Positions 1-64,000 of a stretch of 64,000 nt of DNA are shown in pieces. The stretch spans positions 8,970-72,969 of the forward strand of contig JBJOII010000003.1 in assembly GCA_046047235.1 (NCBI GenBank). Direction: 5' to 3'. Origin of the DNA: Verrucomicrobiota bacterium (GTDB lineage Bacteria > Verrucomicrobiota > Verrucomicrobiia > Limisphaerales > JAHDYP01). Under the pieces are notes generated by a model. That model worked only from the letters and a program-made list of their open reading frames with translations, had not been told where the DNA came from and made no database searches. The number at the start of each line of letters is the position of its first letter. Within the stretch, counting starts at the first letter, position 1. Position numbers and translations under genes: made by a program.

Positions 1-72
1 AAACACCAGGGCCGACGCTTCAGGCTAACCGACGTCCACGGCAAACTCGTAAAGGAACTGTTCAACAGTTAG
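1..72 (+). CDS. 3' end of an upstream gene (last 23 codons: KHQGRRFRLTDVHGKLVKELFNS*)
   Basis: Frame 1 is open from base 1 to TAG at 70-72 and shows the C-ending codon bias seen in plus-strand genes here. It is too short for a functional call. Confidence 0.3.
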   Translation, partial: KHQGRRFRLTDVHGKLVKELFNS

Positions 73-75
73 CCC

Positions 76-103
76 TTGGCTGTTGGCTGTTGGCTGTTGG
101 CTG
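76..103 (+). repeat. TTGGCTG x4 heptamer tandem repeat
   Basis: Four perfect consecutive 7-mers read directly from the sequence, starting 4 nt after the TAG at 70-72. Confidence 0.9.
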
Positions 104-313
104 TGAACAGCGAACGCACCGCAGGCGCTGGGATTCAAAGGTCAAAGGTCAGGAGTCGAGAGTCAGCGCGCCCCTTGTTCCAAAACGTCCGCCGTAGAAC
201 CACAGGCGTAGGGAGCTCACCCTTTGGGGTGCCTCTACCCCCCCAAGCCCAGTGTCTCGGAGCTTCAGTGTTTCTGTGTTTCAGAACAACCTGCGCCGCG
301 GGAGCGGCGCAAT

Positions 314-336
314 TGGATTTGGCGCAGCCAAATCCA
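314..336. repeat. GCA-triloop hairpin module, variant copy (TGGATTTGGC-GCA-GCCAAATCCA)
   Basis: Perfect 10-bp stem. It differs from the copies at 9979 and 17421 by a C-to-G change matched by a G-to-C change on the other arm. It lies 6 nt from the stop at 343-345. Confidence 0.85.
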
Positions 337-342
337 TAGACC

Positions 343-1068
343 TCAACTGGCCGGCACACAGGTCACCACGGCGAGACGGCTGCCCCCGGCACAAATCAAC
401 TGGACCCGACCCTGCTCGTCCGCCTCGCCAATCGCCACACTGAACCCGCCCGACAGACTCGCCGCAGGCCCAAGCTCAGTCTCTGACAGCACCTTCAGAT
501 CATCCCCCAACACCATCAACTTGACCGGCACTCCCGGGCTCGCCCCACCAGGCTTCATCACCGCAGCCAGATCAACCACCGTGGGATTGCCCACCTCCAC
601 ACAGGAACACAACACCTCCACCCGCCCGTCGGAGTCCATATCCGCCGCAGCATGCAACCGCAGCAGCACCTGCCCCCCAGCCGGCACCACCCCCACACCC
701 CGCGTCTTCATCGGCCTTAGTCGCGCGTCCAACTGCGTCACCACCCCGCTCCCGTCCGCCAACAGGATCTCCTCACGCCCGTCCAGGTTCACATCCGCCA
801 CCAGACAATCCACAATCCCCCGGCTGGTCTGGATTTCCCCAACCAGGTTCCCTCTCAAATCCAGCAAAAAGAGATGTCCGAACGCCACGGCTTCTCCCGC
901 AGCACTCAACTCGGTTGCAGCACTCCACGCCAGAATGTGCGGCTCTTCCCGTGCACCAAAACCCTGAATGACCCCAGTCCGCAACCTCGACTGACTGTTG
1001 GTCGTCCCCCAAACCCATCGCCACACCCTCCTCCAAAGTCTCGAAGCGATCCAACAACACCGACTCAC
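343..1068 (-). CDS. FG-GAP/VCBS-like repeat (propeller-type) domain, probably the out-of-frame extracellular part of the kinase at 773-2119
   Basis: Repeated calcium-loop-like motifs (DVNLDGREEILLADGSG, DMDSDGRVEVL, GEADEQGRVQLI). There is no credible start codon or signal peptide of its own. It overlaps the kinase ORF over 773-1068 with a frame offset of 1. Confidence 0.55.
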   Translation of the reverse strand: MSRCCWIASRLWRRVWRWVWGTTNSQSRLRTGVIQGFGAREEPHILAWSAATELSAAGEAVAFGHLFLLDLRGNLVGEIQTSRGIVDCLVADVNLDGREEILLADGSGVVTQLDARLRPMKTRGVGVVPAGGQVLLRLHAAADMDSDGRVEVLCSCVEVGNPTVVDLAAVMKPGGASPGVPVKLMVLGDDLKVLSETELGPAASLSGGFSVAIGEADEQGRVQLICAGGSRLAVVTCVPAS

Positions 1069-2119
1069 CCACCAGCATCAAACAACCCGGACTCGCACGA
1101 CCACTGCCCCACTTCAACATGCCACCCCAGAGAACCAGCACTGCCAGCATCCCCAGGAATGCCGTCCTCACCGCGGTCGACAACTTGCCGCCCCCACGTT
1201 GACGCCCACGCTTTCCATCCCCCACCCCGCCCCACTCCTGAACCAGAAGCTCCAAATCCGCCACCACATCCTGCATCGACGCATACCGATCCTTAAGCTC
1301 CCGCGCCATCGCCCTCTCAGCAATCGCTGCCAGCCCCGGATCCGCCTTGCCGTTCCTCCGCCGGACCGGAATCGGTGGCCCCGCCAACACCTTCTCCACA
1401 ACCTCGTCAGCCGTGTCCCCCTCATAGGGTGGATGCCCCGTCAGCAACTCATACAGCAGCGCACCAAAGGAATAGATGTCCGCTCGCGTGTCCTCCGCTT
1501 TCCCCGCCGCCACCGCGGGCGACATGTAAGGTGCCGTGCCGAAACGCCTCGAAGGCTGATGCTCGGTCGCCGCCTTCACAGAAAACTCCGCAGCGAGCCC
1601 AAAATCGGTCAGCCACACGCCACCCTCACCATCCAACAAAACGTTGCCCGGCTTGATATCCCGGTGGATTACGCCGCAAGTGTGCGCATAGGCAACCGCC
1701 CGCGCCAGCTGCACCGCAATCGGAAGTGCCTGCTCCTCCGGCAGAGGTTCACCCGCCCGCAGCCGCTGCGCCAAACTCCCCTCCTCCACCCACGGCATCA
1801 CCAGGAAAGGACCCGGAGCATGCTCCACAATCTCCAACACCGGCAGGATCCCGTCGTGCGCCAAATCCCGCATCCGCCTCGCCTCCTCCAAAAACCGACG
1901 CACAGAACCTCCGTCCCCCGCCAACTCCGGCCGCAACATCTTGATGGCCACACGTTTCGCGCTGCAGGTGTCCAATGCGCTGACCACTACACCCATACCT
2001 CCCACACCCAGCACGCTCTCGGCCTCATAGTGGGCCAGTGACCCCAGCGAACCCAACACTCCAGGAGGATTCAGCACCGAATACAATTGCCCCCCGCTAA
2101 CCGTCGACGATTCTGACAT
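773..2119 (-). CDS. Membrane Ser/Thr protein kinase (Hanks type), with a 3' part that looks frameshifted
   Basis: Kinase motifs GVGGMGVV, VAIKML, HRDIKPGNVLL, TDFGL and APYMSPA, then TM helix LGMLAVLVLWGGML. ATG 2119 (MSESS...) was chosen by alignment to the paralog start at 4901. The tail after about 1000 reads as Cys/Gly/Arg-rich junk. Confidence 0.8.
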   Translation of the reverse strand: MSESSTVSGGQLYSVLNPPGVLGSLGSLAHYEAESVLGVGGMGVVVSALDTCSAKRVAIKMLRPELAGDGGSVRRFLEEARRMRDLAHDGILPVLEIVEHAPGPFLVMPWVEEGSLAQRLRAGEPLPEEQALPIAVQLARAVAYAHTCGVIHRDIKPGNVLLDGEGGVWLTDFGLAAEFSVKAATEHQPSRRFGTAPYMSPAVAAGKAEDTRADIYSFGALLYELLTGHPPYEGDTADEVVEKVLAGPPIPVRRRNGKADPGLAAIAERAMARELKDRYASMQDVVADLELLVQEWGGVGDGKRGRQRGGGKLSTAVRTAFLGMLAVLVLWGGMLKWGSGRASPGCLMLVGESVLLDRFETLEEGVAMGLGDDQQSVEVADWGHSGFWCTGRAAHSGVECCNRVECCGRSRGVRTSLFAGFEREPGWGNPDQPGDCGLSGGGCEPGRA

Positions 2120-2342
2120 CGTCGGCAGTCTCCGCCCGACCGACCGGGGATGATCTGCTTCGTCCATATAGGGTTGTGGATCAGCAGCCCACACCCTCTA
2201 TACGCTCTCAGAAGCCCAATCTTACAAAAAAGTTGTCACTTTCTGCTGCCGACCAGCCCGCAAAAGCCGTCAGGAAAATGTCGCCCCAGCACGGAACCCT
2301 CCCCGCGACCTACTAAAGCACCACGAAACTGGCGGTCTGCGC

Positions 2343-4901
2343 TCAAATTGGCAGTAAGGAACCCGACTGCTCCCGATAAAAGGGAATCGCCCCGAGATCA
2401 GGCAGCGCACCTTCACGAATTGCCGGAGAACCCGACCGCAACCGGAAATCCCCACGCTCCGCATCCACGAAGCGGCTCAGGCGACAGCGCCCCGCCTGCA
2501 ACAAGAGATCCCCGCCTCCATCACGAAAGGGAATCTGGGCATTGGCCAACGTCACACCCTCAAGAACAAACTCGCCCCCGCCTGAAAGATTCACCACAAA
2601 ACCACGCCCAAGATGTTCGCTGTCCACCCGCGTCAAATGCGGGTCGCCTGATGACCGGATAACAACCTCCCGTGTCACCTCCAAGTCATGCTCACGATAA
2701 ACCCCGGGAGAAAGAGTGATGATTCCCCCCGCTGCAATCGCCTGCAAGGCGTCCCTGATGGTGGCCGCATCCCCGGGCACCCGCACTATGGGGCCTTCCG
2801 CAGCCAGATCCACCGGAGCACCCGGCGGCGCACGCAGCAAATCCCCCCGGACATCCCCAAGTGCTTCCCCCAACCCAACATCCTCAATCGGGGAGAACAT
2901 TACTGCACCGATATCCAGCGGGGTCCCATCCGGATCCAGCGTGGCCGGGTCACCACGATCAATGGCCGGCGATCCCGGTAGCAGGCGGAAGTCTCCCTTC
3001 TCCGGGTTCAAGAACATCGGATCCTCCGCAAGGTTGCCCGCCCCCTCATAACCGCCTTGCACAATGCAGTGTTCCACCAAGGTGCAGTCGAACAGCTGCT
3101 GGTCGTTATACGCCGGAAGATTGTTCCACAAAATGCAGTTGCGGAAACTGCCCTGATTCCCGCCCCCCACCATCCAAGGGTTGGAGACCTTGCCCCCGCC
3201 ATTCCCGTAGATGGTCGAACTGCTGACTTCACACCGCGTCAATACCGCGGCGTTCAGGCTGCCGCGATTGCCATAGATCAAACAGCGCCGGACCACCGCC
3301 GCACCAATCCCCGCCGTCTCGGCAGCAAAGTTGTTCCGGATAACGGAATCCTCCACCACCAGACTCCCCTGCGACCCGTCCTCGTTCCCAACCGGACTGC
3401 GACTGAACTCTTTGTCCCCCAGCACGCCTTCCACAATACATCGGCTCAGCCGACATTGCCCCTGAACCAGCCTCAGCGCACCTCCACCTTCCCCACGGGG
3501 AATCGTTGCATTAGCCAACGTCAGCCCTTCAATCACCACCACGCCCTCAGTCTCCAGATCCACAATCAAGCCCCGCCCCAAATGCTCGCTGTCCAGCCGC
3601 GTGTCCAATGCATCCCCCGCAGAACGAATCGTCAGCCCCTTGGTGATCACTACATCGTGCTCGCGATAATCCCCGGGCGCCAGGATCACCACATCCCCTT
3701 CGCCAGCCGCCTCAACCGCCAACCCAAGGCTCGCAAATTCCTCCGGCACCCGCAGCAGATTCACCCCGCTCCAGACCTGCGGCGGCCCCTGACGCCTGAG
3801 ATTCGGGAAAACCCATGCCTCCTCCTGAGATTGCTCCGCCACAACCCCGCTCATGGAGGAAGGGTCGTCACGCAGACCCGACGCTATCCACAAACCAGCA
3901 CCCACCAGCATCCCCGCCACCCCCAGCAAACCCCACACACTCGACAATCCAAACGCAGCCCCACCCGGCCTCCCCAACGCCTCCGGTCGCTTCCCCGCTG
4001 CCACACGCTCCAAATCCTCCAGCAGGTCAGACATCGACGCATACCGGTCACGCAACGCCCGCGCCATGGCACACTCCACCACCGCAGCCATCGCAGGGTT
4101 AACCCGGGGATTCACCTCGCGAACAGGAACCGGCGGCCCCGCCAAAATCCGGTCCAACACCTCCTGGGTCGATCCCCCCTCATAGGGAGGTCGACCCGTC
4201 AACAACTCATACAACAGAGCCCCAAATGAATAGATGTCAGCCCGCGTATCCTCCGCCTCCCCGGCCGCCACCGCCGGAGACATGTAAGGCGCAGTACCAT
4301 ACCGCTTCCCAATCTGTACCTCACCCGATCCATCCGCCGTGAAAGCCCGCGATAACCCGAAATCCGTCAGCAGCACCCTGCCCCCCTCACCCACCAACAC
4401 GTTGCCGGGCTTGATGTCCCGATGAATCAGCCCACTGGAATGCGCATACGCAATCGCCCCGGCCAGCTCAATGCCGATCCGCAGCACCTCCGCCTCTCCC
4501 ATCGACTGACCCCCATCCAGTCGGCGGGACAAACTGCCCTCCTCAAACCAAGGCATCACGAAATAAGGCCCGGGCGCCTCATCCTCCACCTCCAACACCG
4601 GAACAATGCCCGGATGCTGCAGCTGCTGCATCTGCCTCGCCTCCTGCAAAAACCGGCGTATCGAAATCGCATCCCCCGCCAGCTCCGGCCGCAACAGCTT
4701 GATCGCAACCGGCGCACCGTCCTTGCCTTCGGTCGCCTTGAACACTACCCCCATCCCCCCCACACCCAGAATCTCCCGGACTTCAAAATGGTCCAAAGAC
4801 CCCAACGCCCCCAGCACACTGGGAGGATTCAGGGCATTAAGGAAAAAAGTGCCGCCTGCCTCCGGAAATTCCGAAGCCAGTGGAAACGACCGATCCGACA
4901 T
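2343..4901 (-). CDS. Membrane Ser/Thr protein kinase with an extracellular parallel beta-helix-like repeat domain
   Basis: Kinase motifs GVGGMGVV, VAIKLL, HRDIKPGNVLV and TDFGL, then TM helix VWGLLGVAGMLVGAGLWIA and about 500 aa of Gly/Asn-rich beta-helix-like repeats. Alternative starts are at 4925 and 5033. Confidence 0.82.
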   Translation of the reverse strand: MSDRSFPLASEFPEAGGTFFLNALNPPSVLGALGSLDHFEVREILGVGGMGVVFKATEGKDGAPVAIKLLRPELAGDAISIRRFLQEARQMQQLQHPGIVPVLEVEDEAPGPYFVMPWFEEGSLSRRLDGGQSMGEAEVLRIGIELAGAIAYAHSSGLIHRDIKPGNVLVGEGGRVLLTDFGLSRAFTADGSGEVQIGKRYGTAPYMSPAVAAGEAEDTRADIYSFGALLYELLTGRPPYEGGSTQEVLDRILAGPPVPVREVNPRVNPAMAAVVECAMARALRDRYASMSDLLEDLERVAAGKRPEALGRPGGAAFGLSSVWGLLGVAGMLVGAGLWIASGLRDDPSSMSGVVAEQSQEEAWVFPNLRRQGPPQVWSGVNLLRVPEEFASLGLAVEAAGEGDVVILAPGDYREHDVVITKGLTIRSAGDALDTRLDSEHLGRGLIVDLETEGVVVIEGLTLANATIPRGEGGGALRLVQGQCRLSRCIVEGVLGDKEFSRSPVGNEDGSQGSLVVEDSVIRNNFAAETAGIGAAVVRRCLIYGNRGSLNAAVLTRCEVSSSTIYGNGGGKVSNPWMVGGGNQGSFRNCILWNNLPAYNDQQLFDCTLVEHCIVQGGYEGAGNLAEDPMFLNPEKGDFRLLPGSPAIDRGDPATLDPDGTPLDIGAVMFSPIEDVGLGEALGDVRGDLLRAPPGAPVDLAAEGPIVRVPGDAATIRDALQAIAAGGIITLSPGVYREHDLEVTREVVIRSSGDPHLTRVDSEHLGRGFVVNLSGGGEFVLEGVTLANAQIPFRDGGGDLLLQAGRCRLSRFVDAERGDFRLRSGSPAIREGALPDLGAIPFYREQSGSLLPI

Positions 4902-5069
4902 CGGCGGTTGTTCTGGATCACCCATAGCTGCCTTGGTCTGGAAGCTCTTGCCCTGCCACTCCCATATACGCGGACCTCGCGCAGATCTTGCAAAAAAATC
5001 ATCCGCGCCCGATCCGGGTGCACTTCCCAGCACGCCCTCGCCCCTACACCTGCCACCCCGCAGACCAAC

Positions 5070-5552
5070 TCAGGACCACGGCCCCAGCCGCTTGACCACT
5101 TCATCCAGCAGCTTCTGATAAGGACGGCTCTTGAGGCGCGTCATCTTCACTTCCTCCTCAAAGAACGACTCACCCGCATTCCGCACCATCATGGCCTGGC
5201 TCTCCAGCCGATAGACCCCCTCACTCAACGGAATCAACTTGAGCCGGACACGCTCCCGCACCCCGCCATCGTCAAACCAACCCCCATGAGCCAGCTGTCG
5301 CATGGTCGAGGTCTTCCGCTCATAACGCCACTCCCCGGAAAAGGAGGCATCCTCATACCCCGCCTCGCTAAAGACCGCTTCAACGGTCCTCCTCACGGTA
5401 ATCTCGTCCGTGTAACGCAGCGTCACGACGGCAAACTGCTTGCCCCCCGGGGGAGTGGAACTGCAGGAAACCCCGCCCAATAGCAGCACCGCCGCCACGA
5501 CCACCGCAGGCAGCCAACGACTCACAACCCTCTGAGCATCCAACATCATCAT
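5070..5552 (-). CDS. Small secreted or possibly lipid-anchored protein of unknown function
   Basis: N-terminal hydrophobic signal ending LLLGGVSCSS (weak lipobox). Codon bias fits neighbouring minus-strand genes. I recognise no family. Confidence 0.55.
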   Translation of the reverse strand: MMMLDAQRVVSRWLPAVVVAAVLLLGGVSCSSTPPGGKQFAVVTLRYTDEITVRRTVEAVFSEAGYEDASFSGEWRYERKTSTMRQLAHGGWFDDGGVRERVRLKLIPLSEGVYRLESQAMMVRNAGESFFEEEVKMTRLKSRPYQKLLDEVVKRLGPWS

Positions 5553-5642
5553 TCAATCCTTCCTCGCTGACATCGCCCGGCAATCCCCGGACAGGACGAC
5601 TCTTGGCCTCCGACCCGCAACATGCAACCTATCCCGGAAGAA

Positions 5643-8333
5643 TCAATACTCGTCGTCATCGTCGTCATCCTCCACATGGCTGATCGCCCATTCGGGATAA
5701 GGCGCAGCACTGCCCCGCATGGCATGCCACAGAATCCGGTTCAGCAGATCTTCCGGACAGGCATCCACCCGCTTGAAGTTCAATTTGGCTGACTCCAAGG
5801 CGTGCCGTCGCAGCAGCTTGTCCGTCATGGCATTGGGGCTGGGGTTCATCTGATCCAACGGCACCCGGTTCGCCAGCGCCTTATACGGCGTGTAGTCCGG
5901 CTCGTCCGTGAAACACTCAAACATCGGCTCCGCCGCCGCATCAAACTGGTTCATCGGCGGCATCCCCAGAATCTGTTCCATGGTCCGAATCACGCTGGTC
6001 GTATTATACAGCTTGCTCACCACCGCACCCCGCTTGGCATACGGACTCATGCAGAAGGCAATGGTCCGATACCCGCTCACATGATCCCAACCCGCCTGCG
6101 GATCGTCCTCAATCCCAAAGATCACCATGTCCTTCCAGAAACGGCTGTGGGACAGGGCCTCCACGATCTGACCAAAGGCCAGGTCGTTGTCCGCCATGCA
6201 GGCCGCAGGTGTGGGCGATCCCGCACTGGTGCCGCTGGTGTGATCGTTCGGCAGACAAATCAAGGTCAGCTGCGGCATCTCACCCTGCGCCTCCCACGCA
6301 GCCACCTGGTTGGTGATATACCGCGCCCGCCACACATCCGGCACCTCCATGATCCAACCCACATAGTTCGTCGGCGTATACGGCCGCAAACTCTCCACGC
6401 TCGGCTGACTGCTGATCCGCACCTCGCCCTTCCCGTGCAAAAACTCATTCCAGTAATCCGTCCACGAAGGCTCACCACGCCGCCCCGTATCCGCCCAACC
6501 CGAGGTAGGCCGCGCAAACTCCCCGAAATTCCACAACGACACGCCGCTGCGCACCGCGTTGTCCCATAAAAAACCCGACGGCGCATACGCCAACGCATCC
6601 ATGTCGTCCAAATCCATCCCGTCCGGATAACTCCGCGGCCAGCCCGCAAACGACTTCTCGAGGTAATCCGTCCCAAACGCACTCGTCGACCACTGATGCC
6701 CGTCAGCACTCAGGATTCCCGAACAATAGGTGTTGTCGAGCAACACAAAGTCCCGCGCCAACTGATGATGGTTCGGCGTGATCTCCTCCCCGAAAATGCA
6801 CAGTGAAGGATCCCCATTGCCCTGCGGCAACGCCCCGAACACCTGATCGTAAGTCCGGTTCTCCTTGATGATATAGACCACGTGCTTGAACACACTCGGC
6901 TCCCCAATGCGCTCCGGCACCGGCCGCGCCGGCTGATCCGCCCGCGGCGGCAAAGCAGCCTGCTCAATCCGGTCCCGATGGGTGTTCTCCCAGACCCGCG
7001 CACTCATCGCCGGCAACTCCTTCGCATCCGGCAAAGGCACCAAGGACAACGAACCGTGATACTGGTGCGAGTTGAATCCCTGACCGCCACTGTTGGAATC
7101 CGTTCCCTTGGTCGTTCCAATACCCTTGATGTTCGCCACCGCCAGCTGCTTCCGCCCGGCATCAAACACCAGCGCCCCGGGAAACCAGCCCACCGGTATC
7201 AACCCCTCCAAATGCGACTCCCGATCGCCCGGATCAAAACGCACCACCGCAACCGCATTGTGAGTGCCGTTGGCCACATACAAACGACGGCCACGACGGT
7301 CAAATGCCAGCGCGTTCGGCGACGCCCCAAAGGGATCCGCCGGACTCGGCTTCACCCAAATGGTCTCCACCACCTCGTCCGTCCGCACATCAATCACGCT
7401 CAGGTTGTCGCTCGCCGCATTCGCACAAACCACATACCGGCCGTTGGGCGACACCGCCAAAGCTGAGGCGTGCAAACGCGTCATGATCTCCCGAACAGCC
7501 TCCCCCGCCTTGAGATCAATCACGGTCACGGAACCCTCGCTCGCCACATGCATCACCGGATCCACCCGCACAACAGTCCCCCGCCCGGCCGGCCCGGTCA
7601 GGTCATCCTCCCCCGGACGCCGCCCGCCCCAGTTGCTCACATACAGCTTCGAACCCACCAACGCCACGTCATAAGGCGCTACCCCCACGTCAAACAAGCG
7701 CAACACCTCACCGCTCCCGGTATCCACCTCCGCCAAACGATTCGATAAATTCAACGCCACATACAACCGCCGGCCATCACGGGAAATCGCCAAACCCGCC
7801 GGAATCTCCGCCGCCCGGCGGGGCGCGTTCGCCGCCGGCAACGGTATCGAGAACAAACCCCGCACCCCAGCATCCTTCGTCACCTCAAATACCTTGATGC
7901 TCCCGTTCACGTTGCTCAGATAAAGCCGCTTGCCGTCAGGCGAAAACACCAGTCCCGTGTAACTCACCTGCGCCTTGGTGTCCGGCTGCAAAATGTTCTC
8001 CGAAGGCGGCTCCGGCTCCGGCGTGTTCAGCTTCTCCGAAGGCAGGGGAACATGCCCCAATACACGACCCGTCTCCGGATCCACCAGCACCAGGTCATGC
8101 GTCTTCCCCGAGGTCACCAGCACCCTGCCGTCCGGACTCAACGCCAGCACCTGCGGCCGCATCCCCGGTAAAGGCACCTGCTTGCCCGCCGGAGTAATCA
8201 CCTGGTTCACCGGTAGCCGCGTCGTATACGCATCCACCACCCCAACCGACTCCCGGTCAGCCCCCAGCACAGGTTCAAAAACGGCAAAGCCGCCGACAAG
8301 AACGAATAAGACAGTTCTAAGTGATCGATGCAT
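5643..8333 (-). CDS. Secreted fusion of a YVTN/lactonase-type beta-propeller and a phosphoesterase-family (PlcN/AcpA-like) domain
   Basis: ATG at 8333 gives signal peptide MHRSLRTVLFVLVGGFAVF. Repeated SPDG..LYV.N blades follow, then VVYIIKENRTYDQVFG, the hallmark motif of the phosphoesterase family, and an acidic tail DDDDDDEY. Confidence 0.82.
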   Translation of the reverse strand: MHRSLRTVLFVLVGGFAVFEPVLGADRESVGVVDAYTTRLPVNQVITPAGKQVPLPGMRPQVLALSPDGRVLVTSGKTHDLVLVDPETGRVLGHVPLPSEKLNTPEPEPPSENILQPDTKAQVSYTGLVFSPDGKRLYLSNVNGSIKVFEVTKDAGVRGLFSIPLPAANAPRRAAEIPAGLAISRDGRRLYVALNLSNRLAEVDTGSGEVLRLFDVGVAPYDVALVGSKLYVSNWGGRRPGEDDLTGPAGRGTVVRVDPVMHVASEGSVTVIDLKAGEAVREIMTRLHASALAVSPNGRYVVCANAASDNLSVIDVRTDEVVETIWVKPSPADPFGASPNALAFDRRGRRLYVANGTHNAVAVVRFDPGDRESHLEGLIPVGWFPGALVFDAGRKQLAVANIKGIGTTKGTDSNSGGQGFNSHQYHGSLSLVPLPDAKELPAMSARVWENTHRDRIEQAALPPRADQPARPVPERIGEPSVFKHVVYIIKENRTYDQVFGALPQGNGDPSLCIFGEEITPNHHQLARDFVLLDNTYCSGILSADGHQWSTSAFGTDYLEKSFAGWPRSYPDGMDLDDMDALAYAPSGFLWDNAVRSGVSLWNFGEFARPTSGWADTGRRGEPSWTDYWNEFLHGKGEVRISSQPSVESLRPYTPTNYVGWIMEVPDVWRARYITNQVAAWEAQGEMPQLTLICLPNDHTSGTSAGSPTPAACMADNDLAFGQIVEALSHSRFWKDMVIFGIEDDPQAGWDHVSGYRTIAFCMSPYAKRGAVVSKLYNTTSVIRTMEQILGMPPMNQFDAAAEPMFECFTDEPDYTPYKALANRVPLDQMNPSPNAMTDKLLRRHALESAKLNFKRVDACPEDLLNRILWHAMRGSAAPYPEWAISHVEDDDDDDEY

Positions 8334-8506
8334 GGTAGTGCCGCATGCTGCACCCATGAACGGATCGACGCGAGTAGAATACTGCCACAGTTTCATGACG
8401 GATTCCCTTGCCTGCTCCGTTCCAATATGGCTCCCTGCAGCCATCACTCAACCCCCCCGGCCGCAGGTGGCTTCTCACCCGCACCGGATAAGTTCCGTAT
8501 TGTCAC

Positions 8507-9874
8507 ATGAGCGACTCAGTTAAATACCTCCTCGACGAAACCCGCATCCCCAAAAGCTGGTACAACATCGCGGCCGACCTGCCCAAACCCCTGCCCCCGG
8601 TGCTCCACCCGGGTACACAACAACCCATCGGCCCCGAAGACCTCGCCCCGCTCTTCCCCATGGCCCTGATCCAACAGGAAGTCTCCACAGAACGCGAAAT
8701 CGAAATACCGGAACCCGTCCGCGATATCTACCGCCAATGGCGCCCATCCCCACTCTTCCGTGCCCGACGCCTCGAGAAGGCCCTCGATACCCCCGCCCGC
8801 ATCTACTACAAATACGAAGGCGTCAGCCCCGCTGGCAGCCACAAACCCAATACCGCCGTCGCCCAGGCCTTCTACAATAAGGAAGCAGGCGTCAAACGCA
8901 TCATCACCGAAACCGGCGCCGGCCAGTGGGGCTCCTCCCTCGCCTTCGCCGGCGCCATCTTCGGCCTCGATGTCCAGGTCTTCATGGTCAAGGTCTCCTT
9001 CAACCAGAAACCCTACCGCCGCGCCATCATGGAAACCTACGGCGCACGCTGCGTAGCCTCGCCATCCCAGGAAACCCAGGCCGGACGCGCCATCCTCGCC
9101 CAACGCGCCGACCACCCCGGCAGCCTCGGTATCGCCATCTCGGAAGCCGTGGAAATCGCCGCCCAGTCGGAAGATGCCAAATACGCCCTGGGCTCCGTCC
9201 TCAACCACGTCCTGCTCCACCAAACCATCGTCGGCGTCGAAGCCATCGAACAACTCCAGATGGCCGATGATTACCCCGATGTCGTCGTCGGTTGCACCGG
9301 CGGCGGATCCAACTTCGCCGGCATCGCCTTCCCCTTCATCGGTGCCGGACTCCGCGGAGGCCAAAAACCCCGCATCGTCGCAGTCGAACCCTCCGCCTGC
9401 CCCACCCTCACCCGCGGCCCCTACGCCTATGACTTCGGCGATACCGCCCACCTCACGCCGCTCGTCAAAATGCACACGCTCGGCTCCACCTTCACCCCGC
9501 CAGGATTCCACGCCGGCGGCCTCCGCTACCACGGCATGGCCCCGCTCGTCAGCCACGTGAAGGAACTCGGCCTCATCGAAGCCAAATCCTACCACCAAAC
9601 CCCCTGCTTCGCCGCCGGCGTCCAGTTCGCCAAAGCCGAAGGCATCGTCCCCGCCCCCGAAGCCAACCACGCCGTGCGCGGGGCCATCGACGAAGCCCTG
9701 AAATGCAAGGAAGAAGGCGTCAGCCGCGCCATCCTCTTCAACCTGTGCGGACACGGCCACTTCGACATGCAGGCCTACACGGATTACCTCTCAGGTAAAC
9801 TCGAAGACTCCGACTACAACGACCAGGAACTCGCCCTCGCCCTCGCCGGCCTCCCCAAAATGGAATCCGCCTAA
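8507..9874 (+). CDS. trpB: TrpB-like PLP-dependent enzyme (TrpB2 clade of tryptophan synthase beta)
   Basis: 455 aa with the N-terminal extension typical of TrpB2. Motifs SPAGSHKPN (PLP lysine) and [12 protein letters not shown]. No trpA lies adjacent. Confidence 0.9.
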
Positions 9875-9890
9875 AGCCCCAGCCGGCCGA

Positions 9891-9934
9891 CTGCGCGCCG
9901 CACTTGGGACGTTCTACGTCCCACCGGCGCGCAG
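9891..9934. repeat. Compound hairpin 17 nt after the trpB stop (10-bp outer stem plus 7-bp inner stem)
   Basis: CTGCGCGCCG...CGGCGCGCAG encloses TGGGACG-ttcta-CGTCCCA. The inner part recurs at 33422-33442. No U-tract follows, so it is not a classical intrinsic terminator. Confidence 0.8.
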
Positions 9935-9978
9935 TGGCCAGTGTTTCGGATCAAGCAGTGCCGCGCCAGCGGCACAAC

Positions 9979-10001
9979 TGGATTTCGCGCAGCGAAATCC
10001 A
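9979..10001. repeat. GCA-triloop hairpin module (TGGATTTCGC-GCA-GCGAAATCCA)
   Basis: Perfect 10-bp stem, identical to the copy at 17421-17443. Confidence 0.9.
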
Positions 10002-10140
10002 ACAGAAGCCCGCTCCAGTGGGCGACAGACCGCGGCCGCAAGGACGCGGTACCGACAGGGACCTGCCCTGAGCCTGTCGAAGGGCCGAATCGCCGGGAGG
10101 CGATCACTGAATCCACCCTCTGCGCGCAGCGCCTGTCCCC

Positions 10141-10238
10141 CAGCTCCCAGCTCCTAGCTCCCAGCTCCCAGCTCCCGTTCCGCGCACGCGGCACTACCCT
10201 CTGCGCTTTGCGCTTCGCGCGCAGCGCGAATTCCTCAG
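10141..10238 (+). repeat. Phased heptamer tract of 14 units (CAGCTCC x5 ... CCCTCTG CGCTTTG CGCTTCG CGCGCAG CGCGAAT TCCTCAG)
   Basis: 98 nt parse into 14 heptamers with no indel. The last unit contains the ppk2 stop codon (10235-10237). Confidence 0.85.
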
Positions 10239-11719
10239 AGCCGCTTCTCCAACGCCTCAACAAAGGCCTTCAACACTTCCAGCCGCGCCACTTGCTTGTC
10301 GTTCCCCGAGACCAGCGACCACGGCGCATCCTGCGTACTGGTATGCGTCACCATGTCATGCACCGCCTGCTCGTATTGCGGCCAACGCTTCCGGTTGCGG
10401 TAGTCTTCCTCAGTGATTTTGTAGTTCTTGTGCCGGACCTGCTCGCGCTTCCGAAAACGCTCCAGCTGTTCCTCCCGGCTGATGTGTAGCCAGAACTTCA
10501 GAACCACCGTGCCGTGCTCCGCCAACTGGCGCTCAAACTCGTTGATCTCATGATAGGCACGCTGCCATTCCGGCCGCGTCGCATATCCCTCCACCCGCTC
10601 CACCAACACCCGGCCATACCACGACCGATCAAACACCGTGACCATCCCCGACCGCGGCAACTGCCGCCAAAACCGCCAGAGATAATGCTGCGCCCGTTCC
10701 TCCTCGCTCGGAGCAGCCACCGGTACCACCCGGAATAACCGCGCGTCCACCGCCTCAGTCACCCGACGAATCGCACTGCCCTTGCCCGCCGCATCCCACC
10801 CCTCAAACACCAGAATGCTCGATATACCCCGCCGATACGCCTCCCAGGTCAACCGGCTCAGCTTCTTCTGCAATCCAGGCAACTGCTTGCCATAAGCCTT
10901 CTTCCCCAGCTGCAACGTCAAATCCACCTTGTCCAGCACCGTGGCCTTGGCCCGACGCGGCTTCGCGTCCTCACGCGTTGCCTTGGGCTTCTCCACATCC
11001 TTCTTCGCCGCCAACGCCAACCGCCCCTCCATGGCATCCACCACGACCTGCCCCGCCGCCAAATCCCGATACCGGTCCTGCCCGGCTTCAATCAATCGCC
11101 ACGCCGCAAACCCCGTGTCGGTCTGGCGAATCACACTCTCCGCCGCAGCCACAAAACACTCATAACTCCGGCCATGCTTGTCCCCGCTCCGCACCATCAC
11201 CAAACCATCCTCCGGACTCTTTCCCCGGGCCTTCAACCGACGACGCTGGTCCTTCTCCGACAAGTGAAACCATAGCTTAATGATCAACGCCCCGTCCTCC
11301 ACCAGCATCCGCTCAAACGCGGCAACCCGTGCCAACCCCATCTCCAAACGCGCCCGACTCAGCTTCCCCCGCGCACGCCCCGCCAGTAAATCCTGATACC
11401 ACGCCCCATAATAAATGCCCACCCGACCCCGCGCCGGAAGACTCCGCCAAAATCGCCAGTAATACGGACGCTCCTCCTCCTCTCCCGATGGGTTCCAAAA
11501 GGTGTGCGTATCAATCCCCCGAGGATCCAGCCACTCGTTGAGATGATGCACCACCTCGCCCTTGTCCGCCCCGTCCATCCCCGCCACAATAATCACCACC
11601 GGAACCCCGGCCCGCCGCAAAGCCTGCTGCGCTTCCAGTAACCGCAGCCTCAGCTCAGGCAGTTGCTCCGCATACTCCTCCTTGGAGAGAGTCCGTCCCA
11701 GTTCGGCAGCTTCGAACAT
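10235..11719 (-). CDS. ppk2: Two-domain polyphosphate kinase 2 (polyphosphate:AMP phosphotransferase type)
   Basis: Two tandem PPK2 modules, each with a P-loop-like motif (GMDGADKGE, GWDAAGKGS) and a WRFWRxLP motif. ATG at 11719 (MFEAAELG) is preferred over the longer track start at 11755. Confidence 0.88.
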   Translation of the reverse strand: MFEAAELGRTLSKEEYAEQLPELRLRLLEAQQALRRAGVPVVIIVAGMDGADKGEVVHHLNEWLDPRGIDTHTFWNPSGEEEERPYYWRFWRSLPARGRVGIYYGAWYQDLLAGRARGKLSRARLEMGLARVAAFERMLVEDGALIIKLWFHLSEKDQRRRLKARGKSPEDGLVMVRSGDKHGRSYECFVAAAESVIRQTDTGFAAWRLIEAGQDRYRDLAAGQVVVDAMEGRLALAAKKDVEKPKATREDAKPRRAKATVLDKVDLTLQLGKKAYGKQLPGLQKKLSRLTWEAYRRGISSILVFEGWDAAGKGSAIRRVTEAVDARLFRVVPVAAPSEEERAQHYLWRFWRQLPRSGMVTVFDRSWYGRVLVERVEGYATRPEWQRAYHEINEFERQLAEHGTVVLKFWLHISREEQLERFRKREQVRHKNYKITEEDYRNRKRWPQYEQAVHDMVTHTSTQDAPWSLVSGNDKQVARLEVLKAFVEALEKRL

Positions 11720-11850
11720 GGGACGGAACTTACGCCCGCCAACCAAAGCCGCCAAGCCGCTTTGTCACCCCTCGCGCAGCGCCCGTCCCCCCCGACCCTG
11801 CCGGAGTTTCGGAGTTTCAGTGTTTCGGAACACCGGTAAACCGGCAGCCC

Positions 11851-11899
11851 TCTCCCCTCTCCTCTCTCCTCTCTCCCTGCGGCCCGTCCTCGGGCCGCA
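11851..11899 (+). repeat. Polypyrimidine tract plus hairpin module (TGCGGCCCG-tcct-CGGGCCGCA)
   Basis: TCTCCCCTCTCCTCTCTCCTCTCTCCC followed by a perfect 9-bp stem. The same architecture occurs at 24453, 30679 and 62755. Confidence 0.85.
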
Positions 11900-11903
11900 A
11901 GAG

Positions 11904-11959
11904 CCCTCAGCCCTCAGCCCTCAGCCCTCAGCGCTATGCGCTTGCCGCACAGCGCTTGG
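11904..11959 (+). repeat. Phased heptamer tract of 8 units (CCCTCAG x4, CGCTATG, CGCTTGC, CGCACAG, CGCTTGG)
   Basis: Read directly from the sequence. It lies in the divergent ppk2/protease promoter region. Confidence 0.85.
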
Positions 11960-11996
11960 CCCAGAATGCCCCTTGACCCATCCCACACCTGCATCC

Positions 11997-13460
11997 ATGT
12001 TCCCAGCCGTGTTCAAACGGTCCCTAGCCTTCCTGACCCTGCTCCTCTGCACGGTAGCCAGCCCCGCCGCAGAACTGGAGCGCTCAGTCGTCCAAATCAT
12101 TACCTTCAGCCAGGAACCCCAGTGGGATACGCCCTGGCGCCAAACCGGAGTCCGCCGCGGCAGCGGAACCGGATTCCTCATCCAAGGTAAACGCATCCTC
12201 ACCAATGCCCACGTCATCGGCTGGGCCCGCCAAATCCTCATCCGCCGACACCAGGACCCCCAACCCTACCTCGCCCACGTCGTGTTCGCCGGACACGACT
12301 GCGACCTCGCCCTGCTCGAGGTCGAAGACCCCGCCTTCTACGAAGGTCTGGAACCCCTCGAGTTCGGCCCCCTGCCCAAAGTCCAGTCCACTGTCGTCAC
12401 CTGCGGCTACCCCGCCGGAGGTGAACAAGTCTCATTCACCCGCGGCGTAGTCTCCCGAATCGAACTGCAAAATTTCGTCCATATCGGTAACCGCAACTTC
12501 CTCGCCGTCCAAACCGATGCCGCCATCAACCCCGGCAACAGCGGCGGACCCGTGTTCCAGGACGACCGCGTGGTCGGCGTCGCCTTCCAAGGTATCCCCG
12601 GCCTCGAAAACGCCGGCTTCTTCATCCCCCTACCCATCATCGAACACTTCCTCAAAGACGTTGCCGACGGCACCTACGACGGATTCCCCTCAGCCGGCAT
12701 CCGTATCACCGCCCTGCATAATCCCGCCTACCGCCGCTACCTCGGACTGGACCAACCCGGTCTCGGCGCCCGTGTCGACGGACTCCTCCCCATTCCCTCC
12801 ACCCGCAAATTGCTCCAGCCCGACGATGTCCTGCTCCAGGTCGGCGAATTCCCCATCGGCAGCGACGGCTCCGTGCTCTTCGAAGGCAACCGCGTCTTCG
12901 GCGGTGTCGCCTTCCAGCTCGCCCAAAACGGTGAGTCCGTCCCCCTCAAAATCTGGCGCAATGGACAACAGCTCGATATCCAGCTCCCCGTCGAGGTCTA
13001 TGAAGGTGACAGCCTCCTCAGCAACCATTACGACACCCCGCCACGCTACTACGTCCACGCCGGACTCGTCTTTACCCCGCTCAGCCTGGACTACCTCAAA
13101 ACCCAGGGCCGCAACTGGCGCGATAACGCCAATAACGAAATCGTCTACGAAATGTACTACCGACGACAGGAAGCACCGGAAACCGCCCGCACCGAACCCA
13201 TCGTCCTCTCCGCCGTGCTCACCCACCCCGTCAATGTCAACCTGCGCTACGGCGCACGATCCCTCGTCGATACCATCAACGGCGTCCGGATCGACCGGCT
13301 CGAGGACGTCATCAAGGCCTTCAACAACGCCACCAACAGCCACCACGTGCTCGAATTCCTCCCGAACCGCTCACTGGAAACCATCGACCGCCAAGCCGCA
13401 GCCAACGCCCACCAGGAAATCCTGCGCACCTACGCCGTCCCCAACGACCGACGCCTATGA
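11997..13460 (+). CDS. Secreted trypsin-like serine protease (S1C/Deg-like) with a PDZ-like C-terminal region
   Basis: ATG at 11997 gives signal peptide MFPAVFKRSLAFLTLLLCTVASPAA. The catalytic triad is intact: LTNAHVI (His), DCDLALLEV (Asp), NPGNSGGPV (Ser). Confidence 0.85.
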   Translation: MFPAVFKRSLAFLTLLLCTVASPAAELERSVVQIITFSQEPQWDTPWRQTGVRRGSGTGFLIQGKRILTNAHVIGWARQILIRRHQDPQPYLAHVVFAGHDCDLALLEVEDPAFYEGLEPLEFGPLPKVQSTVVTCGYPAGGEQVSFTRGVVSRIELQNFVHIGNRNFLAVQTDAAINPGNSGGPVFQDDRVVGVAFQGIPGLENAGFFIPLPIIEHFLKDVADGTYDGFPSAGIRITALHNPAYRRYLGLDQPGLGARVDGLLPIPSTRKLLQPDDVLLQVGEFPIGSDGSVLFEGNRVFGGVAFQLAQNGESVPLKIWRNGQQLDIQLPVEVYEGDSLLSNHYDTPPRYYVHAGLVFTPLSLDYLKTQGRNWRDNANNEIVYEMYYRRQEAPETARTEPIVLSAVLTHPVNVNLRYGARSLVDTINGVRIDRLEDVIKAFNNATNSHHVLEFLPNRSLETIDRQAAANAHQEILRTYAVPNDRRL

Positions 13461-14935
13461 ACCTTCGCTGGCCCACCATCATCCTCCTCGCCCTGCCGTT
13501 GCTCGCCAACGCAGCCGTCCGCTCCTCCGCAGCTCGACGCTGGGAATCCTCCACCGTCGCGCTCGAAGTCAGCAGCAAACAATATAACTACCTGCAGCCC
13601 TGGTGGCGCGGCTCACAAACCGTGCTCAAACCCGGCGTCGTCCTCGATGTCAAAAAACAAACCCTGCTCACCACAGCCTTCGGCCTCGGCAACGTCACGG
13701 TAGTCCGCGCCCAATCCAACGGCCGCGGCCGATGGTTCGACGCCGAAGTCGAATGGGCCGACGCCGATGCCAACGTCGCTCTCGTCACGGTGAAAGACGC
13801 CGAGTTCTGGAAAGGCCTGAAACCCGTCCGCTTCGCCAATAGTATTCCCGATAACGACGGCATGCAGATCGTGCGCTGGCGCACCGGCAGCCTCGAACTG
13901 CGCAACGCCGAGTTCAATCGCTACACGGTCAGCAACCCCACCGGCGGCGACGCCGCCCACGTAGTCCTCGAGGTCAACTCCGAGATCGACGGCACCGGCT
14001 GGGGCGAACCCCTCGTGGCCAAAGGACGCCTCCTCGGACTCGTCTTCGCCGCCCAGGGCAACTTGTCCCAGGTCCTCACCGCACCCTTCATCAAGACGGT
14101 CCTCAAAGCTCACGCCGAGGGGACCTACACCGGACTCGGCTACTTCGACTTTACCTGGCAACAAACCGCCAACCCCGACACGCTCCAATACCTCGGACTC
14201 CCCGAGTCCAGCCAGGGCGTCGTCATCATCGATGTCCCCAAACACTCCCCCACCACCAGCGTCCTGCAACCACGCGACGTCATCCTCAAGGTCGGCAATT
14301 ACACGATCGATAACGAGGGAGACTACGATGACCCCCTCTACGGCCACCTCATGCTGGAGGCCCTCTCCACCCGGGACCACTGGGCCGGCCAATCCATCCC
14401 CATGACAATCTGGCGCAATAACCAGGAACTCACGGTCCAATATACGCTCCGCCCCATCCGCCACGCAGCCCGCCTCGTGCCCGAAGAATCCGCCGCAGAA
14501 CCCCCCCAATACCTCATCGCCGGCGGACTGATCTTCCAGCCTCTCACCCGGAATTACCTCCGCAGCTGGGGCCCCGCCTGGGAACGATCCGCCCCATTCC
14601 GCCTCGCCTACTTCCGCTCAGAAGAACCCACACCCGATAAACCCGGCCTCGTCATCCTCACCTCCGTGCTGCCCGACAGCATCAACCTCGGCTACCAGGA
14701 AGCCCAGCAGCTCGTGCTCGAAAAGGTCAACGGTCACCCCATCAGTAATCTCACCGCCCTGCAGGATGCCCTCAAACAACCCCAAAACGACTTCCACCTG
14801 TTCGAGTTCATGGACGGTGAATCCCTCCAGCGTATCGTGCTCGATGCCTCTCAGGTCAACACCGCCAACCAACGCATCCTCCAGCGCTACGGCATCGAGT
14901 CCGCCGCCGAAATCCCCGCCGAAACACAACCCTGA
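13457..14935 (+). CDS. Paralog of the S1C protease lacking the catalytic His and Ser (pseudoprotease)
   Basis: Signal peptide MNLRWPTIILLALPLLANA and the same overall architecture. LTNAHV is replaced by LLTTAFG and GNSGGP by GTGWGEP. Its ATG overlaps the upstream stop (ATGA at 13457-13460). Confidence 0.72.
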   Translation: MNLRWPTIILLALPLLANAAVRSSAARRWESSTVALEVSSKQYNYLQPWWRGSQTVLKPGVVLDVKKQTLLTTAFGLGNVTVVRAQSNGRGRWFDAEVEWADADANVALVTVKDAEFWKGLKPVRFANSIPDNDGMQIVRWRTGSLELRNAEFNRYTVSNPTGGDAAHVVLEVNSEIDGTGWGEPLVAKGRLLGLVFAAQGNLSQVLTAPFIKTVLKAHAEGTYTGLGYFDFTWQQTANPDTLQYLGLPESSQGVVIIDVPKHSPTTSVLQPRDVILKVGNYTIDNEGDYDDPLYGHLMLEALSTRDHWAGQSIPMTIWRNNQELTVQYTLRPIRHAARLVPEESAAEPPQYLIAGGLIFQPLTRNYLRSWGPAWERSAPFRLAYFRSEEPTPDKPGLVILTSVLPDSINLGYQEAQQLVLEKVNGHPISNLTALQDALKQPQNDFHLFEFMDGESLQRIVLDASQVNTANQRILQRYGIESAAEIPAETQP

Positions 14936-15127
14936 ATCACTGCGCACCCCATACAGGTCGCAGATACCCGGGATACCCTCACACCCGCCCCGCAACCCCA
15001 TGCCGGAGCAATCGGCCAACTCCGCCCCTGTCAGTAAAACCCCGCACACGCTGTAAGGAAACGCCTGCCACCACCATCAGGCTTCCCCCATCTGGTTCCA
15101 CCCCGCTCGCAGGCCTATGTTGTCAGC

Positions 15128-15574
15128 ATGATGCGAGCCGCAAAACTCTTCGCTCTGGAGGACAACGCCATGGTCATGCGGGGCCTGCAGCACATGGCCA
15201 GCGCCATCCGTAACATCGAATGGATGCACGGCGCACGGGATCTGCCCGAAGCACTCGACTACCTCCAACACCACCAGCCGGATATCGCCATCCTTGACCT
15301 CGAACTGCCCGGCGGCAGCGGCATGCAGGCCATTTATCAACTCCAACAACACGCACCCCAGTGTCGTATCGCCGTGTTCTCCGGAAAGATGAACAACGAA
15401 GTCAGCGCCCTCTGCAAGCTGGCCGGGGCCACAGCCTGCTTCCATAAACTCGCCGATGTCGACCAACTCAACGCCGCCCTCCGCCTCTGGGCCCAGGAAT
15501 TCCAGGCAACCGAAGAACCCCTCTCCCCAACGCTTTCAGCTCGAGCAACCGCTACGCCACACCACAACGAATAA
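15128..15574 (+). CDS. Stand-alone response-regulator receiver protein
   Basis: Receiver landmarks LFALEDN, AILDLELPGGSG, VFSG and FHKL. It has no output domain. Its 3' end overlaps the convergent dehydrogenase gene by 23 nt. Confidence 0.7.
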   Translation: MMRAAKLFALEDNAMVMRGLQHMASAIRNIEWMHGARDLPEALDYLQHHQPDIAILDLELPGGSGMQAIYQLQQHAPQCRIAVFSGKMNNEVSALCKLAGATACFHKLADVDQLNAALRLWAQEFQATEEPLSPTLSARATATPHHNE

Positions 15575-16589
15575 CCGCCTTGCCCAATACCCGACCCGAC
15601 CGAAGGTCAGCAAACGCCCGCGCAGTCTCCTCCAACCCATAGACCTCATGCACCACAGGCCGAAGCCAACCCTCGGCCACCGCCCGCAGCGTCGCCTCCA
15701 TGTCACGACGATTGCGACCATAACTCCCCACCAGACGCTGCTGCTTCACAAATAACGGCCACAAATTCAGCTTCACCTCGCGTCCCGCCGTCGCCCCGCA
15801 GGTCACAATCGATCCCCCGCGAGCCAAACAGTGAAAACACTGCTCCAAGACCACACCCCCCACATGCTCAACGACAACATCCACTCCCCGCCGCCCCGTC
15901 ACCCGACGCACCTCCGCCATCCAATTCTCCCCGCCAGTGTCCACCGCATGCTCCGCCCCAAGGGATAACCCAAGCGCCCGCTTCGCCTCACTCCGACCCG
16001 TGGTGATCACCCGCGCACCACAATGCCGCGCAATCTGGATCGCCGCCGACCCCACCCCGCTCGCCGCCCCCACCACCAGCACCCAGTCGCCCTCCCGCAC
16101 CCGAACCCGGTCCGTCAACATGTGCATCGCCGTGCTGCCCGCCAAGGTCAGCGCCGCCGAATCCACCAGCTCCACCCCGTCAGGAACCCGCACCAAGGCA
16201 TCAGCCGATACCGCCACGCGCTCGGCAAACCCACCGTCGCAATCCACCCCCAGCAACCGCCCCTGTAAACACAACGATTCCTCACCCCGTTCGCAAAACT
16301 CACACCGGCCACAAAACAGGTTCGACTGCACCGCCACCACCTCCCCCACACGCCAACCCTGCACCCCCTCACCCACCATAGCCACCCGACCCGCCACCTC
16401 GCATCCCTGTATCCTCGGCAGCACCGGCTTCACCGGCAACCCGTTCTCCTCCAGCCACAAATCCAAATGGTTCAACCCGCAGGCCACCACATCCACCACC
16501 ACCTGCCCCACCCCCGGTACAGGATCCGCCACCGCCTCATACCGCATTTCCCCGGGGTTTCCGTGCGCCGTCAGTCTCATCGCTTGCAT
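15552..16589 (-). CDS. Zinc-type alcohol dehydrogenase / quinone oxidoreductase (MDR family)
   Basis: Structural-zinc Cys cluster CGRCEFCERGEESLC and Rossmann motif VVGAASGVGSAAIQIA. ATG 16589 or 16580 is preferred to the track start at 16643. Confidence 0.82.
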   Translation of the reverse strand: MQAMRLTAHGNPGEMRYEAVADPVPGVGQVVVDVVACGLNHLDLWLEENGLPVKPVLPRIQGCEVAGRVAMVGEGVQGWRVGEVVAVQSNLFCGRCEFCERGEESLCLQGRLLGVDCDGGFAERVAVSADALVRVPDGVELVDSAALTLAGSTAMHMLTDRVRVREGDWVLVVGAASGVGSAAIQIARHCGARVITTGRSEAKRALGLSLGAEHAVDTGGENWMAEVRRVTGRRGVDVVVEHVGGVVLEQCFHCLARGGSIVTCGATAGREVKLNLWPLFVKQQRLVGSYGRNRRDMEATLRAVAEGWLRPVVHEVYGLEETARAFADLRSGRVLGKAVIRCGVA

Positions 16590-16718
16590 ACCACCCATTC
16601 CACGCCACCCGCCGCCAACCCAACAAGCCCAATCCACAACCACAATCCACCCAAATCATCCACACCCCGTAACTGCTTGGCGCTTGTCTTGCCTCTCGCC
16701 GTCAGCCAGACTCCCCGC

Positions 16719-17123
16719 ATGTCTGAGATCGCATTGTTTGTTCGCCACGGGGCCTCTCGAATTACCCAGAAAGTGCTCAAGGGCATCCACAAACAACTGC
16801 CCATGCTCAAGGTCGAGTTCGCCCAGATCAACGCCCCCAAATTTCCCCATCTCGTCGAACAATTGGAATTCCTCGCCAATGTCGTCGAAGATTTCGCGGA
16901 AAATGCCGACGAAGAACTCACCCTCGTCGCCGTCGCCTCAGCCGCGTTCGCCCTCGCCTACGCCCACCGCCGCATGGACCTGATCCCCGACCAAAACCCC
17001 GACTACGGCTTCGCCGACGACTCGGCCGTAGTCCGCGCCGTGCTCATCGAGTTCGAACGCGTCTTCGAAGCCTACGCCCATCGGCAACGCTTCACCTGGA
17101 GCAAAATCACCATCAAACCCTGA
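16719..17123 (+). CDS. DUF1232/YkvA-like small protein
   Basis: ATG at 16719 (MSEIALF...). LIPDQNPDYGFADDSAVVRAVL resembles the IPD...DD core of DUF1232. The upstream part of the track ORF is His/Pro-rich shadow. Confidence 0.55.
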   Translation: MSEIALFVRHGASRITQKVLKGIHKQLPMLKVEFAQINAPKFPHLVEQLEFLANVVEDFAENADEELTLVAVASAAFALAYAHRRMDLIPDQNPDYGFADDSAVVRAVLIEFERVFEAYAHRQRFTWSKITIKP

Positions 17124-17420
17124 CCCCCGCCCCAAAGGCGCATCGTAGCGGGTAGCCGGGACCCAATCCATGCAGCATACCCTTGCGGGTGGGGACGACC
17201 TGTCCCGCGACCGCGGAATCCTCCAAATCGTTGCACCCACCTCGGCATCCAAATCGAAATCGCTATCGGGATCGAAATCGGAATAGCCAGGCGAGCGTAG
17301 AGAGAAAAGAGTTACCCCCGCCCCAAAGGCGCGTCGTCCACCAAATCACTGCACCCACCTCGCACCGGCAGGGACGACCCGCCCCCACGCTTCGGAATTT
17401 CTGTGTTTCAGCGCAGCCAC

Positions 17421-17443
17421 TGGATTTCGCGCAGCGAAATCCA
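17421..17443. repeat. GCA-triloop hairpin module (TGGATTTCGC-GCA-GCGAAATCCA)
   Basis: Identical to 9979-10001. It sits 5 nt from the dus stop (17449-17451) and shares the 3' flank CAT(A/C)GACCT with the copy at 314. Confidence 0.9.
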
Positions 17444-17448
17444 TCGAC

Positions 17449-18555
17449 CTACCACAGCTCCACCGGCCCCTTCGGCACCGCAACCCGCATACCCGCCTCC
17501 ACCTCCTCACCATCTTCCTTGAACGCAACCGCCAAAGGCGGCGGAGCATACCGCGACTGCAGCTGGCCCGCCCCATCCTCAAACTGCACCCGCCAGTCCA
17601 AATAACCCGCAACAATCTCGTCAAACTCAGCCCGCGTGGCCAGACGGACCACCCGCTTGTTGAAATAGCTCGAGGGACCAAACCGCCGCGCATACCACGG
17701 GGCCACTTTCCGGAACATGCGGCATCCAAGATCCTCCCCAAATACCTCCACCATCCGGTCAAGATGCAGGGTCATCACCCGTAACCGTTCACCAAACTCC
17801 GGCTCCTCCAACTCCTCCCCCGTACGCAGGTAGTGCTCGGTCTGACGAAAAATCCATGGGTTATAAAACGCCCCCCGCCCCACACTCACCCCGGCACAGC
17901 CCGTCTCCTCCAGCATCCGCTTCGCCGCCTGCGGCGTCGTCACATCCCCGTTCCCCACCACCGGAATCCCCGGCGCAGCCTCCACCACAGCTCGAATTCC
18001 CTCCAAACTCACCCTCCCGCTAAAACCCTGCTGACGCGTCCTGCCATGGACAAAGACCGCCGCCACACCCACGTCCGCCACCGCCCGAGCCAAGTCGGGT
18101 GCCGTCAGATTCTCCTCGTCCCAGCCCAAGCGCATCTTGACGGTCACCGGAATCCTCACCGCCTCAACCATCCCCCGCACCAGCCCAACCGTCCGGTCCA
18201 AATCGTTCATCATCGCCGATCCGCCACCCACCTTGCAGACCTTGCGAACCGGACAGCCCATGTTGATGTCCACCGAAGCCACCCCCATGCCCTCAAGAAT
18301 CACTGCAGCATCCCGCATCTCCTCCGGCACCGCACCAAACAACTGCACCGCCAACGGTCTGTCGCCCTCGCAGGACTCCACCAATTTCAAAGCCTTCGGC
18401 CTCCGCTCCAGCAGGGAACGCGCATTCACCAGATCCGTCGTCGCCAAACCCAAGCCACCCAGCTCACGCAGGGTCAACCGAAACGGCAGGTTGGTATACC
18501 CCGCCAACGGCGACAAACACAGGTTCGTGGCCAACTCTAGACTCCCAAATCGCAT
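17449..18555 (-). CDS. dus: tRNA-dihydrouridine synthase
   Basis: LSPLAGYTNLPFR, DINMGCPVRKV (catalytic Cys) and VHGRTRQQ. ATG at 18555 (MRFGSLEL) is preferred to the TTG track start at 18579. Confidence 0.88.
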   Translation of the reverse strand: MRFGSLELATNLCLSPLAGYTNLPFRLTLRELGGLGLATTDLVNARSLLERRPKALKLVESCEGDRPLAVQLFGAVPEEMRDAAVILEGMGVASVDINMGCPVRKVCKVGGGSAMMNDLDRTVGLVRGMVEAVRIPVTVKMRLGWDEENLTAPDLARAVADVGVAAVFVHGRTRQQGFSGRVSLEGIRAVVEAAPGIPVVGNGDVTTPQAAKRMLEETGCAGVSVGRGAFYNPWIFRQTEHYLRTGEELEEPEFGERLRVMTLHLDRMVEVFGEDLGCRMFRKVAPWYARRFGPSSYFNKRVVRLATRAEFDEIVAGYLDWRVQFEDGAGQLQSRYAPPPLAVAFKEDGEEVEAGMRVAVPKGPVELW

Positions 18556-18594
18556 CGCCGGAAAAACTATAGAACCCAACGCACAGAGCCAGCC

Positions 18595-19968
18595 CTACTT
18601 GCCTAAACAGAACCGGCTGAAAATCCGGTCCAGCAAATCATCAGTCGTCGTCTTGCCCACAACCTCGCCCACTGCCTGAACCGCCGCACGCAAATCCAAC
18701 GCCACCAGATCCAGCGGCCGATCCGCCCCCAGCGCCTCCAGCCCCCGCACCAGCCCACCCCGCGACCTCTCCAAGGCATCCTTGTGCCGCGCGTTAATCA
18801 TCACCTCCAACATCTCCCCACCCACACCCCCGCTCCATACCAGGGAACGAATCGCATCCTTCAAGGCCTCAATGCCCTCCCCCGTCACAGCAGACAACCC
18901 CACCACCACCGCATCCAGCCCGTCCGGCAACTCCAGGCGCTGCTCCAAATCCATCTTGTTCCGCACCACCACCCGCTTGCGCCCACCCCACGCCCCCAAA
19001 TGCTGCCGATCCTCCTCGCGCAAACCCCGCGACCCATCCAGCACATGTAAAATCACGTCCGCCTGCTCCACCGACCGGTGACTCCGCCGCACCCCCTCCT
19101 GCTCAATCACATCCTCGCTCTCCCGTAAACCCGCCGTGTCCACAAACACCACCGGTATACCCCGAATGTTCGCCCCCTCCTCCAGCGTGTCCCGCGTCGT
19201 GCCCGGCTGGGCCGACACAATCGCCCGGTCCCGACCCAGCAGCAGGTTCAACAAACTCGACTTGCCCACGTTCGGCAAACCCACAATCGCCACCCGAATC
19301 CCCCGCCGCAATAACTGCCCCTCAGCCGCCGTCGCCAGTAACCCGTCCACAAACTCCACCGCCAACCCCAGCCTCCCCATCAGCTGCTCCCGCGTGTCCG
19401 GCGCAATGTCCTCATCCGGAAAATCAATGTGCGCCTCCACATGCGCCAACACTTCCATCACATCCTCCCGCAACCGCTCAATCCTCCTCGAAAGCCCACC
19501 CGCCAACTGCTCCTGCGCCGCCCGCAACGCCAAATCCGTCCGCGCATGCACCACGTCTGCCACCGCCTCCGCCTGAGCCAGATCAATCCGACCGTTCAAA
19601 AACGCCCGCAAGGTGAATTCACCCGGCCCGGCCAACCGGACACCCGACGCCAAAACGGTCTCCAACACAGCACGCGCCACCACCACCCCGCCATGACACG
19701 AAACCTCCACCACATCCTCCCGCGTGAAGGTCCGCGGCGCACGCATCACCGCCACCAACACCTCGTCAACCAAAAGCCCGTCCCGATAAATATGCCCGTA
19801 GTGCAGGGTGTGCGACGCCACCCCCTCAAGTCCGGCATCCCGATTCCCCGGCCCGCGGAAACATCGGTTCACCCGCGCCACCGCCTCCCGTCCTGAAACC
19901 CGCACCACCGCCAGCCCGCCCTCGCCCAACGGGGTCGCCAACGCCGCAATCGTGTCTTCGGTCATCAT
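18595..19968 (-). CDS. mnmE: tRNA modification GTPase MnmE
   Basis: TIAALATP N-terminus, G-motifs GLPNVGKSSLLN, DTAGLRE and NKMDL, and the C-terminal FCLGK tetrapeptide. A GGAGGAGG Shine-Dalgarno lies just upstream. Confidence 0.92.
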   Translation of the reverse strand: MMTEDTIAALATPLGEGGLAVVRVSGREAVARVNRCFRGPGNRDAGLEGVASHTLHYGHIYRDGLLVDEVLVAVMRAPRTFTREDVVEVSCHGGVVVARAVLETVLASGVRLAGPGEFTLRAFLNGRIDLAQAEAVADVVHARTDLALRAAQEQLAGGLSRRIERLREDVMEVLAHVEAHIDFPDEDIAPDTREQLMGRLGLAVEFVDGLLATAAEGQLLRRGIRVAIVGLPNVGKSSLLNLLLGRDRAIVSAQPGTTRDTLEEGANIRGIPVVFVDTAGLRESEDVIEQEGVRRSHRSVEQADVILHVLDGSRGLREEDRQHLGAWGGRKRVVVRNKMDLEQRLELPDGLDAVVVGLSAVTGEGIEALKDAIRSLVWSGGVGGEMLEVMINARHKDALERSRGGLVRGLEALGADRPLDLVALDLRAAVQAVGEVVGKTTTDDLLDRIFSRFCLGK

Positions 19969-19991
19969 ACCTCCTCCACCTGCCTCCCCAC

Positions 19992-20957
19992 CTATGCCCG
20001 CGGATGCGCCGCATCGTATACCTGCTTGAGCCGATCAGTCGTCACATGCGTATACACCTCGGTCGTCACCAGATGCGCATGCCCCAATAACTCCTGCACC
20101 GTCCTCAAGTCAGCGCCCCGATCCAGCAAATGAGTCGCATAACTGTGCCGCAACTTGTGCGGAGTCAGCGACGCATCCAAACCCGCCTGCACCAAATACC
20201 GCTTCAACAACGCCTGCACCTGCCTCGGCTGCATCGCCGCCGCCGAACCCCGACGCGCCCGAAATACCGGCTCCCCCGCCTCCGGCCTCTGCGGCAACCG
20301 CTCCAGATAACGCCGAACCGCCTCCAACGCAGGCCGACCCACCGGCAACAACCTCTCCTTGCGCCCCTTCCCCCGCACCCGCACCCGGGCCGCCACAAAA
20401 TCCACGTCCTCCATCAATAACCCGCACAGCTCACTCACCCGTAACCCACACGAATACACCGTCTCCAACCAGGCCACGTCCCGCTCCGCCTGAAACCGTA
20501 CCTCCTCAGTCACTTTCTCCGGCTCCATCCCCGCCAGTAACACAACCGGTGCACCCAACAACGCCTCCATCTGCGCCGAAGTCAAAAATCGCGGCAGCCG
20601 TCGACCCGACTTCGGCAGCTGTATCTCCCGCAACGGAGTCGCCCCACACATCCCCCGCTTCACCAAGTCACGATAAAACGTCTTCAACGCACTGAAACGC
20701 AGCCGAATCGACGCCGGAGACAAACGCCGACGTCCCAACGACCGCAAATACGCCCGGAAATCGTCCCGCACCAAATCCCCCCACACCGGACGCCGCCCCC
20801 GCTCCCCCGAATACCACGCGCCAAACTCCTTCAACGCCGCGGCATAGTTCCGCTCCGACAATGCCGACAACCCGCGGTCCACCCGCAGATGCTGCAAAAA
20901 TGCCGCCACCTGTGAATCCACGCCCTCCTCATCCCCCGCCTGTCGTTCCTCAACCAT
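19992..20957 (-). CDS. xerC: Tyrosine recombinase, XerC/XerD type
   Basis: Core-binding N-domain and catalytic residues in GKGRKERLLP, HKLRHSYATHLL and GHAHLVTTEVYTHV. The ATG is at 20957; the track uses TTG at 20966. Confidence 0.85.
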   Translation of the reverse strand: MVEERQAGDEEGVDSQVAAFLQHLRVDRGLSALSERNYAAALKEFGAWYSGERGRRPVWGDLVRDDFRAYLRSLGRRRLSPASIRLRFSALKTFYRDLVKRGMCGATPLREIQLPKSGRRLPRFLTSAQMEALLGAPVVLLAGMEPEKVTEEVRFQAERDVAWLETVYSCGLRVSELCGLLMEDVDFVAARVRVRGKGRKERLLPVGRPALEAVRRYLERLPQRPEAGEPVFRARRGSAAAMQPRQVQALLKRYLVQAGLDASLTPHKLRHSYATHLLDRGADLRTVQELLGHAHLVTTEVYTHVTTDRLKQVYDAAHPRA

Positions 20958-21034
20958 CGTCCGCAAACCTTAAACCAACCCCGTCCCTTGCCAAGCGACA
21001 TCACACCAACATCCCAAATCCCCACCCGGAACCG

Positions 21035-21072
21035 GTACGGATTATTCGCGCACGTGCAGGAATAATCCGTAC
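21035..21072. promoter_or_regulatory. 38-bp near-perfect palindrome in the xerC/aroK divergent spacer
   Basis: GTACGGATTATTC (21035-21047) and GAATAATCCGTAC (21060-21072) are perfect 13-bp inverted arms around a 12-nt core containing GCACGTGC. The site is AT-rich relative to its surroundings. Confidence 0.5.
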
Positions 21073-21135
21073 TGGGAAAACTGATCATGGACGAATCAGC
21101 GTGCGCCCTGCTCCCGATTCGGTTACGCAGAGGCC

Positions 21136-21696
21136 ATGGAATGCGGGCGCAACATACGCAACATAGCCCTGATCGGGTTTATGGGGGTGGGAAAATCCAC
21201 CGTCGGCCAACAGGTCGCGGGCACAATTAATTTTGACTTTCTGGACACCGACGCCCAGATCGAATCGGTCGTGGGCCTGCCCATTTCGCGCATTTTTGAA
21301 GAGCACGGCGAAGATCACTTCCGCGCCTGCGAAGCCATGCTCGTCAAGGAACTCGCCCAACGGGAACGCCTGGTCATCTCCACCGGCGGCGGCCTCGCCG
21401 CCAACCCCGACCACCTCGCCAGCCTTAAAGCACACGCACTGGTTGTTTGCCTCTGGGCTTCTCCCGATGCCATCTGGGAACGCGTCAAGCATCAGACCCA
21501 CCGGCCCCTCCTCCAAACCGAAAACCCGCAGGAACGCATCCGCGAACTCCTCGCCCAACGGGAAACCGTCTATCGACAGGCCGACCTGCTGGTCAATACG
21601 GAGATGCGAACCCTCAAGGAAATCGTTCACCAGGTCATCCATCACTTCCGCGAAGCCTCAGGCAATCAGCACCCCGCCGCAGGCTCAAAACCTTGA
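21136..21696 (+). CDS. aroK: Shikimate kinase
   Basis: Walker A GFMGVGKST, a DTD motif and STGGG. A GCAGAGG Shine-Dalgarno lies upstream of the ATG. Confidence 0.9.
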   Translation: MECGRNIRNIALIGFMGVGKSTVGQQVAGTINFDFLDTDAQIESVVGLPISRIFEEHGEDHFRACEAMLVKELAQRERLVISTGGGLAANPDHLASLKAHALVVCLWASPDAIWERVKHQTHRPLLQTENPQERIRELLAQRETVYRQADLLVNTEMRTLKEIVHQVIHHFREASGNQHPAAGSKP

Positions 21697-22721
21697 AGGA
21701 ACAGATCCGCCAACGCGCTGTTGAACTCGGCTTCGATGCCTGCCGCTTCGCCGCCGCACACACCCCGTCCACGTTCAAACAATACGAGGAATGGATCCAG
21801 GCCGGATGCCACGGAACCATGTCCTACCTGGAACGAAACCTCGACCGCCGGGCCGACCCCACACTCGTGGTCGCCAACGCACGCACTGTCCTCTCTCTCG
21901 CAGCGAGCTACCCCTCAGCCCAGCCCCCTGAACCCAAAGACCGCCCCACCGGCCGCGTCGCCCGCTACGCCCAGGCCACCGACTACCACGATACACTCGC
22001 CGCGCCCCTCCGCGAACTGGCGCTATACATCGAAGACCTCGGAGGCCCCGGCACACTCACCCGACCATACGTCGATACCGGCCCCATCCTGGAACGTTCG
22101 TTCGGACAGGAATCCGGCCTCGGCTTCGTCGGCAAACATACCAACCTGATCAGCCGACAGCTCGGCAACTGGTTCTTCCTTGCCGAGATCCTCACCACCC
22201 TCGAACTCGACCCCGACCCGCCGGAACCCAACCGCTGCGGCACCTGCTCACGCTGTATCGACGCCTGCCCCACACGCGCCATCACCGCCCCCTTCCAGCT
22301 CGATGCCCGACGCTGCATCAGTTACCTCACCATCGAACTCAAAGGCTCCATCCCCGAGGACCTGCGCCCCGCCATAGGCAACCGCGTCTTCGGTTGCGAC
22401 GACTGCCTCGAGGTCTGCCCCTGGAACCGCTTCGCCCGGGAAGGACGGCTCATGCGTCAAGTCGCCCTGCCCGAGCTCCAACACCTCGACCTGCTGGAAC
22501 TCCTCAGCCTCGATACGGACACCTTCCGCCAACGCTTCCGCCACACCCCGCTCTGGCGCGGCAAACAACCCCGCCTCCTCCGCAACGTCTGCGTGGCCCT
22601 CGGCAATACGGCCGGCCCCGAAGCCCTGCCCGCACTCGAACAGGCCGCCCTGCACCCGGAACCCCTCGTGCAGGAACACGCCCTCTGGGCCATCCAGACC
22701 ATCCGCCAACGCCACCTCTAG
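21693..22721 (+). CDS. queG: Epoxyqueuosine reductase
   Basis: Ferredoxin motifs CGTCSRCIDACP and FGCDDCLEVCPWN plus a HEAT-like tail. TTG at 21693 overlaps the aroK stop (TTGA). The upstream 82 codons of the track ORF overlap aroK and read as Pro/Arg-rich shadow. Confidence 0.82.
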   Translation: MKEQIRQRAVELGFDACRFAAAHTPSTFKQYEEWIQAGCHGTMSYLERNLDRRADPTLVVANARTVLSLAASYPSAQPPEPKDRPTGRVARYAQATDYHDTLAAPLRELALYIEDLGGPGTLTRPYVDTGPILERSFGQESGLGFVGKHTNLISRQLGNWFFLAEILTTLELDPDPPEPNRCGTCSRCIDACPTRAITAPFQLDARRCISYLTIELKGSIPEDLRPAIGNRVFGCDDCLEVCPWNRFAREGRLMRQVALPELQHLDLLELLSLDTDTFRQRFRHTPLWRGKQPRLLRNVCVALGNTAGPEALPALEQAALHPEPLVQEHALWAIQTIRQRHL

Positions 22722-22871
22722 AGTGTTGAAGTAATCGTGTCTCCGGAGGAGCGTAGCGCTAAGCACCCCAGCCCCGCCGAACAACCCGAACCGTCCAAGG
22801 TTGAAACGATCACGCTCATCCCCTACGGTGCCACCACGCTGCGCGTCAGCGCATTCTACTGGATCCGCTAA
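22722..22871 (+). pseudogene. Probable relic of the 3' end of a lost gene (...PSKVETITLIPYGATTLRVSAFYWIR*)
   Basis: The frame is open from the queG stop to TAA at 22869-22871, 3 nt before the sulfatase ATG. The last 25 or so codons resemble the conserved C-terminal strand (..LIPYG.T.LR...F) that I associate with large glycoside hydrolases. There is no start codon or gene body. Confidence 0.35.
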
Positions 22872-22874
22872 ACC

Positions 22875-24407
22875 ATGTCCTTCTCATCACTCACCCCGCT
22901 TTACCGCAGAATACTCTGCGCCATCACCTCGCTGCTCCTGCTCGTCATCCCATCCCAGGCAGCCCCCGAAAAACCCAACGTCCTCCTCCTCTGCGTCGAT
23001 GACCTGAAACCCCTCCTCGGCTGCTACGGTGATCCTCTCGCCAAAACACCCAACCTCGACCGCCTCGCCGCCCGCGGCATGCGCTTCAATACCGCCTTCT
23101 GTAATCAGTCAGTCTGCGCCCCCTCCCGGAACAACCTCCTGCTCGGATCCCGGTCCACCTCCACCGGCATCTATGACCTCGGCCGCCACTTCCGCGACGA
23201 AGTCCCCAATGCCGTCACCATGCCCCAGCACTTCATGCAACACGGCTGGACCGCCGAATCCATCGGCAAAATCCTTCACACCGGCCACGGCAACCACGAC
23301 GACCCCCTCTCCTGGAGCTCCCCCTCGGTCATCGAAAAGGTCGTGGAATACCTCGACCCCGCCAACTCCGCCAACGGACAACTCACCCGCGAGGAAGCCT
23401 ACTTCTCCAATCGCGAACTCGGCCGCATCGGACAACTGCCCCGCGGCGCCGCCTGGGAAAATTCCGACGTACCCGACAACGCCTACGCCGATGGCCGCAT
23501 CGCCGACGAGGGCATCCGCCGACTCCAAAAGGCCGCCGAACATCCAGAAACCCCCTTCTTTCTCGCACTCGGCTTCGTCAAGCCCCACCTCCCCCTCACC
23601 GCTCCCAAACGATTCTGGGATCTCCACGATCCAGCCGCCTTCCCGCTCGCGCCCTTCCAACACGACCCCGCCGGCGCACCCCGCTACGCCGGCAAACGCG
23701 GCGGCGAAATCGTCAATTACGCCCCGCTCACAGTCGATAACCTCAAAGACCCCGAAATCCAACGCACTCTCATCCACGCCTATTACGCCTGCACCAGCTT
23801 CACCGACTCCCAAATCGGACGCGTGCTCGATGAACTCGACCGACTGAAACTCACCAACAACACCATCATCGTCCTCTGGGGCGACCACGGCTGGCACCTC
23901 GGCGACCACGGCTACTGGACCAAGCACACCACCTACGAACAGGCCAACCACATCCCCCTCCTCATCATCGCCCCCGGTATCACCCAGCCCGGCAGCACCA
24001 CATCCCAGCCCGCCGAAACCGTCGATATCTTCCCCACGCTCGCCGAACTGGCCGGCCTCCCCACTCCCACAGGCCCCCAACCCATCGACGGACTCAGCCT
24101 CGTCCCCGTCCTTCGCAACCCCAACCACCGCGTCCGTGACCACGCCTACCACTGCTACCCGCGCGGTGACCGGCTCGGACGCGCCATCCGCACCGAACGC
24201 TACCGCCTGGTCGAATGGAAAAAAATCGGCGCAACACCCGATACCGCCGAATTCGAACTCTACGATTACGTCGTGGACCCCCCGGAAACCCGCAACCTCG
24301 CCGCAGACCAACCCACCGTCGTCCAGGAACTGCGCGCCATCCTCGCCCGTCACCCCGAAGCCCTGCGCCCCGGCACCTACGGCAAGTCACCCGGGGATCA
24401 GCCGTAA
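22875..24407 (+). CDS. Secreted sulfatase (formylglycine-dependent; iduronate-2-sulfatase-like)
   Basis: Signal peptide, LCVDDLKP, the C-x-P-x-R site in SVCAPSRNNLLLG, and WGDHGWHLGDHG. Confidence 0.88.
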   Translation: MSFSSLTPLYRRILCAITSLLLLVIPSQAAPEKPNVLLLCVDDLKPLLGCYGDPLAKTPNLDRLAARGMRFNTAFCNQSVCAPSRNNLLLGSRSTSTGIYDLGRHFRDEVPNAVTMPQHFMQHGWTAESIGKILHTGHGNHDDPLSWSSPSVIEKVVEYLDPANSANGQLTREEAYFSNRELGRIGQLPRGAAWENSDVPDNAYADGRIADEGIRRLQKAAEHPETPFFLALGFVKPHLPLTAPKRFWDLHDPAAFPLAPFQHDPAGAPRYAGKRGGEIVNYAPLTVDNLKDPEIQRTLIHAYYACTSFTDSQIGRVLDELDRLKLTNNTIIVLWGDHGWHLGDHGYWTKHTTYEQANHIPLLIIAPGITQPGSTTSQPAETVDIFPTLAELAGLPTPTGPQPIDGLSLVPVLRNPNHRVRDHAYHCYPRGDRLGRAIRTERYRLVEWKKIGATPDTAEFELYDYVVDPPETRNLAADQPTVVQELRAILARHPEALRPGTYGKSPGDQP

Positions 24408-24452
24408 AAGCCTGAGGTCAAAGTCCGGCGGTCAGCCACGCAAATCCCCCAG

Positions 24453-24495
24453 CTCCTCTCTCCCCCCTCCCTGCGGTCCACCACGCGGACCGCAG
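24453..24495 (+). repeat. Polypyrimidine tract plus hairpin module (CTGCGGTCC-accacgc-GGACCGCAG)
   Basis: CTCCTCTCTCCCCCCTCCC followed by a perfect 9-bp stem. Confidence 0.85.
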
Positions 24496-24524
24496 CACCC
24501 CTCTGCGCTTGCCGCTTTGCCTCC

Positions 24525-24673
24525 CCATTCATGTATGGCTTGTGTTCATGCGGATACCCCTACGAACCGCGTTCGCCCCACGGTATAACCGCATGAATAG
24601 TCCACACATGAATAAACCCATCCCGGCACCGACTCCGGCCATTCATGTATGGCTGCGTTCATGCGGACACCCC
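24525..24673 (+). repeat. Pair of direct repeats of about 35 bp (24525-24560 and 24639-24673) flanking a 54-nt imperfect hairpin (24545-24598)
   Basis: CCATTCATGTATGGCT(TGTG/GCG)TTCATGCGGA(T/C)ACCCC occurs twice. TTCATGCGG/CCGCATGAA, ATACC/GGTAT and CGAAC/GTTCG form nested stems. Confidence 0.75.
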
Positions 24674-24745
24674 ACAGGACCCCTGCCGGTGTTTCCGTGT
24701 TTCACTGTTTCAGAGCATGAACCAGAGCACGCCTCAGCGCACAGC

Positions 24746-24882
24746 GCTGCTGCCCCATCGAAATCGCTATCGGGATCGCTATCGGGATCGAATGCTGAAG
24801 TTCCCAGTCGCAGGACGCAGGATACCGGATAGCGAAGATCGGACATCGCCCCGAGCGACCGAAGACCCGAGGCGCGCTTCCC
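24746..24882 (+). repeat. 137-bp dispersed repeat, copy A
   Basis: Aligns without gaps to 51569-51705 with 5 mismatches by hand count. It contains (ATCGCTATCGGG)x2. A short related piece lies at about 17240-17290. Confidence 0.9.
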
Positions 24883-24972
24883 GCTTGCCGCTTTGCCCTC
24901 AGCCCTCCGCCCTCCGCCCTCCGCCCTCAGCCCTCCGCCCTCAGCGCTATGCGCCTACCGCTTGCCGCCCCT
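24875..24972 (+). repeat. Phased heptamer tract of 14 units (CGCTTCC CGCTTGC CGCTTTG, then CCCTCAG/CCCTCCG x7, then CGCTATG CGCCTAC CGCTTGC CGCCCCT)
   Basis: 98 nt in perfect 7-bp register. The tract ends on the stop codon (24971-24973) of the REC-HD-GYP gene. Confidence 0.85.
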
Positions 24973-26257
24973 AACAATACACCACCAACGACTGCGCAAT
25001 CGGATTCAACCGGTTGTGGTTGCGCAGCTTGTCGATATAGGCCTCCGACAACTGTTGTCCATCGGGTATCAGCAAAATGCCATTCGCGGTGTAGATACCC
25101 TTGGCCAGAATCATTCCCGGCCGCAACTCCGACAACATCACCTCGCGTTGCTTCCGCGGCACCATAGCCTGCGGCAGGCTACGTATGAACGCCCGCACCG
25201 CCTCAGGATCAAACTTCGTCCCGCTCTGGTGCTGCAGCATTTCCAAGGTATCGGAATGCTTCTCGTTACTCTCGGAATACGCCACCGCCACCGCCAGCAA
25301 CCGCCCCAGCCACGGAATCGATTCGCCCCGCAACTGGTCCGGATAGCCTGTTCCGTCAAAACGCTCATGGTGCGCCCGGATGGTCTCACCCACCCCGGCC
25401 AACCCATGCACAAAACCCGCCAGCTCCTGCCCCAGAATCGGATGATGCTGGATCACCTTCAGTTCCGCGTCATTCAATTCGCTCGGAGTGTGCTGCCAAC
25501 GCCGGATCAGTTGCCTCGGCGCACCCACCAAACCAATGTCGTGCAGCCACGCCGCCACTTCCAAACTCTGCTGCTCGTCCGCCGAAAGCTCCAGGGAATG
25601 ACCCACCGCCCGGCATAACTCATAAACCCGCCGCGCCTGACTCCCCAACGTCGGGTAAAAGGTCTCCATCGTCCGCAAACACAACTCAATCGAATGCTGC
25701 AGGTTCTTCTGCAGCGCCGTGTTCAGCCCCTCCAACTGACGGTTCTGGTCCGCCACACGACTCACCTGCTCCTCCAAGGCCTTGTTCAGCTTGGAAAGCT
25801 TCTCGTTCATCGCAATCGCCGTCGCCTGCAATACCTTGTTCTTGCAAATCAGGTCATATCGCTGCACCGCGTTGCGCACCGTCGCCAGCAACTCCTCCCT
25901 CAACCACGGCTTGATCACAAAACGGTAGATCTCACCCTTGTTGATCGCGTCAATCACGGTGTTCAAACTCAACACCGCCGTCACCAAAATGCGCGTCGCG
26001 TCAGGCTGCGTCTCCTTCACCTGGCTCAGGAATTCCAAGCCCGTCAGGTTTGGCATCTGATGGTCCGTAATGATGACCGAAAACGCCTGCTCCTTGATTA
26101 ATTCCAAGGCCTGCAACGGATCACTGCACGCCACCACGTCATAACCCTCACGGGTCAACGCCTCCCGCAACGCCACCAACACAATCTCCTCGTCGTCTAC
26201 CACCAGCAAACGATGAGGCGAGAGTAACTCGGGAGATGATGCTTCTACGAATTTCAT
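24971..26257 (-). CDS. Response regulator with an HD-GYP output domain (candidate c-di-GMP phosphodiesterase)
   Basis: Receiver motifs LLVVDDE, IITDHQMPNLTG and KPW, a coiled-coil linker, and the HD..HHERFDGTGYP motif. Confidence 0.88.
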   Translation of the reverse strand: MKFVEASSPELLSPHRLLVVDDEEIVLVALREALTREGYDVVACSDPLQALELIKEQAFSVIITDHQMPNLTGLEFLSQVKETQPDATRILVTAVLSLNTVIDAINKGEIYRFVIKPWLREELLATVRNAVQRYDLICKNKVLQATAIAMNEKLSKLNKALEEQVSRVADQNRQLEGLNTALQKNLQHSIELCLRTMETFYPTLGSQARRVYELCRAVGHSLELSADEQQSLEVAAWLHDIGLVGAPRQLIRRWQHTPSELNDAELKVIQHHPILGQELAGFVHGLAGVGETIRAHHERFDGTGYPDQLRGESIPWLGRLLAVAVAYSESNEKHSDTLEMLQHQSGTKFDPEAVRAFIRSLPQAMVPRKQREVMLSELRPGMILAKGIYTANGILLIPDGQQLSEAYIDKLRNHNRLNPIAQSLVVYC

Positions 26258-26272
26258 GTCGAGGTCTCTCGG

Positions 26273-28228
26273 TCAGGCTTCTAAATGTAACGTCTTGCCC
26301 AGCGAATCCAGAAACTCCTCCTCAGGAGCAGACCCGGATACCACTAAATCCACCAACCTGGCACAGGCCGGACGCAAATCTTCCCGGTCCCGGCCTACCA
26401 GCTTCAGAATCAACCGCAACATGGGCTGCTGCGTACGCACCGCATCCAGCAAACCCATCAAGTCAGCGTCATCGGTTTCGATTAACATCACCAATGCAGC
26501 ACAAATGCAATCACCCGCTCGCAACACCCGCATCACCTCAGCCGCCGTCGTCACGGTGATCACATGATAATTCCTCGTCCGCAAAAGCGTCGCAGTCTCC
26601 GATTGCATCCGCCCCGCCGGAGCCATCAGTAACAAGGTCAATCGCCTCGCCGCTACCGTCGTCTCCTGCTCGGACTCCCGCTCGGTCTCCTTAAAATCAG
26701 CCTCCGGTAACCAAAGGTGAAAGACCGAACCCTGACCCTCCACGGATTCAACCGAGATCGCCCCACGATGCTTCTCCACAAACAACCGCGCGTTATATAA
26801 ACCCAGCCCGGAACCCTTGTTCGCCGATTTGGTCGTGAAAAACGGGTCGAAAATACGGTCCAAGTGCCGACCGTGAATACCGCAACCCGAGTCCCGCACA
26901 GAAATGCAAACACAAGGCAACCGCGGCACCACCCCCTCCACATACTCCGGCGCAGGCCACTCCTTGTGATGGGAAGTCGATAACTCAATCCGCCCCCGCT
27001 CCGGCATCGACTCCGCCGCGTTCAACGCAAGGTTCAACAGGGTCTGCCGAAACTCCACAGAATCCAGATACACCGGCAGCTGCCGCTCCGTCTGCCTCAA
27101 CTCCACCTGAATCCGCCGTGGTACCACCTTCCGCACCAGGTCATGCAACTCGTTCAACAAGGCGTTCAGATCCTGATAGTTGCGATCCCCCGGCCGCCCC
27201 ACGTGCAGATTGATGATCCGATGCACCAGCTGGCTGGCCTGCATCGAGTTCTGCTTGATCAACCCCAGCCCCGAACAAAAAGCATGACCCGGCTCCAGTT
27301 GCTCCAGGAACGATTCGCTCAAAGAGTGGATGCCCGCCATGATGTTGCCAAAGTCATGCGCCAAACCCATCGTCAATACCGCCAGTGTCTCTTTCCATGC
27401 CGCCGCCGACAAACGTCGCTCGGCAATGGTCTGCCGCGTGACATCCAGCCACACGCCCTCATAACCCAATAACAGACCACCAGTGCTCTTTATCGGCTGA
27501 CGATGCTCAAGAATGTAGCTGATCTTGCCACTCTGCAAATGTCGCACGCGAAAGGTGGAGGTAATCAGACGCCCCGTCTGGGCCGCCTGCTGCATCTGCT
27601 GCTCCAGCTCACCGGTGTCAGCCTCGTGCACCACCTGCCAAAACCACTGCGACTGACGCTCCCACTGCTGCGTCGGCACCCCCGTCAATTCCTGCACCTT
27701 CGCACTGATAAACGCAAATGACCCGTCGGGACGCTGGCTAAATACCACCCCGGGCCAGTAACCCGTCAGCTGCTCCAGCCGCGCCTCCGCCTGCATCAGC
27801 CGTATAAACATCTGCCGCCGCCCCTCCTCAGAATGAAGATGCGCATCCCACTCCACCTCAGCCAGCTCAGACCGAGGCGGTAAACAGGATTCAATCCGGA
27901 ACACCGCACCGCCCCCCACCAAGACCCGCTCGACCTGAAACCATGACGCCGGTGCTCCTCCCACCCCCTCCATCGACCAGCTCGCCCGCACCAGCCGCTC
28001 CTCATCCCTCATCAGCGCACCACAGGCCTCCCGCCACGCCGGATTGCGTCGTGACAGAAAGTCGGCCAAAGACTCCGCAGGCAGGTTCTGCTCCCGAAAA
28101 CCCACCCAGGCCAGCAGACCCGCATCCGCCCATTGCAACACACCGTCCCCACCGAAAATAGCCGTCCCGCTCTCCAGCCAGTCCGCCGCCACTGGCGTTG
28201 CCGATTTCAAAAGTTCTGTATCACTCAT
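26273..28228 (-). CDS. PAS-containing sensor histidine kinase with a C-terminal receiver-like domain
   Basis: H-box LAHDFGNIMAGIHS and ATPase boxes (DSGCGI, GSGLGL). The C-terminal 120 aa or so are receiver-like but have atypical acidic-pocket residues. ATG at 28228 (MSDTELL) is preferred to GTG at 28249. Confidence 0.82.
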   Translation of the reverse strand: MSDTELLKSATPVAADWLESGTAIFGGDGVLQWADAGLLAWVGFREQNLPAESLADFLSRRNPAWREACGALMRDEERLVRASWSMEGVGGAPASWFQVERVLVGGGAVFRIESCLPPRSELAEVEWDAHLHSEEGRRQMFIRLMQAEARLEQLTGYWPGVVFSQRPDGSFAFISAKVQELTGVPTQQWERQSQWFWQVVHEADTGELEQQMQQAAQTGRLITSTFRVRHLQSGKISYILEHRQPIKSTGGLLLGYEGVWLDVTRQTIAERRLSAAAWKETLAVLTMGLAHDFGNIMAGIHSLSESFLEQLEPGHAFCSGLGLIKQNSMQASQLVHRIINLHVGRPGDRNYQDLNALLNELHDLVRKVVPRRIQVELRQTERQLPVYLDSVEFRQTLLNLALNAAESMPERGRIELSTSHHKEWPAPEYVEGVVPRLPCVCISVRDSGCGIHGRHLDRIFDPFFTTKSANKGSGLGLYNARLFVEKHRGAISVESVEGQGSVFHLWLPEADFKETERESEQETTVAARRLTLLLMAPAGRMQSETATLLRTRNYHVITVTTAAEVMRVLRAGDCICAALVMLIETDDADLMGLLDAVRTQQPMLRLILKLVGRDREDLRPACARLVDLVVSGSAPEEEFLDSLGKTLHLEA

Positions 28229-28294
28229 CACACAAAACCCAACTTCCACGCCGGGAAAGGGCCATTGGACCTCCCCGCAACACCCTGTTCAAAC

Positions 28295-29470
28295 CTATTC
28301 CTCCACACCCAATCCATCCGCCAAAAGCTCCAGCCGGCCATCCGCCGTCAGTCGATAACGCCTGCCAGCCCAGAAAACGGTGTTGCCGAAATAGGCCCAG
28401 ACAAAGGTCAAACCCTCCACCACATCCAAAAAAGGCAGCATCCACCACGACCGCCGCCAGTCCGGTAAACCCAATACGCCCTGCAACCGCACCGCCAAAA
28501 CCAGCCGCAATAAAACCACTCCCGCAAATACTCCCCACCCCCACACCATCCCCGGTCGCAGCAACGCCAGCACCATCGCCCAGAAAACCGGATACGTCAG
28601 CCCCGCCCCCAAAAACGCCACCCCACGCGCACGTCGCATCGTCCGCTTCCACCGCAATAACCGCCGACATGCCAAACCCACCCCCTCCCTCGGCATCACA
28701 CAGTCCAATAACACCGACGGCACCTCCACCCGGTAACCCAAGCCCACCACCCGATGTCCCAACTCATAGTCGTCCGCCAAATGATCAAAGAAACCCGTGA
28801 ACCCATCCAATCGCTCCAATACCCCACGACGCACCGCCATGGTGTGCCCTATCGCCCACTCAATCCCCGTCGTCCAGCGCGCCAGCATCCACTGCGGAAG
28901 ATTGTTAAAAGCATAATGCAGCGCCACCATCCGCCCACCCCAGGTCACCCCACCCGTCCCACGCGGCAAACACGTCACACACCCCACCTTCTCCTCCTCA
29001 AAGTAAGGAACCAGCCTCCGCAGATAATCCCGCTCCACCCGCACGTCCGCATCCGAAAAAAACAACAGCTCCCCACCCGCCCCACGCCATAAACACTCCA
29101 TGATGCTCGTCTTGCGATTGGTCCCCCGCAACTCCGCCACCACCCAGCGCAAATCCACCCCGGGATACGCCGGCCGCAAACGCTCCACCACAGATACCAC
29201 CGGGTCAGCCTCAGATAATGTGCCCACAAGAATCTCCACCCCCCCGGGATAGTCCTGACGACAAAACGACTCCAGCGCCCCATAAAGCCCCGGACCCCCC
29301 CCCTCAACCGGCTTCAAAATCGAAACCTTTGGATACTCCCCCGTCAGCCCCGGCCCCGGCTCCCGCCGGAAATGCCGCATCGCCGACACATGCGCCAGCA
29401 CCAGGCACACCACCCCGCCCCCAACCAGGCCTGCCACCACCCAAACCAAAATGCCCCACACCAGCGTCAT
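28295..29470 (-). CDS. Membrane glycosyltransferase family 2 (ceramide-glucosyltransferase/GT21-like)
   Basis: ATG at 29470 (MTLVWG...), N-terminal TM helix, KVSILKP, DxD in FFSDADV, and a C-terminal multi-TM region. The 120 upstream codons of the track ORF are shadow. Confidence 0.78.
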   Translation of the reverse strand: MTLVWGILVWVVAGLVGGGVVCLVLAHVSAMRHFRREPGPGLTGEYPKVSILKPVEGGGPGLYGALESFCRQDYPGGVEILVGTLSEADPVVSVVERLRPAYPGVDLRWVVAELRGTNRKTSIMECLWRGAGGELLFFSDADVRVERDYLRRLVPYFEEEKVGCVTCLPRGTGGVTWGGRMVALHYAFNNLPQWMLARWTTGIEWAIGHTMAVRRGVLERLDGFTGFFDHLADDYELGHRVVGLGYRVEVPSVLLDCVMPREGVGLACRRLLRWKRTMRRARGVAFLGAGLTYPVFWAMVLALLRPGMVWGWGVFAGVVLLRLVLAVRLQGVLGLPDWRRSWWMLPFLDVVEGLTFVWAYFGNTVFWAGRRYRLTADGRLELLADGLGVEE

Positions 29471-29859
29471 GGAGAAACCGACGTCGGCACCGACCTCGCA
29501 ATAAACGCCACTCCCGCCATGATCAGCGCAATTCCCACCCACCTCAAACCCATCACCGGCTCGCCCAACATCCACTTGCCCAACAACGCCGTCAGCACGT
29601 AGTTCACCCCAAATACCGGAACCACCACACTCGCATCCAACCCCCACTTGAATAAGGTCAGCATCCCCACAAACTGCGCCGTCATTAAAATAATCCCCAA
29701 CGGCAACTGCCAAACCGTCAAGACCGCCCCCACACTCATGCCCCCCTGCGCCTCCAATTGCCCCCAACGATCCATCCCCACCTTCAATAAAACGTTCCCA
29801 ATCGACAACGCCCCAATCGATAGGGCACACACGGTCACGGCTCTCAAAGTCAAACTCAT
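29467..29859 (-). CDS. Small four-TM EamA/SMR-like membrane protein (ArnE/F-like)
   Basis: 130 aa with four hydrophobic segments. Its stop overlaps the GT2 start (ATGA at 29467-29470). Confidence 0.55.
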   Translation of the reverse strand: MSLTLRAVTVCALSIGALSIGNVLLKVGMDRWGQLEAQGGMSVGAVLTVWQLPLGIILMTAQFVGMLTLFKWGLDASVVVPVFGVNYVLTALLGKWMLGEPVMGLRWVGIALIMAGVAFIARSVPTSVSP

Positions 29860-30068
29860 GGCTACAGGCCCGCCACCCTCGACGGGAAACCCCTTCTATC
29901 CGTCAGCCCTCCCCCTGCGTCCAGACCAAATGGGGTTTACTTTTCACGCATCCCTAAACCATCATTCGTTCCAGTCGATAATACGTTGATACACGGAACG
30001 GCCTGTCGCCACAGGCACCGTATTCTGCCCGCAGTGGAGTCTGCGCTCGGGTTGCTCAGATTGTTGTT

Positions 30069-30458
30069 ATGAAGAAGGTGTTGGTCATTGAAGACGATCA
30101 GATCATCCGGAACCTGCACTCCAGGGTTCTCGAGGACATGGGCTACATAGTCGTGTTCTCTGAAAATGGACCCGATGGCATCACTCTGGCCATGCGGGAA
30201 AAACCCAACCTCATCGTGCTCGACCTCGGACTCCCCTCACCCAAACAGGGATCCGTGGAGTTCAGCGGCTACTCAGTCCTCCAATGGCTGAAACGTAGCC
30301 CCGCCACCAATAGTATCCCCGTCCTCGTAGCCACCGCCTGGCCTCCCAAAGAAGCCCGCGAAAAATGTATCGGCCTCGGCGCCCAAGCCTTCCTCGCCAA
30401 ACCCATCCGACCCGATGACCTCCGCACCACCGTCCGTATCCTCATGGACGATTACTAG
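30069..30458 (+). CDS. Stand-alone CheY-like response regulator receiver
   Basis: KVLVIEDD, LIVLDLGLP and FLAKPIRP. It is 129 aa with no output domain. Confidence 0.8.
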   Translation: MKKVLVIEDDQIIRNLHSRVLEDMGYIVVFSENGPDGITLAMREKPNLIVLDLGLPSPKQGSVEFSGYSVLQWLKRSPATNSIPVLVATAWPPKEAREKCIGLGAQAFLAKPIRPDDLRTTVRILMDDY

Positions 30459-30678
30459 CTCCCAGCTACCGGGCAAAGAGACGGTAAACCAGCAATCGGG
30501 ACAACGGCACCCTGAAGGGCGGACACCCTGCGGGCGCGGTTCCCCCGCAGAACGTGGTCAGTCACATGGAAACCGGCCAATACGGAGGGCGATTTTGGAG
30601 GCAGGGTGTAGGGAACCCCGCCCCCGGGAAAAAAACGTGGAATGGTCCCCTCCCCGCTACTGCGCGGAGCCCCAGCCT

Positions 30679-30742
30679 ACCCTCTCCTCTCTTCCCTCTC
30701 CCCTCTCATTGCGTCGCGCAACCGCGCGACGCAATCCCTCAG
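30679..30742 (+). repeat. Polypyrimidine tract plus 12-bp hairpin (ATTGCGTCGCGC-aacc-GCGCGACGCAAT) plus one CCCTCAG unit
   Basis: Read directly from the sequence. The terminal CCCTCAG (30736-30742) contains the aguA stop codon (30739-30741). Confidence 0.85.
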
Positions 30743-31800
30743 ACCGGCTGCTGCTGGGTCAGGCAATGCAGCGAACCAAAGCCCAGCACCAAATCCACCG
30801 CATGAATACCCACCACCGGCCGGTCACGGAATAGTTCTGACAAAATCCCCAGGGCAACACGGTCCATCGGGTCATTGAAAGTCGGAACCAGCACGGCCGC
30901 ATTGCCGATGTAGAAATTCGCATAGCTAGCCGGCAACCTGTAGTCGTCAAACATCAGGGGCGACGGCATCGGCAACGCTACAACTTCAGGCCGCGATCCG
31001 TCCTCCAGACGCAGGTCCTGGATCCGGTCCCAGTTCTCAGCCAGCGGACGGTAGTTGATGTCCTTGCGGTTCTTCTCCTGGATCAACACCAGCGTCCTCG
31101 GGTTCACAAAACGACAGATGTCATCAATATGCCCATGCGTATCGTCACCCACCGGTCCGTTCCGCAGCCAAAGCACATTCTTCACCCCAAGGTAGGTCTT
31201 CACGGTGTCGTTGAACTGCTCACGCGTCATGCCCGGATTGCGCACCTGCACCTCAGGATCCAGATAACACTCCTCAGTGGTAAGCAACGTCCCCTTGCCG
31301 TTCACCTCAATGCCACCCCCCTCCACCACAAAAGGACGACCCTCCCATTGCGCATCGTAAAGCGGCTTGCCCAACAACCGCGCCGCCGTCTCCGGCACCT
31401 GCCGGTCCTTCTGCCAGTTCGGATACTTGGCCCAGGCATTGAAATGACAATGCACAATCGCCGTCTCGCTCTTCCGATTGCGCCGCCGCCGCACAAAAAT
31501 CGGCCCGCTGTCACGCGTCCACCCACGGTTCGTAGGATGCATGATGAATTCCACCTGCCCCAGATCAGCGTTCGCCACACCCAAATAACCCCGGGCCTGC
31601 TCAGCCGCCTTCTCATCATTCACCAGAATCCGCACCTTCTCGCCCACCGCAAGCTTCCGTACCATCTCCCCATAAACCCAACGGATGGTGTCCACCTTGC
31701 CCGGCCAGTCGGTCCGGTTGTGCGGCCACCCCAGCCAGGTCGCCTCATGGCGCTCCCACTCCGCGGGCATGCTGTAGCCGTCAGCCGCCGGTGTCGTCAT
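30739..31800 (-). CDS. aguA: Agmatine deiminase
   Basis: ATG at 31800 (MTTPAADGYSMPAEWERHEATWLGWPH) and the catalytic-Cys tail GSLHCLTQQQP. Confidence 0.88.
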   Translation of the reverse strand: MTTPAADGYSMPAEWERHEATWLGWPHNRTDWPGKVDTIRWVYGEMVRKLAVGEKVRILVNDEKAAEQARGYLGVANADLGQVEFIMHPTNRGWTRDSGPIFVRRRRNRKSETAIVHCHFNAWAKYPNWQKDRQVPETAARLLGKPLYDAQWEGRPFVVEGGGIEVNGKGTLLTTEECYLDPEVQVRNPGMTREQFNDTVKTYLGVKNVLWLRNGPVGDDTHGHIDDICRFVNPRTLVLIQEKNRKDINYRPLAENWDRIQDLRLEDGSRPEVVALPMPSPLMFDDYRLPASYANFYIGNAAVLVPTFNDPMDRVALGILSELFRDRPVVGIHAVDLVLGFGSLHCLTQQQPV

Positions 31801-31990
31801 CGTTCCACTCGCTCGTTTCGATCGCATCGCGGCCGGAGCATAACGCCAACCCCTTCCTTGTCCATCCCCGCCACGACCCCAGCACACCCACTTCACACCC
31901 CACCACAACGCCTCCCCCACCAGCTTGCAGGGAAAATTGATTGCAAGTTTTGGGGCGACCGTATTTTAGTCGCCCATTGCTGCTCATATC

Positions 31991-33199
31991 ATGGCGAAAA
32001 AGACCAAAAAAAATCATCGTTGTCGGGAAGACCTCTCCGACATGCCCGAATGGATGAAGGAAAAGGAATGCCCTCATAAGGCAAAATACATGTCCGGCAA
32101 GCGGATCATGCCCAAGAACCTCACGGGCAAGGAAAAGCTGGCCGACATCGTGGAAAATACCTTCCTCGCCTATAACTCCGCCCGCCTGCGCGAAGGCTGC
32201 CGCCTCTTCACCGAGAAAATGCTCGAGGACGATGTCACCATCGGCATGAGCCTCTCCGGAGCGCTCACCCCCGCCGGCCTCGGCTGCTCCTGCATCATCC
32301 CCCTCATCAAGGCCGGCTTCGTCGACTGGATCGTCGCCACAGGCGCCATCCTCTACCATGACCTGCACTTCGCCCTGAATTACCCGGTCCACGCCGGCAG
32401 CCCGCAGTTCGACGATGTCGACCTGCGCAACAACGACCTGGTCCGTATCTATGACGTCGTCATCCCCTACAGCGACGGACTCATGGCCACCGACGACCTC
32501 CTGCGCGAGATCCTCACCAAACCCGAGTTCCAGAAGGAAATGGGCACCACCGAACTCCATTACCTCATCGGTAAATACGCCGCCGAATGGGAACGGAAGA
32601 ACGGCCTGAAAGACGTCTCAGTCATGGCCGCCGCCTACCGCGCCGGAGTGCCCTGCTTCACCTCCTCACCCGGCGACTCCACCATCGGCATGAATGTCGC
32701 CGGCGTCGAACTCCGCGGCAATAAACTGCGCGTAAATCCCTCCATCGACGTCAATGAAAGCACCAGCTACGTGCTCGCAGCCAAACGCAGCGGCGGCAAA
32801 AGCGCCGTGGTGCTCTGGGGCGGCGGTAGCCCGAAAAACTTCATGCTCCAAACCGAACCCCAAATCCAGGAAGTCCTCCGGATCAAGGAGTTCGGCCAGG
32901 ACTACTTCCTGCAGGTCACCGATGCCCGCCCCGATACCGGCGGCCTCTCCGGTGCCACCCCCTCCGAAGCCGTCAGCTGGGGCAAAGTCGATCCGGAACG
33001 CCTGCCCGATGCCGTGGTCTGCTACACCGATACCACCATCGCCATGCCTATCCTGACCAGCTACGCTCTCGCCCGCCACAAGCGACGCAAACTGCGCCGC
33101 CTCTTCGACCAACGACACGACACCATGAACCTCCTCGCCAAGGAGTACTTCAAACATAACAAGGTCGATATGCTCGACGGCTCAAAGCCCAAGTTCTAA
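31991..33199 (+). CDS. Deoxyhypusine synthase-like protein (candidate homospermidine synthase)
   Basis: DHS-family motifs [23 protein letters not shown] and WGGGSPKNF. The basic/Cys-containing N-terminal 33 codons are uncertain; an alternative ATG is at 32090. Confidence 0.85.
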
Positions 33200-33218
33200 G
33201 CAAACCCAATCCCCTCTC

Positions 33219-33255
33219 AGGGCGCGTGTTCCCCACGGAATACGCGCCCTTTTTC
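33219..33255 (+). terminator. Intrinsic terminator of the DHS-like gene
   Basis: AGGGCGCGT GTTCC-ccac-GGAAT ACGCGCCCT forms a 14-bp stem (one G-U pair) with a tetraloop, followed by TTTTC. It starts 20 nt after the TAA at 33197-33199. Confidence 0.8.
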
Positions 33256-33269
33256 ATCGTACCCCCCCA

Positions 33270-33388
33270 CGCCTACCACTTCGCGCTTCGCCCTCAGCCC
33301 TCAGCCCTCAGCCCTCAGCCCTCAGCCCTCAGCCCTCAGCCCTCTGCGCTTCCCGCTTCCCGCTTCCCGCTCTGCGCTCAGCGCCCCG
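33270..33388 (+). repeat. Phased heptamer tract of 17 units (..CGCTTCG, CCCTCAG x7, CCCTCTG, CGCTTCC x3, CGCTCTG, CGCTCAG, CGCCCCG)
   Basis: 119 nt in perfect 7-bp register. The CCCTCAG x7 block is at 33291-33339. Confidence 0.88.
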
Positions 33389-33421
33389 TGTTTCAGAGTT
33401 TCGGAACAGCTACGCGCCGCG

Positions 33422-33442
33422 CTTGGGACGTTCTACGTCCCA
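33422..33442. repeat. Hairpin module CTTGGGACG-ttcta-CGTCCCA
   Basis: The 21 nt are identical to 9903-9923, and the preceding GCGCGCCGC(A/G) is also shared. Confidence 0.88.
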
Positions 33443-33455
33443 GCAGCGCCACAGA

Positions 33456-33474
33456 AATTCGCCGCAGGCGAATT
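33456..33474. repeat. GCA-triloop hairpin (AATTCGCC-GCA-GGCGAATT) abutting the ClC stop codon
   Basis: 8-bp perfect stem. The adjoining 13 nt GCGAATTCCTCAG (33468-33480) are identical to 10226-10238. Confidence 0.85.
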
Positions 33475-33476
33475 CC

Positions 33477-35261
33477 TCAGTCTTCCTGCGCAGCTGCCAC
33501 CTGCGTCTGTGCCCTCAGCAGGTCGTGCAGGGTGACAATCCCAATCGCCTTCCCCCCCGGACGATCCACCAGAACCACCAGCCCCGTAGAGGAATCAATC
33601 AACAACCGCTGCAGACGCCGAATGGAATCCTTGGGCAGACAGGTCGGCACCTGCTCCAGCTGGGGTTCCCGCGATTCCCGCGTGGCCTTCTCCACCTCCT
33701 CACGCGCCAGCACCCCTTTCAGCTCGCGATCGATCACCACCGGAAACCTCTCGTAAGGATGATCGCTCAGGGTCGCCTTGATCGCCGCCGGATCGAGATC
33801 CTTCACCAGCGCGGGCTTGAAATTGGCAATCGCAGATACCGGCAGCTGCTGCCATTCCGTCAGGTCACGCGGCGGCCGCACATGCTCGACCTCGTGTCCG
33901 TCCTGCTCAAGTAAGGCCTCATAAAAGTTGTGCTTGTTGAAACGACGACTGATCCACGAGCTGACCAGCGCACCCAGCATCAGGGCCGGCACGAGCGTAA
34001 ACTCATGGGTCATCTCGAACACTATCAGGATGCCGGTCACCGGAGCCCAAACCACCGCCCCCAAGCACGCACTCATCCCCACCACCACCAACGTCAGCAC
34101 ATCCGCCGCAGGCAACTGAAACTCCACACCAAATACCTTCCCCGCCTCAGTCAATCCCCCCGCTATCACCAAACCCGTCATCCCCCCAAAAAACAACGTC
34201 GGCGAAAAAATACCCCCGCAACCGCCCGTCCCGTAACAAGCCACGGTCGCAATGAATTTGGCCAGCAACAACAGCAAGGCCATCTTCCACATCAACCCGC
34301 CCCCCAACGCCGCAGTCAGATCATCATAACCCAGACCAAAGACACCCAACCGCCCCTTCCCATCCTCAGCAATCATCGCGGTCGTCACATACACCGCAAT
34401 GCCCAGCATCCAGGTAATCAACGCTCCCACCGCCGGAAAGGCCCACGAGTTGCCAAAACGCCAGCCACGCGACCGCTTCCGCAACCGCAGGCAGCTGCGC
34501 TGGAATTGCACACCCACAAGACTCGCAATCAACGCCACCAAGGGCGTCAGGGCATACCCCTGATACGACGGGCCAGACAGGTTCTGCGGCAGCTGGAACG
34601 CCGGATCCGGGCCAATGATTCCGTGCACCATGAACGCGCCCAGCACCGAGGCAAAAAGAATGCTGCCCAAAAAGCGGCTGTTCAGATCCCCAATGATCTC
34701 CTCCATTACAAAAGTGATCGAGGCCAGCGGCGTGTTGAATGCCGCCGCCAAACCGGAAGCCGCACCCGAAGCCGCGCTCTCCCGCCGCTTCTGCTTGGGT
34801 TCACCAAACAAGGCCGCAAGGTTCGACCCCAGCGCTCCCGCCAACTGCACGCTCGGACCTTCACGCCCCAAACTGGCCCCTCCGCCAATGCTCAGCACGC
34901 CCGCCAGAAACTTCACCCAAACCACCCTGAACGGCACATGCCCAAACTCCTTCCAGAACGCCAGCTTCAGCTGCGGAATACCACTGCCCGCCGCCTCAGG
35001 ACAGAACCGGCGCAGCAACCAACCCGAGACCAATGAGGTCGCCACAATAATCGCCAGACTGGTCGTGGCAAACTCGCGAAAGGAAACGGTCTCGGAGTAG
35101 GCAAAGAAATGGATGCCCCACTCAAACAGCAGGTTCATCGCGATCTGGAACACCACCGTCACGAGTCCAGCCGCCAAACCGTAGATGCATACCAGCAGGA
35201 TCGCCCGCGCCCCCTTCGGAAGCCGGTGGATCTGTTGACGCAACAGGTTCAGCAAAACCAT
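33477..35261 (-). CDS. ClC-family chloride channel/antiporter with C-terminal CBS pair
   Basis: Selectivity motifs GSGIPQ, GREGP and GGIFSPTLFFG, followed by two CBS-like repeats. Confidence 0.9.
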   Translation of the reverse strand: MVLLNLLRQQIHRLPKGARAILLVCIYGLAAGLVTVVFQIAMNLLFEWGIHFFAYSETVSFREFATTSLAIIVATSLVSGWLLRRFCPEAAGSGIPQLKLAFWKEFGHVPFRVVWVKFLAGVLSIGGGASLGREGPSVQLAGALGSNLAALFGEPKQKRRESAASGAASGLAAAFNTPLASITFVMEEIIGDLNSRFLGSILFASVLGAFMVHGIIGPDPAFQLPQNLSGPSYQGYALTPLVALIASLVGVQFQRSCLRLRKRSRGWRFGNSWAFPAVGALITWMLGIAVYVTTAMIAEDGKGRLGVFGLGYDDLTAALGGGLMWKMALLLLLAKFIATVACYGTGGCGGIFSPTLFFGGMTGLVIAGGLTEAGKVFGVEFQLPAADVLTLVVVGMSACLGAVVWAPVTGILIVFEMTHEFTLVPALMLGALVSSWISRRFNKHNFYEALLEQDGHEVEHVRPPRDLTEWQQLPVSAIANFKPALVKDLDPAAIKATLSDHPYERFPVVIDRELKGVLAREEVEKATRESREPQLEQVPTCLPKDSIRRLQRLLIDSSTGLVVLVDRPGGKAIGIVTLHDLLRAQTQVAAAQED

Positions 35262-35325
35262 GCCGCGTCATTGTTGGAACAGACTCCACTCAGGAGCAAC
35301 ACGGAAACGGCAGAGACTCCAAAAG

Positions 35326-36939
35326 CTACCCCTCCAGCTGCACCCAGCGCGCCTTCAGATGAGCCGGCTGTTGCCTCCCGGTCGGAAAATCCGGCGACTG
35401 GGTGCACGCATGCTCCAGCCCAATCCGGCGCCCGGCCCGCCGAACCGCCGCCTGTAGCTCGGCTGCAAAAACCTCCGGAGCCAAACCGGCCGCGTTCGTG
35501 GAAATAAACAGGGTCCCCCCCGGAGCCACCAGCGGCACTATCTCCTCCACCAACGCCCCCAGATGCCGCTCCACCTGAAACACCTTGCCCTTCCGGGAAC
35601 GGGAAAACGTCGGAGGATCCACCACCACCAGATCATACCTGCGCCCCTGCCGCTGCAACCGCCGCACCCACTCCATCGCATCCCCCGCAATAAAATGATG
35701 CAAACCCGGATCCAGCCCGTTCGCCTGAAAGTTCGCACGCCCCCAGTCCAGCGGACGCCGCGACAAATCCACACTCGTGGTCTCCGCTCCAGCCAGCGCA
35801 GCACAAACGGAAAAACCACAGGTGTAGGCAAAGAGATTCAGCACCCGCCCCCCAGCCATACCACCCTCCCGAACCCGGAAACCCGGCGACACGTGGTTCA
35901 CCAGCACACGTCGACGATTGTCCCGCTGGTCTGGAAACAACCCCACGGAATAACCCTCACCAAAGCGAATCTCATACCGCACGCCGTTCTCCTTCGCCTG
36001 CCAGCACTCCGGAGCCGGTTCACCCCACACCACCCTCGGCGCCAACTCCTCCCGCCCCTTGCCCTGCAAACGCCGATGCAAATGCTGCCCGTAAACCCCG
36101 CGACAACCCTGCCGGACCGCCAACCCGGTCACGGCCTCCAAATCCGCCCCCGCAAACTCCGCACGGGAATCCTCCAGCTGCCACAACAGCCAATCACCAT
36201 ACCGCTCCACCATCTGCCCCGGACAACCGTCCGCACCCCCATGCACCAGCCGGTAGATATCCGTCCGGCCCGGTTCCAGCATCGCATCGCGCAGCTCCCA
36301 CGGCCCGGCCGACTCGAACTCCGGCACCGACTCGAACTCCAGCGCCTCGCCCGTAACCGGATGCACCAGCTCCAACCGCTCCGCATGCAGACAAAGCCGG
36401 GGCACCCCAGGCCCGATGGGTAAACCGCCGTAAAGTCCGTCACCCAATACCGGCACCCCCGCCTCAGCCGCATGCACCCGCACCTGATGCGTCAACCCCG
36501 TCACCGGCCGCGCCCGCCAAGCCACCCATTCACCCTGCCCCCCCAAACACTCCAGATGCGTCACGCCCTCCGGCGACCCCGCATGCGCCGCAACCACCCG
36601 ATACCGCTCACCCGCCCGGACAATCGCACTCCGCACGGTCCGTTGATCAAATCCCACCCGCCGGTCAGTCAGAAAACGATAAAACTTGCGAACGGTCCGG
36701 CCCTCAAACTGACGGGACAACCCCTGATTCGCCTCACGGGTCTTCCCGAAAACCATCAAACCCGAAGTCTCCTTGTCCAGCCGATGCACCAAAGCCAGCC
36801 TGGCCCACCCCGGTTCGCGGTTCCTAAGCCAGTCGTAAATGCCGTCCACCCCCGCAGCAGACGCAGCATGGGTGTTCCAGCCGGATGGCTTGTTCACCAC
36901 CAACAGGTGCTCATCCTCAAACTGAATGCAGCGCAACAT
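35326..36939 (-). CDS. Fusion protein: RluA-family pseudouridine synthase (N-terminal) plus RlmI-like class I SAM-dependent RNA methyltransferase (C-terminal)
   Basis: N-terminal half has LLVVNKPSG, HRLDKETSGLMVF (catalytic Asp) and HQVRVH. C-terminal half has VLNLFAYTCGFSV and VVVDPPTFSRS. ATG at 36939 (MLRCIQF) is preferred to GTG at 36987. Confidence 0.82.
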   Translation of the reverse strand: MLRCIQFEDEHLLVVNKPSGWNTHAASAAGVDGIYDWLRNREPGWARLALVHRLDKETSGLMVFGKTREANQGLSRQFEGRTVRKFYRFLTDRRVGFDQRTVRSAIVRAGERYRVVAAHAGSPEGVTHLECLGGQGEWVAWRARPVTGLTHQVRVHAAEAGVPVLGDGLYGGLPIGPGVPRLCLHAERLELVHPVTGEALEFESVPEFESAGPWELRDAMLEPGRTDIYRLVHGGADGCPGQMVERYGDWLLWQLEDSRAEFAGADLEAVTGLAVRQGCRGVYGQHLHRRLQGKGREELAPRVVWGEPAPECWQAKENGVRYEIRFGEGYSVGLFPDQRDNRRRVLVNHVSPGFRVREGGMAGGRVLNLFAYTCGFSVCAALAGAETTSVDLSRRPLDWGRANFQANGLDPGLHHFIAGDAMEWVRRLQRQGRRYDLVVVDPPTFSRSRKGKVFQVERHLGALVEEIVPLVAPGGTLFISTNAAGLAPEVFAAELQAAVRRAGRRIGLEHACTQSPDFPTGRQQPAHLKARWVQLEG

Positions 36940-36967
36940 GCTCTCCCTCACCCCGTCCGGCTCCCCC

Positions 36968-37639
36968 TCACCAAAAGTGCCACGCACCCCGGTAAATCAC
37001 CCAGACCCCCAACAAAAAATTCGTGATGGCATGCGCCGTCATCGCGTCACCCAACCGCCCCTTCCGCAAAACCAAACCCTGATAAATCAAACCGCACACG
37101 ATCCCCGCCAGCCATTCATGATGCGCAAAGCCAAATACCAGCGACGTCACCACCAGCGCACGCAGATCGAAATGCTTCAACTCCACCCCCATAAACTCGC
37201 TCCTCACCATGTAACGGTAAAAGAAGGAGCGGTAGAAGACTTCCTCCATCGGCGGCACCACCAACGAAGACCCCAGCAGCCGCACGATCACAAAAAACCA
37301 GGCCAGCCCGCTCCCGGCACCATACACCTCATGCGGATTCCACGAGGCCTCCTCCCCCTGCATCAGCCTCGGCGCGACATCGCCCAGCCCAACCCATAAG
37401 AGAAAAACCGCAACGCCCGCCACAACGGCCTCCCAACTGAACGCCCACCGCATCTCCCGCACCCGGGGCCACATCCACCAAACCAACGCTGCACCCGCAC
37501 ACGTGCGCAATACGTAAATCCAGAAAGCCGATCCCAACCCCAGCGGCCCCTGCAAGGCCAGCGGCAGGACAAACAAAACAAAGGGAATCACCCTCACCTT
37601 GAGGGGGCTTTGTTCGAGTTTCTTAAAAATACCTGCCAT
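36968..37639 (-). CDS. CPBP-family (CAAX/Abi) intramembrane glutamic protease
   Basis: Motifs EEVFYRSF, FGFAHH and HAITNF on a multi-TM scaffold. Confidence 0.78.
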   Translation of the reverse strand: MAGIFKKLEQSPLKVRVIPFVLFVLPLALQGPLGLGSAFWIYVLRTCAGAALVWWMWPRVREMRWAFSWEAVVAGVAVFLLWVGLGDVAPRLMQGEEASWNPHEVYGAGSGLAWFFVIVRLLGSSLVVPPMEEVFYRSFFYRYMVRSEFMGVELKHFDLRALVVTSLVFGFAHHEWLAGIVCGLIYQGLVLRKGRLGDAMTAHAITNFLLGVWVIYRGAWHFW

Positions 37640-37642
37640 CAC

Positions 37643-38323
37643 CTAAAGATCCGGAAGCCGCATCTCCTGCGTGCTGCCCTGCCAGCGCAATAATACACTG
37701 CCACGCCTGATTTCCAATAACTCCACCCCCAACACCTTCTCCCCCGCCACCAGGGTCTTCCCGTTGATCATCGCCATCGGAGCTTCGCTGCGAAAGATGA
37801 TGCTCTGTAACCGCAACTCAGGCAACGGCACACTCTCCTCAACAACACCAGACACCCCATCCCTGCCACCAGACCCCTCGCCCACAGCAGCCCGGGTAAT
37901 CAAATTGGTGCTCACCCGAATCTCCGATGGCAGGGTCAGCTTCTCTGCCGCAACCGCCGGATGTGTGGTCACCCCCGCATCAGGCAGCCCGCCCGACAAG
38001 GGCTCAGGCACTACCAACGCAGCCGACGCCCCGGATTCCACAGCAGCAGGTCCCGGCACAACCGGAGCCGGCACGGAAGGCTGCACAGCAGCCGCCAGCT
38101 GAGGCTCAGCCTGCCCTTCTCCCGCACCCGCCCTGCCATCGCGCCAGAGATACCAGGCCGCCACCACAAAACACAACACCACCATCAACCCCACCCACTT
38201 GATCGCTCCTCCACCACGACCCGCCGGCTCAGGTGTCACCGGACTCAGCGGCGAAGGCAACGATGGCCTCCGCCCCTGCCCGGCCTCCCCCGCCCGTTTC
38301 AGGGCATCATGGATTAAACTCAT
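37643..38323 (-). CDS. GspB/ExeB-like single-pass membrane protein
   Basis: N-terminus MSLIHDALKRA, one TM helix, a Pro/Ala-rich linker, and a C-terminal region AMINGKTLVAGEKVLGVELLEI resembling the GspB C-domain. Its ATG overlaps the upstream stop (ATGA at 38320-38323). Confidence 0.55.
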   Translation of the reverse strand: MSLIHDALKRAGEAGQGRRPSLPSPLSPVTPEPAGRGGGAIKWVGLMVVLCFVVAAWYLWRDGRAGAGEGQAEPQLAAAVQPSVPAPVVPGPAAVESGASAALVVPEPLSGGLPDAGVTTHPAVAAEKLTLPSEIRVSTNLITRAAVGEGSGGRDGVSGVVEESVPLPELRLQSIIFRSEAPMAMINGKTLVAGEKVLGVELLEIRRGSVLLRWQGSTQEMRLPDL

Positions 38324-39135
38324 ACCGCTATCCGCCCTTCCAATTCACGCACCGCACGCGACACGGTGGCATAACCAATCCGCTCCTGCCCAGCCACATA
38401 CCCCGCAAGCAGACTCTTGTCGCAAAGCGCATTAATCAACCGCGGAATACCCCGGCTGTAAAACTGAATGCGCCACAACGCCGGCGTGGTAAACCGCGGA
38501 CGCCCACTGCCCCCGGCCGTCGCCAACCGGTGCTGAATATAGGGCTCAAGCTCATCAAACCGCATCGGATCCAAATGAAAACGCACCGTGATCCGCTGCC
38601 GCAATTGCCTCAGCCGATGCTCGTTCAATCGCGCCCGCAACTCCGGCTGGCCCAGCAAAATGATCTGCAACAGCTTGCATTCGTCTGTCTCCAGATTCGA
38701 AAGCAGCCGGATCTGCTCCAGCTGCTCCACCGTCAAATCCTGCGCCTCATCAATCACCAGGACCGCCTCCCTCCCCTCCCCATGCTGGCGTAATAAAAAC
38801 TCGTTCAGCAAATGCAGCGTCTCACGAATGGTCGCCCCAGTCTCCTTCAAGCCAAACTCAGCCGCCACCGCCGGCAGCAAATCGTTCTCCCCCAACCACG
38901 GATTCAAAATCAACGCAGTCGCAAATCCCGGCCCCAACTCGTGCAGCAATGCCCGACACAACGTCGTCTTGCCACACCCCACCTCCCCCGTCAGCTGCAC
39001 AAACCCCTTCCGCTCGCGTAAACCATAAATCAAGTGGTTGAACGCTTCGCGATGACGCGGACTGAAGTAGAGAAACCGCGGATTCGGCGCCAAATCAAAC
39101 GGCGATTCTCTCAGACCGTAAAACTCCAAATACAC
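38320..39135 (-). CDS. ExeA/GspA-like AAA ATPase
   Basis: Walker A GEVGCGKTT and Walker B VLVIDEAQ. GTG at 39135, with GAGG 5 nt upstream, gives the family-typical N-terminus (M)YLEFYGLRESPF. Alternative starts are at 39198 and 39327. Confidence 0.78.
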   Translation of the reverse strand: MYLEFYGLRESPFDLAPNPRFLYFSPRHREAFNHLIYGLRERKGFVQLTGEVGCGKTTLCRALLHELGPGFATALILNPWLGENDLLPAVAAEFGLKETGATIRETLHLLNEFLLRQHGEGREAVLVIDEAQDLTVEQLEQIRLLSNLETDECKLLQIILLGQPELRARLNEHRLRQLRQRITVRFHLDPMRFDELEPYIQHRLATAGGSGRPRFTTPALWRIQFYSRGIPRLINALCDKSLLAGYVAGQERIGYATVSRAVRELEGRIAV

Positions 39136-39340
39136 CCCGACCTCATAACCAAGTTCACGAAAACAGGCAAACGGAAGTCGCGCCCACCCCCTCGCCATTT
39201 CGATCAACCCCCGGACCGGAATCGATGGGTCGATGCCCAGTGCTATTCTTGCCCCCCGCCCCGCATTCCAACTAGGCAATAAATGCCCTTTAGGGCGAAT
39301 TGAGTTCCGTAACCTGCTCATTACCAACGCTATTTGAACT

Positions 39341-39356
39341 CGGCACTCACATTGCT
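39341..39356 (+). promoter_or_regulatory. Candidate sigma-54 promoter upstream of fliO (CGGCAC-TCACA-TTGCT)
   Basis: Matches TGGCAC-N5-TTGCW at GG (-24) and GC (-12) with exact spacing, in the exeA/fliO divergent spacer. Confidence 0.45.
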
Positions 39357-39370
39357 ACTTCACTTTCCAC

Positions 39371-39865
39371 ATGTTGCACCCCACCTCGAAATGCCTTGCG
39401 GGTTGCGGATCTGGAATCTCCAGTGGCCGCTGGGTAGCGTTCCTTCTGGTAACGCTGGCTTCCTCGCCCCTGGCCTGTCTGGGTGCCGAAGCCACCGCCA
39501 CTCCGGAGCTGCCCTCGGTGGGACCCTCCGTGGTCCGTCTGCTGGGAGCCTTTGCATTGGTGATCGCCCTGCTGCTCGGCGGGCTCTGGCTCGCCCGAAA
39601 CGGCTTTCGCTTCAATGCCCGCAACCAGAAACAACGGGAACTCAAAATCCTCGAAGTGCGCATGCTGGGACAGAAACAGTCCCTCATGGTGGTGGGCTAC
39701 CAGGACCAACGCCTGCTCCTCGGTTCATCCCCCACCGGCGTCAATTTCATCACCCGGCTGCCGGACCTCACCCCGGAGGAACAACAGGCGCTGGAAACGG
39801 CCGAGGCCCCCCCCGCCCCGTCCTTCAGCCAGGCCCTCCAACACGCCCTGGGCCAACGCGCATGA
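39371..39865 (+). CDS. fliO: Flagellar export protein FliO
   Basis: TM helix LLGAFALVIALLLGGLWLA and LKILEVRMLGQKQSLMVVGYQDQRLLLGSSPTGVNFI. Its stop overlaps the fliP ATG (ATGA). A shorter form from GTG 39518, with GGAG upstream, is plausible. Confidence 0.72.
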   Translation: MLHPTSKCLAGCGSGISSGRWVAFLLVTLASSPLACLGAEATATPELPSVGPSVVRLLGAFALVIALLLGGLWLARNGFRFNARNQKQRELKILEVRMLGQKQSLMVVGYQDQRLLLGSSPTGVNFITRLPDLTPEEQQALETAEAPPAPSFSQALQHALGQRA

Positions 39866-40719
39866 ACCGCTTCTCTCGCCAACTCACCAGCAGGCTCACC
39901 GCCTGGCTCGCGACACTGCTCCTGTTGCTGCTCACCTCAAGCAGCTTCGCCCAGCAGGCGAATCTGCCCGTGGCACCCCAACCCCCCTCCGCCCCGGCAA
40001 CACTCATCCCCCCCCTCATCATCCCCCAGGCACCCCCCACCAACGCACCCCTCACTCTCAATATCGGGGTCGAAGGCCTCAAACAACCCGAACGCATCGA
40101 TTCAGCCATCCAGATCCTCCTCATCATCACTCTGCTCAGCCTCGCCCCCTCCATCATCCTGCTCACAACCTGCTTCACCCGCATCGTCATCGTCCTCTCG
40201 TTCGTCCGCCACGCACTCTCCCTCCAAGGCTCACCCGCCAACCAGATCATCGTCGGCCTGTCGCTCTTCCTCACCATGTTCATCATGGTCCCCGTCTGGG
40301 AACGCATTAACACCGAGGCCGTCCAACCTTATCGGGAACAGACGATCACCGGTCAGGACGCACTCAACCGCGCAGCCGCCCCACTACGCGAATTCATGCT
40401 GCGTCAAAGCCGGCCCAAGGATGTGGAACTGTTCGTCAGCCTCGCCCGACTCCAACCCACCGAACCCCAGGACCTCCCGCTCAAGGTCGTCATCCCAGGC
40501 TTCATCGTCAGTGAACTGCGCACAGCCTTCCAGATGGGATTCCTGCTGTTCGTGCCGTTCATCCTCGTCGACCTCGTGGTGGCCACAGTCCTCATGAGCA
40601 TGGGTATGTTCATGATGCCACCCGTCACGCTGTCACTCCCCCTGAAACTGCTGCTCTTCGTCCTCGCAGACGGATGGAACCTGGTCGTCCGCTCAGTCGT
40701 CCTAAGCTTTGGAGGCTAA
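39862..40719 (+). CDS. fliP: Flagellar export apparatus protein FliP
   Basis: Signal peptide, then conserved LLSLAPSIILLTTCFTRIVIVLSFVRHALSLQ. The track ORF from 39334 is a shadow extension across fliO. Confidence 0.92.
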   Translation: MNRFSRQLTSRLTAWLATLLLLLLTSSSFAQQANLPVAPQPPSAPATLIPPLIIPQAPPTNAPLTLNIGVEGLKQPERIDSAIQILLIITLLSLAPSIILLTTCFTRIVIVLSFVRHALSLQGSPANQIIVGLSLFLTMFIMVPVWERINTEAVQPYREQTITGQDALNRAAAPLREFMLRQSRPKDVELFVSLARLQPTEPQDLPLKVVIPGFIVSELRTAFQMGFLLFVPFILVDLVVATVLMSMGMFMMPPVTLSLPLKLLLFVLADGWNLVVRSVVLSFGG

Positions 40720-40725
40720 ACCCAC

Positions 40726-40995
40726 ATGACTCCCGAACTGGCAATCGAACTGGTCAAATCCCTCATGTTTCAGGCCGTCACGCTCGCCCTCCCCATCCTC
40801 ATCACCGCCATGGTCGTCGGCCTCAGCATCAGCATCTTTCAGTCAGTCACGTCCATCCAGGAACAAACGCTGGCCTTCGTGCCCAAAGCCCTCGGGGTCA
40901 CCGCCATCATCGTCATTCTACTGCCCTGGCTGCTTCGCACCTCACTGGACTTCACCACCACGATCATTCAACGGCTGCCGGATATGGCCCGCTAA
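40726..40995 (+). CDS. fliQ: Flagellar export apparatus protein FliQ
   Basis: 89 aa with two TM helices, in the syntenic position between fliP and fliR. Confidence 0.9.
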   Translation: MTPELAIELVKSLMFQAVTLALPILITAMVVGLSISIFQSVTSIQEQTLAFVPKALGVTAIIVILLPWLLRTSLDFTTTIIQRLPDMAR

Positions 40996-41031
40996 AGGAC
41001 CCCCGCAACAGCCCGCAAGGAACGAAACCCC

Positions 41032-41802
41032 ATGGAGCTGATTCCAGAAGAGTGGATCACCGCATGGCTCCTGGTATTCCTGCGCACCAGCGGCATGCTG
41101 ACCGTCTTCCCGCTCTTCTCCTCCCCCGTGGTCCCTCCCCGCCTGCGCGTCGCCATCGGCTTCTTCACCGCCTCGCTGCTCGCCCCGCTCATCCCCAGCC
41201 TCCCCATCCCCGAAAGCCTCTTCCACATCATCGGCCTGATGGCGCTGGAAGTGGGAGTCGGCCTCCTGCTCGGCTTCATCTGCCGCCTGGTGTTCTTCGG
41301 CCTCGAAGTCGCCGGCGGATTAATGGGCATGGAAATGGGCCTGCAAATGGCCTTCGGCGTCAACCCGGCCACCGGTAGCCAGTCCTCCGCCCCGGGCGCC
41401 GTCCTCTACTACATGGCCATCGTCCTGTGGCTCGGCCTCGATCTACACCACTGGCTGCTCGCCGCCTTCCAACGCAGCTACCTCATCCTCCCCATCGGCG
41501 CCGCACACCTCAACCAGTTCGTGCTCGCCCATGTGCTCGCCCGCACCGGCGAACTCTTCGTCATCGCCCTCCACATCACCGCCCCCATCCTCGCCGTCTC
41601 GTTCATCATCTCCCTCGTGTTCGCCATGCTCGGACGCACAGTCCCCCAGATGAACGTGTTCTCGGAAAGCTTCGCCCTCCGGATCCTCGCCGGTCTCAGT
41701 GTGTTCGGCTTCACCTGCCAGCTCATGAGCCAGCACATCATCAACTACCTCTCACGCCTGCCAGAGGATATGCTCCTCGTCGCCCGGGCCATGACCTTCT
41801 AA
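41032..41802 (+). CDS. fliR: Flagellar export apparatus protein FliR
   Basis: 256 aa polytopic membrane protein in the syntenic position. Confidence 0.9.
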   Translation: MELIPEEWITAWLLVFLRTSGMLTVFPLFSSPVVPPRLRVAIGFFTASLLAPLIPSLPIPESLFHIIGLMALEVGVGLLLGFICRLVFFGLEVAGGLMGMEMGLQMAFGVNPATGSQSSAPGAVLYYMAIVLWLGLDLHHWLLAAFQRSYLILPIGAAHLNQFVLAHVLARTGELFVIALHITAPILAVSFIISLVFAMLGRTVPQMNVFSESFALRILAGLSVFGFTCQLMSQHIINYLSRLPEDMLLVARAMTF

Positions 41803-41806
41803 TGCC

Positions 41807-42895
41807 ATGAGCCAGCACGACCAAGGGGACAAGACCGAGCAACCGACACAGCGCAAGCTGGACGATGCAGTCAAAAAGGGCCAGATCGCACGCAGCACCG
41901 AGATCCAAACGGTCTTCGTCCTCGGCGGCGGCTTCATGGCCCTGCTCATGAGCGGCCAGGAAACCTGGCGACTCTTCCATGGCGCATTCACCGGAGTCCT
42001 CGGCCACCTCCATGAACTCCCGATCTCCACCCAGGGCAGCCGCGAACAGCTCGCCAACGCCATCATCACGCTCTCCCGCTGCCTCGGCCCCGTCATCATC
42101 GCCACCCTCGTCGGCGCCCTCCTCGCCGGTAGTATCCAAACCCGCTTCCGCACTACCTCCGAAAACCTCGCCCTCAACTGGAACCGCATCAACCCCGCAG
42201 AAGGCTTCAAACGCCTCTTCTCCACCAAAGGCCTCATCACCTCCGGAGTCGCCCTCCTCAAACTCTCAGTCATCATCGCCCTCACCTACGGCGTCGTGAA
42301 GGAAACGCTCTTCGACCCCATCTTCTACTCCGCCGTCGGACTGGAAAGAATTGCCGCCTTCATGGCAAGCGCTGCCTTCCGTATCGTCATCCGCGTCCTC
42401 CTCGCCCTCTGCCTGATCGCCGTCCTCGATTACGCCTACCAACACTACAAAACCAATAAAGACCTCATGATGACTAAACAAGAGGTCAAGGATGAACATA
42501 AGAACCAGGAAGGTGACCCCCTGCTCAAAGCCCAGCAGAAGGCACGTCGCCGCCAGGCTTCATTCCGCAAAATGATGTCAGATGTCCCTCAGGCCGATGT
42601 AGTTATAACAAATCCAACCCGCCTCGCCATCGCGATCCGCTACGACCGCCGCACCATGCGCGCCCCCCAAATCATCGCCAAAGGCTCCCGCCTGAACGCC
42701 AAGAAAATCCGCGAAATCGCCAAACAACACGGCATCCCCATCGTGGAAAACAAACCCCTGGCCCGACTCATGTTCAAATACGGAAAAGTGGGTGGCGAGG
42801 TTCCTGCTCAGCTCTATGCCGCCGTGGCGGAAGTACTCGCCTGGGTCTATCGCGTGAATGCCTATCGCTATCATAAGGAAGGAGCCCTGACGTAA
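41807..42895 (+). CDS. flhB: Flagellar export switch protein FlhB
   Basis: N-terminal KTEQPTQRKL, four TM helices, and a C-terminal domain with the autocleavage site reading NPTR (42611-42622) instead of NPTH. Confidence 0.92.
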   Translation: MSQHDQGDKTEQPTQRKLDDAVKKGQIARSTEIQTVFVLGGGFMALLMSGQETWRLFHGAFTGVLGHLHELPISTQGSREQLANAIITLSRCLGPVIIATLVGALLAGSIQTRFRTTSENLALNWNRINPAEGFKRLFSTKGLITSGVALLKLSVIIALTYGVVKETLFDPIFYSAVGLERIAAFMASAAFRIVIRVLLALCLIAVLDYAYQHYKTNKDLMMTKQEVKDEHKNQEGDPLLKAQQKARRRQASFRKMMSDVPQADVVITNPTRLAIAIRYDRRTMRAPQIIAKGSRLNAKKIREIAKQHGIPIVENKPLARLMFKYGKVGGEVPAQLYAAVAEVLAWVYRVNAYRYHKEGALT

Positions 42896-42896
42896 T

Positions 42897-45005
42897 ATGC
42901 CTCCCTCCCGCTCCAGTCTCGGTCGCCTGCTGAAAAACGGCGACCTGCTGCTCACGCTCGGTATCTTTGGCACAGTCCTGCTGATGATCCTGCCGGTGCC
43001 ACCCATGTTCCTGGACGGCTTCCTCGCCACCAGCATCGCCCTCTCCCTGCTCATCCTGCTCGTCATCCTCTACGTCAAAGACCCGGCCGACTTCACCGGC
43101 TTCCCCACTCTGCTGCTCTTCGTCACGCTGTTCCGACTCTCCCTCAATATCGCCTCCACCCGACTCATCCTGCTGGATGGCTTCGCCGGCAATATCATCG
43201 AGGCCTTCGGCAATTTCGTCGTCCGCGGCAATACCATCGTCGGCATCGTCGTCTTCGCCATCCTCGTCATCATCAATTTCATCGTCATCACCAAGGGTGC
43301 AGGCCGCATCGCAGAAGTCGCAGCCCGCTTCACGCTGGATGCCATGCCCGGCAAACAAATGGCCATCGATGCCGAACTCAACGCCGGTATCATCGATGAA
43401 AAACAGGCGCGGGATCGCCGCCGCAAGGTGGAACAGGAAGCCGACTTCTACGGGGCAATGGACGGCGCCAGCAAGTTCGTCCGCGGCGACGCCGTCGCTG
43501 CCATCCTCATTACTCTCATCAATATCCTCGGCGGTTTCGGCATCGGCATCCTCCAGCGCGGCATGTCCGTGACGGAATCCCTGCAGCGCTTCACCCTGCT
43601 CTCCATCGGTGACGGCCTGGTCTCACAAATCCCCGCCCTGATCACCTCGGTGGCCGCGGGTATCCTGGTCACCCGCGCAGCCGCCAAGGATGACCTCGGC
43701 AAGGAACTCGGCAAACAGCTGCTGCTCTACCCACGCGCCATGGTGATCCTCACGATCATGATGCTCGTCTTCGCTTTCGTGCCCGGTCTCCCCAGCATGC
43801 CGTTCCTCGTGCTCGCCGGCCTCAGCTTCTTCGTCGCCCGCTCCCTCCGCCTGCACCGCGATGCAGCCCCCGAAGAAGAACCATCCTCCACCACCCAAGC
43901 CGGCAAATCAGTCAGCGCCAAAGCCGCCGCCGCCGAAGCCAAGGAAAAGAACGGCCAGTCGGAAAAACTCGAAAACCTCCTCGGCCTCGATGCCATGCAG
44001 ATCGAACTCGGCTACGGCCTGCTCGGCCTCGCCGATACCCGCAAAGGCGGGGACCTGCTCGAACGCATCACCGGTGTCCGCCGCACTTTCGCCCAGGAAA
44101 TGGGAGTCATCGTCCCCCCCATCCGACTGCGCGATAACCTCCAGCTCGGCACCACCCACTACCGCTTCATCATCAAGGGCAACGCCGTGGCCGAAGGCGA
44201 ACTCATGCCCAACCACTGGCTGGCCATGAACGCCACCAACAGCCGCGTCACTCTCAAGGGCACCCCCACCACGGAACCCGTCTTCCAGCTCCCCGCCACC
44301 TGGATCACGGAAACAGAACGCAAAAATGCCGAAATCCACGGCTACACAGTCGTCGATGCCGCTTCGGTCATGGTCACGCACCTCTCAGAAACGGTCCGAC
44401 GTCACTGCCACGAAATCCTCAGCCGCCAGGACGTCCAGGTGCTCCTCGATAATCTCAAGGAAACCCACTCCACCGTGGTCACTGAACTCATCCCCGGCCA
44501 ACTCACGGTCGGCCACGTCCAACGCATCCTCCAAAACCTCCTCGCCGAAGGTATCTCCATCCGCAACCTCGCCGGTATCCTCGAAAAAGTCGGCGACCAC
44601 GCCTCCATCACCAAAAACCCCGACGAACTCTCCGAACACGCCCGCAAAGCCCTCGGCGCACAATTGGTCAAACCCTTCCAAGGTGATGACGGTATCGTAA
44701 AAGCCATCACGCTCGAACCCACCCTCGAACAACAGCTCGCCCAAGGCATCCGCCAAACGCAATCCGAACTCTCCCTGGTCATGGAACCCGGCCTCGCCCG
44801 TCACCTCATGGAAAACCTCTCCAAACGCGTGCAGGAACTCCTCTCCGGCGGCCACCCACCCCTCGTGCTCTGCGCCCCGCAACTCCGCCTCGCGTTCCGC
44901 CGCTTCTTCGAATCCACCTTCGCCGACCTCAATGTGCTGGCCTACAACGAAATCCCCGCACGCGTGCAGATCCAGTCCAGCGCCACTATCCCCGCAACCC
45001 GATAA
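42897..45005 (+). CDS. flhA: Flagellar export gate protein FlhA
   Basis: 702 aa with an N-terminal polytopic domain and a large cytoplasmic domain, in the syntenic position. Confidence 0.95.
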   Translation: MPPSRSSLGRLLKNGDLLLTLGIFGTVLLMILPVPPMFLDGFLATSIALSLLILLVILYVKDPADFTGFPTLLLFVTLFRLSLNIASTRLILLDGFAGNIIEAFGNFVVRGNTIVGIVVFAILVIINFIVITKGAGRIAEVAARFTLDAMPGKQMAIDAELNAGIIDEKQARDRRRKVEQEADFYGAMDGASKFVRGDAVAAILITLINILGGFGIGILQRGMSVTESLQRFTLLSIGDGLVSQIPALITSVAAGILVTRAAAKDDLGKELGKQLLLYPRAMVILTIMMLVFAFVPGLPSMPFLVLAGLSFFVARSLRLHRDAAPEEEPSSTTQAGKSVSAKAAAAEAKEKNGQSEKLENLLGLDAMQIELGYGLLGLADTRKGGDLLERITGVRRTFAQEMGVIVPPIRLRDNLQLGTTHYRFIIKGNAVAEGELMPNHWLAMNATNSRVTLKGTPTTEPVFQLPATWITETERKNAEIHGYTVVDAASVMVTHLSETVRRHCHEILSRQDVQVLLDNLKETHSTVVTELIPGQLTVGHVQRILQNLLAEGISIRNLAGILEKVGDHASITKNPDELSEHARKALGAQLVKPFQGDDGIVKAITLEPTLEQQLAQGIRQTQSELSLVMEPGLARHLMENLSKRVQELLSGGHPPLVLCAPQLRLAFRRFFESTFADLNVLAYNEIPARVQIQSSATIPATR

Positions 45006-45017
45006 TCCACCCACACC

Positions 45018-46097
45018 ATGCAACTCATCCCCTTCATCGCCTCCTCCGCCGCCGAAGCCGTCACCCAAATCCGCGGAACGCTGGGCCCCGACGCCGTCGT
45101 CGTCCACGTGCGCCCCCTCCAGCCGGAAGGTATCTCCCGCCTCTGGCGCAAAGCCCGCTTCGAAGTCCTCGCGTATCGACCCGAAACCACCGGCACCCAG
45201 CTGGACCTGCGGTCCGATAGCCCCGCCCAGCCTGATAAATCCGCCGCCCGCCAACTCCTAACCCACAACGATAAACCTGAACCCGCTTCGCTCGAAAGCC
45301 TCGGAATCGGCTGCGAAGCCGGACCCGATAACCAGGAATCCGGCTGGCAACTCAGCCGTATCCTCGAAAGCTCCGGCTTCCTCGCCGTCAATGCCCAACG
45401 CGTCGCCGACCAAGTCCAGCGCGGACAAAAAGACAAACCCGCCCCAGGCATCCCGGAACAACTCGACCTCGCCAAAACCAAACTCTCCGAAATGTGGCGC
45501 CGCCCCATGGCCCCACTCGAAGATACGGTCCGCCCCCACGTGCTCATCGGCCCCCCAGGCGCCGGTAAAACAACCTGCCTCTGTAAATGGCTCACCCAAA
45601 CGGTCCTGGTCCAAGGCAAAGCCGCCCGCGTCTGGCGACTCGACGGCAATACCGCCAATACCGCCGAAAACCTCGAAATCTACTGCCAAGCCCTCGGCGT
45701 CCCCGTCGAACGCTCCTGGCGCATCCTCGATAACCCCCAGGATGAAGTTCACTTTATCGATATCCCAGGCGTCGATTGGCGCAATGCCCAAGCAGTCCAG
45801 GAACTCTCCCGCCAAGTCCGTAGCTACCTCTCCCCCCAAGTCCATGTCGTCCTCAACGGAGCCTACGATACCCAACTCCTCCTCTCCCAAGTGCGCGCCT
45901 TCGGTACGCTCCCAGTCGAAGACCTCATCCTCACCCACCTCGACGAGGAAACCCGCTGGGGCAAATTCTGGAACCTTTCGCTCGGCACAAATTTCCCCGT
46001 CAGATTCCTGAGTGCCGGGCAAAACATACCCGGAGACTTCCTCCCAGCCACCCCCGAACAGCTCTTTAGCCGCCAGTTCAAATCCGCAAGTCGTTGA
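45018..46097 (+). CDS. flhF: Flagellar SRP-type GTPase FlhF
   Basis: G-motifs GPPGAGKTT, DIPG and THLDEE at the C-terminus. Confidence 0.85.
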   Translation: MQLIPFIASSAAEAVTQIRGTLGPDAVVVHVRPLQPEGISRLWRKARFEVLAYRPETTGTQLDLRSDSPAQPDKSAARQLLTHNDKPEPASLESLGIGCEAGPDNQESGWQLSRILESSGFLAVNAQRVADQVQRGQKDKPAPGIPEQLDLAKTKLSEMWRRPMAPLEDTVRPHVLIGPPGAGKTTCLCKWLTQTVLVQGKAARVWRLDGNTANTAENLEIYCQALGVPVERSWRILDNPQDEVHFIDIPGVDWRNAQAVQELSRQVRSYLSPQVHVVLNGAYDTQLLLSQVRAFGTLPVEDLILTHLDEETRWGKFWNLSLGTNFPVRFLSAGQNIPGDFLPATPEQLFSRQFKSASR

Positions 46098-46129
46098 TAA
46101 TCAAGCCGTCAACAAACCAACAACCCAAC

Positions 46130-46145
46130 TGGCAAGCGGTCTGCT
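46130..46145 (+). promoter_or_regulatory. Candidate sigma-54 promoter upstream of the small ORF-fliA-motAB unit (TGGCAA-GCGGT-CTGCT)
   Basis: GG-N10-GC spacing is exact and the -24 element matches 5 of 6. It lies 27 nt upstream of the ATG at 46172. Confidence 0.4.
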
Positions 46146-46171
46146 AATTCCTCCACGAAGACTACGTAACC

Positions 46172-46429
46172 ATGAAACGAATGATGTTAACCGGCGCAAT
46201 CCTCGGCTTCGCTTCCGGCATCGGTCTGGCCTGGCACAATGGCCTCCCCATGCAGGAAGCGTTCTGGCACGCCTGTATCGGTGCCTACGTCGGCGGCATG
46301 CTCCTGCGCTGGTGGGGCAGCATCTGGTTTCGGGAACTTCGCCAGTCGTATCAGGAGCGCCTGGCCGCCATGGCAGCGGCCACCGAGGCAGCTGAAAACT
46401 CAACTGATCAACCCCTCGCAGGTAGGTGA
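46172..46429 (+). CDS. 85-aa two-TM membrane protein of unknown function, located where flhG usually sits
   Basis: ATG start and high GC3 like its neighbours. Two hydrophobic helices plus a charged or coiled tail. Its stop overlaps the fliA start region (46426-46432). Confidence 0.55.
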   Translation: MKRMMLTGAILGFASGIGLAWHNGLPMQEAFWHACIGAYVGGMLLRWWGSIWFRELRQSYQERLAAMAAATEAAENSTDQPLAGR

Positions 46430-47262
46430 TCATGACTACTACGCTTGAACCCCCCACCCAGACCGAACACACAACGGCCACCAACGCCGCCGACCAAACC
46501 CAAATCTGGCGGCGCTACGCCCAAGCCGGCCAAGGCAGCCCGCTCGAAGGCGAACTGGTAGAACGCTACCTCCCCCTCGTCAAAACGGTCGCCGGCCGCA
46601 TCGCCCTCACGCTGCCCAACCATATCGATGTCCAGGACCTCCAAAGCGCCGGACTAATCGGCCTGCTCGATGCCCTCCGCCGCTTCGATCCCAATAGCGG
46701 TGCCATCTTCGAAAGCTACGCCCGCCTCCGGATCCGTGGCGCAATCCTCGATGAACTCCGCCGCCTCGACTGGGTCCCCCGCTCGGTGCGCGACAAAGCC
46801 CGACGCGTCCAGGACGCCATGCAGGAACTGGAACAACGCCACGGTGGCATCCCCACCGAATCCCAAATGGCCAAGTCGCTCGATATGTCGGTCAACGATT
46901 ACCAGTCCCTGCTGGATGAAATCAAACCGGCCACGTTCGTCTGCCTCGACTCCGCACGACGCCAGGATTCGGAAGATGGCAGCACACACTACGAATCCGT
47001 ACAGGATGATCACCAGCCCGACCCCAGCCTCAAGGCCGCACAACACGAGATGGCTCAAATGGTGGTCGACCGCCTTGAGATGCTCCCCGAAGCCCAGCGC
47101 AAGGTACTGGCCCTTTACTACTTCGAAGATATGCGCCTCCGCGAAATCGCCGAGGTCTTCGGCGTCACGGAATCCCGCATCTGCCAAATCCACTCCCAAG
47201 CCATCCTCGCCATCAAAGGCTTCCTAAAACGACAGGACCCCGAAGCAACACATCCTGTCTAA
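46426..47262 (+). CDS. fliA: Flagellar sigma factor FliA (sigma-28)
   Basis: Sigma-70 regions 2 to 4 are recognisable (YLPLVKTVAGRIA; HTH LREIAEVFGVTESRICQIHSQA). The start is GTG 46426 or ATG 46432. Confidence 0.9.
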   Translation: MIMTTTLEPPTQTEHTTATNAADQTQIWRRYAQAGQGSPLEGELVERYLPLVKTVAGRIALTLPNHIDVQDLQSAGLIGLLDALRRFDPNSGAIFESYARLRIRGAILDELRRLDWVPRSVRDKARRVQDAMQELEQRHGGIPTESQMAKSLDMSVNDYQSLLDEIKPATFVCLDSARRQDSEDGSTHYESVQDDHQPDPSLKAAQHEMAQMVVDRLEMLPEAQRKVLALYYFEDMRLREIAEVFGVTESRICQIHSQAILAIKGFLKRQDPEATHPV

Positions 47263-47277
47263 AACCAACACCACTCC

Positions 47278-48144
47278 ATGATTGTCATTATCGGTTCCAT
47301 CATCGTTCTGGGTTCGGTCCTCGGTGGTTTCATGATGGCCGGCGGAAACGTCAGCGCCCTCATGCACCTCTCCGAATTCATCATCATCGGTGGTGCCGCC
47401 CTGGGCGCACTCGTCATCATGTCGCCCGCCAAGGTCATCAAGGACCTCATCCACAGTATCCTCGCCTCGCTCAAAGGCGCCCCCTATAACCGCAAATCCT
47501 ACGAAGACCTCTTCCGCGTCCTCTACGAACTCTTCATGCTCGGACGCCGCAACGGGATGATCGCCCTCGAGGAACATGTGATGAACCCCGAGACAAGCAG
47601 CATCTTCACTAAATACCCCTCCTTCGCGAACAATAAGCCCGCCGTCGAATTCCTCTGCAACGGCCTGCGCCCCGTCATCGATGGCAAAATCAAACCCGAC
47701 CAGCTCAAGATGGTGCTGGAAATGGAAATGGACTGCATGGAAGAAGAACATCAACACCCCGTCGATGTGCTCTCCAAGGCCGCCGATGCCATGCCCGGTT
47801 TCGGAATCGTCGCCGCTGTCATGGGTATCGTCATCACCATGGGCTACATCTCCGGCGAAATTGAAGAGATCGGCCATAAGGTCGCCGCCGCCCTCGTCGG
47901 AACTTTCCTCGGGATCTTCATCTCCTACGGCTTCATGAACCCGCTGGCCGTAAACATCAATTTCAACAACGCCTCGAACATGACCTACATGCGCTGCATC
48001 GCCAGCGCCATCACCGGCTTCGTCAGCGGCATGGCCCCCATGATGGCCGTTGAACTGGCCCGACGCTCTCTGGGATCCGATGTCCGCCCCACCGCCGACG
48101 GACTGGAAACCATGCTCAAGGAAGCCACCGCCGGAGCCAAATAA
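47278..48144 (+). CDS. motA: Flagellar stator protein MotA
   Basis: 288 aa with four TM helices in a MotA/TolQ/ExbB-type layout, followed by motB. Confidence 0.9.
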   Translation: MIVIIGSIIVLGSVLGGFMMAGGNVSALMHLSEFIIIGGAALGALVIMSPAKVIKDLIHSILASLKGAPYNRKSYEDLFRVLYELFMLGRRNGMIALEEHVMNPETSSIFTKYPSFANNKPAVEFLCNGLRPVIDGKIKPDQLKMVLEMEMDCMEEEHQHPVDVLSKAADAMPGFGIVAAVMGIVITMGYISGEIEEIGHKVAAALVGTFLGIFISYGFMNPLAVNINFNNASNMTYMRCIASAITGFVSGMAPMMAVELARRSLGSDVRPTADGLETMLKEATAGAK

Positions 48145-48157
48145 ACCAGCACACGCT

Positions 48158-48925
48158 ATGTCCAAGAAGAAACATGGTCACCACGGAGGAGCCTGGAAGG
48201 TCGCCTACGCCGATTTCGTCACCGCCATGATGGCCCTCTTCCTCGTGCTCTGGCTCACCGCCCAGGACGAGAAAATCAAGGAAGCCGTGGAACGCGCCTT
48301 CCGCCACCCCTTCAACGGTCTCAGCGACTCCTCCGGCCTCGTACCCAACAAAAACGCCAAACCCTCCAGCCAGGAATCCCCCGGCAAGTTTCAGGACAAA
48401 TCCATCGTCGAACTCACCGAAATGCTCAAACGCGTCCAGGAAATGCTCCAGGAAAGCGATGAACAAAACGGCCGCCCCTTCGATATCGAGGAAACCGAGG
48501 ACGGAGGCATCAAACTCAGCCTCTTCGACCGCTCACGCCGACCCATCTTCGAACCCCAATCCTGCGACCTGACTGAATATGGCGACTGGGTGATGTCAAC
48601 GCTCGCCTGGACCATCGCCGAAAGGGAGGGGAAGAAAAAGGAAGGCATCGATATCGCCATCGCGGGCCATACGGAAACCGGCGGCGAACCCCAACGCGAA
48701 AACTACACCAGCTGGGAACTCTCGGCCGATCGCGCCAATGTAGCCCGCCGGCGACTGCTCTACTTCGGTGTCAGCCCGAATTCAATCAGCAAGGTGTCGG
48801 GATATTCTGATACAGTGCCCATGCCCAATAGCGACCCCGCCGATGAATCCAACCGCAGGGTCACGGTGCTCATCCATCTCATCGATACCAAGGTCTACTC
48901 GGCCTCCGCCGGCATCTCCGGCTAA
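48158..48925 (+). CDS. motB: Flagellar stator protein MotB
   Basis: ATG at 48158. N-terminus HGGAWKVAYADFVTAMMALFLVLW (TM with conserved Asp) and a C-terminal OmpA-like domain (NRRVTVLI). Confidence 0.9.
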   Translation: MSKKKHGHHGGAWKVAYADFVTAMMALFLVLWLTAQDEKIKEAVERAFRHPFNGLSDSSGLVPNKNAKPSSQESPGKFQDKSIVELTEMLKRVQEMLQESDEQNGRPFDIEETEDGGIKLSLFDRSRRPIFEPQSCDLTEYGDWVMSTLAWTIAEREGKKKEGIDIAIAGHTETGGEPQRENYTSWELSADRANVARRRLLYFGVSPNSISKVSGYSDTVPMPNSDPADESNRRVTVLIHLIDTKVYSASAGISG

Positions 48926-48942
48926 GCCAACCCCACCCCGCC

Positions 48943-49335
48943 ATGCCCGAATCCCCCACCCCTCCCAACCCCCATAACCGGGCCGCCGCCATCGCCGCTG
49001 CCATGACGCAGCGCCCCGGCACCAACCCGCCCGGCGATGCCCAAGGCCAAAACGGCGTCTTTACCCCGCTCCCCTCAGGTGCCCCCGTCCGCAATGGCAC
49101 CACGTTCCGCCTCAAAGTCCTCTCCGGAGACCAGCCCCAAGCTTTCAAGAGCCTGCAAAACCCCGCCAACAAACCCAAGGCAGACTCCCCAACAGAGGAT
49201 GCCGCCGAGCATAAACACGACCCCAAGGTCTCGCTCCAACGCACCGGCCAACACGTCACCGGCGCCCGTATCGAATGCTCCTGCGGACAAGTCATCGATC
49301 TCTCGTTCACTCTCGAAGCTCCTTCCCCCAGTTAA
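48943..49335 (+). CDS. 130-aa Pro-rich protein of unknown function downstream of motB
   Basis: Codon bias matches its neighbours and it starts 17 nt after the motB stop. The C-terminus KVSLQRTGQHVTGARIECSCGQVIDLSF belongs to no family I recognise. Confidence 0.5.
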   Translation: MPESPTPPNPHNRAAAIAAAMTQRPGTNPPGDAQGQNGVFTPLPSGAPVRNGTTFRLKVLSGDQPQAFKSLQNPANKPKADSPTEDAAEHKHDPKVSLQRTGQHVTGARIECSCGQVIDLSFTLEAPSPS

Positions 49336-49394
49336 ACCAGTTCACGCCCAGCCTCCCGTAATCAGGACGCACTCTAGCAGTCCCGAATACGGGA

Positions 49395-51485
49395 ATGGAC
49401 GTCAACCCGCCCCATGCTATGTTTTTAGCCATGTTGTATCGCTCGACCCCGGCCCGCACACTGCCTGCACTTGCCGTACTCATCACAGGCATCTCCCTCC
49501 AGGCCCAACCGCTCCCCACCCCATCCCCCATCCCCCTCGCCCCTCCACCATCCTTCCCCACCATCACCCGAACCCCGCTGCCCGACTCCCCCGCCCTGCG
49601 TCCGCAAGGCCCGACCCTCTACTCAATCGGTGACCCCACCGGTGAAGAACAACTCTACCTCGAATACATCAACCGCGCCCGCGCCAATCCACCCGCCGAA
49701 GGCGTGCTGCTCGCCAATACCACCGATCCCGAAGTCACCTCCGCCTACGATTTCTTCGGCGTCAATCTCGTCACCATGATGAACGAGTTCGCCGCCATCA
49801 GTCCCGCACCCCCTCTCTCCTTCAATGCCCAACTGATCGAAGCCGCCCGCCTGCACAGCGGTGACATGTTCACCAACGTCTTCCAGGGACACTACACCTG
49901 GAACCCCGCCACCGGTGCCATGGACTCCTCCAAAAGCCCCGGCTACCGCATGGACCTCGTCGGCTATAACTGGAACTCCTACGGCGAAAATGTGTTCAGC
50001 TACGCCAAATCCGCCTGGCACGGCCACGCCGGTTTCGAAGTCGACTGGGGCTTCGGCCCCGCCGGCATGCAAGGACCCCCGCGCGGACACCGCGAAAGCA
50101 TCCATAACCCCAATTTCAGGGAAGTCGGAATCGGCATCGTCTCCGGTAGCAACGAGGTCAACTCCAACCCGCCCCGTGACCCGGTCGGCCCCAGCCTCGT
50201 CACCCAGGACTTCGGCACCCGCGCCAACCTGAACCCATTCATCACCGGCGTCGCCTACTACGACCTCGACGAAGACGGCGCCTACGACGCCAATGAAGGC
50301 ATCGGCGGAGCCACCATCGAAGTCGCCGGTTCCCAATACCACGCCATCACCGCCAACTCCGGCGGTTACTCCGTCCCCGTCCCGCCAAACCAGTCCCACT
50401 CCGTCACGTTCAGCGGTACAGGCTTCACCACCGACAACCGCACAGTCCCCGTCAACACCAGCAACGTGAAGGTGGATTACGCCCTGCCCTATCCCGAACC
50501 CACGCTGTCCGGCCCCGCCCAACTCGGTGTAGGCGCCACCGGCACCTACACGTTCAACGCCGTGGGAGGCGCCACCAACTACCGCTGGTCCAAGGCCCTG
50601 CTCGCTCCCTATGACGCCGTCGAAGGCGCCGAAAACGGCTCCGCCCACCTCGGCGTGGCCATCTCCCCCGGCTACCCTCTGATCACTTCCACGGTCAAAG
50701 CCTCCGGAACTTCATCGTTCCACCTCGCAACCCCCGAAGCCGAACCCCAAGCCTTGGTACTCAACACCACAATCCAACCACAAACCGGTGCCGAACTGGT
50801 CTTCGCCAGCCGCCTCGGCTGGGCAACAACCGGCCAGATCGCCCACGCTCAAGTCTGGGACGACGCCCAACAAGCCTGGGTCGATGTCTGGACCCGCACC
50901 GGCACCGACACAGCCGGCCAAACCTCGTTCCAAACCATCACCGCCTCCCTCGCTGACTTCGTCGGCGAAGTCATCTACATACGCTTCTATTATTCAGTCT
51001 CAGGGGGCTACTACCCCCAAACCGATAACGGCGTCGGCTGGTACATCGACGACATCCGCTTCAACAATTGCTCCAGCCTCGAATCCTCCGTCACTAAGGA
51101 AATTGCCTCACCTTCCATCAGCTTCACCGGCGATGCCGAAGGCACCTACCTGCTCCAGGCCCAGCCACAAATCTCCGGTCGCTGGTTCCCCATGGGCCCC
51201 GTCACTCTCGTCACCGTCAGCACCGCAGTCATCCCACCTTCCGTGTCCATCGGCACCATCCAGCTCACCAACCCCAACACCGCCCGCATCGAGTGCCTCG
51301 TCGAAAATGGCCCGCCCTCCAGTATCCAACTCCAATACTCCAACGACAACGGCACCACCTGGACCACAGACCCCTCCCTCCAGGCCCAGGAAATCACCCC
51401 CGGCTCCCACTACGCCTTCGAACTCACCCCGCCCATCGGCACACCGACCTCCGGCGCCCAACTCTACCGCATCCGCATCGAGTAG
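49395..51485 (+). CDS. Secreted CAP/SCP (PR-1-like) domain protein with C-terminal beta-sandwich-type repeats
   Basis: Signal-like N-terminus. CAP-type region (YLEYINRARANP ... AARLHSGDM ... GENVFSY), then a carboxypeptidase-regulatory-like segment (GATIEVAGSQYHAITANSGGYSVPVP) and further Ig-like sequence. Confidence 0.72.
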   Translation: MDVNPPHAMFLAMLYRSTPARTLPALAVLITGISLQAQPLPTPSPIPLAPPPSFPTITRTPLPDSPALRPQGPTLYSIGDPTGEEQLYLEYINRARANPPAEGVLLANTTDPEVTSAYDFFGVNLVTMMNEFAAISPAPPLSFNAQLIEAARLHSGDMFTNVFQGHYTWNPATGAMDSSKSPGYRMDLVGYNWNSYGENVFSYAKSAWHGHAGFEVDWGFGPAGMQGPPRGHRESIHNPNFREVGIGIVSGSNEVNSNPPRDPVGPSLVTQDFGTRANLNPFITGVAYYDLDEDGAYDANEGIGGATIEVAGSQYHAITANSGGYSVPVPPNQSHSVTFSGTGFTTDNRTVPVNTSNVKVDYALPYPEPTLSGPAQLGVGATGTYTFNAVGGATNYRWSKALLAPYDAVEGAENGSAHLGVAISPGYPLITSTVKASGTSSFHLATPEAEPQALVLNTTIQPQTGAELVFASRLGWATTGQIAHAQVWDDAQQAWVDVWTRTGTDTAGQTSFQTITASLADFVGEVIYIRFYYSVSGGYYPQTDNGVGWYIDDIRFNNCSSLESSVTKEIASPSISFTGDAEGTYLLQAQPQISGRWFPMGPVTLVTVSTAVIPPSVSIGTIQLTNPNTARIECLVENGPPSSIQLQYSNDNGTTWTTDPSLQAQEITPGSHYAFELTPPIGTPTSGAQLYRIRIE

Positions 51486-51568
51486 TCCCCGCTACCCGCT
51501 TCGCCCAGTAGCCAGAAGAGCGGAGAGAGCATAGCGGACACGCCGTCGCTCCGCCCTTTGCGCTTGCC

Positions 51569-51705
51569 GCTGCTGCCCCATCGAAATCGCGATCGGGATC
51601 GCTATCGGGATCGAATGCTGAAGTTCCCAGTCGCAGGAAGCAGGATACCGGATATCGAAGATCGGACATCGCCCCGAGCGACCGAAGACCCGGGGCGCGC
51701 TTACC
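51569..51705 (+). repeat. 137-bp dispersed repeat, copy B
   Basis: Gap-free alignment to 24746-24882 with 5 mismatches by hand count, in the same orientation. Confidence 0.9.
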
Positions 51706-51843
51706 CCTTACCGCTTACCCCTTACCGCTTACCCCTTACCGCTTACCCCTTACCGCTTGCCCTCCGCCCTCAGCCCTCAGCGCTCTGCGCTCTGCGCTTT
51801 CCGCTTTCCGCTTGCCGCTTACCGCTCTGCGCTCTGCGCTCAG
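51701..51843 (+). repeat. Phased heptamer tract of 20 units drifting through related 7-mers
   Basis: (TTACCCC TTACCGC)x4, TTGCCCT, CCGCCCT, CAGCCCT, CAGCGCT, CTGCGCT x2, TTCCGCT x2, TGCCGCT, TACCGCT, CTGCGCT x2. The tract ends on the phnY stop codon (51840-51842). Confidence 0.9.
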
Positions 51844-53285
51844 GGCCACGGCAACGAATACGTCTTCACGTTCGTGAAGAATTTCATGGCCTCACTCACG
51901 CCCTCTTTCACTCCGTTGCCAGAATCCTTGATGCCTCCGAACGGCGACGTCTCGATCCGGTAACCCGGCTGTTCCCAGATGTTCACGGTCCCCACACGCA
52001 ACCCTTCAATGAACGCCTGCATCCGGCGGAAATCATTCGTGCAGACTCCCGACGACAAACCGAACGGCGTGCTATTGGAAATGCGCATGACTTCCTCGTC
52101 GTTGTCCGGCACACGCACGATGGGAACGATCGGCCCGAAAGTCTCCTCCATGACCAGTTCACTTTGATGCGGCACGAAGTCGACCACGATCGGCGGCAGC
52201 AGGGCGCCCTTGCGACCCGGATCATAGAGGACCTTGGCCCCCTGCTCTGCGGCCAGATAGACCCGCTTCTCGAACAACTCCGCCGCCCTGGCATGAATGA
52301 CACAACCCAGCTCAGTCGCCGGATCCATCGGATCCCCAAACCGGATCGCCTTCGCCTTGGTCAGCACGAGCGGAACGAATCGATCCGCCACGCTTTCCTG
52401 TACCAGAATGCGCTTCACCGCAGTGCATCGCTGACCCGAATTCCCCGTTGCACCCGCCACCGCAATGGTCGCCGCCTTCTCCAGGTCCGCATCGTCCAGA
52501 TCGTTCAGGATGATCAGGGGATCGTTGCCTCCCAGCTCCAAGGCCTGCCGCTTGTACACCGCCTTCGACGCAATCATCTTCCCCACCGGCACACCACCCG
52601 TGAAGGTGATGATGTCGATGTTGGGATTGGTGATCATTTCATCGCCAATGTCCTTCGGCCAACCGGTAACAACTTGGAACATCTCCGGAGGCAGACCGGC
52701 TTCATACAGGAGATCCGCCAGTGAAAGGGCCGTCAACGGAGTCAGCTCGGTCGGCTTGCACACCATGCAGTTGTTGGTGGCAATCGATGGCGCCACCTTG
52801 TGACTCACCATGTTCAACGGATGGTTGAACGGGGTGATGGCTGAGATGGCCCGCACCGGTTCGCGCTTGGTGTAAATCTTCCGCTGCTTCCCGTTGTGCG
52901 TCAGGTCGCAGGAAAAAATCTGGCCGTCGTCCTGCAGCGTCTGCGCCGCAGCAAAGGTATACACATCCTGCGCCCGCTTGGTCTCGTAAATGGCATGCTG
53001 CCAGCAAATGCCCAGTTCCAAGACCAGCCACTTGGCCAGAAACTCGCGACGCTCCCCGATCAGCTCACCCGTGCGCTTCAGGATCCGGCTGCGCTCGTAA
53101 CGCGTCAGCTTCGACTCATACGCCGCCGCTATCTCAAACGCACGACGCGCATGCTCCGCCGTCCCCGCCGGAACGGTCCCCACAACCTCGTCGGTATACG
53201 GATACCGCACCTCAATCCGTTCCCCGGTAAAGACCTTCTCCCCACCAATCCGCATCCCTTCGTTCCGGATCTCAATACGACTCAT
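51840..53285 (-). CDS. phnY: Aldehyde dehydrogenase, probably phosphonoacetaldehyde dehydrogenase
   Basis: ALDH catalytic motifs ELGGNDP and GQRCTAV. A GAGGAG Shine-Dalgarno lies upstream. The gene sits directly downstream of a PhnA-type hydrolase. Confidence 0.8.
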
Positions 53286-53300
53286 AGCTGCTCCTCGATA

Positions 53301-54545
53301 TCAAAGCGCCGCCGCGCGCGTGGCATAAAAGAACCCGTCAAAGTTCCGCAACTCCGGAGCATTCGGCACCTCCAACACGCGGTTCACTATAAACGGCACC
53401 TCCTGCTCGGTCAGCCCGCCATGGCTGCGCAACGGCTCCTTCAACGCCGCCAAGTCATGCCGGTGCTCCGACGTCCCCAACGTCATGTTCTCACCCGAGA
53501 TGATCACCACATCCCCAATCCGGTCCGCCGGCAACTCATAGCGCCTCACGGCCTCCGCCCGGTCCACCACGTCAATAATCTCCGGGACCGCCCTTAGCCG
53601 CTCCATGATCGCCCCACAATCCGACCCCGCCGGCAAATACGCCGTCGCAAACGAACCCAGCGCACCGTGATGCACCACATACGGATCGGTGATCGGCAGG
53701 ATCACCCGCGCCTTCGCCTCCCCCAGCCACTCGTCAAACAGGTCCTGCAAATAAATCACCCGCGGCCCACCCCGCTCATCATGCTTCGGCTTCATCCCGT
53801 GATCCGCCGTCACCACAATCGCCGCCCCCAAGGCATCCAACTCAGCCAAATACCGGTCGAACATCGCATAAAAATCCTTCGCCCCCTGCTCCACCGGCGA
53901 AAACTTGTGCTGAATGTAATCGGTCGTCGATAAATACATCACGTCCGGCTTCCACTCGCGCGCCAGCTTTACCCCGGCCGCAAATACAAACTCAGACAAC
54001 CCCGCAGAATACACCTCAGGCACCGCCATCCCCAACCACTCGTCCGCCCTGTCAATGCCGTTGGCCGCCTTCGTCGCCTGATCCGACCGCTCCGACGAAA
54101 AGCAAATCGCCCGATCCTCCCCAAACTCCAAACCCGCCCCCAACAACGCCCGAAGCTTGTCCTTCGCTGTCACGACGGCCACACGCGCCCCCGCCCGATA
54201 AAACTGGCTGAACACGGTCGGCGCCCGCAGGAACCGCACGTCGTTCATCATCACTTCCTCCCCGGTCTCCGGCTCAAACAGATAGTTGCCACAAATCCCG
54301 TGCACCACCGGCGGCCGCCCCGTCGCAATCGACAGATTGTTCGGATTGGTAAATGAAGGAATCACCGAGTGCGCCCGCCGGTCCGTGCCCGTTTCCCGAA
54401 TGCGTTTCAGGGTCGGCATCAAACCCTCCGCAATCGCCACATCGAGATACTCCGGTTCACAGCCATCCAGACAAATCACAATGGCGCAGGTCTTGGGTCC
54501 AGGATAGGTGCGACCGTTTGCCGTCACCTCAGATGGAATGGTCAT
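53301..54545 (-). CDS. phnA: Phosphonoacetate hydrolase (alkaline-phosphatase superfamily)
   Basis: VICLDGCEPEYL, IPSFTNPNNLSIATG, VHGICGN and TADHGM, as I recall them from PhnA. ATG at 54545 (MTIPSE) is preferred to GTG at 54578. Confidence 0.8.
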   Translation of the reverse strand: MTIPSEVTANGRTYPGPKTCAIVICLDGCEPEYLDVAIAEGLMPTLKRIRETGTDRRAHSVIPSFTNPNNLSIATGRPPVVHGICGNYLFEPETGEEVMMNDVRFLRAPTVFSQFYRAGARVAVVTAKDKLRALLGAGLEFGEDRAICFSSERSDQATKAANGIDRADEWLGMAVPEVYSAGLSEFVFAAGVKLAREWKPDVMYLSTTDYIQHKFSPVEQGAKDFYAMFDRYLAELDALGAAIVVTADHGMKPKHDERGGPRVIYLQDLFDEWLGEAKARVILPITDPYVVHHGALGSFATAYLPAGSDCGAIMERLRAVPEIIDVVDRAEAVRRYELPADRIGDVVIISGENMTLGTSEHRHDLAALKEPLRSHGGLTEQEVPFIVNRVLEVPNAPELRNFDGFFYATRAAAL

Positions 54546-54934
54546 GTCGTTAAAAAAGTCGGTTAAACCAGAAGCCACCGACCGTAGTGATCCGCGCTGT
54601 CCCGCTCAAGGACAAAGCCCCCCCGACCCAGGCGAGACCGCGCCCGGGCATGGTTCGAAGAATACCCACCCGTCGTCTCCATCCAGGTTATCCAGAAGTT
54701 CACTGCCAGCGCCCTGCGTAAACCCACACCGGGAATCCATGAGCACAAGAATACGCCATAAACCACCTCCCGTGCTCTGCCCGAAGACAGAGGCCAACCC
54801 CCTGTTCATCACTTCCAGTTCCCGCCAAACCCCGATCTGGCGAATCCGTCAGATCAGCCTGATCTACACCATGCGCCAATCGAGCTGCAACACCCGAAGA
54901 ACAGTGCCAGCGTGTGGGCCTTCACAGCCCCACC

Positions 54935-55714
54935 CTACGGCTTGATCTTCTGGAACAACGCGGTCAGCCGGGTGCGATACATCTCCACGATCTCACCCTG
55001 CACATCACCCAGCGGCTTGACCGGGACAAGGTCCATAACCTCCGCAGATGCGAGCCCGGATTCCAGCAGCGTGCGCGTCGCGCCGCAAAGGGTTCGCTTC
55101 AGTGCAGGCACAACCTCCTCCTCCGTTAAGCCAAACCCGGCCGCCAGCTCGCGCAGCACCTGCATCTGAAACCAGAAATAGGTCGGCCCCATGCCGCTCA
55201 AAAGCGCGTAGCCCTCAAGCTTGGTCTCGTCCACTTCGGGGTGCTCCCCCAACGGAGCAAACAACGACACCACCTCGTCACGGTCGCCAGCAGGAAGCGA
55301 TGACGAAAAAGCCATGGGATTGTAGCCGGCACCAATCAGGGAGGGCGCGTTCGGAATGATGCGCACGATTCGATCGAACCCGCCAAGCATCGATGACAGC
55401 TTCGCAAACGTAAACTTGGGGGCCAGCGAGACCATTACGGCGTTCGCTTTGAGCACCGGCCGGATCTGCGTCAACACCTCGGGAATCACCGGAGGATGCA
55501 CCGCCAGTATGACCAGTTCCCGGGTGGCCGCCTCAAGGTTGTCAGCGGGAGAGATCGCAAGCTTCGGAAACCTCTCCCTGAGCCCCGCCAATGCGTCCGG
55601 ACCCGGATCACTCACCACGATGCCCCGGGGCATCTGCCCGGCATGCTGAAGTCCTTGCAAGAGGATGCGCACTACGCGTCCTCCGCCAATAAAACCAATG
55701 GTTCGGTGGGTCAT
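54935..55714 (-). CDS. proC: Pyrroline-5-carboxylate reductase
   Basis: N-terminal IGFIGGGRV Rossmann fold and a P5CR-type C-terminal dimerisation region. 259 aa. Confidence 0.85.
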   Translation of the reverse strand: MTHRTIGFIGGGRVVRILLQGLQHAGQMPRGIVVSDPGPDALAGLRERFPKLAISPADNLEAATRELVILAVHPPVIPEVLTQIRPVLKANAVMVSLAPKFTFAKLSSMLGGFDRIVRIIPNAPSLIGAGYNPMAFSSSLPAGDRDEVVSLFAPLGEHPEVDETKLEGYALLSGMGPTYFWFQMQVLRELAAGFGLTEEEVVPALKRTLCGATRTLLESGLASAEVMDLVPVKPLGDVQGEIVEMYRTRLTALFQKIKP

Positions 55715-55845
55715 AATTCACCTTGGGTTAGTCGGATTCCGTTACATAGGTCAGCCATACAACGTTTACCGTTACGCCAAGCCGCGCAACCCCGCCTTCC
55801 ACAGCCTCACCCCCGCCCGCTCTCATCCTCCCTCAACTCCCCGCT

Positions 55846-57627
55846 TCAGCCGTCGAACGTCTCCAACAGCTGCTCCAGCTGCTCAGGACCAACCGGCTCC
55901 TTCCTCGTCCACGGGATCAGGACGCATCGACTCGAGAGGGTGTCAGCGACTTCCCGGATGAACGGGATCTCGTTCCTCCCCCGCGCCATAAGAACCGGAT
56001 CGCTGCTGGAACAACGGGAGAAACTCTGGTTCACCACCCAGGCCCAAGGCTCGATCCCAGCCCGCCGAAGATCCTCCTGCAACGCCGCCGCTTCATGCAC
56101 CGGTGTAGGCTCCGGCAAGGTCACCACCAGAATACGCGTAAACCCGGGATCACGCAGCCTCGGCAACAGCTCCCGCACTTCCTCCGGCAGATCGCTGGTG
56201 TTGCGCGAAACCTCGCGATGATACGCCTCAGTAGCATCCAGCAACAACAAGGTGTGGCCCGTGGGCGCAGTGTCCAGCACCACAAATCCGTCCCTGCCTC
56301 CAGCCACCATCCGCGCAAAGGCCCGGAACACCGCCACCTCCTCCGTGCACGGTGAACGAAGGTCCTCTTCCAGCAGCGCGCGACCCTGAACATCCAGACC
56401 GGCTCCCGCCGTAGCCATCACTTGCTCCACATAAGCCCGGGTCTCAACCGCTGGATCAATGCGGCTCACCTCCAAACCGGGTATGGAATCCCCCGCCACC
56501 GCCGCCACATGGGCCGCAGGATCGGTCGTGCTGAGATGTACCTTCGCACCCCGTCGCGCCAGCGCCATCGCAATCGCGGCCGCCACAGTGGTCTTGCCCA
56601 CACCCCCCTTGCCCATCGTCATCACCACGCCACGACCCACCCCCAATAGATCATCCACTAGGGCCGACAAGGCCCCAATTGCCGGGATGCCGTTGCCGTC
56701 CTCCACCATAAGGGACTCCGTCGCTTCCGCGGCCACAGACGCAAGCCGACGCAAGGCCGGGATGCCCACCAGGTTATGGGCCTGAAGCGGCACCTGCACC
56801 GACGGCAGCGCCGCCAGCTCCGCCGACATGCCCCCCAAAGCACCGCGCCCACGCTCCTCCAAGGCCGTCGCGTATGCATCGCGCCTGTCACTGGCACGGA
56901 AGATCCCGTTGATCAGCAGTCTCTGGTTCTGCATCCCCAGCGCAGCCAACTCCCCACGCGTCCGATCCGCTTCACGTAAGGCCGCCGGCTGGGGACGACT
57001 CACCAGAAACAACGTTGCCCGGCGCGCATCAGCCAAGGCCGCCACCGACCCCTCATACAACCGCCGTTGGGCCTGTAAACCCGACAGCGGTCCGAGGCAC
57101 GAGGTGCCAGTCGTGTTCGTCTGCATGAAACCCGTCCACGCAGCCGGTAGCTTCAACAGCCGCAGCGTATGACCCGTCGGCGCAGTATCGAAAACCACAT
57201 GGTCATACTCCCGGGTGAGCCCCGGATCTCCCAGCAACAAGGTGAACTCATCAAAGGCCGCAATCTCCAAGGTGCACGCCCCCGAGAGCTGCTCCTCCAT
57301 GCTCCGAACCGCCGCATCCGGCAACACCCCGCGATACGGCCCCACCAAACGCTCACGATACGCCGCCGCCGCCGCCTGCGGATCAATGTTCAGGGCCGAC
57401 AATCCAGTCACCCCCGCAATCGGTGTCGGCTGCCCGGACAGGCTTTCACCCAGCACCTCGTCCAGGTTCGACGCAGGATCGGTACTCACCAGCAAGACCC
57501 GTCGACCCGCATCCGCCAACGCCACCGCCGTCGCACAAGCCAACGATGTCTTCCCCACACCCCCCTTCCCGGTAAAAAACAGGTAAGGCGTCGGCAACCT
57601 CAGGATCTCAGCAAGCGGTCCAGTCAT
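55846..57627 (-). CDS. arsA: Arsenite-stimulated ATPase ArsA (two homologous halves)
   Basis: Two P-loops (GKGGVGKTS, GKGGVGKTT), DTAPTGHTL twice, and Cys residues in positions expected for the metalloid site (SGACTLE, GTSCLGP, SPCTEE). Confidence 0.92.
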   Translation of the reverse strand: MTGPLAEILRLPTPYLFFTGKGGVGKTSLACATAVALADAGRRVLLVSTDPASNLDEVLGESLSGQPTPIAGVTGLSALNIDPQAAAAAYRERLVGPYRGVLPDAAVRSMEEQLSGACTLEIAAFDEFTLLLGDPGLTREYDHVVFDTAPTGHTLRLLKLPAAWTGFMQTNTTGTSCLGPLSGLQAQRRLYEGSVAALADARRATLFLVSRPQPAALREADRTRGELAALGMQNQRLLINGIFRASDRRDAYATALEERGRGALGGMSAELAALPSVQVPLQAHNLVGIPALRRLASVAAEATESLMVEDGNGIPAIGALSALVDDLLGVGRGVVMTMGKGGVGKTTVAAAIAMALARRGAKVHLSTTDPAAHVAAVAGDSIPGLEVSRIDPAVETRAYVEQVMATAGAGLDVQGRALLEEDLRSPCTEEVAVFRAFARMVAGGRDGFVVLDTAPTGHTLLLLDATEAYHREVSRNTSDLPEEVRELLPRLRDPGFTRILVVTLPEPTPVHEAAALQEDLRRAGIEPWAWVVNQSFSRCSSSDPVLMARGRNEIPFIREVADTLSSRCVLIPWTRKEPVGPEQLEQLLETFDG

Positions 57628-57630
57628 GGC

Positions 57631-58926
57631 TTAGCAGCATCCGGAATCAGGTGAACAGCAACAACCGCCCCCCGCGTTGCGGGTAGGATCCGGACGCAAC
57701 AACAACGGGTCAAACGCCGGAAGTTCAGGCAGCTTGACCCCCGCCCAGCGCGCCATCTCCCTCCGGCCCGGATAACTCCCCACACTCGCCACCGCCCCAT
57801 CCACCAGCACCAGCGGCAGACAATCGGTTCCCTGCTCAGCCAACGTCGCCTTCACGATGTCACTCCCCGCGAATGCCGCCGGTGCCTGCGCCAGATTGTA
57901 GCGCTCAACCACAACACCCTGCGATTTCAGCCAATCCAGATCCGCCGCAAATTGCACCAGCTTCGGGTCCACATTGGGTCCGCACACGCCCGTCGAACAA
58001 CACATGGCCGGGTCGTAGACCTCCAGCCTGACCGGAGACTTGGCCGCTCCTGTAGCGGACTCACCCACGCTCCCGGTATCCGCTTTGCGTGCCGTGATCT
58101 CCAGGCTGGTGATGTAATCGGCCGGCCCCGTGCCTTCAGGTAACTCCGCCGCAATCTGCCGATAAACGGGATCCCGCCAGTCCACCATCCCCTCTACATA
58201 GCCGGTTCTCCGCGTCAGTACGATATCCACCAACCCGGCCTCTCTCGCCATGCGCTCACTCTCGGAAACCAGCACCGCACCGGCAATACAACCAATCCGG
58301 GCCTCCACCATCCCCAGCACCTCCGCCGGCAATGACCTCAGCAGCGCCAGATCCGAAACCGCAACCCGCCCCCCAGGCTTCAATACCCGCGCCACCTCCC
58401 GCCACACCTGCGCCTTGTCCGGCGACAGGTTGATCACACAATTCGAAATCACCACGTCCACCGATCCATCCGCCACCGGCAAATGCTCAATCTCACCCAA
58501 CCTAAACTCCACATTGTCCAAACCGGAATGCTCCCGGTAAACGGTAATGTTCCTCCTCGCCTTCGCCAGCATGTCCGGAGTCATGTCGACCCCAATCACC
58601 CGCCCCTCAGCCCCCACCTTCCGCCCGGCTATAAACACGTCAAACCCACCGCCACTGCCCAGATCCAGCACCACCTCCCCGGGGCGAAGCGCCGCCAGCG
58701 CATTGGGGTTGCCGCACGAAAGCCCCATATTCGCACCCTCAGGCAAGACAGACAGCTCCTCTAGGGAGTAGCCCACATGCCGCGCCAGCGTCTCCGGATC
58801 ACAGCCCCCCCCGTCACAACACCCCCCACCTCCGCTCCGCCGATCGCTGCCCCCGTTCGCAACCTGACTGTACCCCGTGCGCACCATCTCGCGCACAGCT
58901 TCAGAATCCAACTTGGACGTGGTCAT
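57631..58926 (-). CDS. arsM-arsD: Fusion protein: ArsM As(III) S-adenosylmethionine methyltransferase (N-terminal) plus ArsD metallochaperone (C-terminal)
   Basis: ArsM part has VLDLGSGGG and conserved Cys residues in GGCCDGGGC, LSCGNP, SNCVINL and GCIAGA. ArsD part has VYDPAMCCSTGVCGP, LPLVLVDG and a Cys-rich tail GGGCCCSPDSGCC. Confidence 0.85.
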   Translation of the reverse strand: MTTSKLDSEAVREMVRTGYSQVANGGSDRRSGGGGCCDGGGCDPETLARHVGYSLEELSVLPEGANMGLSCGNPNALAALRPGEVVLDLGSGGGFDVFIAGRKVGAEGRVIGVDMTPDMLAKARRNITVYREHSGLDNVEFRLGEIEHLPVADGSVDVVISNCVINLSPDKAQVWREVARVLKPGGRVAVSDLALLRSLPAEVLGMVEARIGCIAGAVLVSESERMAREAGLVDIVLTRRTGYVEGMVDWRDPVYRQIAAELPEGTGPADYITSLEITARKADTGSVGESATGAAKSPVRLEVYDPAMCCSTGVCGPNVDPKLVQFAADLDWLKSQGVVVERYNLAQAPAAFAGSDIVKATLAEQGTDCLPLVLVDGAVASVGSYPGRREMARWAGVKLPELPAFDPLLLRPDPTRNAGGGCCCSPDSGCC

Positions 58927-58938
58927 GGGTCTTCCTTT

Positions 58939-59367
58939 CTATGGGGCCCTCAACAGGACGTCTGGCAGGGTTTCAATGAACCGACGGATCTCGTCCCGCA
59001 CCCGGCGATACACCGCCAGCTTCTCCTCCCCGTCAGGCAGCTCCTTCGTCAACTTCGGCGGATCCTCAAACCCGTGATGCACCACCTTGGCCTTGCCAGG
59101 AAAAACCGGACAATGCTCGTTCGCATGGCCACATACGGTCACCACATAGTCAAACTCCACCGCACCCATGTCTTCCAAGGTCTTGGAATACTGTTGGCCT
59201 ATCGCCACACCCGCTTCAGCCATGACCTTCATGGCATGCGGATTCATGCCGTGCTTCTCAATCCCGGCCGAATACGGCTCGATCTCATCACTCTTCAGAT
59301 GACGGGCCCAGCCCTCAGCCATCTGGCTGCGGCACGAGTTCCCGGTGCATAAAAACAGCACCTTCAT
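58939..59367 (-). CDS. arsC: Arsenate reductase (LMW-PTPase / thioredoxin-coupled type)
   Basis: KVLFLCTGNSCRSQMAEG P-loop. ATG at 59367 overlaps the arsR stop (ATGA at 59364-59367). Confidence 0.9.
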   Translation of the reverse strand: MKVLFLCTGNSCRSQMAEGWARHLKSDEIEPYSAGIEKHGMNPHAMKVMAEAGVAIGQQYSKTLEDMGAVEFDYVVTVCGHANEHCPVFPGKAKVVHHGFEDPPKLTKELPDGEEKLAVYRRVRDEIRRFIETLPDVLLRAP

Positions 59368-59729
59368 TTTGTGCATTGTTTGCGACATAAATCAGCAGGG
59401 TTGCATTTCAAAACTTGCTTCAGACGCTTCCGGTCTCCAGCTACACGCGCGTCCTTCGCCAAAGACCGCTCCACCCAGTCCAAGGCCTCGCGCACCGCCG
59501 GCGCCGCCTCGCCATCCGGCAACGCGTAATACACCCAGCGCCCCTCCTTGCGGCAGCTCACCAGCCCCGCCTGCTTCAACAGGTAGAAATGCTTGGACAT
59601 CGTGGACTGCGCGAGACCAAACAGCTCCGTAATCTGACACGCGCATAACTCCCGCTCCCGCAACGCCAGCAACACCCGGATCCGGGTCGAATCCGCCAGT
59701 GCCTTGGTGATGTTCATGAACTCGCGCAT
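59364..59729 (-). CDS. arsR: ArsR/SmtB-family metalloregulator
   Basis: HTH with ELCACQITELF (CxC metalloid site) and a Cys-containing C-terminal tail. The ATG is at 59729, or at 59717. Confidence 0.85.
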   Translation of the reverse strand: MREFMNITKALADSTRIRVLLALRERELCACQITELFGLAQSTMSKHFYLLKQAGLVSCRKEGRWVYYALPDGEAAPAVREALDWVERSLAKDARVAGDRKRLKQVLKCNPADLCRKQCTK

Positions 59730-59740
59730 CGCAGTCTTAT

Positions 59741-59760
59741 ATTTCGTCGTTTGGCGAAAT
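59741..59760. promoter_or_regulatory. Candidate ArsR operator (ATTTCG-N8-CGAAAT)
   Basis: 6-bp inverted repeat (7 of 8 if extended) lying 12-31 nt upstream of the arsR ATG, in the divergent spacer. Confidence 0.35.
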
Positions 59761-59861
59761 GTAAAATGGATGCAAGACTCGGCCATGTCAAGCAACACCG
59801 CCACATCACCCGCCGCGCTTCGAGAGTGACGACACGACCCCGCCACGCTAGTCTGCCCCTC

Positions 59862-60941
59862 ATGTCCCCCTCCAAGTGGTGTCGAAACAAAACGGCGCTC
59901 GCGTCGCTCGGACTTCTGCTAAGCCTCCCGCTGCCTGCCGCCCCCACCCCCACCCCCGCCTGGCAGGGCGTCCACCTCATGGCCCCCGGCGCCTCCGGCA
60001 TGCCCCTCCTGGAAAAGGCCGTCTCCGGCCCGCTCTCAAACCTCGGAGTCAATGTCGTCATCCTAGAAATCGGATACGGCTACGCCTTCACCTCCCACCC
60101 CGAACTCGCCCGGCCCGGCGGCATCACCCGGGAACAGGCCCGGTCGCTGGCCAAAGCCTGCAACGACAAAGGCATCCGGCTCATCCCCCTCTTCAACTGC
60201 CTCGGACACCAGTCCTGGGCCAAAACCACCCACCCACTCCTCACCCAATACCCCGAGTTCGACGAAACACCCGATATCCCCACGGACAATCCCGACATCT
60301 ACTGCCGCAGCTGGTGCCCCCTGCATCCCAAGGTCAACAACGTCGTCTTCGCACTGCTGGACGAACTGATCGAAGCGTTCAATGCCGACGCACTCCATGT
60401 CGGCATGGACGAGGTCTTCCTCATCGGTCATGACCAATGCGAACGCTGCCGGGGCAAAGATCCGGCCGATCTGTTCGCACGCGCCGTCCATGACCTGCAC
60501 CAACATCTCGTAGGAACCAAAGGCGTGGAGATGCTGCTCTGGGGAGACCGCCTCATCGATGACAACGTCATGCGCTATGGCGAATGGGAGGCTAGCCGAA
60601 ACGGCACCGCAGCCGCAGTCGACAAAATCCCCAAGGATATCGTCATCTGTGACTGGCACTACGAGAAACGGGAAAGCTACCCCTCCATTCCGTTCTTCCT
60701 GGACAAAGGATTCCGCTGCTGGCCATCCAGTTGGCGCAACAAGGAAGCCGCCCTCGCCCTGCAGGCACACGCACGCGAACAAAACCATCCCCGCATGCTC
60801 GGTCACCTCTGCACCACCTGGAGCGGATCAGAAAGCCTCGCCAAAGTGCTCCTGCAGGAAGCTGACGATAACAACCGCTACCACCAGGCCCGCCAGCTCG
60901 CCGACGTGCTAAACGCCTGCTTCGGCACTGCGGAACGCTGA
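59862..60941 (+). CDS. Secreted TIM-barrel glycoside hydrolase, GH20-like
   Basis: ATG at 59862 gives a signal peptide. IPLFNCLGHQSW and HVGMDEVF resemble the GH20 PGH and HxGxDE motifs. The family assignment is tentative. Confidence 0.55.
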   Translation: MSPSKWCRNKTALASLGLLLSLPLPAAPTPTPAWQGVHLMAPGASGMPLLEKAVSGPLSNLGVNVVILEIGYGYAFTSHPELARPGGITREQARSLAKACNDKGIRLIPLFNCLGHQSWAKTTHPLLTQYPEFDETPDIPTDNPDIYCRSWCPLHPKVNNVVFALLDELIEAFNADALHVGMDEVFLIGHDQCERCRGKDPADLFARAVHDLHQHLVGTKGVEMLLWGDRLIDDNVMRYGEWEASRNGTAAAVDKIPKDIVICDWHYEKRESYPSIPFFLDKGFRCWPSSWRNKEAALALQAHAREQNHPRMLGHLCTTWSGSESLAKVLLQEADDNNRYHQARQLADVLNACFGTAER

Positions 60942-60944
60942 CCC

Positions 60945-60979
60945 ATATCGTCGTCATATCGTCGTACTCATATCGTCGT
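60945..60979 (+). repeat. ATATCGTCGT x3 direct repeats (60945, 60956, 60970)
   Basis: Three perfect 10-mers spaced 11 and 14 nt apart, starting 4 nt after the GH20-like stop. The last one runs into the left inverted repeat of the next element. Confidence 0.85.
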
Positions 60980-61207
60980 CGGACCACGGCAAACTATTGC
61001 CGTGGAACGTGTTAACACGATTTAACCCCCTTAAAACGGCCTATGGGCCGCTTTTTGGGCCTGTTTTGCGGCCCATACGAGCAGGCAGGAGGATCGAACA
61101 GCATGGAGCGCTTTTTGACCCCGAAAAGGGCTCCATAGGCCCCAAAATGACCACTTAAACGGGGATACCTTGCTGGACATCAAGATGTTACCGTGGTCCG
61201 AGGACGA
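60973..61207. other. 235-bp lower-GC element bounded by 20-bp inverted repeats, packed with hairpins (MITE-like element or structured ncRNA)
   Basis: Left arm TCGTCGTCGGACCACGGCAA pairs with the right arm (reverse complement TCGTCCTCGGACCACGGTAA) at 18 of 20 positions. Internal hairpins lie at 60984-61005 (9 bp), 61042-61077 (10 bp) and 61103-61136 (12 bp with one mismatch). The palindrome GTGTTAACAC is at 61009-61018. Confidence 0.4.
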
Positions 61208-61249
61208 AGGGTAAGCCCTGGGACAGCCGGGAATATGCAGAACGGGTCA

Positions 61250-62656
61250 TCAAAACATCACGTCCGCTGAACAATAGGCGTACGCCGTGTCGCCACGTTC
61301 AATAGCGCTCGGCACATTCCGGATGAACTCGCCGGCAAACAAGTAGGCACCCCCCACCTCCAGGCCCACGTTGCCAGGAAGCACTGACCAGCGCAGCCGC
61401 GCCTCCAGTTGATGGCCCACAAACGACCCTGAATTCCCCGAGGGATCACGCAAACCACTGGTCGTCCATGCATCCCGTTTGGAAGCAAGCCAGTAGGGCC
61501 GGTAACTCACCATGGCGTCCAACGGCTTCGTCGGCCGGGCGCTAAAACGCACGCCCGGCGACTGAATGTTGGATCGGGCAAACGCCCCGTAAATTCCCGT
61601 CGGCCCATGCTCAAACCGTCGCGCACCGAAAAGCGTATCAAACCGGTTGTTGCGCGAATCCGTCGGGTCGTCGTCTCCACTGGCATAATCGTAGAGCAAA
61701 GCAACGCGCGGAGCCCAGGCTGCCCCCAGGGTGTAACCCAGCTCCGCATGCCCGAAATACGCCAGATGATCCAAATCCCGCGATGTAACGCTGTTGCGCA
61801 GGTTCCCCGCCTGCAACACCGCCTCCATATCAAAATCCCATCGTTCCCTGCCCGGCTTACGCAACAACCTCACACCCGGCGTGTAATAGTTGCGCTTCAG
61901 TAAAGGCAAACCCGCCGAGTTATCCTCATGCAGCCCGAAGACATAAGCCTCCCCGGTGCTCCCCGCAACCAGCCCCGGCAACTCCGCATGCAGACCCCAG
62001 AATCGGTAATCAAAGTTCTCGTGATCGATCTCAATATCGTTGTCCAGCAAGGACACCGGATCCCGTGGCATCCTCCTGACGGGAAGTACGTAAAAAGCGC
62101 GAAAGACAGGACCCTCCCGTAGCCGCCACTCATAATCCAAACCCGTGAAGGCGTTGATCGTGTTGCGAAACCTGTTCCGCGCAACCAGCCTTCGACTTCC
62201 CACATCCATGGTCTGACGCCCAAACCGAAATTCACTGCTGCTCTCCCCCACAAAAGGCCCCTCCAACCGAAGCGACCCGTAGACTTGAAGCGGCTCCAGC
62301 GCGTTGACAATCGTCGTGTTAATGGGCGTACCCAAATCAGCCAGCTCCTGACGAGAGTCCACCATCTCCCCCACCACACTGACCCGCTCAGCCTTCGCTT
62401 CCATCCTCAGCGTGGTGCGGAACGCCAACACCTGATCCCCCCCGGATCGCAACGCCCTAAACTGCCCATCCAACGTCTCATACCGCGCACGGTGCGTGCC
62501 ACTCACATCCAGCCACCCCGGCAAGCCCACGGCATCAGATAACCGCCAGGGACCCGCCTCGTTCGTGCCGGCTGCCGATAGATGGCCCGGCATATGACCA
62601 CCACCAATCAGCAAGGTGCAGAATAACAGAAAGCTGATACGCATCGCTGTGTTCAT
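61250..62656 (-). CDS. Alginate-export-type outer-membrane beta-barrel porin
   Basis: ATG at 62656 gives signal peptide MNTAMRISFLLFCTLLIGG. The N-terminal WLDVSGTHRARYE region is as I recall for the alginate_exp family, and the C-terminal residue is aromatic (F). The upstream track extension contains a repeat module. Confidence 0.75.
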   Translation of the reverse strand: MNTAMRISFLLFCTLLIGGGHMPGHLSAAGTNEAGPWRLSDAVGLPGWLDVSGTHRARYETLDGQFRALRSGGDQVLAFRTTLRMEAKAERVSVVGEMVDSRQELADLGTPINTTIVNALEPLQVYGSLRLEGPFVGESSSEFRFGRQTMDVGSRRLVARNRFRNTINAFTGLDYEWRLREGPVFRAFYVLPVRRMPRDPVSLLDNDIEIDHENFDYRFWGLHAELPGLVAGSTGEAYVFGLHEDNSAGLPLLKRNYYTPGVRLLRKPGRERWDFDMEAVLQAGNLRNSVTSRDLDHLAYFGHAELGYTLGAAWAPRVALLYDYASGDDDPTDSRNNRFDTLFGARRFEHGPTGIYGAFARSNIQSPGVRFSARPTKPLDAMVSYRPYWLASKRDAWTTSGLRDPSGNSGSFVGHQLEARLRWSVLPGNVGLEVGGAYLFAGEFIRNVPSAIERGDTAYAYCSADVMF

Positions 62657-62754
62657 ATCACGACAGGACAAACCCCAATGCCAACAGCTAATTGCAAACC
62701 ACCCGGTATCCCATCTCCCATCTACCTCCGCCCTCGGCGCTCTGCCCCCCACCG

Positions 62755-62805
62755 TCTCCCCTCTCCTCTCTACCCTCTTCCTGCATCGCGGACGCCCGCG
62801 ATGCA
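62755..62805 (+). repeat. Polypyrimidine tract plus hairpin module (TGCATCGCGG-acgc-CCGCGATGCA)
   Basis: TCTCCCCTCTCCTCTCTACCCTCTTCC followed by a perfect 10-bp stem, in the porin/secreted-protein divergent spacer. Confidence 0.85.
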
Positions 62806-62892
62806 AGGGGAATTAAGACTTGATCATTCTTAAAGTTAGAACGCATGGTGCAACGCTAAGGTGGCTAATGCGTTCTCGGTCACGGGTGTATC

Positions 62893-64000
62893 ATGAAAAA
62901 CCTACTTGTACCCTGCATTGTCGCTGCGCTCAGCCTCACCAGCGCAGCATCACTGGCTCAAACTGTCTCCGATTCTTTCGATGACAACTCCCGCGACGGA
63001 TCGCTCTGGCGAGACCCCGAAGTGTTCGTCGGTAACGGATCGCTGCTGGAACAAAACGGACGATTGGAATGGGTCGCGTCGAACTCTTCCGAGAACGAAG
63101 TTGGACAGGGACTCCTGACCTATCCCAACTACAATTCCCCCTGGCAGCTCGAGATGGTTGTCGCCGTCGAAACCTCCAACTTCTCCTCACCCGGCCAGAC
63201 CGGCAGCATCGCCATCACTGTTGGAAGTTCCCTGCTGAATGATGATTACCTGGAGTTCGGGCTGGGTGCCGGTGTACTGCCCGGCATCAGCGACAACCAA
63301 GCCCTGTTCACCAGTGCCTACGACGGCTCGAAACTCTACGAACCCACCCCCTCTTTCGGTCAGTTCCCCATCGCAATAGGACTGCGCTTAACCTACGACC
63401 CCACGACACGCCTGATCCGCATGTACTATGATCAGGACACCGACAGCACCGACGGTGAATGGACGCTGTTCCAAGCCTATACCATCGACGGATCTACCCG
63501 GGACGGCGCCGAGACCATGAACCTCGGCATGAGCGCCAACGACTTCTTCTGGTTCGAGATCATCGCCCACTCCGAATCCTCCGCCATGCCCGCAGGTTCA
63601 GCCTGGCTGGATAACTTCTCCCTCCACGTCGGTACCACCGCACTCAGCGAACCGGGCTCGACCTTTCAGGACGACTTCGACGACGACAACCTGCATCCCA
63701 ACTGGGGCTTGGAGGTCCGCAGCGGCACTCCCGAGCTGATCGAAGAAAGCAACCGGCTCCAGTTCCGGACAAGTTCCACGCTTGGCGAACAGGAGATCGC
63801 CGCTTTTCCGGATTCAACGATCACCCCACGGTTCGACCAAGCCTTCGAGGCACGCGTTGAAATGCACTGGCTCCCCGATAACATGAGTGTCGGCGGGCAG
63901 GTCAGCGGCGGCGACCTGATCCTCGAAAATCTCGCCGGCTTCGGAGAATTCACGCTCTCCGTCGGAGCCATCTTCGAATCCGGCCAGCTCCAGCAGGTCC
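62893..64000 (+). CDS. Secreted protein with tandem LamG/concanavalin-like beta-sandwich repeats (5' part; runs off the window)
   Basis: It is absent from the ORF track because it has no stop in the window. I translated 369 codons by hand with no stop. Signal peptide MKNLLVPCIVAALSLTSAASLA. Two units of about 250 aa start SFDDNSRDGSLW and FQDDFDDDNLHPNW, and the first ends AWLDNFSL. Confidence 0.6.
   Translation, partial: MKNLLVPCIVAALSLTSAASLAQTVSDSFDDNSRDGSLWRDPEVFVGNGSLLEQNGRLEWVASNSSENEVGQGLLTYPNYNSPWQLEMVVAVETSNFSSPGQTGSIAITVGSSLLNDDYLEFGLGAGVLPGISDNQALFTSAYDGSKLYEPTPSFGQFPIAIGLRLTYDPTTRLIRMYYDQDTDSTDGEWTLFQAYTIDGSTRDGAETMNLGMSANDFFWFEIIAHSESSAMPAGSAWLDNFSLHVGTTALSEPGSTFQDDFDDDNLHPNWGLEVRSGTPELIEESNRLQFRTSSTLGEQEIAAFPDSTITPRFDQAFEARVEMHWLPDNMSVGGQVSGGDLILENLAGFGEFTLSVGAIFESGQLQQV

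Follow-up and report, generated by a model that had tools for sequence, protein, structure and literature searches.

Two classes of repeats, G-rich heptameric simple-sequence arrays and short REP/BIME-like hairpin modules arranged in mosaics, lie in the spacers of the 64,000-nt stretch of DNA analysed here (the window). We consider it probable, at about 60%, that both are specific to the lineage and colonised the spacers at ancestral stop codons, with the arrays slipping while they stay pinned at the stop. Both classes would be placed on the sense strand directly past the ancestral stop codons, where the arrays would be transcribed as the 3′ UTR of the upstream gene. The turnover of units between relatives would reflect slipped-strand mispairing. 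The 5′ edge of an array would be pinned because the sequence upstream is held by purifying selection, and spacer sequence would be lost by deletions between unit-like microhomologies, in which T-AA, T-AG, and T-GA fuse with the AA, AG, and GA of the units.

The window has a G+C content of 61%, and its GC skew lies between −0.17 and −0.44 in all 2-kb bins. A self-trained codon-usage caller placed 27 of 47 genes on the minus strand, which carries 2.78 stop triplets per 100 nt; the plus strand carries 1.52. TGA or TAG is the stop codon of 24/25 minus-strand genes, G stands at +4 in 16/25, and GG follows 5 of 14 minus-strand TGA stops; TAA is the usual stop of the plus-strand genes. The product of ppk2 is 100% identical to the RI897_195 protein of a Verrucomicrobiota MAG, and the annotation of the syntenic relative L114 (GCA_049451415.1) is that of a Limisphaerales MAG. 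Scans of the window with Rfam (gathering threshold) and for tRNAs gave no matches. The extreme strand skew of the host lineage is a more unusual feature than the repeats, and a literature search on extreme GC skew in Verrucomicrobia gave no relevant match. A lineage with such skew is a useful natural system for work on strand-asymmetric mutation. In this Limisphaerales lineage the arrays accompany an unusually strong regime of strand-asymmetric mutation; among the relatives, the presence of arrays increases with the degree of skew, which hints at a shared cause.

Five minus-strand genes had been named in the initial annotation as running into repeat tracts at their stop codons, and their identities were upheld by Pfam:

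10235-10237, minus strand: TGA stop of ppk2 (Pfam PPK2); convergent spacer 9875-10234.
24971-24973, minus strand: TAG stop of the REC-HD-GYP gene (Pfam REC and HD-GYP); convergent spacer 24408-24970.
30739-30741, minus strand: stop of aguA (Pfam PAD_porph, agmatine-deiminase type); convergent spacer 30459-30738.
33477-33479, minus strand: TGA stop of the ClC channel gene (Pfam ClC and CBS); convergent spacer 33200-33476.
51840-51842, minus strand: TGA stop of phnY (Pfam aldehyde dehydrogenase); convergent spacer 51486-51839.

Since all five spacers are convergent, each of the five tracts also lies 3′ of a plus-strand gene. Comparison with orthologs and homologs, and for aguA a Pfam match, places all five C-termini ancestrally. 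Among 39 inspected ppk2 orthologs, 38 end at the same position or at most three residues off (...LE+AL or ...ALEKRL). The syntenic ortholog in relative L113 (76% identity) stops where ppk2 of the window stops, reading CTC-TGA-G, and its locus is without GC skew; the spacer between ppk2 and the PALP gene is 154 nt long and repeat-free in L113 and 360 nt long in the window. The phnY protein ends in ...SLPWP, matching distant orthologs from Rhodobacteraceae and others, and the HD-GYP protein ends in ...VVYC, matching essentially all orthologs. In ClC, homolog alignments reach to 5–8 residues from the C-terminal end, while the Pfam match of aguA spans profile positions 2–321 of 321 and reaches residue 392 of 393. 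Remodelling of gene 3′ ends by the repeats, which had been proposed, has therefore not taken place at these genes. For annotation, the five genes can be taken as intact, and repeat-derived C-termini or recoding are unneeded. The identity of the stop codon drifts between relatives: that of phnY is TAG in L116 and L117 and TGA in the window, and that of the HD-GYP gene is TGA in relatives, including L118 and L119, which have no array there, and TAG in the window. At the same genes, no arrays were found in L113, L117, L118, and L119. The repeats are thus lineage-specific additions at ancestral stops.

Arrays were detected with TRF and our own period-7 scan, and the 3′ flanks were written in rows of seven from the stop codon. 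Nine head-to-tail 7-nt arrays of at least three to four units were found in seven spacers of the window. The units have the form N-R-A-G-S-G-S (TGAGGGC, GGAGGGC, GAAGCGG, TAAGCGG, AGAGCGC), with GGGAGCT and AGAGGGR in addition. The arrays, together with one array of an 11-nt unit, are as follows:

70-106, plus strand: TAG stop (70-72) of an ORF entering from the left, then (TTGGCTG)4 from 76, G/T-rich on the sense strand.
10137-10220, minus strand: arrays of the ppk2/PALP spacer, (GGGAGCT)5.4 and a short xxxGCGC array.
11847-11936, minus strand: (GAGAGGG)n and (TGAGGGC)4 in the divergent spacer 5′ of ppk2.
24873-24973, minus strand: HD-GYP array, TGAGGGC, GGAGGGC, and CAAGCGG units up to the TAG stop.
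30680-30742, minus strand: 3′ end of aguA, with TGAGGGA at 30736-30742, a palindrome at 30708-30735, and (AGAGGGR)4 at 30680-30707.
33283-33378, minus strand: array of the ClC spacer, (CTGAGGG)8, (GGAAGCG)3, and CAGAGCG units.
51695-51842, minus strand: phnY array of ~20 units, starting with the stop codon as TGAGCGC AGAGCGC AGAGCGG TAAGCGG.
60939-60980, plus strand: TGA stop (60939-60941) of a Glyco_hydro_20 gene and, 2 nt on, three copies of the 11-mer CATATCGTCGT.

The claim that the tracts run flush into all five stop codons was partly borne out. At phnY the contact is exact: the stop forms the first three bases of unit 1, and the sequence is periodic for 143 nt from it. Near contact was found at two more genes. 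The periodicity of the HD-GYP array begins about 0–7 nt from the stop, which is TAG and not TGA, and at ppk2 a weak xxxGCGC array lies 4 nt from the stop in register with TGA, with the main (GGGAGCT) array 59 nt away. The claim did not hold for the other two. The aguA stop does sit in a CCCTCAG heptamer, as the phnY stop does in a CGCTCAG unit, but the heptamer is single, and (AGAGGGR)4 starts 35 nt past the first base of the stop. The perfect 28-nt palindrome in between, with a 12-bp stem, is exactly four units long, and the stop unit and the array share one 7-nt register. Two hairpins and a GAAAC module separate the ClC stop from its array, which begins 98 nt past the stop; on the other side, a plus-strand deoxyhypusine-synthase-like gene has its stop 86 nt from the array. 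That just three of the five arrays are near flush within the window counts against pinning at the stop as we propose it.

The arrays are oriented by the sense strand of the gene upstream of them and not by the minus strand as such, because the plus-strand arrays at 70-106 and 60939-60980 follow plus-strand stops. A restriction to minus-strand genes, as first described, is contradicted by (TTGGCTG)4, which starts 3 nt past the TAG at 70-72, and by the three 11-mers at 60941. The arrays at 11847-11936 lie ~60 nt upstream of the start of a plus-strand gene, on the antisense strand of that gene. Orientation by the replication strand was also considered and was rejected: (TTGGCTG)4 at 76-104 has the plus strand as its G-rich strand and follows a plus-strand ORF, and at the loci of other genomes arrays occur without any skew.

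The initial annotation had also noted that two unrelated genes share an identical 13-nt edge, which it read as the edge of a repeat tract. The 13-mer GCGAATTCCTCAG is indeed exact at both sites, with no further copy at one mismatch in the window, and the TCA embedded in it is the TGA stop of ppk2 and of the ClC gene, respectively. It is composed of the stop and the 5′ arm of a hairpin that belongs to a dispersed family (hairpin B):

10226-10238, minus strand: first copy of the 13-mer, C, TGA (ppk2 stop, 10235-10237), and GGAATTCGC, the hairpin 5′ arm.
33468-33480, minus strand: second copy of the 13-mer, C, TGA (ClC stop, 33477-33479), and GGAATTCGC, the hairpin 5′ arm.
10210-10234, minus strand: hairpin directly 3′ of the ppk2 stop, GGAATTCGCGC-TGC-GCGCGAAgc.
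33454-33476, minus strand: hairpin-B copy directly 3′ of the ClC stop, GGAATTCGCC-TGC-GGCGAATTTC.
17422-17442, minus strand: hairpin-B copy, GGATTTCGC-TGC-GCGAAATCC, 6 nt past the TAG (17449-17451) of the Dus gene.
315-335, minus strand: hairpin-B copy with a compensatory stem change, GGATTTGGC-TGC-GCCAAATCC, 7 nt past the TGA of ORF 343-1068(-).
9980-10000, minus strand: hairpin-B copy in mid-spacer, ~235 nt past the ppk2 stop, the only copy away from a stop.

Five copies of hairpin B, with 9–10-bp stems and a TGC loop, are present in the window and one more in L116. Four of the five window copies begin 0 (ClC), 0 (ppk2), 6 (Dus), or 7 nt (ORF 343-1068, for which the coding evidence is weak) past a stop codon. 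The ClC copy aligns with those at 17422-17442, 9980-10000, and 315-335 and with the L116 copy, including a common downstream tail (GTGGCGCTG-like), and the 3′ arm of the ppk2 hairpin blends into GAAGCGC/AAAGCGC heptamer units in 7-nt register with TGA. The stems vary yet stay complementary (GGATTTCGC/GCGAAATCC versus GGATTTGGC/GCCAAATCC). It is hardly credible that the 13-mer is shared by chance through the composition of a strongly skewed genome. Minus-strand sequence is very rich in G and T and its TGA stops often continue with GG, but only 0.06 matches are expected and none of 100 dinucleotide-preserving shuffles reached two. The likeness also continues through the hairpin, which has a TGC loop at both sites and whose ClC copy aligns with four more family members. 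The shuffles, the common hairpin, and the family alignment refute a coincidence driven by composition. The identity is homology inside a dispersed, stop-proximal hairpin family, and neither chance, a tract edge, nor ancestral context.

The phnY locus allowed the array to be followed among relatives. The window has an array of ~20 units there, L114 one of 8.5, and L116 one of 4; L117 has none. The L114 array reads TGAGCGC GAAGCGG AAAGCGC at its start, L115 has the same first units up to the end of its contig, and the L116 array reads TAGACGG GAAGCGC TGAGCGC TGGGGGC TGAGGGC. In the window, L114, L115, and L116 alike, the array begins at the stop codon. Unit number and unit type turn over quickly between relatives while the 5′ boundary stays at the stop. 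A fixed boundary with a fluid interior is the pattern expected of slippage-prone SSRs. Slippage does not account for the boundary itself: tandem arrays grow internally and spare their flanks, and pinning at the stop thus needs an extra process, by which spacer is deleted or arrays are born or inserted there.

The association with stop codons was then measured in other bacteria, with more than 200 loci for two units together. For (TGAGGGC)n, a scan with (GCCCTCA)4 gave at least 112 DNA stretches spread over many phyla; as a stop-free control, (GGAAGCG)4, which has no stop in any frame, was taken from ~120 metagenome loci. Genes were called by a heuristic (ORFs of at least 100 codons with GC3>GC1>GC2, spot-checked by Pfam), and the loci are not all independent, since some are mutually orthologous, such as L056 and L068. 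The left neighbour of the G-rich strand was co-oriented in a ratio of 47:15 for TGAGGGC and 44:8 for GGAAGCG. At (TGAGGGC)n, a co-oriented upstream stop was located within −10 to +24 nt of the array start in 31/47 cases, whereas on the convergent side a gene ended within 10 nt in 2/33 (Fisher p = 3.5e-8). The stop-free (GGAAGCG)n had a co-oriented stop within −8 to +5 nt of the array start in 25/44 cases versus 4/32 convergent ones (p = 1e-4), and in ~14/25 the stop belongs to an in-register first unit with a T substitution (TAAGCGG, TAGCGGG, or TGAAGCG). Ten ORFs ending in (TGAGGGC)n arrays were checked and are intact genes with complete C-terminal Pfam domains. The proposed tie of the repeats to stop codons thus exceeds chance in other genomes. 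Stop anchoring is real, specific to the sense strand, and general, and it is independent of stop triplets in the unit, because the stop-free (GGAAGCG)n is anchored as (TGAGGGC)n is. The stop-free control leaves 3′-UTR function, a termination-coupled process, or microhomology trimming as mechanisms. Targeting of TGA-G contexts, which had been suggested, is not supported: a TGA or TAG with G after it is the usual form of a minus-strand stop here (16/25), the HD-GYP array follows TAG, and TAA, TAG, and TGA are all used at arrays in other genomes.

These results bear on the possibility that the tracts were selected as frame-independent stop pads for minus-strand genes, catching ribosomes that read through or shift frame. 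We regard it as very unlikely. It is correct, as had been calculated, that (CTGAGGG)n presents TGA in all three frames, within 21 nt, and in other genomes the stop of 24/47 co-oriented genes lies inside the (TGAGGGC)n array, so that an array TGA is used in all three phases (the stop ends at +3, +10, and +17 nt in 12, 8, and 4 cases, respectively). Most units of the window (GAAGCGG, AGAGCGC, GGGAGCT, AGAGGGR), however, are stop-free, and the first 63 nt of the phnY array cover one frame only. Stops in all three frames occur within a median of 81 nt past the stop codons of the five genes; the other, array-free minus-strand genes have a median of 84.5 nt, and plus-strand genes one of 295 nt. The array genes gain no better three-frame cover because the minus strand is already rich in stops. 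Moreover, the anchoring of the stop-free (GGAAGCG)n is equally strong, and the stop-free GGGAATC arrays of Xanthomonas behave alike (PMC4692102). That (CTGAGGG)n carries TGA in each frame is thus a by-product of how its unit reads and not the cause of the tracts.

The recurrence of the same units at many loci and in many phyla is not explained by purely local slippage, and targeted insertion and a termination-coupled process remain candidates because identical units recur across loci and phyla. Beside the heptamer arrays, the mosaics contain hairpin A, hairpin B, a (CYGAAACWC)x3 module, and a ~130-nt core in varying order, including the following:

24745-24875, minus strand: ~130-nt core module, copy 1, flanked on both sides by heptamer arrays.
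51575-51695, minus strand: ~130-nt core module, copy 2, common to 24745-24875.
33410-33449, minus strand: hairpin-A module with the core GGGACGTAGAACGTCCC, a 40-nt copy 90% identical to 9891-9930.
9891-9930, minus strand: second copy of the hairpin-A module, paired with 33410-33449.

According to the insertion hypothesis, arrays and hairpins either belong to mobile DNA or travel with it, and this DNA (REP/RAYT-like, MITE-like, or other) enters at stop or terminator contexts. This is rather unlikely in our judgement, although the same modules occupy different spacers of the window (hairpin B five times, hairpin A twice, the 130-nt core twice, and the GAAAC module five times) and those of the 24.5-kb spacer recur in a different spacer of L114. 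Identical units in many phyla, junctions that often lie exactly past the T of the stop, and the position of hairpin B 0–7 nt from a stop in four of five copies also fit it. Against it, an informal look at the modules gave no evident TIR or TSD, including at the two copies of the 130-nt core, both of which are flanked by heptamer arrays; a metagenome scan with the 130-nt core (ACTGGGAACTTCAGCATTCGA) returned 0 matches; and arrays at one locus differ between relatives by slippage-type changes of units.

The arrays and hairpins may instead, or in addition, be kept for effects on mRNA, a possibility that is compatible with colonisation at ancestral stops followed by slippage and that we hold only tentatively. 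Candidate roles would be protection from 3′ exonucleases, termination without a U-tract, and stalling of ribosomes at the stop. Placement is sense-strand specific, and folding with ViennaRNA (G4 allowed) predicted RNA quadruplexes in the ClC, HD-GYP, and phnY arrays and in those at 11.9 kb; none was predicted in the GGGAGCT and AGAGGGR arrays. The predicted RNA folds amount to −16.6 to −21.4 kcal/mol for 46–51-nt stretches around the window copies of hairpin B and to about −25 to −26 kcal/mol for hairpin A. Hairpin-B stems keep pairing through changes, and in the ClC copy (−17.6 kcal/mol for the surrounding 51 nt) one pair exists as G-U only on the minus-strand, sense RNA. Terminators were sought in the ppk2, HD-GYP, ClC, and phnY spacers and, by a wider scan, in the aguA spacer from 19 nt inside its far end onward. 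The only canonical one with a hairpin and a T-run is at 33219-33250 and serves the plus-strand deoxyhypusine-synthase-like gene; no minus-strand hairpin with a U-tract was found in the sequence scanned. An array is kept at the phnY stop across species, and the literature on related elements (PMC12306157, PMC4692102) points in the same direction. On the other side, Rehm et al. saw no regulatory role for their heptamers (PMC4692102), GAAGCGG and AGAGCGC units are without G3 runs, and the relatives L113, L117, L118, and L119 do without an array at the same genes. The repeat elements may act at the RNA level.

Arrays of unrelated units begin at, and often inside, a co-oriented stop, frequently right past its T. 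It is conceivable, but in our view improbable, that stop codons are sites of birth and anchoring of G-rich heptamer arrays across bacteria, perhaps by a conserved process coupled to transcription and translation. A candidate is slippage driven by R-loops or G4, or template switching, which would start where the ribosomes no longer cover the nascent RNA.

Literature searches on the unit sequences of the window gave only primer noise, and the comparison with known systems was made by type of element. In cyanobacteria, STRR heptamers comprise several different tandem units dispersed in the intergenic DNA of one genome. We know of no description of stop-codon anchoring for STRR. The units and the phylum differ from those of the window. 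Three tandemly repetitive heptanucleotides are mentioned for Calothrix PCC7601 in PMC4692102, which also cites Mrazek et al. (2007) for an excess of heptanucleotides among long SSRs. Another heptamer, TAACTGA, stops all three frames when read forward and consequently overlaps the ends of ORFs (MacGregor 2015, PMC4679880). It is found in Beggiatoaceae, cyanobacteria, and Bacteroidetes as A/T-rich repeats of 2–6 copies, mainly just upstream of starts, and was proposed as the binding site of a translational regulator (PMC4679880). The window shares with it heptamers that give three-frame stops, whereas its arrays are G-rich and lie mainly downstream of stops.

The closest likeness among the arrays is to the G-rich heptamers described by Rehm et al. 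(2015), GGGAATC in Xanthomonas and GGGGAYT in Nostoc, which have the same placement, including overlap with stops, vary between close relatives, and form G4 (PMC4692102). Both consist of tandem 7-nt G-rich intergenic units, typically at least four, that vary between relatives at conserved loci, and quadruplexes are predicted for some of the window arrays. In the window the placement is that of the Rehm heptamers at phnY, HD-GYP, ppk2, the plus-strand ORF, and 11847-11936, the last of which fits their second placement class; aguA and ClC are exceptions. The window differs in its NRAGSGS units, several of them without G3 runs and some carrying stops, in the mixture of unit types within one array, in the setting of arrays amid hairpin mosaics, and in the host, a Verrucomicrobiota MAG with extreme skew.

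The hairpins resemble REP/BIME elements, which are summarised in PMC12306157 as short imperfect palindromes, extragenic, dispersed, and mosaic, frequent between convergent genes and in 3′ UTRs, with a subset at most 15 nt from a stop. Hairpin B with its 9–10-bp stems is a short stem-loop of this kind, and the modules of the window form mosaics. The window differs in that there is no sequence similarity to proteobacterial REPs, two copies lie at +1 past a stop, and heptamer arrays stand alongside. The copy number typical of REP/BIME elements is hundreds per genome, and that of hairpin B is five in the 64-kb window plus one in L116. According to the summary in PMC12306157, E. coli REPs at most 15 nt from a stop stall ribosomes, and the hairpins at +1 past the stop are candidates for such REP-type ribosome-stalling control. 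The repeats of the window belong with the known class of G-rich heptameric SSRs together with REP/BIME-like hairpins, and the window provides a clear case, from a little-studied phylum, of G-rich heptamer arrays on the sense strand at the stop codon.

Strand asymmetry of base composition was extreme across the whole window (1-64000). At 4-fold degenerate sites, the frequencies of C and G were 0.69 and 0.14 in the plus-strand genes, and those of G and C on the coding strand were 0.62 and 0.16 in the minus-strand genes. The GC4 skew was ~0.6-0.67, with an identical absolute direction in plus- and minus-strand genes, and stop-codon choice in the window tracked the strand of the gene. A literature search on extreme GC skew in Verrucomicrobia found nothing relevant. 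The skew was graded among relatives: 0.22 in the syntenic Limisphaerales MAG GCA_049451415.1 (L114), 0.14 in L116 (a phnY ortholog locus), 0.11 in L118 (an HD-GYP ortholog locus), and ~0 in L113, L117, and L119 (ppk2, phnY, and HD-GYP ortholog loci, respectively). Among these relatives, heptamer arrays at orthologous gene ends were observed only in the skewed L114, L115 (also a phnY ortholog locus), and L116; the HD-GYP ortholog of L118, with a skew of 0.11, had no heptamer array at the gene end.

Besides the arrays, the following elements were located.

24745-24875 and 51575-51695: conserved module of ~130 nt, two near-identical copies
17224-17290, and L114 9440-9475: fragments of the ~130-nt module
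262-291, 11806-11835, 17389-17418, 24691-24720, and 33382-33411: CYGAAACWC module, in five spacers of the window
L114 ~9735-9780 and L116 ~3230-3260: CYGAAACWC module in two relatives
9891-9930 and 33410-33449: two 40-nt copies of a hairpin module, in two of the convergent spacers
30708-30735: palindrome with a perfect 12-bp stem (ATTGCGTCGCGC-AACC-GCGCGACGCAAT), on the 3' side of aguA

The ~130-nt module, which contains 2.3 copies of a 12-nt repeat (GATCCCGATAGC), is flanked on either side by heptamer arrays and lies within a 203-nt repeat pair with 85% identity between the copies. An Rfam search gave no match to it, and a metagenome scan with its core as the query returned 0 matches. The recurrent CYGAAACWC module consists of three 8-9-nt direct repeats, read on the minus strand, and is usually followed by GGCAGGGTC...GGGGG; it may be a protein-binding array or a piece of a larger mosaic element. 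The two copies of the hairpin module, which share 90% identity, carry a GGGACGTAGAACGTCCC core within a longer stem, and the predicted RNA fold is about -25 to -26 kcal/mol. The palindrome is exactly 28 nt long, equal to four heptamer units; it separates the aguA stop unit, TGAGGGA, from an (AGAGGGR)4 array, with the 7-nt register preserved. It resembles an insertion that interrupted an array formerly starting at the aguA stop.

Two coding regions of the window were also noted.

51840-54605: phnY (phosphonoacetaldehyde dehydrogenase) and an upstream Phosphodiest-family gene
773-2194, minus strand: Ser/Thr kinase ORF
343-1068, minus strand: ORF with a weak FG-GAP_3 match

The phnY product was 85-89% identical to proteins of Rhodobacteraceae (Marivivens, Loktanella, Ruegeria), whereas the nearest non-self relatives of ppk2 showed only 53-76% identity. 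This difference in sequence identity suggests that the genes for phosphonate catabolism were recently transferred horizontally from one phylum to another. The other two ORFs overlap in different frames, and the region 343-2194 may represent either a single gene, split by a frameshift or by an error in the assembly, or a pair of genes that overlap.

Identical (GCCCTCA)n and (GGAAGCG)n arrays were found in very diverse phyla (loci L001-L112 of other genomes and metagenome loci L120-L239), where the array encodes the last 2-5 codons of some genes, giving the C-termini ...EG* and ...RAEG*. The carriers include Streptomyces, Thiohalocapsa, Oscillochloris, Gemmatimonadales, Acidobacteriota, Armatimonadetes, and soil metagenomes.

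What the first reader, a model, noticed from the sequence alone, without database searches (positions are those of the whole stretch)
33291..33339. CCCTCAG arrays are canonical G-quadruplex / i-motif sequences, always G-rich on the minus strand
(CCCTCAG)7 at 33291-33339, (CCCTCAG)4 at 11904-11931 and (CCCTCAG/CCCTCCG)7 at 24896-24944 read as GGG-N4-GGG-N4-GGG-N4-GGG on the minus strand. That satisfies the standard G3+N1-7 quadruplex rule. The plus strand carries the matching C3 runs with i-motif potential. Two arrays would lie in the 3' UTR RNA of minus-strand genes (ClC, REC-HD-GYP). The third sits between the divergent ppk2 and protease starts, 66 nt upstream of the protease ATG. A structural role in transcript 3' end formation, stability or promoter control is plausible but untested.
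Basis: partly seen in the sequence, partly recalled or inferred. Interest (0 to 1): 0.45.

Follow-up and report, generated by a model that had tools for sequence, protein, structure and literature searches.

The report
Strand-locked G-rich heptamer microsatellites
The CCCTCAG runs are real and match the textbook G-quadruplex pattern, but they are one unit type of a genome-wide family of 7-base microsatellites whose uniform strand follows this bacterium's extreme chromosome-wide G/C asymmetry. Nothing computed here points to selection for a quadruplex role.

Summary
OBSERVATION: confirmed. All three arrays lie where stated, and the named flanking genes are correct.

CONTEXT: The genome is a Limisphaerales (Verrucomicrobiota) MAG. 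It holds 341 exact 7-nt arrays of at least 3 copies, against 43 of period 6 and 2 of period 8. CCCTCAG is the commonest unit, with 113 arrays.

STRAND: "Always minus strand" is a local effect. Every gene in the window, on either strand, has a + strand GC skew of about -0.1 to -0.47. Genome-wide, the G-rich strand of heptamer arrays matches the local skew sign in 417 of 459 cases. Where flanking genes disagree with the skew, arrays follow the skew 20:2.

G4 POTENTIAL: It is formal and moderate. G4Hunter gives 1.29, 1.29 and 1.53. A single-stranded DNA G4 is predicted, but the RNA G4 ties with a hairpin.

NO SIGN OF SELECTION FOR G4:
- There is no peak at four units.
- The middle G of the tract varies as much as the most variable loop base.
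- 42% of arrays lack a G3 run.
- G4 motifs are fewer than composition predicts.
- The arrays are absent at both assembled orthologous sites in a congener.

WHAT THEY ARE: modules of ordered mosaics (pyrimidine tract, hairpin, CCCTCAG, CGCTNNN). They obey the placement rule reported for Xanthomonas and Nostoc heptamers (Rehm 2015). The scan has met this repeat class before on other DNA. This is a new member of a known kind.

The parts
33290..33344 (-). Site 1: (CCCTCAG)x7.9 array, reading CTGAGGG on the G-rich minus strand. It lies between the convergent deoxyhypusine synthase (+) and ClC (-) genes, 132 nt past the ClC stop.
   Evidence: TRF; sequence; Pfam
33347..33371 (-). Adjoining (CGCTTCC)x3.6 array, the R module that follows the CCCTCAG module on the C-rich strand.
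   Evidence: TRF; module order S>R 53:9 genome-wide
33219..33255 (+). Intrinsic terminator of the plus-strand deoxyhypusine synthase gene (14-bp stem plus T run). It lies before the array and is conserved in the congener.
11902..11932 (-). Site 2: (CCCTCAG)x4.4 array between the divergent PPK2 (-) and Trypsin_2/PDZ protease (+, ATG 11997) genes. It is absent at the orthologous site of the same-genus genome.
11848..11899 (-). Site 2 partner modules: a CCCTCTC-type pyrimidine heptamer tract (11848-11877), then a 9-bp GC hairpin (11878-11899). Both are kept in the congener.
   Evidence: order P>S 20:0
11933..11960 (-). Site 2: degenerate CGCNNNN units (R-like) after the CCCTCAG array.
   Evidence: sequence
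24895..24945 (-). Site 3: mixed CCCTCAG/CCCTCCG x6.9 array, 26 nt downstream of the REC-HD_5 (HD-GYP type) stop codon. It is flanked on both sides by CGCTNNN units.
24408..24970 (.). Site 3 whole spacer. It is a mosaic of dispersed modules: pyrimidine tract plus hairpin, two CATTCATG-type copies, a GTGTTTC octamer array, an ATCGNN hexamer array, and R, S and R heptamers.

Best explanation
The CCCTCAG arrays are the commonest unit type of a lineage-specific family of intergenic heptanucleotide microsatellites. They sit as modules in ordered mosaic repeat blocks. On the C-rich strand the order is: pyrimidine heptamers, GC hairpin, CCCTCAG, CGCTNNN.

Shown here: the copy number of arrays decays geometrically. 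Arrays are gained or lost between congeners. Their G-rich strand is the G-rich strand of the chromosome arm. This genus has an extreme replication-type asymmetry (GC skew about 0.3 overall and 0.5-0.67 at four-fold sites), and array composition (skew 0.62) falls in the same range.

Inferred: arrays grow and shrink by replication slippage. The G-rich strand is the leading strand. The GGG-N4 spacing, and so the formal G4/i-motif potential, is a by-product of that composition and the 7-nt period, not a selected regulatory device. The G-rich strand may still fold into a moderate G4 when single-stranded.
For: - Period-7 excess, with CCCTCAG the top unit.
- Arrays are 86% non-coding.
- Exact runs of CTGAGGG number 68, 33, 22, 15, 11, 5, 3 for 2 to 8 copies, with no peak at 4.
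- In adjacent opposite-strand gene pairs the shared + strand skew has mean absolute value 0.30, while the strand-specific part is 0.033.
- The array G-strand equals the local skew sign in 417/459 cases. Where tandem genes disagree with the skew, arrays follow the skew 20:2.
- Skew at four-fold sites is +0.49 and -0.67, against 0.62 for arrays.
- A G3 run occurs in 476/814 arrays and 55/132 unit types, against 49% expected from array composition. Genome PQS number 2918, against about 4600 in block shuffles.
- The middle G of the tract is changed in 11.2% of units and the most variable loop position, T, in 11.4%.
- The congener lacks the arrays at both assembled orthologous sites.
- Ordered modules: P>S 20:0, S>R 53:9, same orientation 235:18.
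- The same 5'-neighbour polarity as in Rehm 2015.
- A leading-strand bias of G4 motifs that tracks GC skew is a general bacterial pattern (PMC12581993).
Against: - Units with a G3 run give slightly longer arrays (median 4.7 against 4.1 copies, p=2e-4; without the CCCTCAG family p=0.045). They also show a stronger sense-strand bias (145/179 against 66/101). Some G-tract-linked effect is therefore not excluded.
- Blocks lie close to stop codons (43% within 30 nt on the G-strand 5' side), which could reflect a 3'-end role.
- Slippage alone does not explain how one unit reached more than 100 loci, or why module order is fixed.
- My gene calls come from a crude home-made caller.
- The origin and terminus are not mapped in this fragmented MAG.
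Confidence: 0.7

Rival explanations
1. Functional G-quadruplexes. The G-rich strand folds as RNA in the 3' UTRs of ClC and REC-HD-GYP, or as DNA near the protease/ppk2 promoters, and sets transcript ends, stability or promoter activity.
For: - The formal PQS rule is met. G4Hunter is 1.29-1.53 and a single-stranded DNA G4 is favoured.
- A related heptamer folds in K+ with T1/2 of 50 C.
- In tandem spacers the G-rich strand is the sense strand in 211/280 arrays, and in 44/52 for this unit.
- Arrays with G on the sense strand lie a median 44 nt from the stop.
Against: - The sense bias disappears once GC skew is controlled (20:2 for skew).
- There is no four-unit preference.
- The central G is as variable as the most variable loop base.
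- 42% of arrays in the same family lack G3 yet share placement and orientation.
- PQS are depleted relative to composition.
- The arrays are missing at orthologous sites in the congener.
- The RNA G4 is not clearly favoured over hairpins.
- Rehm et al. could not identify a regulatory role either.
Confidence: 0.1
2. Dispersed mobile mosaic (REP/BIME- or MITE-like). The ordered block of pyrimidine tract, hairpin, CCCTCAG and CGCTNNN is copied to new spacers by a strand-specific, replication-coupled machinery such as a Y1 (IS200/RAYT-type) transposase. The heptamer modules then expand locally.
For: - Module order and orientation are fixed (20:0, 53:9, 235:18).
- The same unit occurs at more than 100 loci.
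- Whole spacers are replaced between congeners.
- Five Y1_Tnp genes are present.
- Orientation is tied to the replication strand. From my own knowledge, this is also known for single-strand transposition.
Against: - No heptamer array lies within 2.5 kb of any Y1_Tnp gene.
- Modules come and go separately: at site 2 the congener keeps the tract and hairpin but lacks CCCTCAG.
- No terminal repeats or target duplications were seen.
Confidence: 0.12
3. Polar transcription insulators. Read from the C-rich strand the arrays give C-rich, G-poor RNA, which is ideal for loading Rho. They would therefore stop antisense or head-on transcripts that run toward the adjacent gene.
For: C-rich RNA arises only from transcription moving toward the nearest gene (polarity). 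The composition is 52% C and 12% G on that strand.
Against: In this genome all head-on transcripts are already C-rich (69% C at four-fold sites), so the arrays add little. The arrays are not conserved between congeners. There are no transcript data.
Confidence: 0.05

Closest known systems
G-rich heptameric SSRs GGGAATC (Xanthomonas) and GGGGA(C/T)T (Nostoc PCC 7120), Rehm et al. 2015, PMC4692102
   Same: The unit is 7 nt with a G3+ tract and loops of about 4 nt. There are hundreds of mostly intergenic arrays. Arrays lie closer to the ORF on the 5' side of the G-rich strand, whatever that ORF's orientation. Length and sequence vary widely between close relatives. No regulatory role has been identified.
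   Different: There is no peak at four units here. Arrays are not depleted between divergent genes. Rehm found no leading/lagging preference, whereas here 91% of arrays are locked to the G-rich chromosome strand. Here many unit types coexist in a fixed order with hairpins.
Leading-strand bias of G4 motifs in bacteria with strong GC skew (Quadrupia, PMC12581993)
   Same: The strand of G4-type motifs tracks the GC skew.
   Different: The skew here is far stronger (about 0.3 overall). The motifs concerned are microsatellites.
Cyanobacterial STRR heptamers and Beggiatoaceae TAACTGA intergenic direct repeats (PMC4679880; STRR from my own knowledge)
   Same: They are abundant intergenic tandem heptamers of unknown function.
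   Different: TAACTGA cannot form a G4. The phyla differ, and no fixed mosaic order is reported for them. I did not test these comparisons.
E. coli REP/BIME mosaic elements (my own knowledge)
   Same: They are ordered mosaics of short modules with hairpins in spacers after stop codons.
   Different: BIMEs are not built of microsatellites. A link to a Y1/RAYT gene was tested here and not found.
Inverted heptamer arrays bracketing a 23S_rRNA_IVP (PF05635) gene
   Same: The same CTGAGGG unit lies next to PF05635 genes in two metagenome contigs, bracketing the gene in one of them.
   Different: The three arrays here are direct, single-orientation arrays with no such gene. G000 has no PF05635 match above the cut-off.

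Membership tests
G-rich heptameric SSR class (Rehm et al. 2015) | Tandem 7-nt unit holding a G3+ tract | tested here: met
G-rich heptameric SSR class (Rehm et al. 2015) | Genome-wide abundance with a strong non-coding bias | tested here: met
   113 exact arrays, or 125 by TRF. 117 of 814 heptamer arrays are in called genes, which cover 87% of the genome.
G-rich heptameric SSR class (Rehm et al. 2015) | Clear preference for four units | tested here: not met
   Monotonic decay 68, 33, 22, 15, 11, 5, 3
G-rich heptameric SSR class (Rehm et al. 2015) | Arrays lie closer to the ORF on the 5' side of the G-rich strand, irrespective of ORF orientation | tested here: met
   start/start 108 against 239 nt; stop/stop 27.5 against 174 nt (rule quoted)
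G-rich heptameric SSR class (Rehm et al. 2015) | Under-represented between divergent ORFs | tested here: not met
   122 of 540 classified arrays (23%), against 24% of intergenic length. The gene calls are crude.
G-rich heptameric SSR class (Rehm et al. 2015) | Oligos fold into a G4 in K+ (CD, melting) | not testable with these tools
   Prediction only: a single-stranded DNA G4 at -8.4 to -18 kcal/mol is favoured.
G-rich heptameric SSR class (Rehm et al. 2015) | Repeats are transcribed | not testable with these tools
Canonical putative quadruplex sequence | At least four G3+ tracts with loops of 1-7 nt; G4Hunter at or above 1.2 (lenient) or 1.5 (strict) | tested here: met
   The regex is met at all three sites. 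G4Hunter means are 1.29, 1.29 and 1.53, so only site 3 passes 1.5.
i-motif stable near neutral pH | Long C tracts (about 5 or more; my own knowledge of Wright et al. 2017) | tested here: not met
   The C tracts are 3 long. Rehm's C3 Xanthomonas strand gave only an ambiguous signal.
REP/BIME elements mobilised by RAYT | Repeats flank or cluster with a Y1 transposase gene | tested here: not met
   There are five Y1_Tnp loci, and none has an array within 2.5 kb.
Heptamer-hairpin cassette with 23S_rRNA_IVP gene | Two inverted arrays bracketing a PF05635 gene | tested here: not met
   Adjacent arrays share orientation 235:18. G000 has no PF05635 match above the cut-off.

The most novel reading that the evidence does not exclude
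A strand-specific, replication-coupled process lays down and extends these ordered mosaics; selection on transcripts does not. The mosaics grow from the gene on the 5' side of the G-rich strand. Folding of G3-containing units on the exposed lagging-strand template makes those units expand more. Xanthomonas, Nostoc and this Limisphaerales genus share the same polarity rule, which would then point to one general, still unknown mechanism behind bacterial heptamer repeats.
Probability: 0.15. Interest if true: 0.6.

Novelty: new member of a known kind. Interest (0 to 1): 0.25.

Why it matters
The result removes a tempting inference. In a genome with GC skew near 0.3, a shared strand and a match to the G4 rule carry almost no information about function.

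It also extends the unexplained G-rich heptamer repeat class to Verrucomicrobiota. It reproduces the odd 5'-neighbour placement rule in a third phylum. It adds two features worth following: a fixed module order, and locking to the replication strand.

If a common generating mechanism exists, this genus, with its hundreds of arrays and extreme strand asymmetry, would be a good place to look for it.

Tried and rejected
1. RAYT/Y1 transposase link: five Y1_Tnp genes were found, but none lies within 2.5 kb of any array.
2. Known RNA families: there is no Rfam match in the window at gathering scores, nor at E<=1 in the site 1 spacer.
3. Four-unit preference as a G4 signature: absent.
4. G3 enrichment among units: 58% of arrays and 42% of unit types, against 49% expected.
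5. Population copy-number variation at site 1: the junction pattern gave no metagenome hit.
6. Orientation flip at an origin: only one contig (C8) shows a skew switch, and it has too few arrays. The dnaA contig C15 has uniform skew and no arrays.
8. My first gene caller mis-called the protease region. I replaced it and checked the result against Pfam.
9. Intrinsic terminators: the only terminator-like site beside any of the three arrays belongs to the plus-strand deoxyhypusine synthase gene. A second, weak 5-bp match lies inside that gene. No terminator-like site was found at sites 2 and 3.

Full report
OBSERVATION

- (CCCTCAG) x7.9 lies at 33290-33344.
- (CCCTCAG) x4.4 lies at 11902-11932.
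- Mixed CCCTCAG/CCCTCCG x6.9 lies at 24895-24945.

The flanking genes are also as stated (Pfam).
- Site 1 lies between convergent genes: deoxyhypusine synthase (+, ends 33199) and a ClC/CBS channel (-, stop at 33477).
- Site 2 lies between divergent genes: PPK2 (-) and a Trypsin_2/PDZ protease (+, ATG 11997, 66 nt from the array end).
- Site 3 ends 26 nt from the stop of a REC-HD_5 regulator (-).

The arrays are far from chance. The genome (5.14 Mb, 261 contigs, 60% GC) has 341 exact period-7 arrays of at least 3 copies, against 43 of period 6 and 2 of period 8. CCCTCAG is the top unit, with 113 arrays. TRF gives 814 period-7 arrays, of which 125 have this unit.

ORGANISM

The nearest public record to the deoxyhypusine synthase locus is a Limisphaerales (Verrucomicrobiota) MAG. 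Its contig has the same number (141 in the record's accession, C141 in the handle) and the same length (9802 bases) as the same-genus genome G001's contig that holds the orthologous locus, so I take the two to be one genome.

WHY THE SAME STRAND

The window's + strand has GC skew of -0.18 to -0.39 in every 4-kb bin. Every gene in it, on either strand, has a + strand skew of roughly -0.1 to -0.47, apart from one short 83-codon call at -0.01.
- Across 619 adjacent opposite-strand gene pairs, the shared skew component has mean absolute value 0.30. The strand-specific component is only 0.033.
- At four-fold degenerate sites the skew is +0.49 for genes whose sense strand is the G-rich strand, and -0.67 for the others. 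71% of genes have the G-rich strand as sense strand.
- The G-rich strand of heptamer arrays equals the local, repeat-masked skew sign in 417 of 459 arrays on contigs of at least 20 kb.
- In tandem spacers the G-rich strand is the sense strand in 211/280 arrays, and in 44/52 for this unit. But where the flanking genes disagree with the skew, arrays follow the skew 20:2.

So "always G-rich on the minus strand" means only that the whole window lies on one chromosome arm. In the window, 12 of 13 heptamer arrays share that strand. Genome-wide, the four-copy pattern hits both strands, 141 and 85 times.

One contig (C8) shows a skew switch with genes diverging from it. Together with T>A on the G-rich strand, this suggests that the G-rich strand is the leading strand. 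That step is inferred.

The extreme skew is specific to this genus. At the same locus in 80 relatives the median absolute skew is 0.03, and G001 has -0.19. A leading-strand bias of G4 motifs that tracks GC skew is already described for bacteria (PMC12581993).

G4 AND I-MOTIF POTENTIAL

G4Hunter means are 1.29, 1.29 and 1.53, so only site 3 passes the stricter 1.5 threshold.

ViennaRNA with quadruplex terms gives these energies:

| Molecule | Site | With G4 (kcal/mol) | Without G4 (kcal/mol) |
|---|---|---|---|
| Single-stranded DNA | 1 | -9.0 | -2.0 |
| Single-stranded DNA | 2 | -8.4 | -0.6 |
| Single-stranded DNA | 3 | -18.0 | -1.9 |
| RNA | 1 | -16.0 | -15.9 |

So a G4 is favoured in single-stranded DNA. 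As RNA, site 1 is a tie with a slipped hairpin. With 40-nt flanks, the site 2 RNA MFE contains no G4.

Rehm et al. measured T1/2 of 50.4 C in 100 mM KCl for the analogous (GGGAATC)3GGG. Their C3 complementary strand gave an ambiguous signal. From my own knowledge, C3 tracts are too short for i-motifs near neutral pH.

TESTS FOR SELECTION ON THE G4 PROPERTY

All five tests were negative or weak.
1. Exact run lengths decay monotonically (68, 33, 22, 15, 11, 5, 3 for 2 to 8 copies), with no peak at four. Rehm's repeats do show such a peak.
2. Within 123 CTGAGGG arrays, the middle G of the tract is altered in 11.2% of units, mostly to C. The most variable loop position, T, is altered in 11.4%. In Rehm's control, a change at the second G abolished the G4 signal.
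3. 338 of 814 arrays (42%) have units without a G3 run. G3 occurs in 55/132 unit types and 58% of arrays, against 49% expected from array composition.
4. The genome has 2918 PQS against about 4600 in 500-nt block shuffles. Only 254 of them lie in heptamer arrays.
5. In G001 the flanks are 86-92% identical. Yet the site 1 spacer is replaced by other repeats with no CCCTCAG. At site 2 the pyrimidine tract and hairpin are kept, while (CCCTCAG)4 and part of the following units are missing. At site 3 the G001 assembly breaks.

Two weak signals point the other way. G3 units give slightly longer arrays (median 4.7 against 4.1 copies, p=2e-4; p=0.045 without the CCCTCAG family). They also show a stronger sense-strand bias.

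WHAT THE ARRAYS BELONG TO

Flank listings and adjacency counts show ordered mosaics. On the C-rich strand the order is: CCCTCTC-, CCCATCT- or CCCAGCT-type tracts, then a GC hairpin, then CCCTCAG, then CGCTTCC/CGCTTAC/CGCTCTG.
- The pyrimidine tract precedes CCCTCAG 20:0.
- CCCTCAG precedes CGCTNNN 53:9.
- Neighbouring arrays share orientation 235:18.

All three sites fit this order. The site 3 spacer is a 560-nt mosaic that also holds octamer and hexamer arrays and two copies of a dispersed module.

Blocks lie closer to the gene on the 5' side of the G-rich strand, whatever that gene end is. For start/start spacers the distances are 108 against 239 nt. For stop/stop spacers they are 27.5 against 174 nt. 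43% of 5' ends that face a stop lie within 30 nt of it. This is the rule Rehm et al. describe for Xanthomonas and Nostoc.

Three things differ from their repeats. There is no four-unit peak. There is no depletion between divergent genes (23% of arrays against 24% of intergenic length). And there is strong locking to the replication strand, where they saw none.

MECHANISM

Shown: a period-7 microsatellite family, geometric length decay, turnover between congeners, orientation equal to the chromosome skew, and composition matching neutral sites.

Inferred: growth and shrinkage by replication slippage. The formal G4 pattern is a by-product of a G-rich strand and a 7-nt period.

Not explained: why the period is 7 nt, how one unit reached more than 100 spacers, why module order is fixed, and the 5'-neighbour polarity.

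A REP/BIME-like mobile mosaic is the main rival. The genome has five Y1_Tnp genes, but none lies near an array, and modules are gained or lost separately.

WIDER OCCURRENCE

(CCCTCAG)5 occurs in at least 120 metagenome contigs. The 80 I analysed have GC of 0.39-0.74 and low skew. There the array strand does not follow the locus skew (23 of 49), and arrays often form inverted pairs. In two of these contigs a PF05635 (23S rRNA intervening-sequence protein) gene lies next to such arrays, and in one of the two the arrays bracket it. This reproduces an association noted earlier in this scan on other DNA.

LIMITS

- Gene calls come from my own codon-usage caller, which I checked by Pfam only around the three sites.
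- The genome is a fragmented MAG, and 157 arrays lie at contig edges, so the counts are lower bounds.
- No Rfam family matches these spacers.

VERDICT

But the arrays are a new member of a known, functionally unexplained repeat class. The strand argument is accounted for by genome composition.

Noticed in passing
whole window 1-64000 and genome G000: There is an extreme replication-type strand asymmetry. GC skew is about -0.3 on the + strand in every 4-kb bin. Four-fold sites show +0.49 and -0.67, and both gene orientations share the skew. It is seen in the same-genus G001 (-0.19) but not in 79 other relatives at the same locus (median absolute skew 0.03). I found no paper on it.
   Followed up: partly
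window 11848-11960, 24447-24970, 33290-33378; genome-wide: Heptamer arrays of different units stand in a fixed order with a GC hairpin: pyrimidine tract, hairpin, CCCTCAG, CGCTNNN (20:0, 53:9, same orientation 235:18). The block end on the 5' side of the G-rich strand hugs the neighbouring gene, whatever that gene end is.
   Followed up: partly
L109:288-952 and L125:389-1123 (metagenome contigs): In two unrelated metagenome contigs a 23S_rRNA_IVP (PF05635) gene lies next to arrays of the same CTGAGGG/CCTCAGC unit. In L109 inverted arrays bracket it. Several other contigs have the two inverted arrays back to back.
   Followed up: partly
window 33423-33444; L004 2120-2160 and 2400-2440 (G001): A small hairpin module (GGGACGT-TCT-ACGTCCC type), usually preceded by GTTTCGGA-type octamer repeats, recurs at unrelated spacers in both genomes of the genus.
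   Followed up: no
window 33455-33476: A 9-bp hairpin with a GCA loop lies flush with the ClC stop codon. It is a more likely 3'-end structure for ClC than the heptamer array 132 nt further on. No T run follows it.
   Followed up: no
G000 contigs C37, C57, C112 and others: 157 of 814 heptamer arrays lie at contig edges, and the G001 assembly breaks at the site 3 spacer. These repeats evidently fragment short-read assemblies, so the counts are lower bounds.
   Followed up: no
G000:C15 (50 kb, holds dnaA) and C8: The dnaA contig has uniform skew of +0.3 and no heptamer arrays at all. C8 has a skew switch near 48-50 kb with genes diverging from it, and is a candidate origin region.
   Followed up: partly

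Follow-up and report, generated by a model that had tools for sequence, protein, structure and literature searches.

Downstream of an aldehyde dehydrogenase gene, in a 64-kb stretch of DNA from a Verrucomicrobiota lineage (hereafter the window, meaning the whole of the stretch that was analysed), a run of seven-base units begins within the stop codon itself, and related runs recur at other loci of the same stretch. What kind of element are these tracts, what gives them their common polarity, and why do they press against stop codons? A first-pass annotation, drawn from the letters of the sequence, had described them as register-perfect and strand-locked satellites.

The tracts are genuine heptamer repeats

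Read directly, positions 51701-51840 fall into 20 consecutive heptamers, which is the parse that the first-pass annotation had given, and Tandem Repeats Finder places an array at 51698-51841. This array, which we call IG51, spans 51698-51842 with its G-rich form on the minus strand and holds 20-21 units. Beginning with the unit that contains the TGA of the upstream gene, the minus strand reads CTGAGCG, CAGAGCG twice, GTAAGCG, GCAAGCG, GAAAGCG twice, CAGAGCG twice, CTGAGGG twice and CGGAGGG; past a 1-nt shift of the core there follow GCAAGCG and then the pair GTAAGGG GTAAGCG four times over. The assertion that the tract parses without any indel stands only if three substitutions are allowed at the junction, as the register of the core shifts by 1 nt at 51757-51760; the wide descriptions of the arrays by Tandem Repeats Finder likewise contain 5-9% indels.

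The seven-base phase itself was upheld when the window was examined with Tandem Repeats Finder and by autocorrelation. The former returned further period-7 arrays at 76-104, 10139-10176, 10202-10220, 11902-11932, 24875-24942 and 33290-33371, and the autocorrelation scan of the window found seven tracts at period 7, five at period 14 and none at periods 4-6, 8-13 or 15. The phased pattern CSCT-N3, taken six times in succession, has 27 matches in the window, all on the plus strand, and none in 100 dinucleotide-preserving shuffles, and runs of at least five identical trinucleotides in phase occur 25 times at period 7, compared with 0-9 times at the other periods from 5 to 12. Given the period scans and the comparison of pattern matches with shuffles, the heptamer tracts are real seven-base tandem repeats, far above chance; Tandem Repeats Finder, the period scan and the shuffles agree in finding head-to-tail units longer than chance would give, as is characteristic of the class of bacterial repeats known as LSSR.

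Three other loci parsed as had been claimed, each with its G-rich form on the minus strand: IG33 (33270-33388; 17 units, with a core of eight CTGAGGG), IG24 (24875-24972; 14 units) and IG11 (11904-11959; eight units, namely four CTGAGGG, CATAGCG, GCAAGCG and, beyond these, two further diverged units). IG11 and IG24 have the arrangement CCCTCAG-CGCTATG-CGC in common. The region 10141-10238, which had been read as 14 units, proved instead to hold two short arrays, which together we call IG10 (10139-10238, minus strand): (AGCTGGG)x5 at 10139-10176 (5.4 copies, CCCAGCT on the plus strand) and some 3-5 units of AGCG or AGGG type at 10202-10238, the two parts lying 63 nt (9x7) apart with about 25 nt of non-periodic sequence between them. 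At the start of the window (76-168) lie two tracts with more G than C on the plus strand, (TTGGCTG)x4 at 76-104, whose unit has three G and one C, and a drifting tract at 134-168, missing from the earlier inventory, that reads TCAAAGG twice, TCAGGAG, TCGAGAG and TCAG. A polypurine heptamer-like tract of GAGAGGG type (CCCTCTC on the plus strand) is found on the minus strand at 30680-30712, behind a 12-bp hairpin and downstream of an agmatine deiminase-like gene (30739-31920, minus strand); it has relatives at 11848-11880, 24442-24474 and 62752-62784.

On the G-rich strand the units follow the consensus S-N-R-A-G-S-G (C-S-C-T-Y-N-S on the plus strand). Sixty units, drawn from five runs in the window and one in a relative, amount to 14 types, among them CTGAGGG, CAGAGCG, GTAAGCG, GCAAGCG, CGGAGGG, GGAAGCG, GTAAGGG, GAAAGCG and CGAAGCG; the 14 types recur between loci and in the relative, and the earlier description of one related family at several loci is thereby borne out. 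Positions 4, 5 and 7 of the unit (A, G and G) are invariant in all 60, and positions 1-3 and 6 differ in 12-27 of 54 comparisons between adjacent units. The invariant A-G-G core looks like constraint, in a test that is partly circular because the runs were picked by their AGSG core, though they cover essentially the whole of the Tandem Repeats Finder arrays. Heptamer tracts lacking the AGSG core are also present in the window (AGCTGGG, TTGGCTG, TCAAAGG and GAGAGGG).

Several familiar types of bacterial repeat could be set aside. As the first-pass annotation had recognised, the tracts are not CRISPR arrays: the 7-mers are contiguous and without spacers, and there are no repeats of ~24-48 nt with unique spacers of similar length. 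Extragenic palindromes of the REP/BIME type were rejected on the grounds that the heptamer units are not self-complementary, and contingency-locus SSRs (phase variation) on the grounds that five of the six tract sites lie in 3' flanks, with IG11 alone upstream of genes. No Rfam family reached its gathering score in the window, and no tRNA gene was found there.

Most arrays lie close behind stop codons

All ten flanking genes tested carry Pfam domains, which in three of them reach the last residues, so that the tracts do lie outside convincing coding sequence, as had been proposed, and the plus-strand ORFs that run through them are antisense to Pfam-supported genes. A position in the gaps between such genes, for a unit whose length is not a multiple of three, is a further property of LSSR. 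Four of the five main tracts are located in long convergent gaps (9875-10234, 24408-24970, 33200-33476 and 51486-51839), and the remaining one, IG11, in the divergent gap 11756-11997. A tract of this heptamer family is present in four of six long convergent gaps and in one of eight other long gaps (Fisher p ~0.09).

The 354-nt gap that holds IG51 (51486-51839) is bounded on one side by the aldehyde dehydrogenase gene (51840-53285, minus strand), a phosphonoacetaldehyde dehydrogenase by the names of its homologues, and on the other by a convergent gene with CAP and CarboxypepD_reg domains (49395-51485, plus strand). The C-terminus of the dehydrogenase, ...TYSLPWP*, is conserved in relatives, and its TGA (51840-51842) falls inside the first repeat unit, CTGAGCG. 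IG24 begins directly after the TAG (24971-24973) of an HD-domain response regulator gene (24971-26257, minus strand), and the TGA of a PPK2 gene (10235-11755, minus strand) is followed about 15 nt on by the 10202-10238 array of IG10. IG33 starts 88 nt past the stop of a CLC channel gene (33477-35261, minus strand), from which it is separated by two hairpins and an 8-mer tract; a deoxyhypusine synthase gene (31991-33199, plus strand) forms the convergent side of that gap. Three of the four convergent-gap tracts thus start 0-15 nt past the stop of the gene that has the G-rich strand as its sense strand. The TTGGCTG tract at 76-104 begins 4 nt past the TAG (70-72, plus strand) of an open frame that runs off the start of the window, a putative gene judged by its open frame and its C-rich third positions only. 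Wherever a tract adjoins a stop codon in the window, its G-rich strand is also the sense strand. A distance of 37 nt separates the end of IG11 from the downstream ATG (11997) of a DegP-like protease gene, on whose non-coding strand the G residues of the array lie. The interval of 0-50 bp past the stop that is described for G-rich heptamers elsewhere (Rehm et al., 2015) therefore includes IG51, IG24 (both at 0 nt), IG10 and the 76-104 tract, and leaves out IG33, at 88 nt, and IG11, upstream of its ATG.

Polarity of the arrays is that of the window

According to the first-pass annotation, all copies are C-rich on the given strand, and this irrespective of how the flanking genes are oriented. The former statement is contradicted by (TTGGCTG)x4 at 76-104 and by the tract at 134-168, and the latter is misleading, as the tracts in the four convergent gaps abut or lie near a minus-strand gene. 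Nor does strand lock survive as a property of the repeat. The window has a G+C content of 62% and is C-rich on the plus strand throughout its 64 kb, and each of its 2-kb bins has a GC skew in the range -0.17 to -0.44. At third codon positions the skew is -0.54 in plus-strand genes and, on the sense strand, +0.48 in minus-strand genes; it follows the DNA strand in both, which indicates a replication-type asymmetry and not an effect of gene orientation. Outside the tracts, the intergenic 7-mers of the window are C-rich rather than G-rich by 3:1, and against such a background five C-rich tracts out of five (p ~0.24 by composition alone) do not amount to an independent strand lock. The uniform polarity of the arrays is the polarity of the window, that is, of its extreme replication-type GC skew and its majority of minus-strand genes, with no separate strand-locking mechanism.

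Array polarity is also confounded with the orientation of the abutting gene. The sole tracts that adjoin a plus-strand ORF, those at 76-168, are G-rich on the plus strand, and these flipped tracts, at one locus and with different units, favour a rule linked to the gene. A scan of a genome collection with (CSCTNNN)x6, with one genome per species, gave at least 120 loci; the matches listed, among which the window's own species is absent, come from Nostocales, Planctomycetota, Lentisphaeria, Acidobacteriota, Gemmatimonadota, Bacteroidota, Proteobacteria and others, and phased CSCTNNN arrays are thus widespread. Among the matches listed, polarity is unrelated to skew at the weak-skew loci (42 vs 42), and 15 of the 18 loci with a flank skew of at least 0.06, all in other phyla, follow the local skew. 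Among the matches listed, the upstream gene has the G-rich strand as its sense strand in 45 cases vs 25, with a median distance from the stop of 14-34 nt, by crude ORF calls; a further count of gene-relative polarity among them, likewise from crude ORF calls, gave 50 vs 34, and both signals are modest.

Arrays are part of a mosaic of intergenic modules

Next to IG51, on the minus strand, is a non-heptamer module of ~135 nt (51560-51697) that is 96% identical to 24737-24874. It represents the non-repeat part of a 203-nt segment common to IG24 and IG51, in which the arrays themselves differ, and it contains a hexamer tract, ATCGCGATCGGG, at 51586-51613. Neither strand of the module has a significant fold, and a structured RNA was ruled out by the fold z-scores of 0.25 and 1.24 and the lack of an Rfam match. 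A small minus-strand ORF within it (MSDLRYPVSC...DPDSDPDSDFDG) is unsupported, the two copies differing, by eye, by one synonymous and two non-synonymous changes. The gaps also hold 8-mer tracts of the GTGTTTCA type, hexamer tracts (ATCGCTATCGGG), polypyrimidine CCCTCTC tracts and several hairpins, all of them in one orientation throughout, and separate hairpin modules reside with arrays in the same gaps. In one hairpin module a compensatory change is seen, and the module occurs widely in metagenomes; a metagenome scan with the hairpin GGATTTCGCGCAGCGAAATCC recovered 37 contigs, from unrelated and unskewed organisms with almost no tracts. With so many other modules resident in the gaps, the heptamer arrays are one component of an intergenic repeat mosaic.

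Unit number varies between assemblies and relatives

The closest named homologues belong to a Limisphaerales MAG (98% aa) and to Verrucomicrobiota. The sequence of the window is also present in the JGI metagenome 3300044681 and in Logan assemblies of SRR29999175, the latter with the tracts only in part, and short-read contigs end inside or just before tracts. In the JGI contig of the same organism IG33 is shorter by four CTGAGGG units, exactly 28 nt, and IG24 is longer by one unit, 7 nt, both with identical flanks; IG51 is identical in the two assemblies. The 28-nt and 7-nt differences reflect either slippage polymorphism or assembly collapse, and are whole units either way.

Comparison with relatives extends the series at the dehydrogenase locus. 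In the Limisphaerales MAG, L164, whose dehydrogenase gene has 92.6% nucleotide identity, 8-9 units of AGCG type start in the stop codon (GTGAGCG), and in a second relative, L166 (84% nucleotide identity in the same gene), ~4-5 units lie directly past a TAG. A tract is therefore found at the same dehydrogenase stop codon in three lineages, with 20, 8-9 and ~4-5 units. The interior of the gap is unalignable in these relatives, and its modules are ordered differently. The tract is thus kept at the orthologous stop as the content of the gap changes, from which it follows that position persists over short distances and content turns over fast. In relatives at 78-84% aa there is no comparable array past the stop of the gene orthologous to that at IG24, with at most ~3 imperfect units (L170), and the strong skew is absent. 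The comparison of unit counts that had been suggested as a means of detecting slippage therefore does yield whole-unit differences, and the variation in unit number between strains and relatives that characterises LSSR is seen here, although the part of it found within one organism could be assembly collapse.

Relation to described heptamer repeats

In stating that no role had been described for such tracts, the first-pass annotation overlooked an existing literature, though one in which function is still unresolved. The G-rich heptamers GGGAATC of Xanthomonas and GGGGA(C/T)T of Nostoc are strongly intergenic, are found within 0-50 bp past the stop codon, with the coding strand as reference, seldom occur between divergent genes and have no link to a class of genes; they occupy the same intergenic position in close relatives with varying unit number and sequence (Rehm et al., 2015, PMC4692102). 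The present arrays resemble them in their tandem 7-nt units with a G run, in their intergenic position within 0-50 bp past the stop, in their scarcity in divergent gaps, in keeping that position in close relatives while unit number and sequence vary, and in having no link to a class of genes. They differ in that their unit family is SNRAGSG, that over half of their units are of AGCG type without a G3 run, that they drift between several unit types inside one tract, that they show no preference for four units (~4-5 to 21) and that quadruplex motifs are not enriched above the background of the window. Their host, a Verrucomicrobiota lineage with extreme GC skew, is different as well.

In the STRR of Calothrix, Anabaena and Nostoc, tandem heptamers form families scattered through non-coding DNA, and one and the same unit is found at many loci. 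Among the matches listed in our genome scan, many Nostocales arrays are of CCCTGTT or CCCTATT, with the same CCCT core as the present units. The phylum and the units are nevertheless others, and cyanobacterial arrays are usually homogeneous, whereas the present ones drift. Heptanucleotides are the commonest class among long SSRs with units of 5-11 nt, the LSSR (Mrazek, Guo and Shah, 2007), which are summarised as non-coding, as typical of large, GC-rich genomes of non-pathogens and as attributed to polymerase slippage (PMC4679880, PMC4692102). The present arrays are likewise heptanucleotide and non-coding; as summarised in those sources, the work on LSSR is a statistical census, in which abutment on stop codons, drifting unit repertoires and mosaics of modules do not appear. 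Marine Beggiatoaceae carry abundant intergenic direct repeats of the heptamer TAACTGA, with a patchy phylogenetic distribution and a proposed post-transcriptional role (MacGregor, 2015, PMC4679880). Those repeats are AT-rich and occur in 2-6 copies immediately before start codons; in contrast, the present arrays are GC-rich and longer, and lie just downstream of stop codons. The tracts of the window are intergenic heptanucleotide LSSR, a class already described in Xanthomonas, Nostoc and other cyanobacteria, and not a new kind of element.

Origin of the arrays and alternative explanations

We propose, with a probability of about 0.6, that the arrays are slippage-driven heptanucleotide microsatellites, dispersed along with the modules beside them, tolerated where 3' gaps are long and checked by coding sequence, and that their polarity comes from the strand asymmetry of the genome together with the preceding gene. 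Replication slippage or unequal exchange would create the 7-nt units and drive their turnover, and unit types would move between loci along with the neighbouring modules. Long gaps between the 3' ends of two genes are presumably selectively permissive, which would let the arrays persist, and coding sequence would halt their expansion, which would explain why they press against stop codons. If the arrays do have a function, its most plausible site of action would be the G-rich RNA of the 3' untranslated region or the point where the transcription unit ends. A selected role is possible: a core that does not vary, unit types that recur, a tract that persists at one stop codon and the enrichment in convergent gaps would all fit it.

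One such role would be that of G-quadruplex or i-motif elements of the Xanthomonas and Nostoc type, folding as non-template DNA or as 3' UTR RNA and thereby ending transcription, insulating convergent genes or protecting the 3' end of the mRNA. The position of the arrays, 0-50 bp past the stop on the coding strand, matches that in Rehm et al. (PMC4692102), and the (CTGAGGG)n blocks supply exactly four G3 runs at IG11, seven at IG24 and eight at IG33, to which (AGCTGGG)x5 adds, by inspection, five at IG10. A run of three or more G is present in every unit of the CTGAGGG, CGGAGGG and AGCTGGG blocks (IG10, IG11, IG24 and IG33), but in none of the AGCG-type units, which form the majority at IG51, all of the L164 tract and over half of the units overall, and the orthologous tract of L164, the closest relative, has no run of four G3 tracts. 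On the minus strand of the window there are 35 canonical quadruplex motifs, where mononucleotide shuffles predict 41, and the plus strand has none; there is no enrichment of the kind described for the Xanthomonas and Nostoc repeats, and the motifs are a background property of the skew of the window. We have therefore rejected a quadruplex-specific role as the main explanation, given a motif count equal to shuffle expectation and an L164 tract without four G3 tracts, and consider selected quadruplex elements distinctly unlikely. No canonical terminator was found for the minus-strand genes at IG51 and IG24, which might appear to favour a part in ending transcription; the deoxyhypusine synthase gene has one (33219-33250, plus strand), with a 14-bp stem and a T-run, before IG33. 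However, over the 60 kb scanned, terminator-like sites are as frequent as chance predicts, so that missing terminators beside the tracts are uninformative, and the idea that the tracts substitute for intrinsic terminators was dropped. A broader version would have the arrays as selected 3'-end elements, in which the phased AGSG core past the stop is bound by a factor or folds, and so ends or insulates transcription units where canonical terminators are almost lacking; the arrays and the extreme skew might also go back to a single cause, such as atypical replication or repair machinery responsible both for the skewed composition and for slippage in 7-nt steps. This we regard as very doubtful.

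The core could also be read by a protein. Arrays might offer phased sites to a single-strand nucleic-acid-binding or DNA-binding protein, for example of the cold-shock-domain, S1 or KH type, that contacts AGSG every 7 nt; the invariance of A-G-S-G beside three free positions, in 60 units from five loci and a relative, would be in keeping with this, and such binders have been proposed for the Beggiatoaceae TAACTGA repeats. Yet the core test is partly circular, the AGCTGGG, TTGGCTG, TCAAAGG and GAGAGGG tracts of the window do without the core, the number of units at one orthologous site ranges from ~4-5 to 21, and a candidate protein has not been identified; such a binding protein is, in our estimate, highly improbable. 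Better placed, if still unlikely, is the view that the arrays are carried as passengers by a dispersed mosaic element (cf. REP/BIME mosaics and MITEs) that spreads by recombination or transposition and of which the heptamers are the internally unstable part, a view that overlaps in part with slippage. The 135-nt module is repeated at two loci together with the start of the array, at 96% identity; 8-mer, hexamer, hairpin and polypyrimidine modules recur in many gaps in the same orientation, and are recombined differently in L164; and the one hairpin with a compensatory change is widespread in metagenomes. Against such an element, inspection of the module borders by eye showed neither terminal inverted repeats nor target-site duplications, there is no transposase nearby, the arrays of IG33, IG11 and IG10 lack the 135-nt module, and the heptamer unit is not palindromic. 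That the tracts are an artefact of assembly or sequencing, or a coding repeat, is scarcely conceivable. Short-read assemblies are indeed interrupted at the tracts, and assemblies disagree on copy number, but the same tracts are present in independent assemblies (the window, JGI 3300044681 and, in part, Logan SRR29999175) as well as in a related NCBI MAG; coding in a single frame is impossible for a unit of 7 nt, and the plus-strand ORFs through the tracts run antisense to Pfam-supported genes.

Our preferred reading, of slippage-driven microsatellites held in long 3' gaps, places the tracts in a widespread and poorly understood class, that of intergenic G-rich heptamer arrays, which is now extended to the Verrucomicrobiota. 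An apparent strand lock can arise from extreme compositional skew, which calls for caution in surveys of repeats, and the tracts break short-read assemblies of this lineage. The arrays at the dehydrogenase stop codon, of ~4-5, 8-9 and 20 units in three lineages, form with the whole-unit differences inside one organism a natural length series, which could be used to estimate rates of slippage or the effect of an array on the formation of 3' ends.

Repeat modules of the intergenic gaps

An 8-mer tandem module of the GTGTTTCA / GAGTTTCG type is intergenic at 262-291, 11806-11835, 17389-17418, 24691-24720 and 33382-33411, and its orientation is identical in all five copies in the gaps of the window. 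Polypyrimidine tracts of the CCCTCTC type occur four times in the window (11848-11880, 24442-24474, 30680-30712 and 62752-62784), in one shared orientation and with a purine-only minus strand; they are potential mirror repeats of the triplex-forming kind. A hexamer tract, ATCGCTATCGGG / ATCGAA, lies at 17242-17284, 24763-24790 and 51586-51613 and at 9445-9478 of L164, a closely related Limisphaerales MAG; hypothetical translation of its minus strand would yield D-P-D-S-D-F-D-like peptide repeats, but coding is unsupported.

Two more modules of ~30-40 nt each, GGGTTTATTCATGTG..CTATTCA.GCGGTT and GGGTATCCGCATGAAC..GCCATACATGAATGG, map to 24408-24700 of the window and to 9500-9810 of L164. Since both types are repeated inside the gap IG24 (24408-24970) and recur several times in the L164 gap orthologous to IG51 (51486-51839), modules of this kind move between gaps in close relatives.

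Hairpins and transcription termination

The hairpin GGATTTCGC-GCA-GCGAAATCC is present at 9979-9999, 17421-17441 and 313-333, the last copy carrying a compensatory change from C:G to G:C. Given that the exact 21-mer was matched in 37 metagenome contigs (L123-L159), whose G+C and skew are unrelated, and that its stem extensions covary across these contigs, the sequences suggest that it belongs to a widely distributed family of intergenic hairpins. Related hairpins, GGAATTCGCC-TGC-GGCGAATTTC, stand immediately 3' of the stops at 33477 and 10235, which end the minus-strand CLC channel gene and the PPK2 gene. The sole convincing canonical intrinsic terminator in the 60 kb scanned is at 33219-33250 on the plus strand (14-bp stem plus T-run); other terminator-like matches there were no more numerous than in shuffled sequence.

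Heptamers elsewhere and the GC skew of the lineage

The tandem repeat (CCCCATC)x5 at 49519-49553 falls inside a long ORF, 49395-51485, towards its 5' end, and the real start of this gene may be downstream of these units. The CCCTCAG unit, identical to that of the window, forms long arrays at contig ends in an Aurantimonadaceae MAG (L005, 4718-4840) and in metagenome contig L154 (2184-2227); these organisms are unrelated, and the unit sequence is therefore not restricted to the lineage of the window. In a Rhodothermales MAG (L010, JBGCEN010000290.1), (CCCTAAA)n, the plant-type telomere repeat, occupies 5-85, at the very start of the contig, and also lies internally at 2998-3036, which may reflect contamination of the MAG by eukaryotic DNA or the end of a linear replicon.

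Across window positions 1-64000 the GC skew is uniform and extreme (-0.17 to -0.44 in 2-kb bins), reaching ~0.5 at third codon positions whichever way the genes point, and is unusually strong for bacteria. This skew extends to the close relatives L164 and L166 (0.22 and 0.14), whereas strong skew is absent from L167-L170, more distant relatives at 78-84% amino acid identity (0 to 0.12). Strong GC skew appears to be specific to this lineage.
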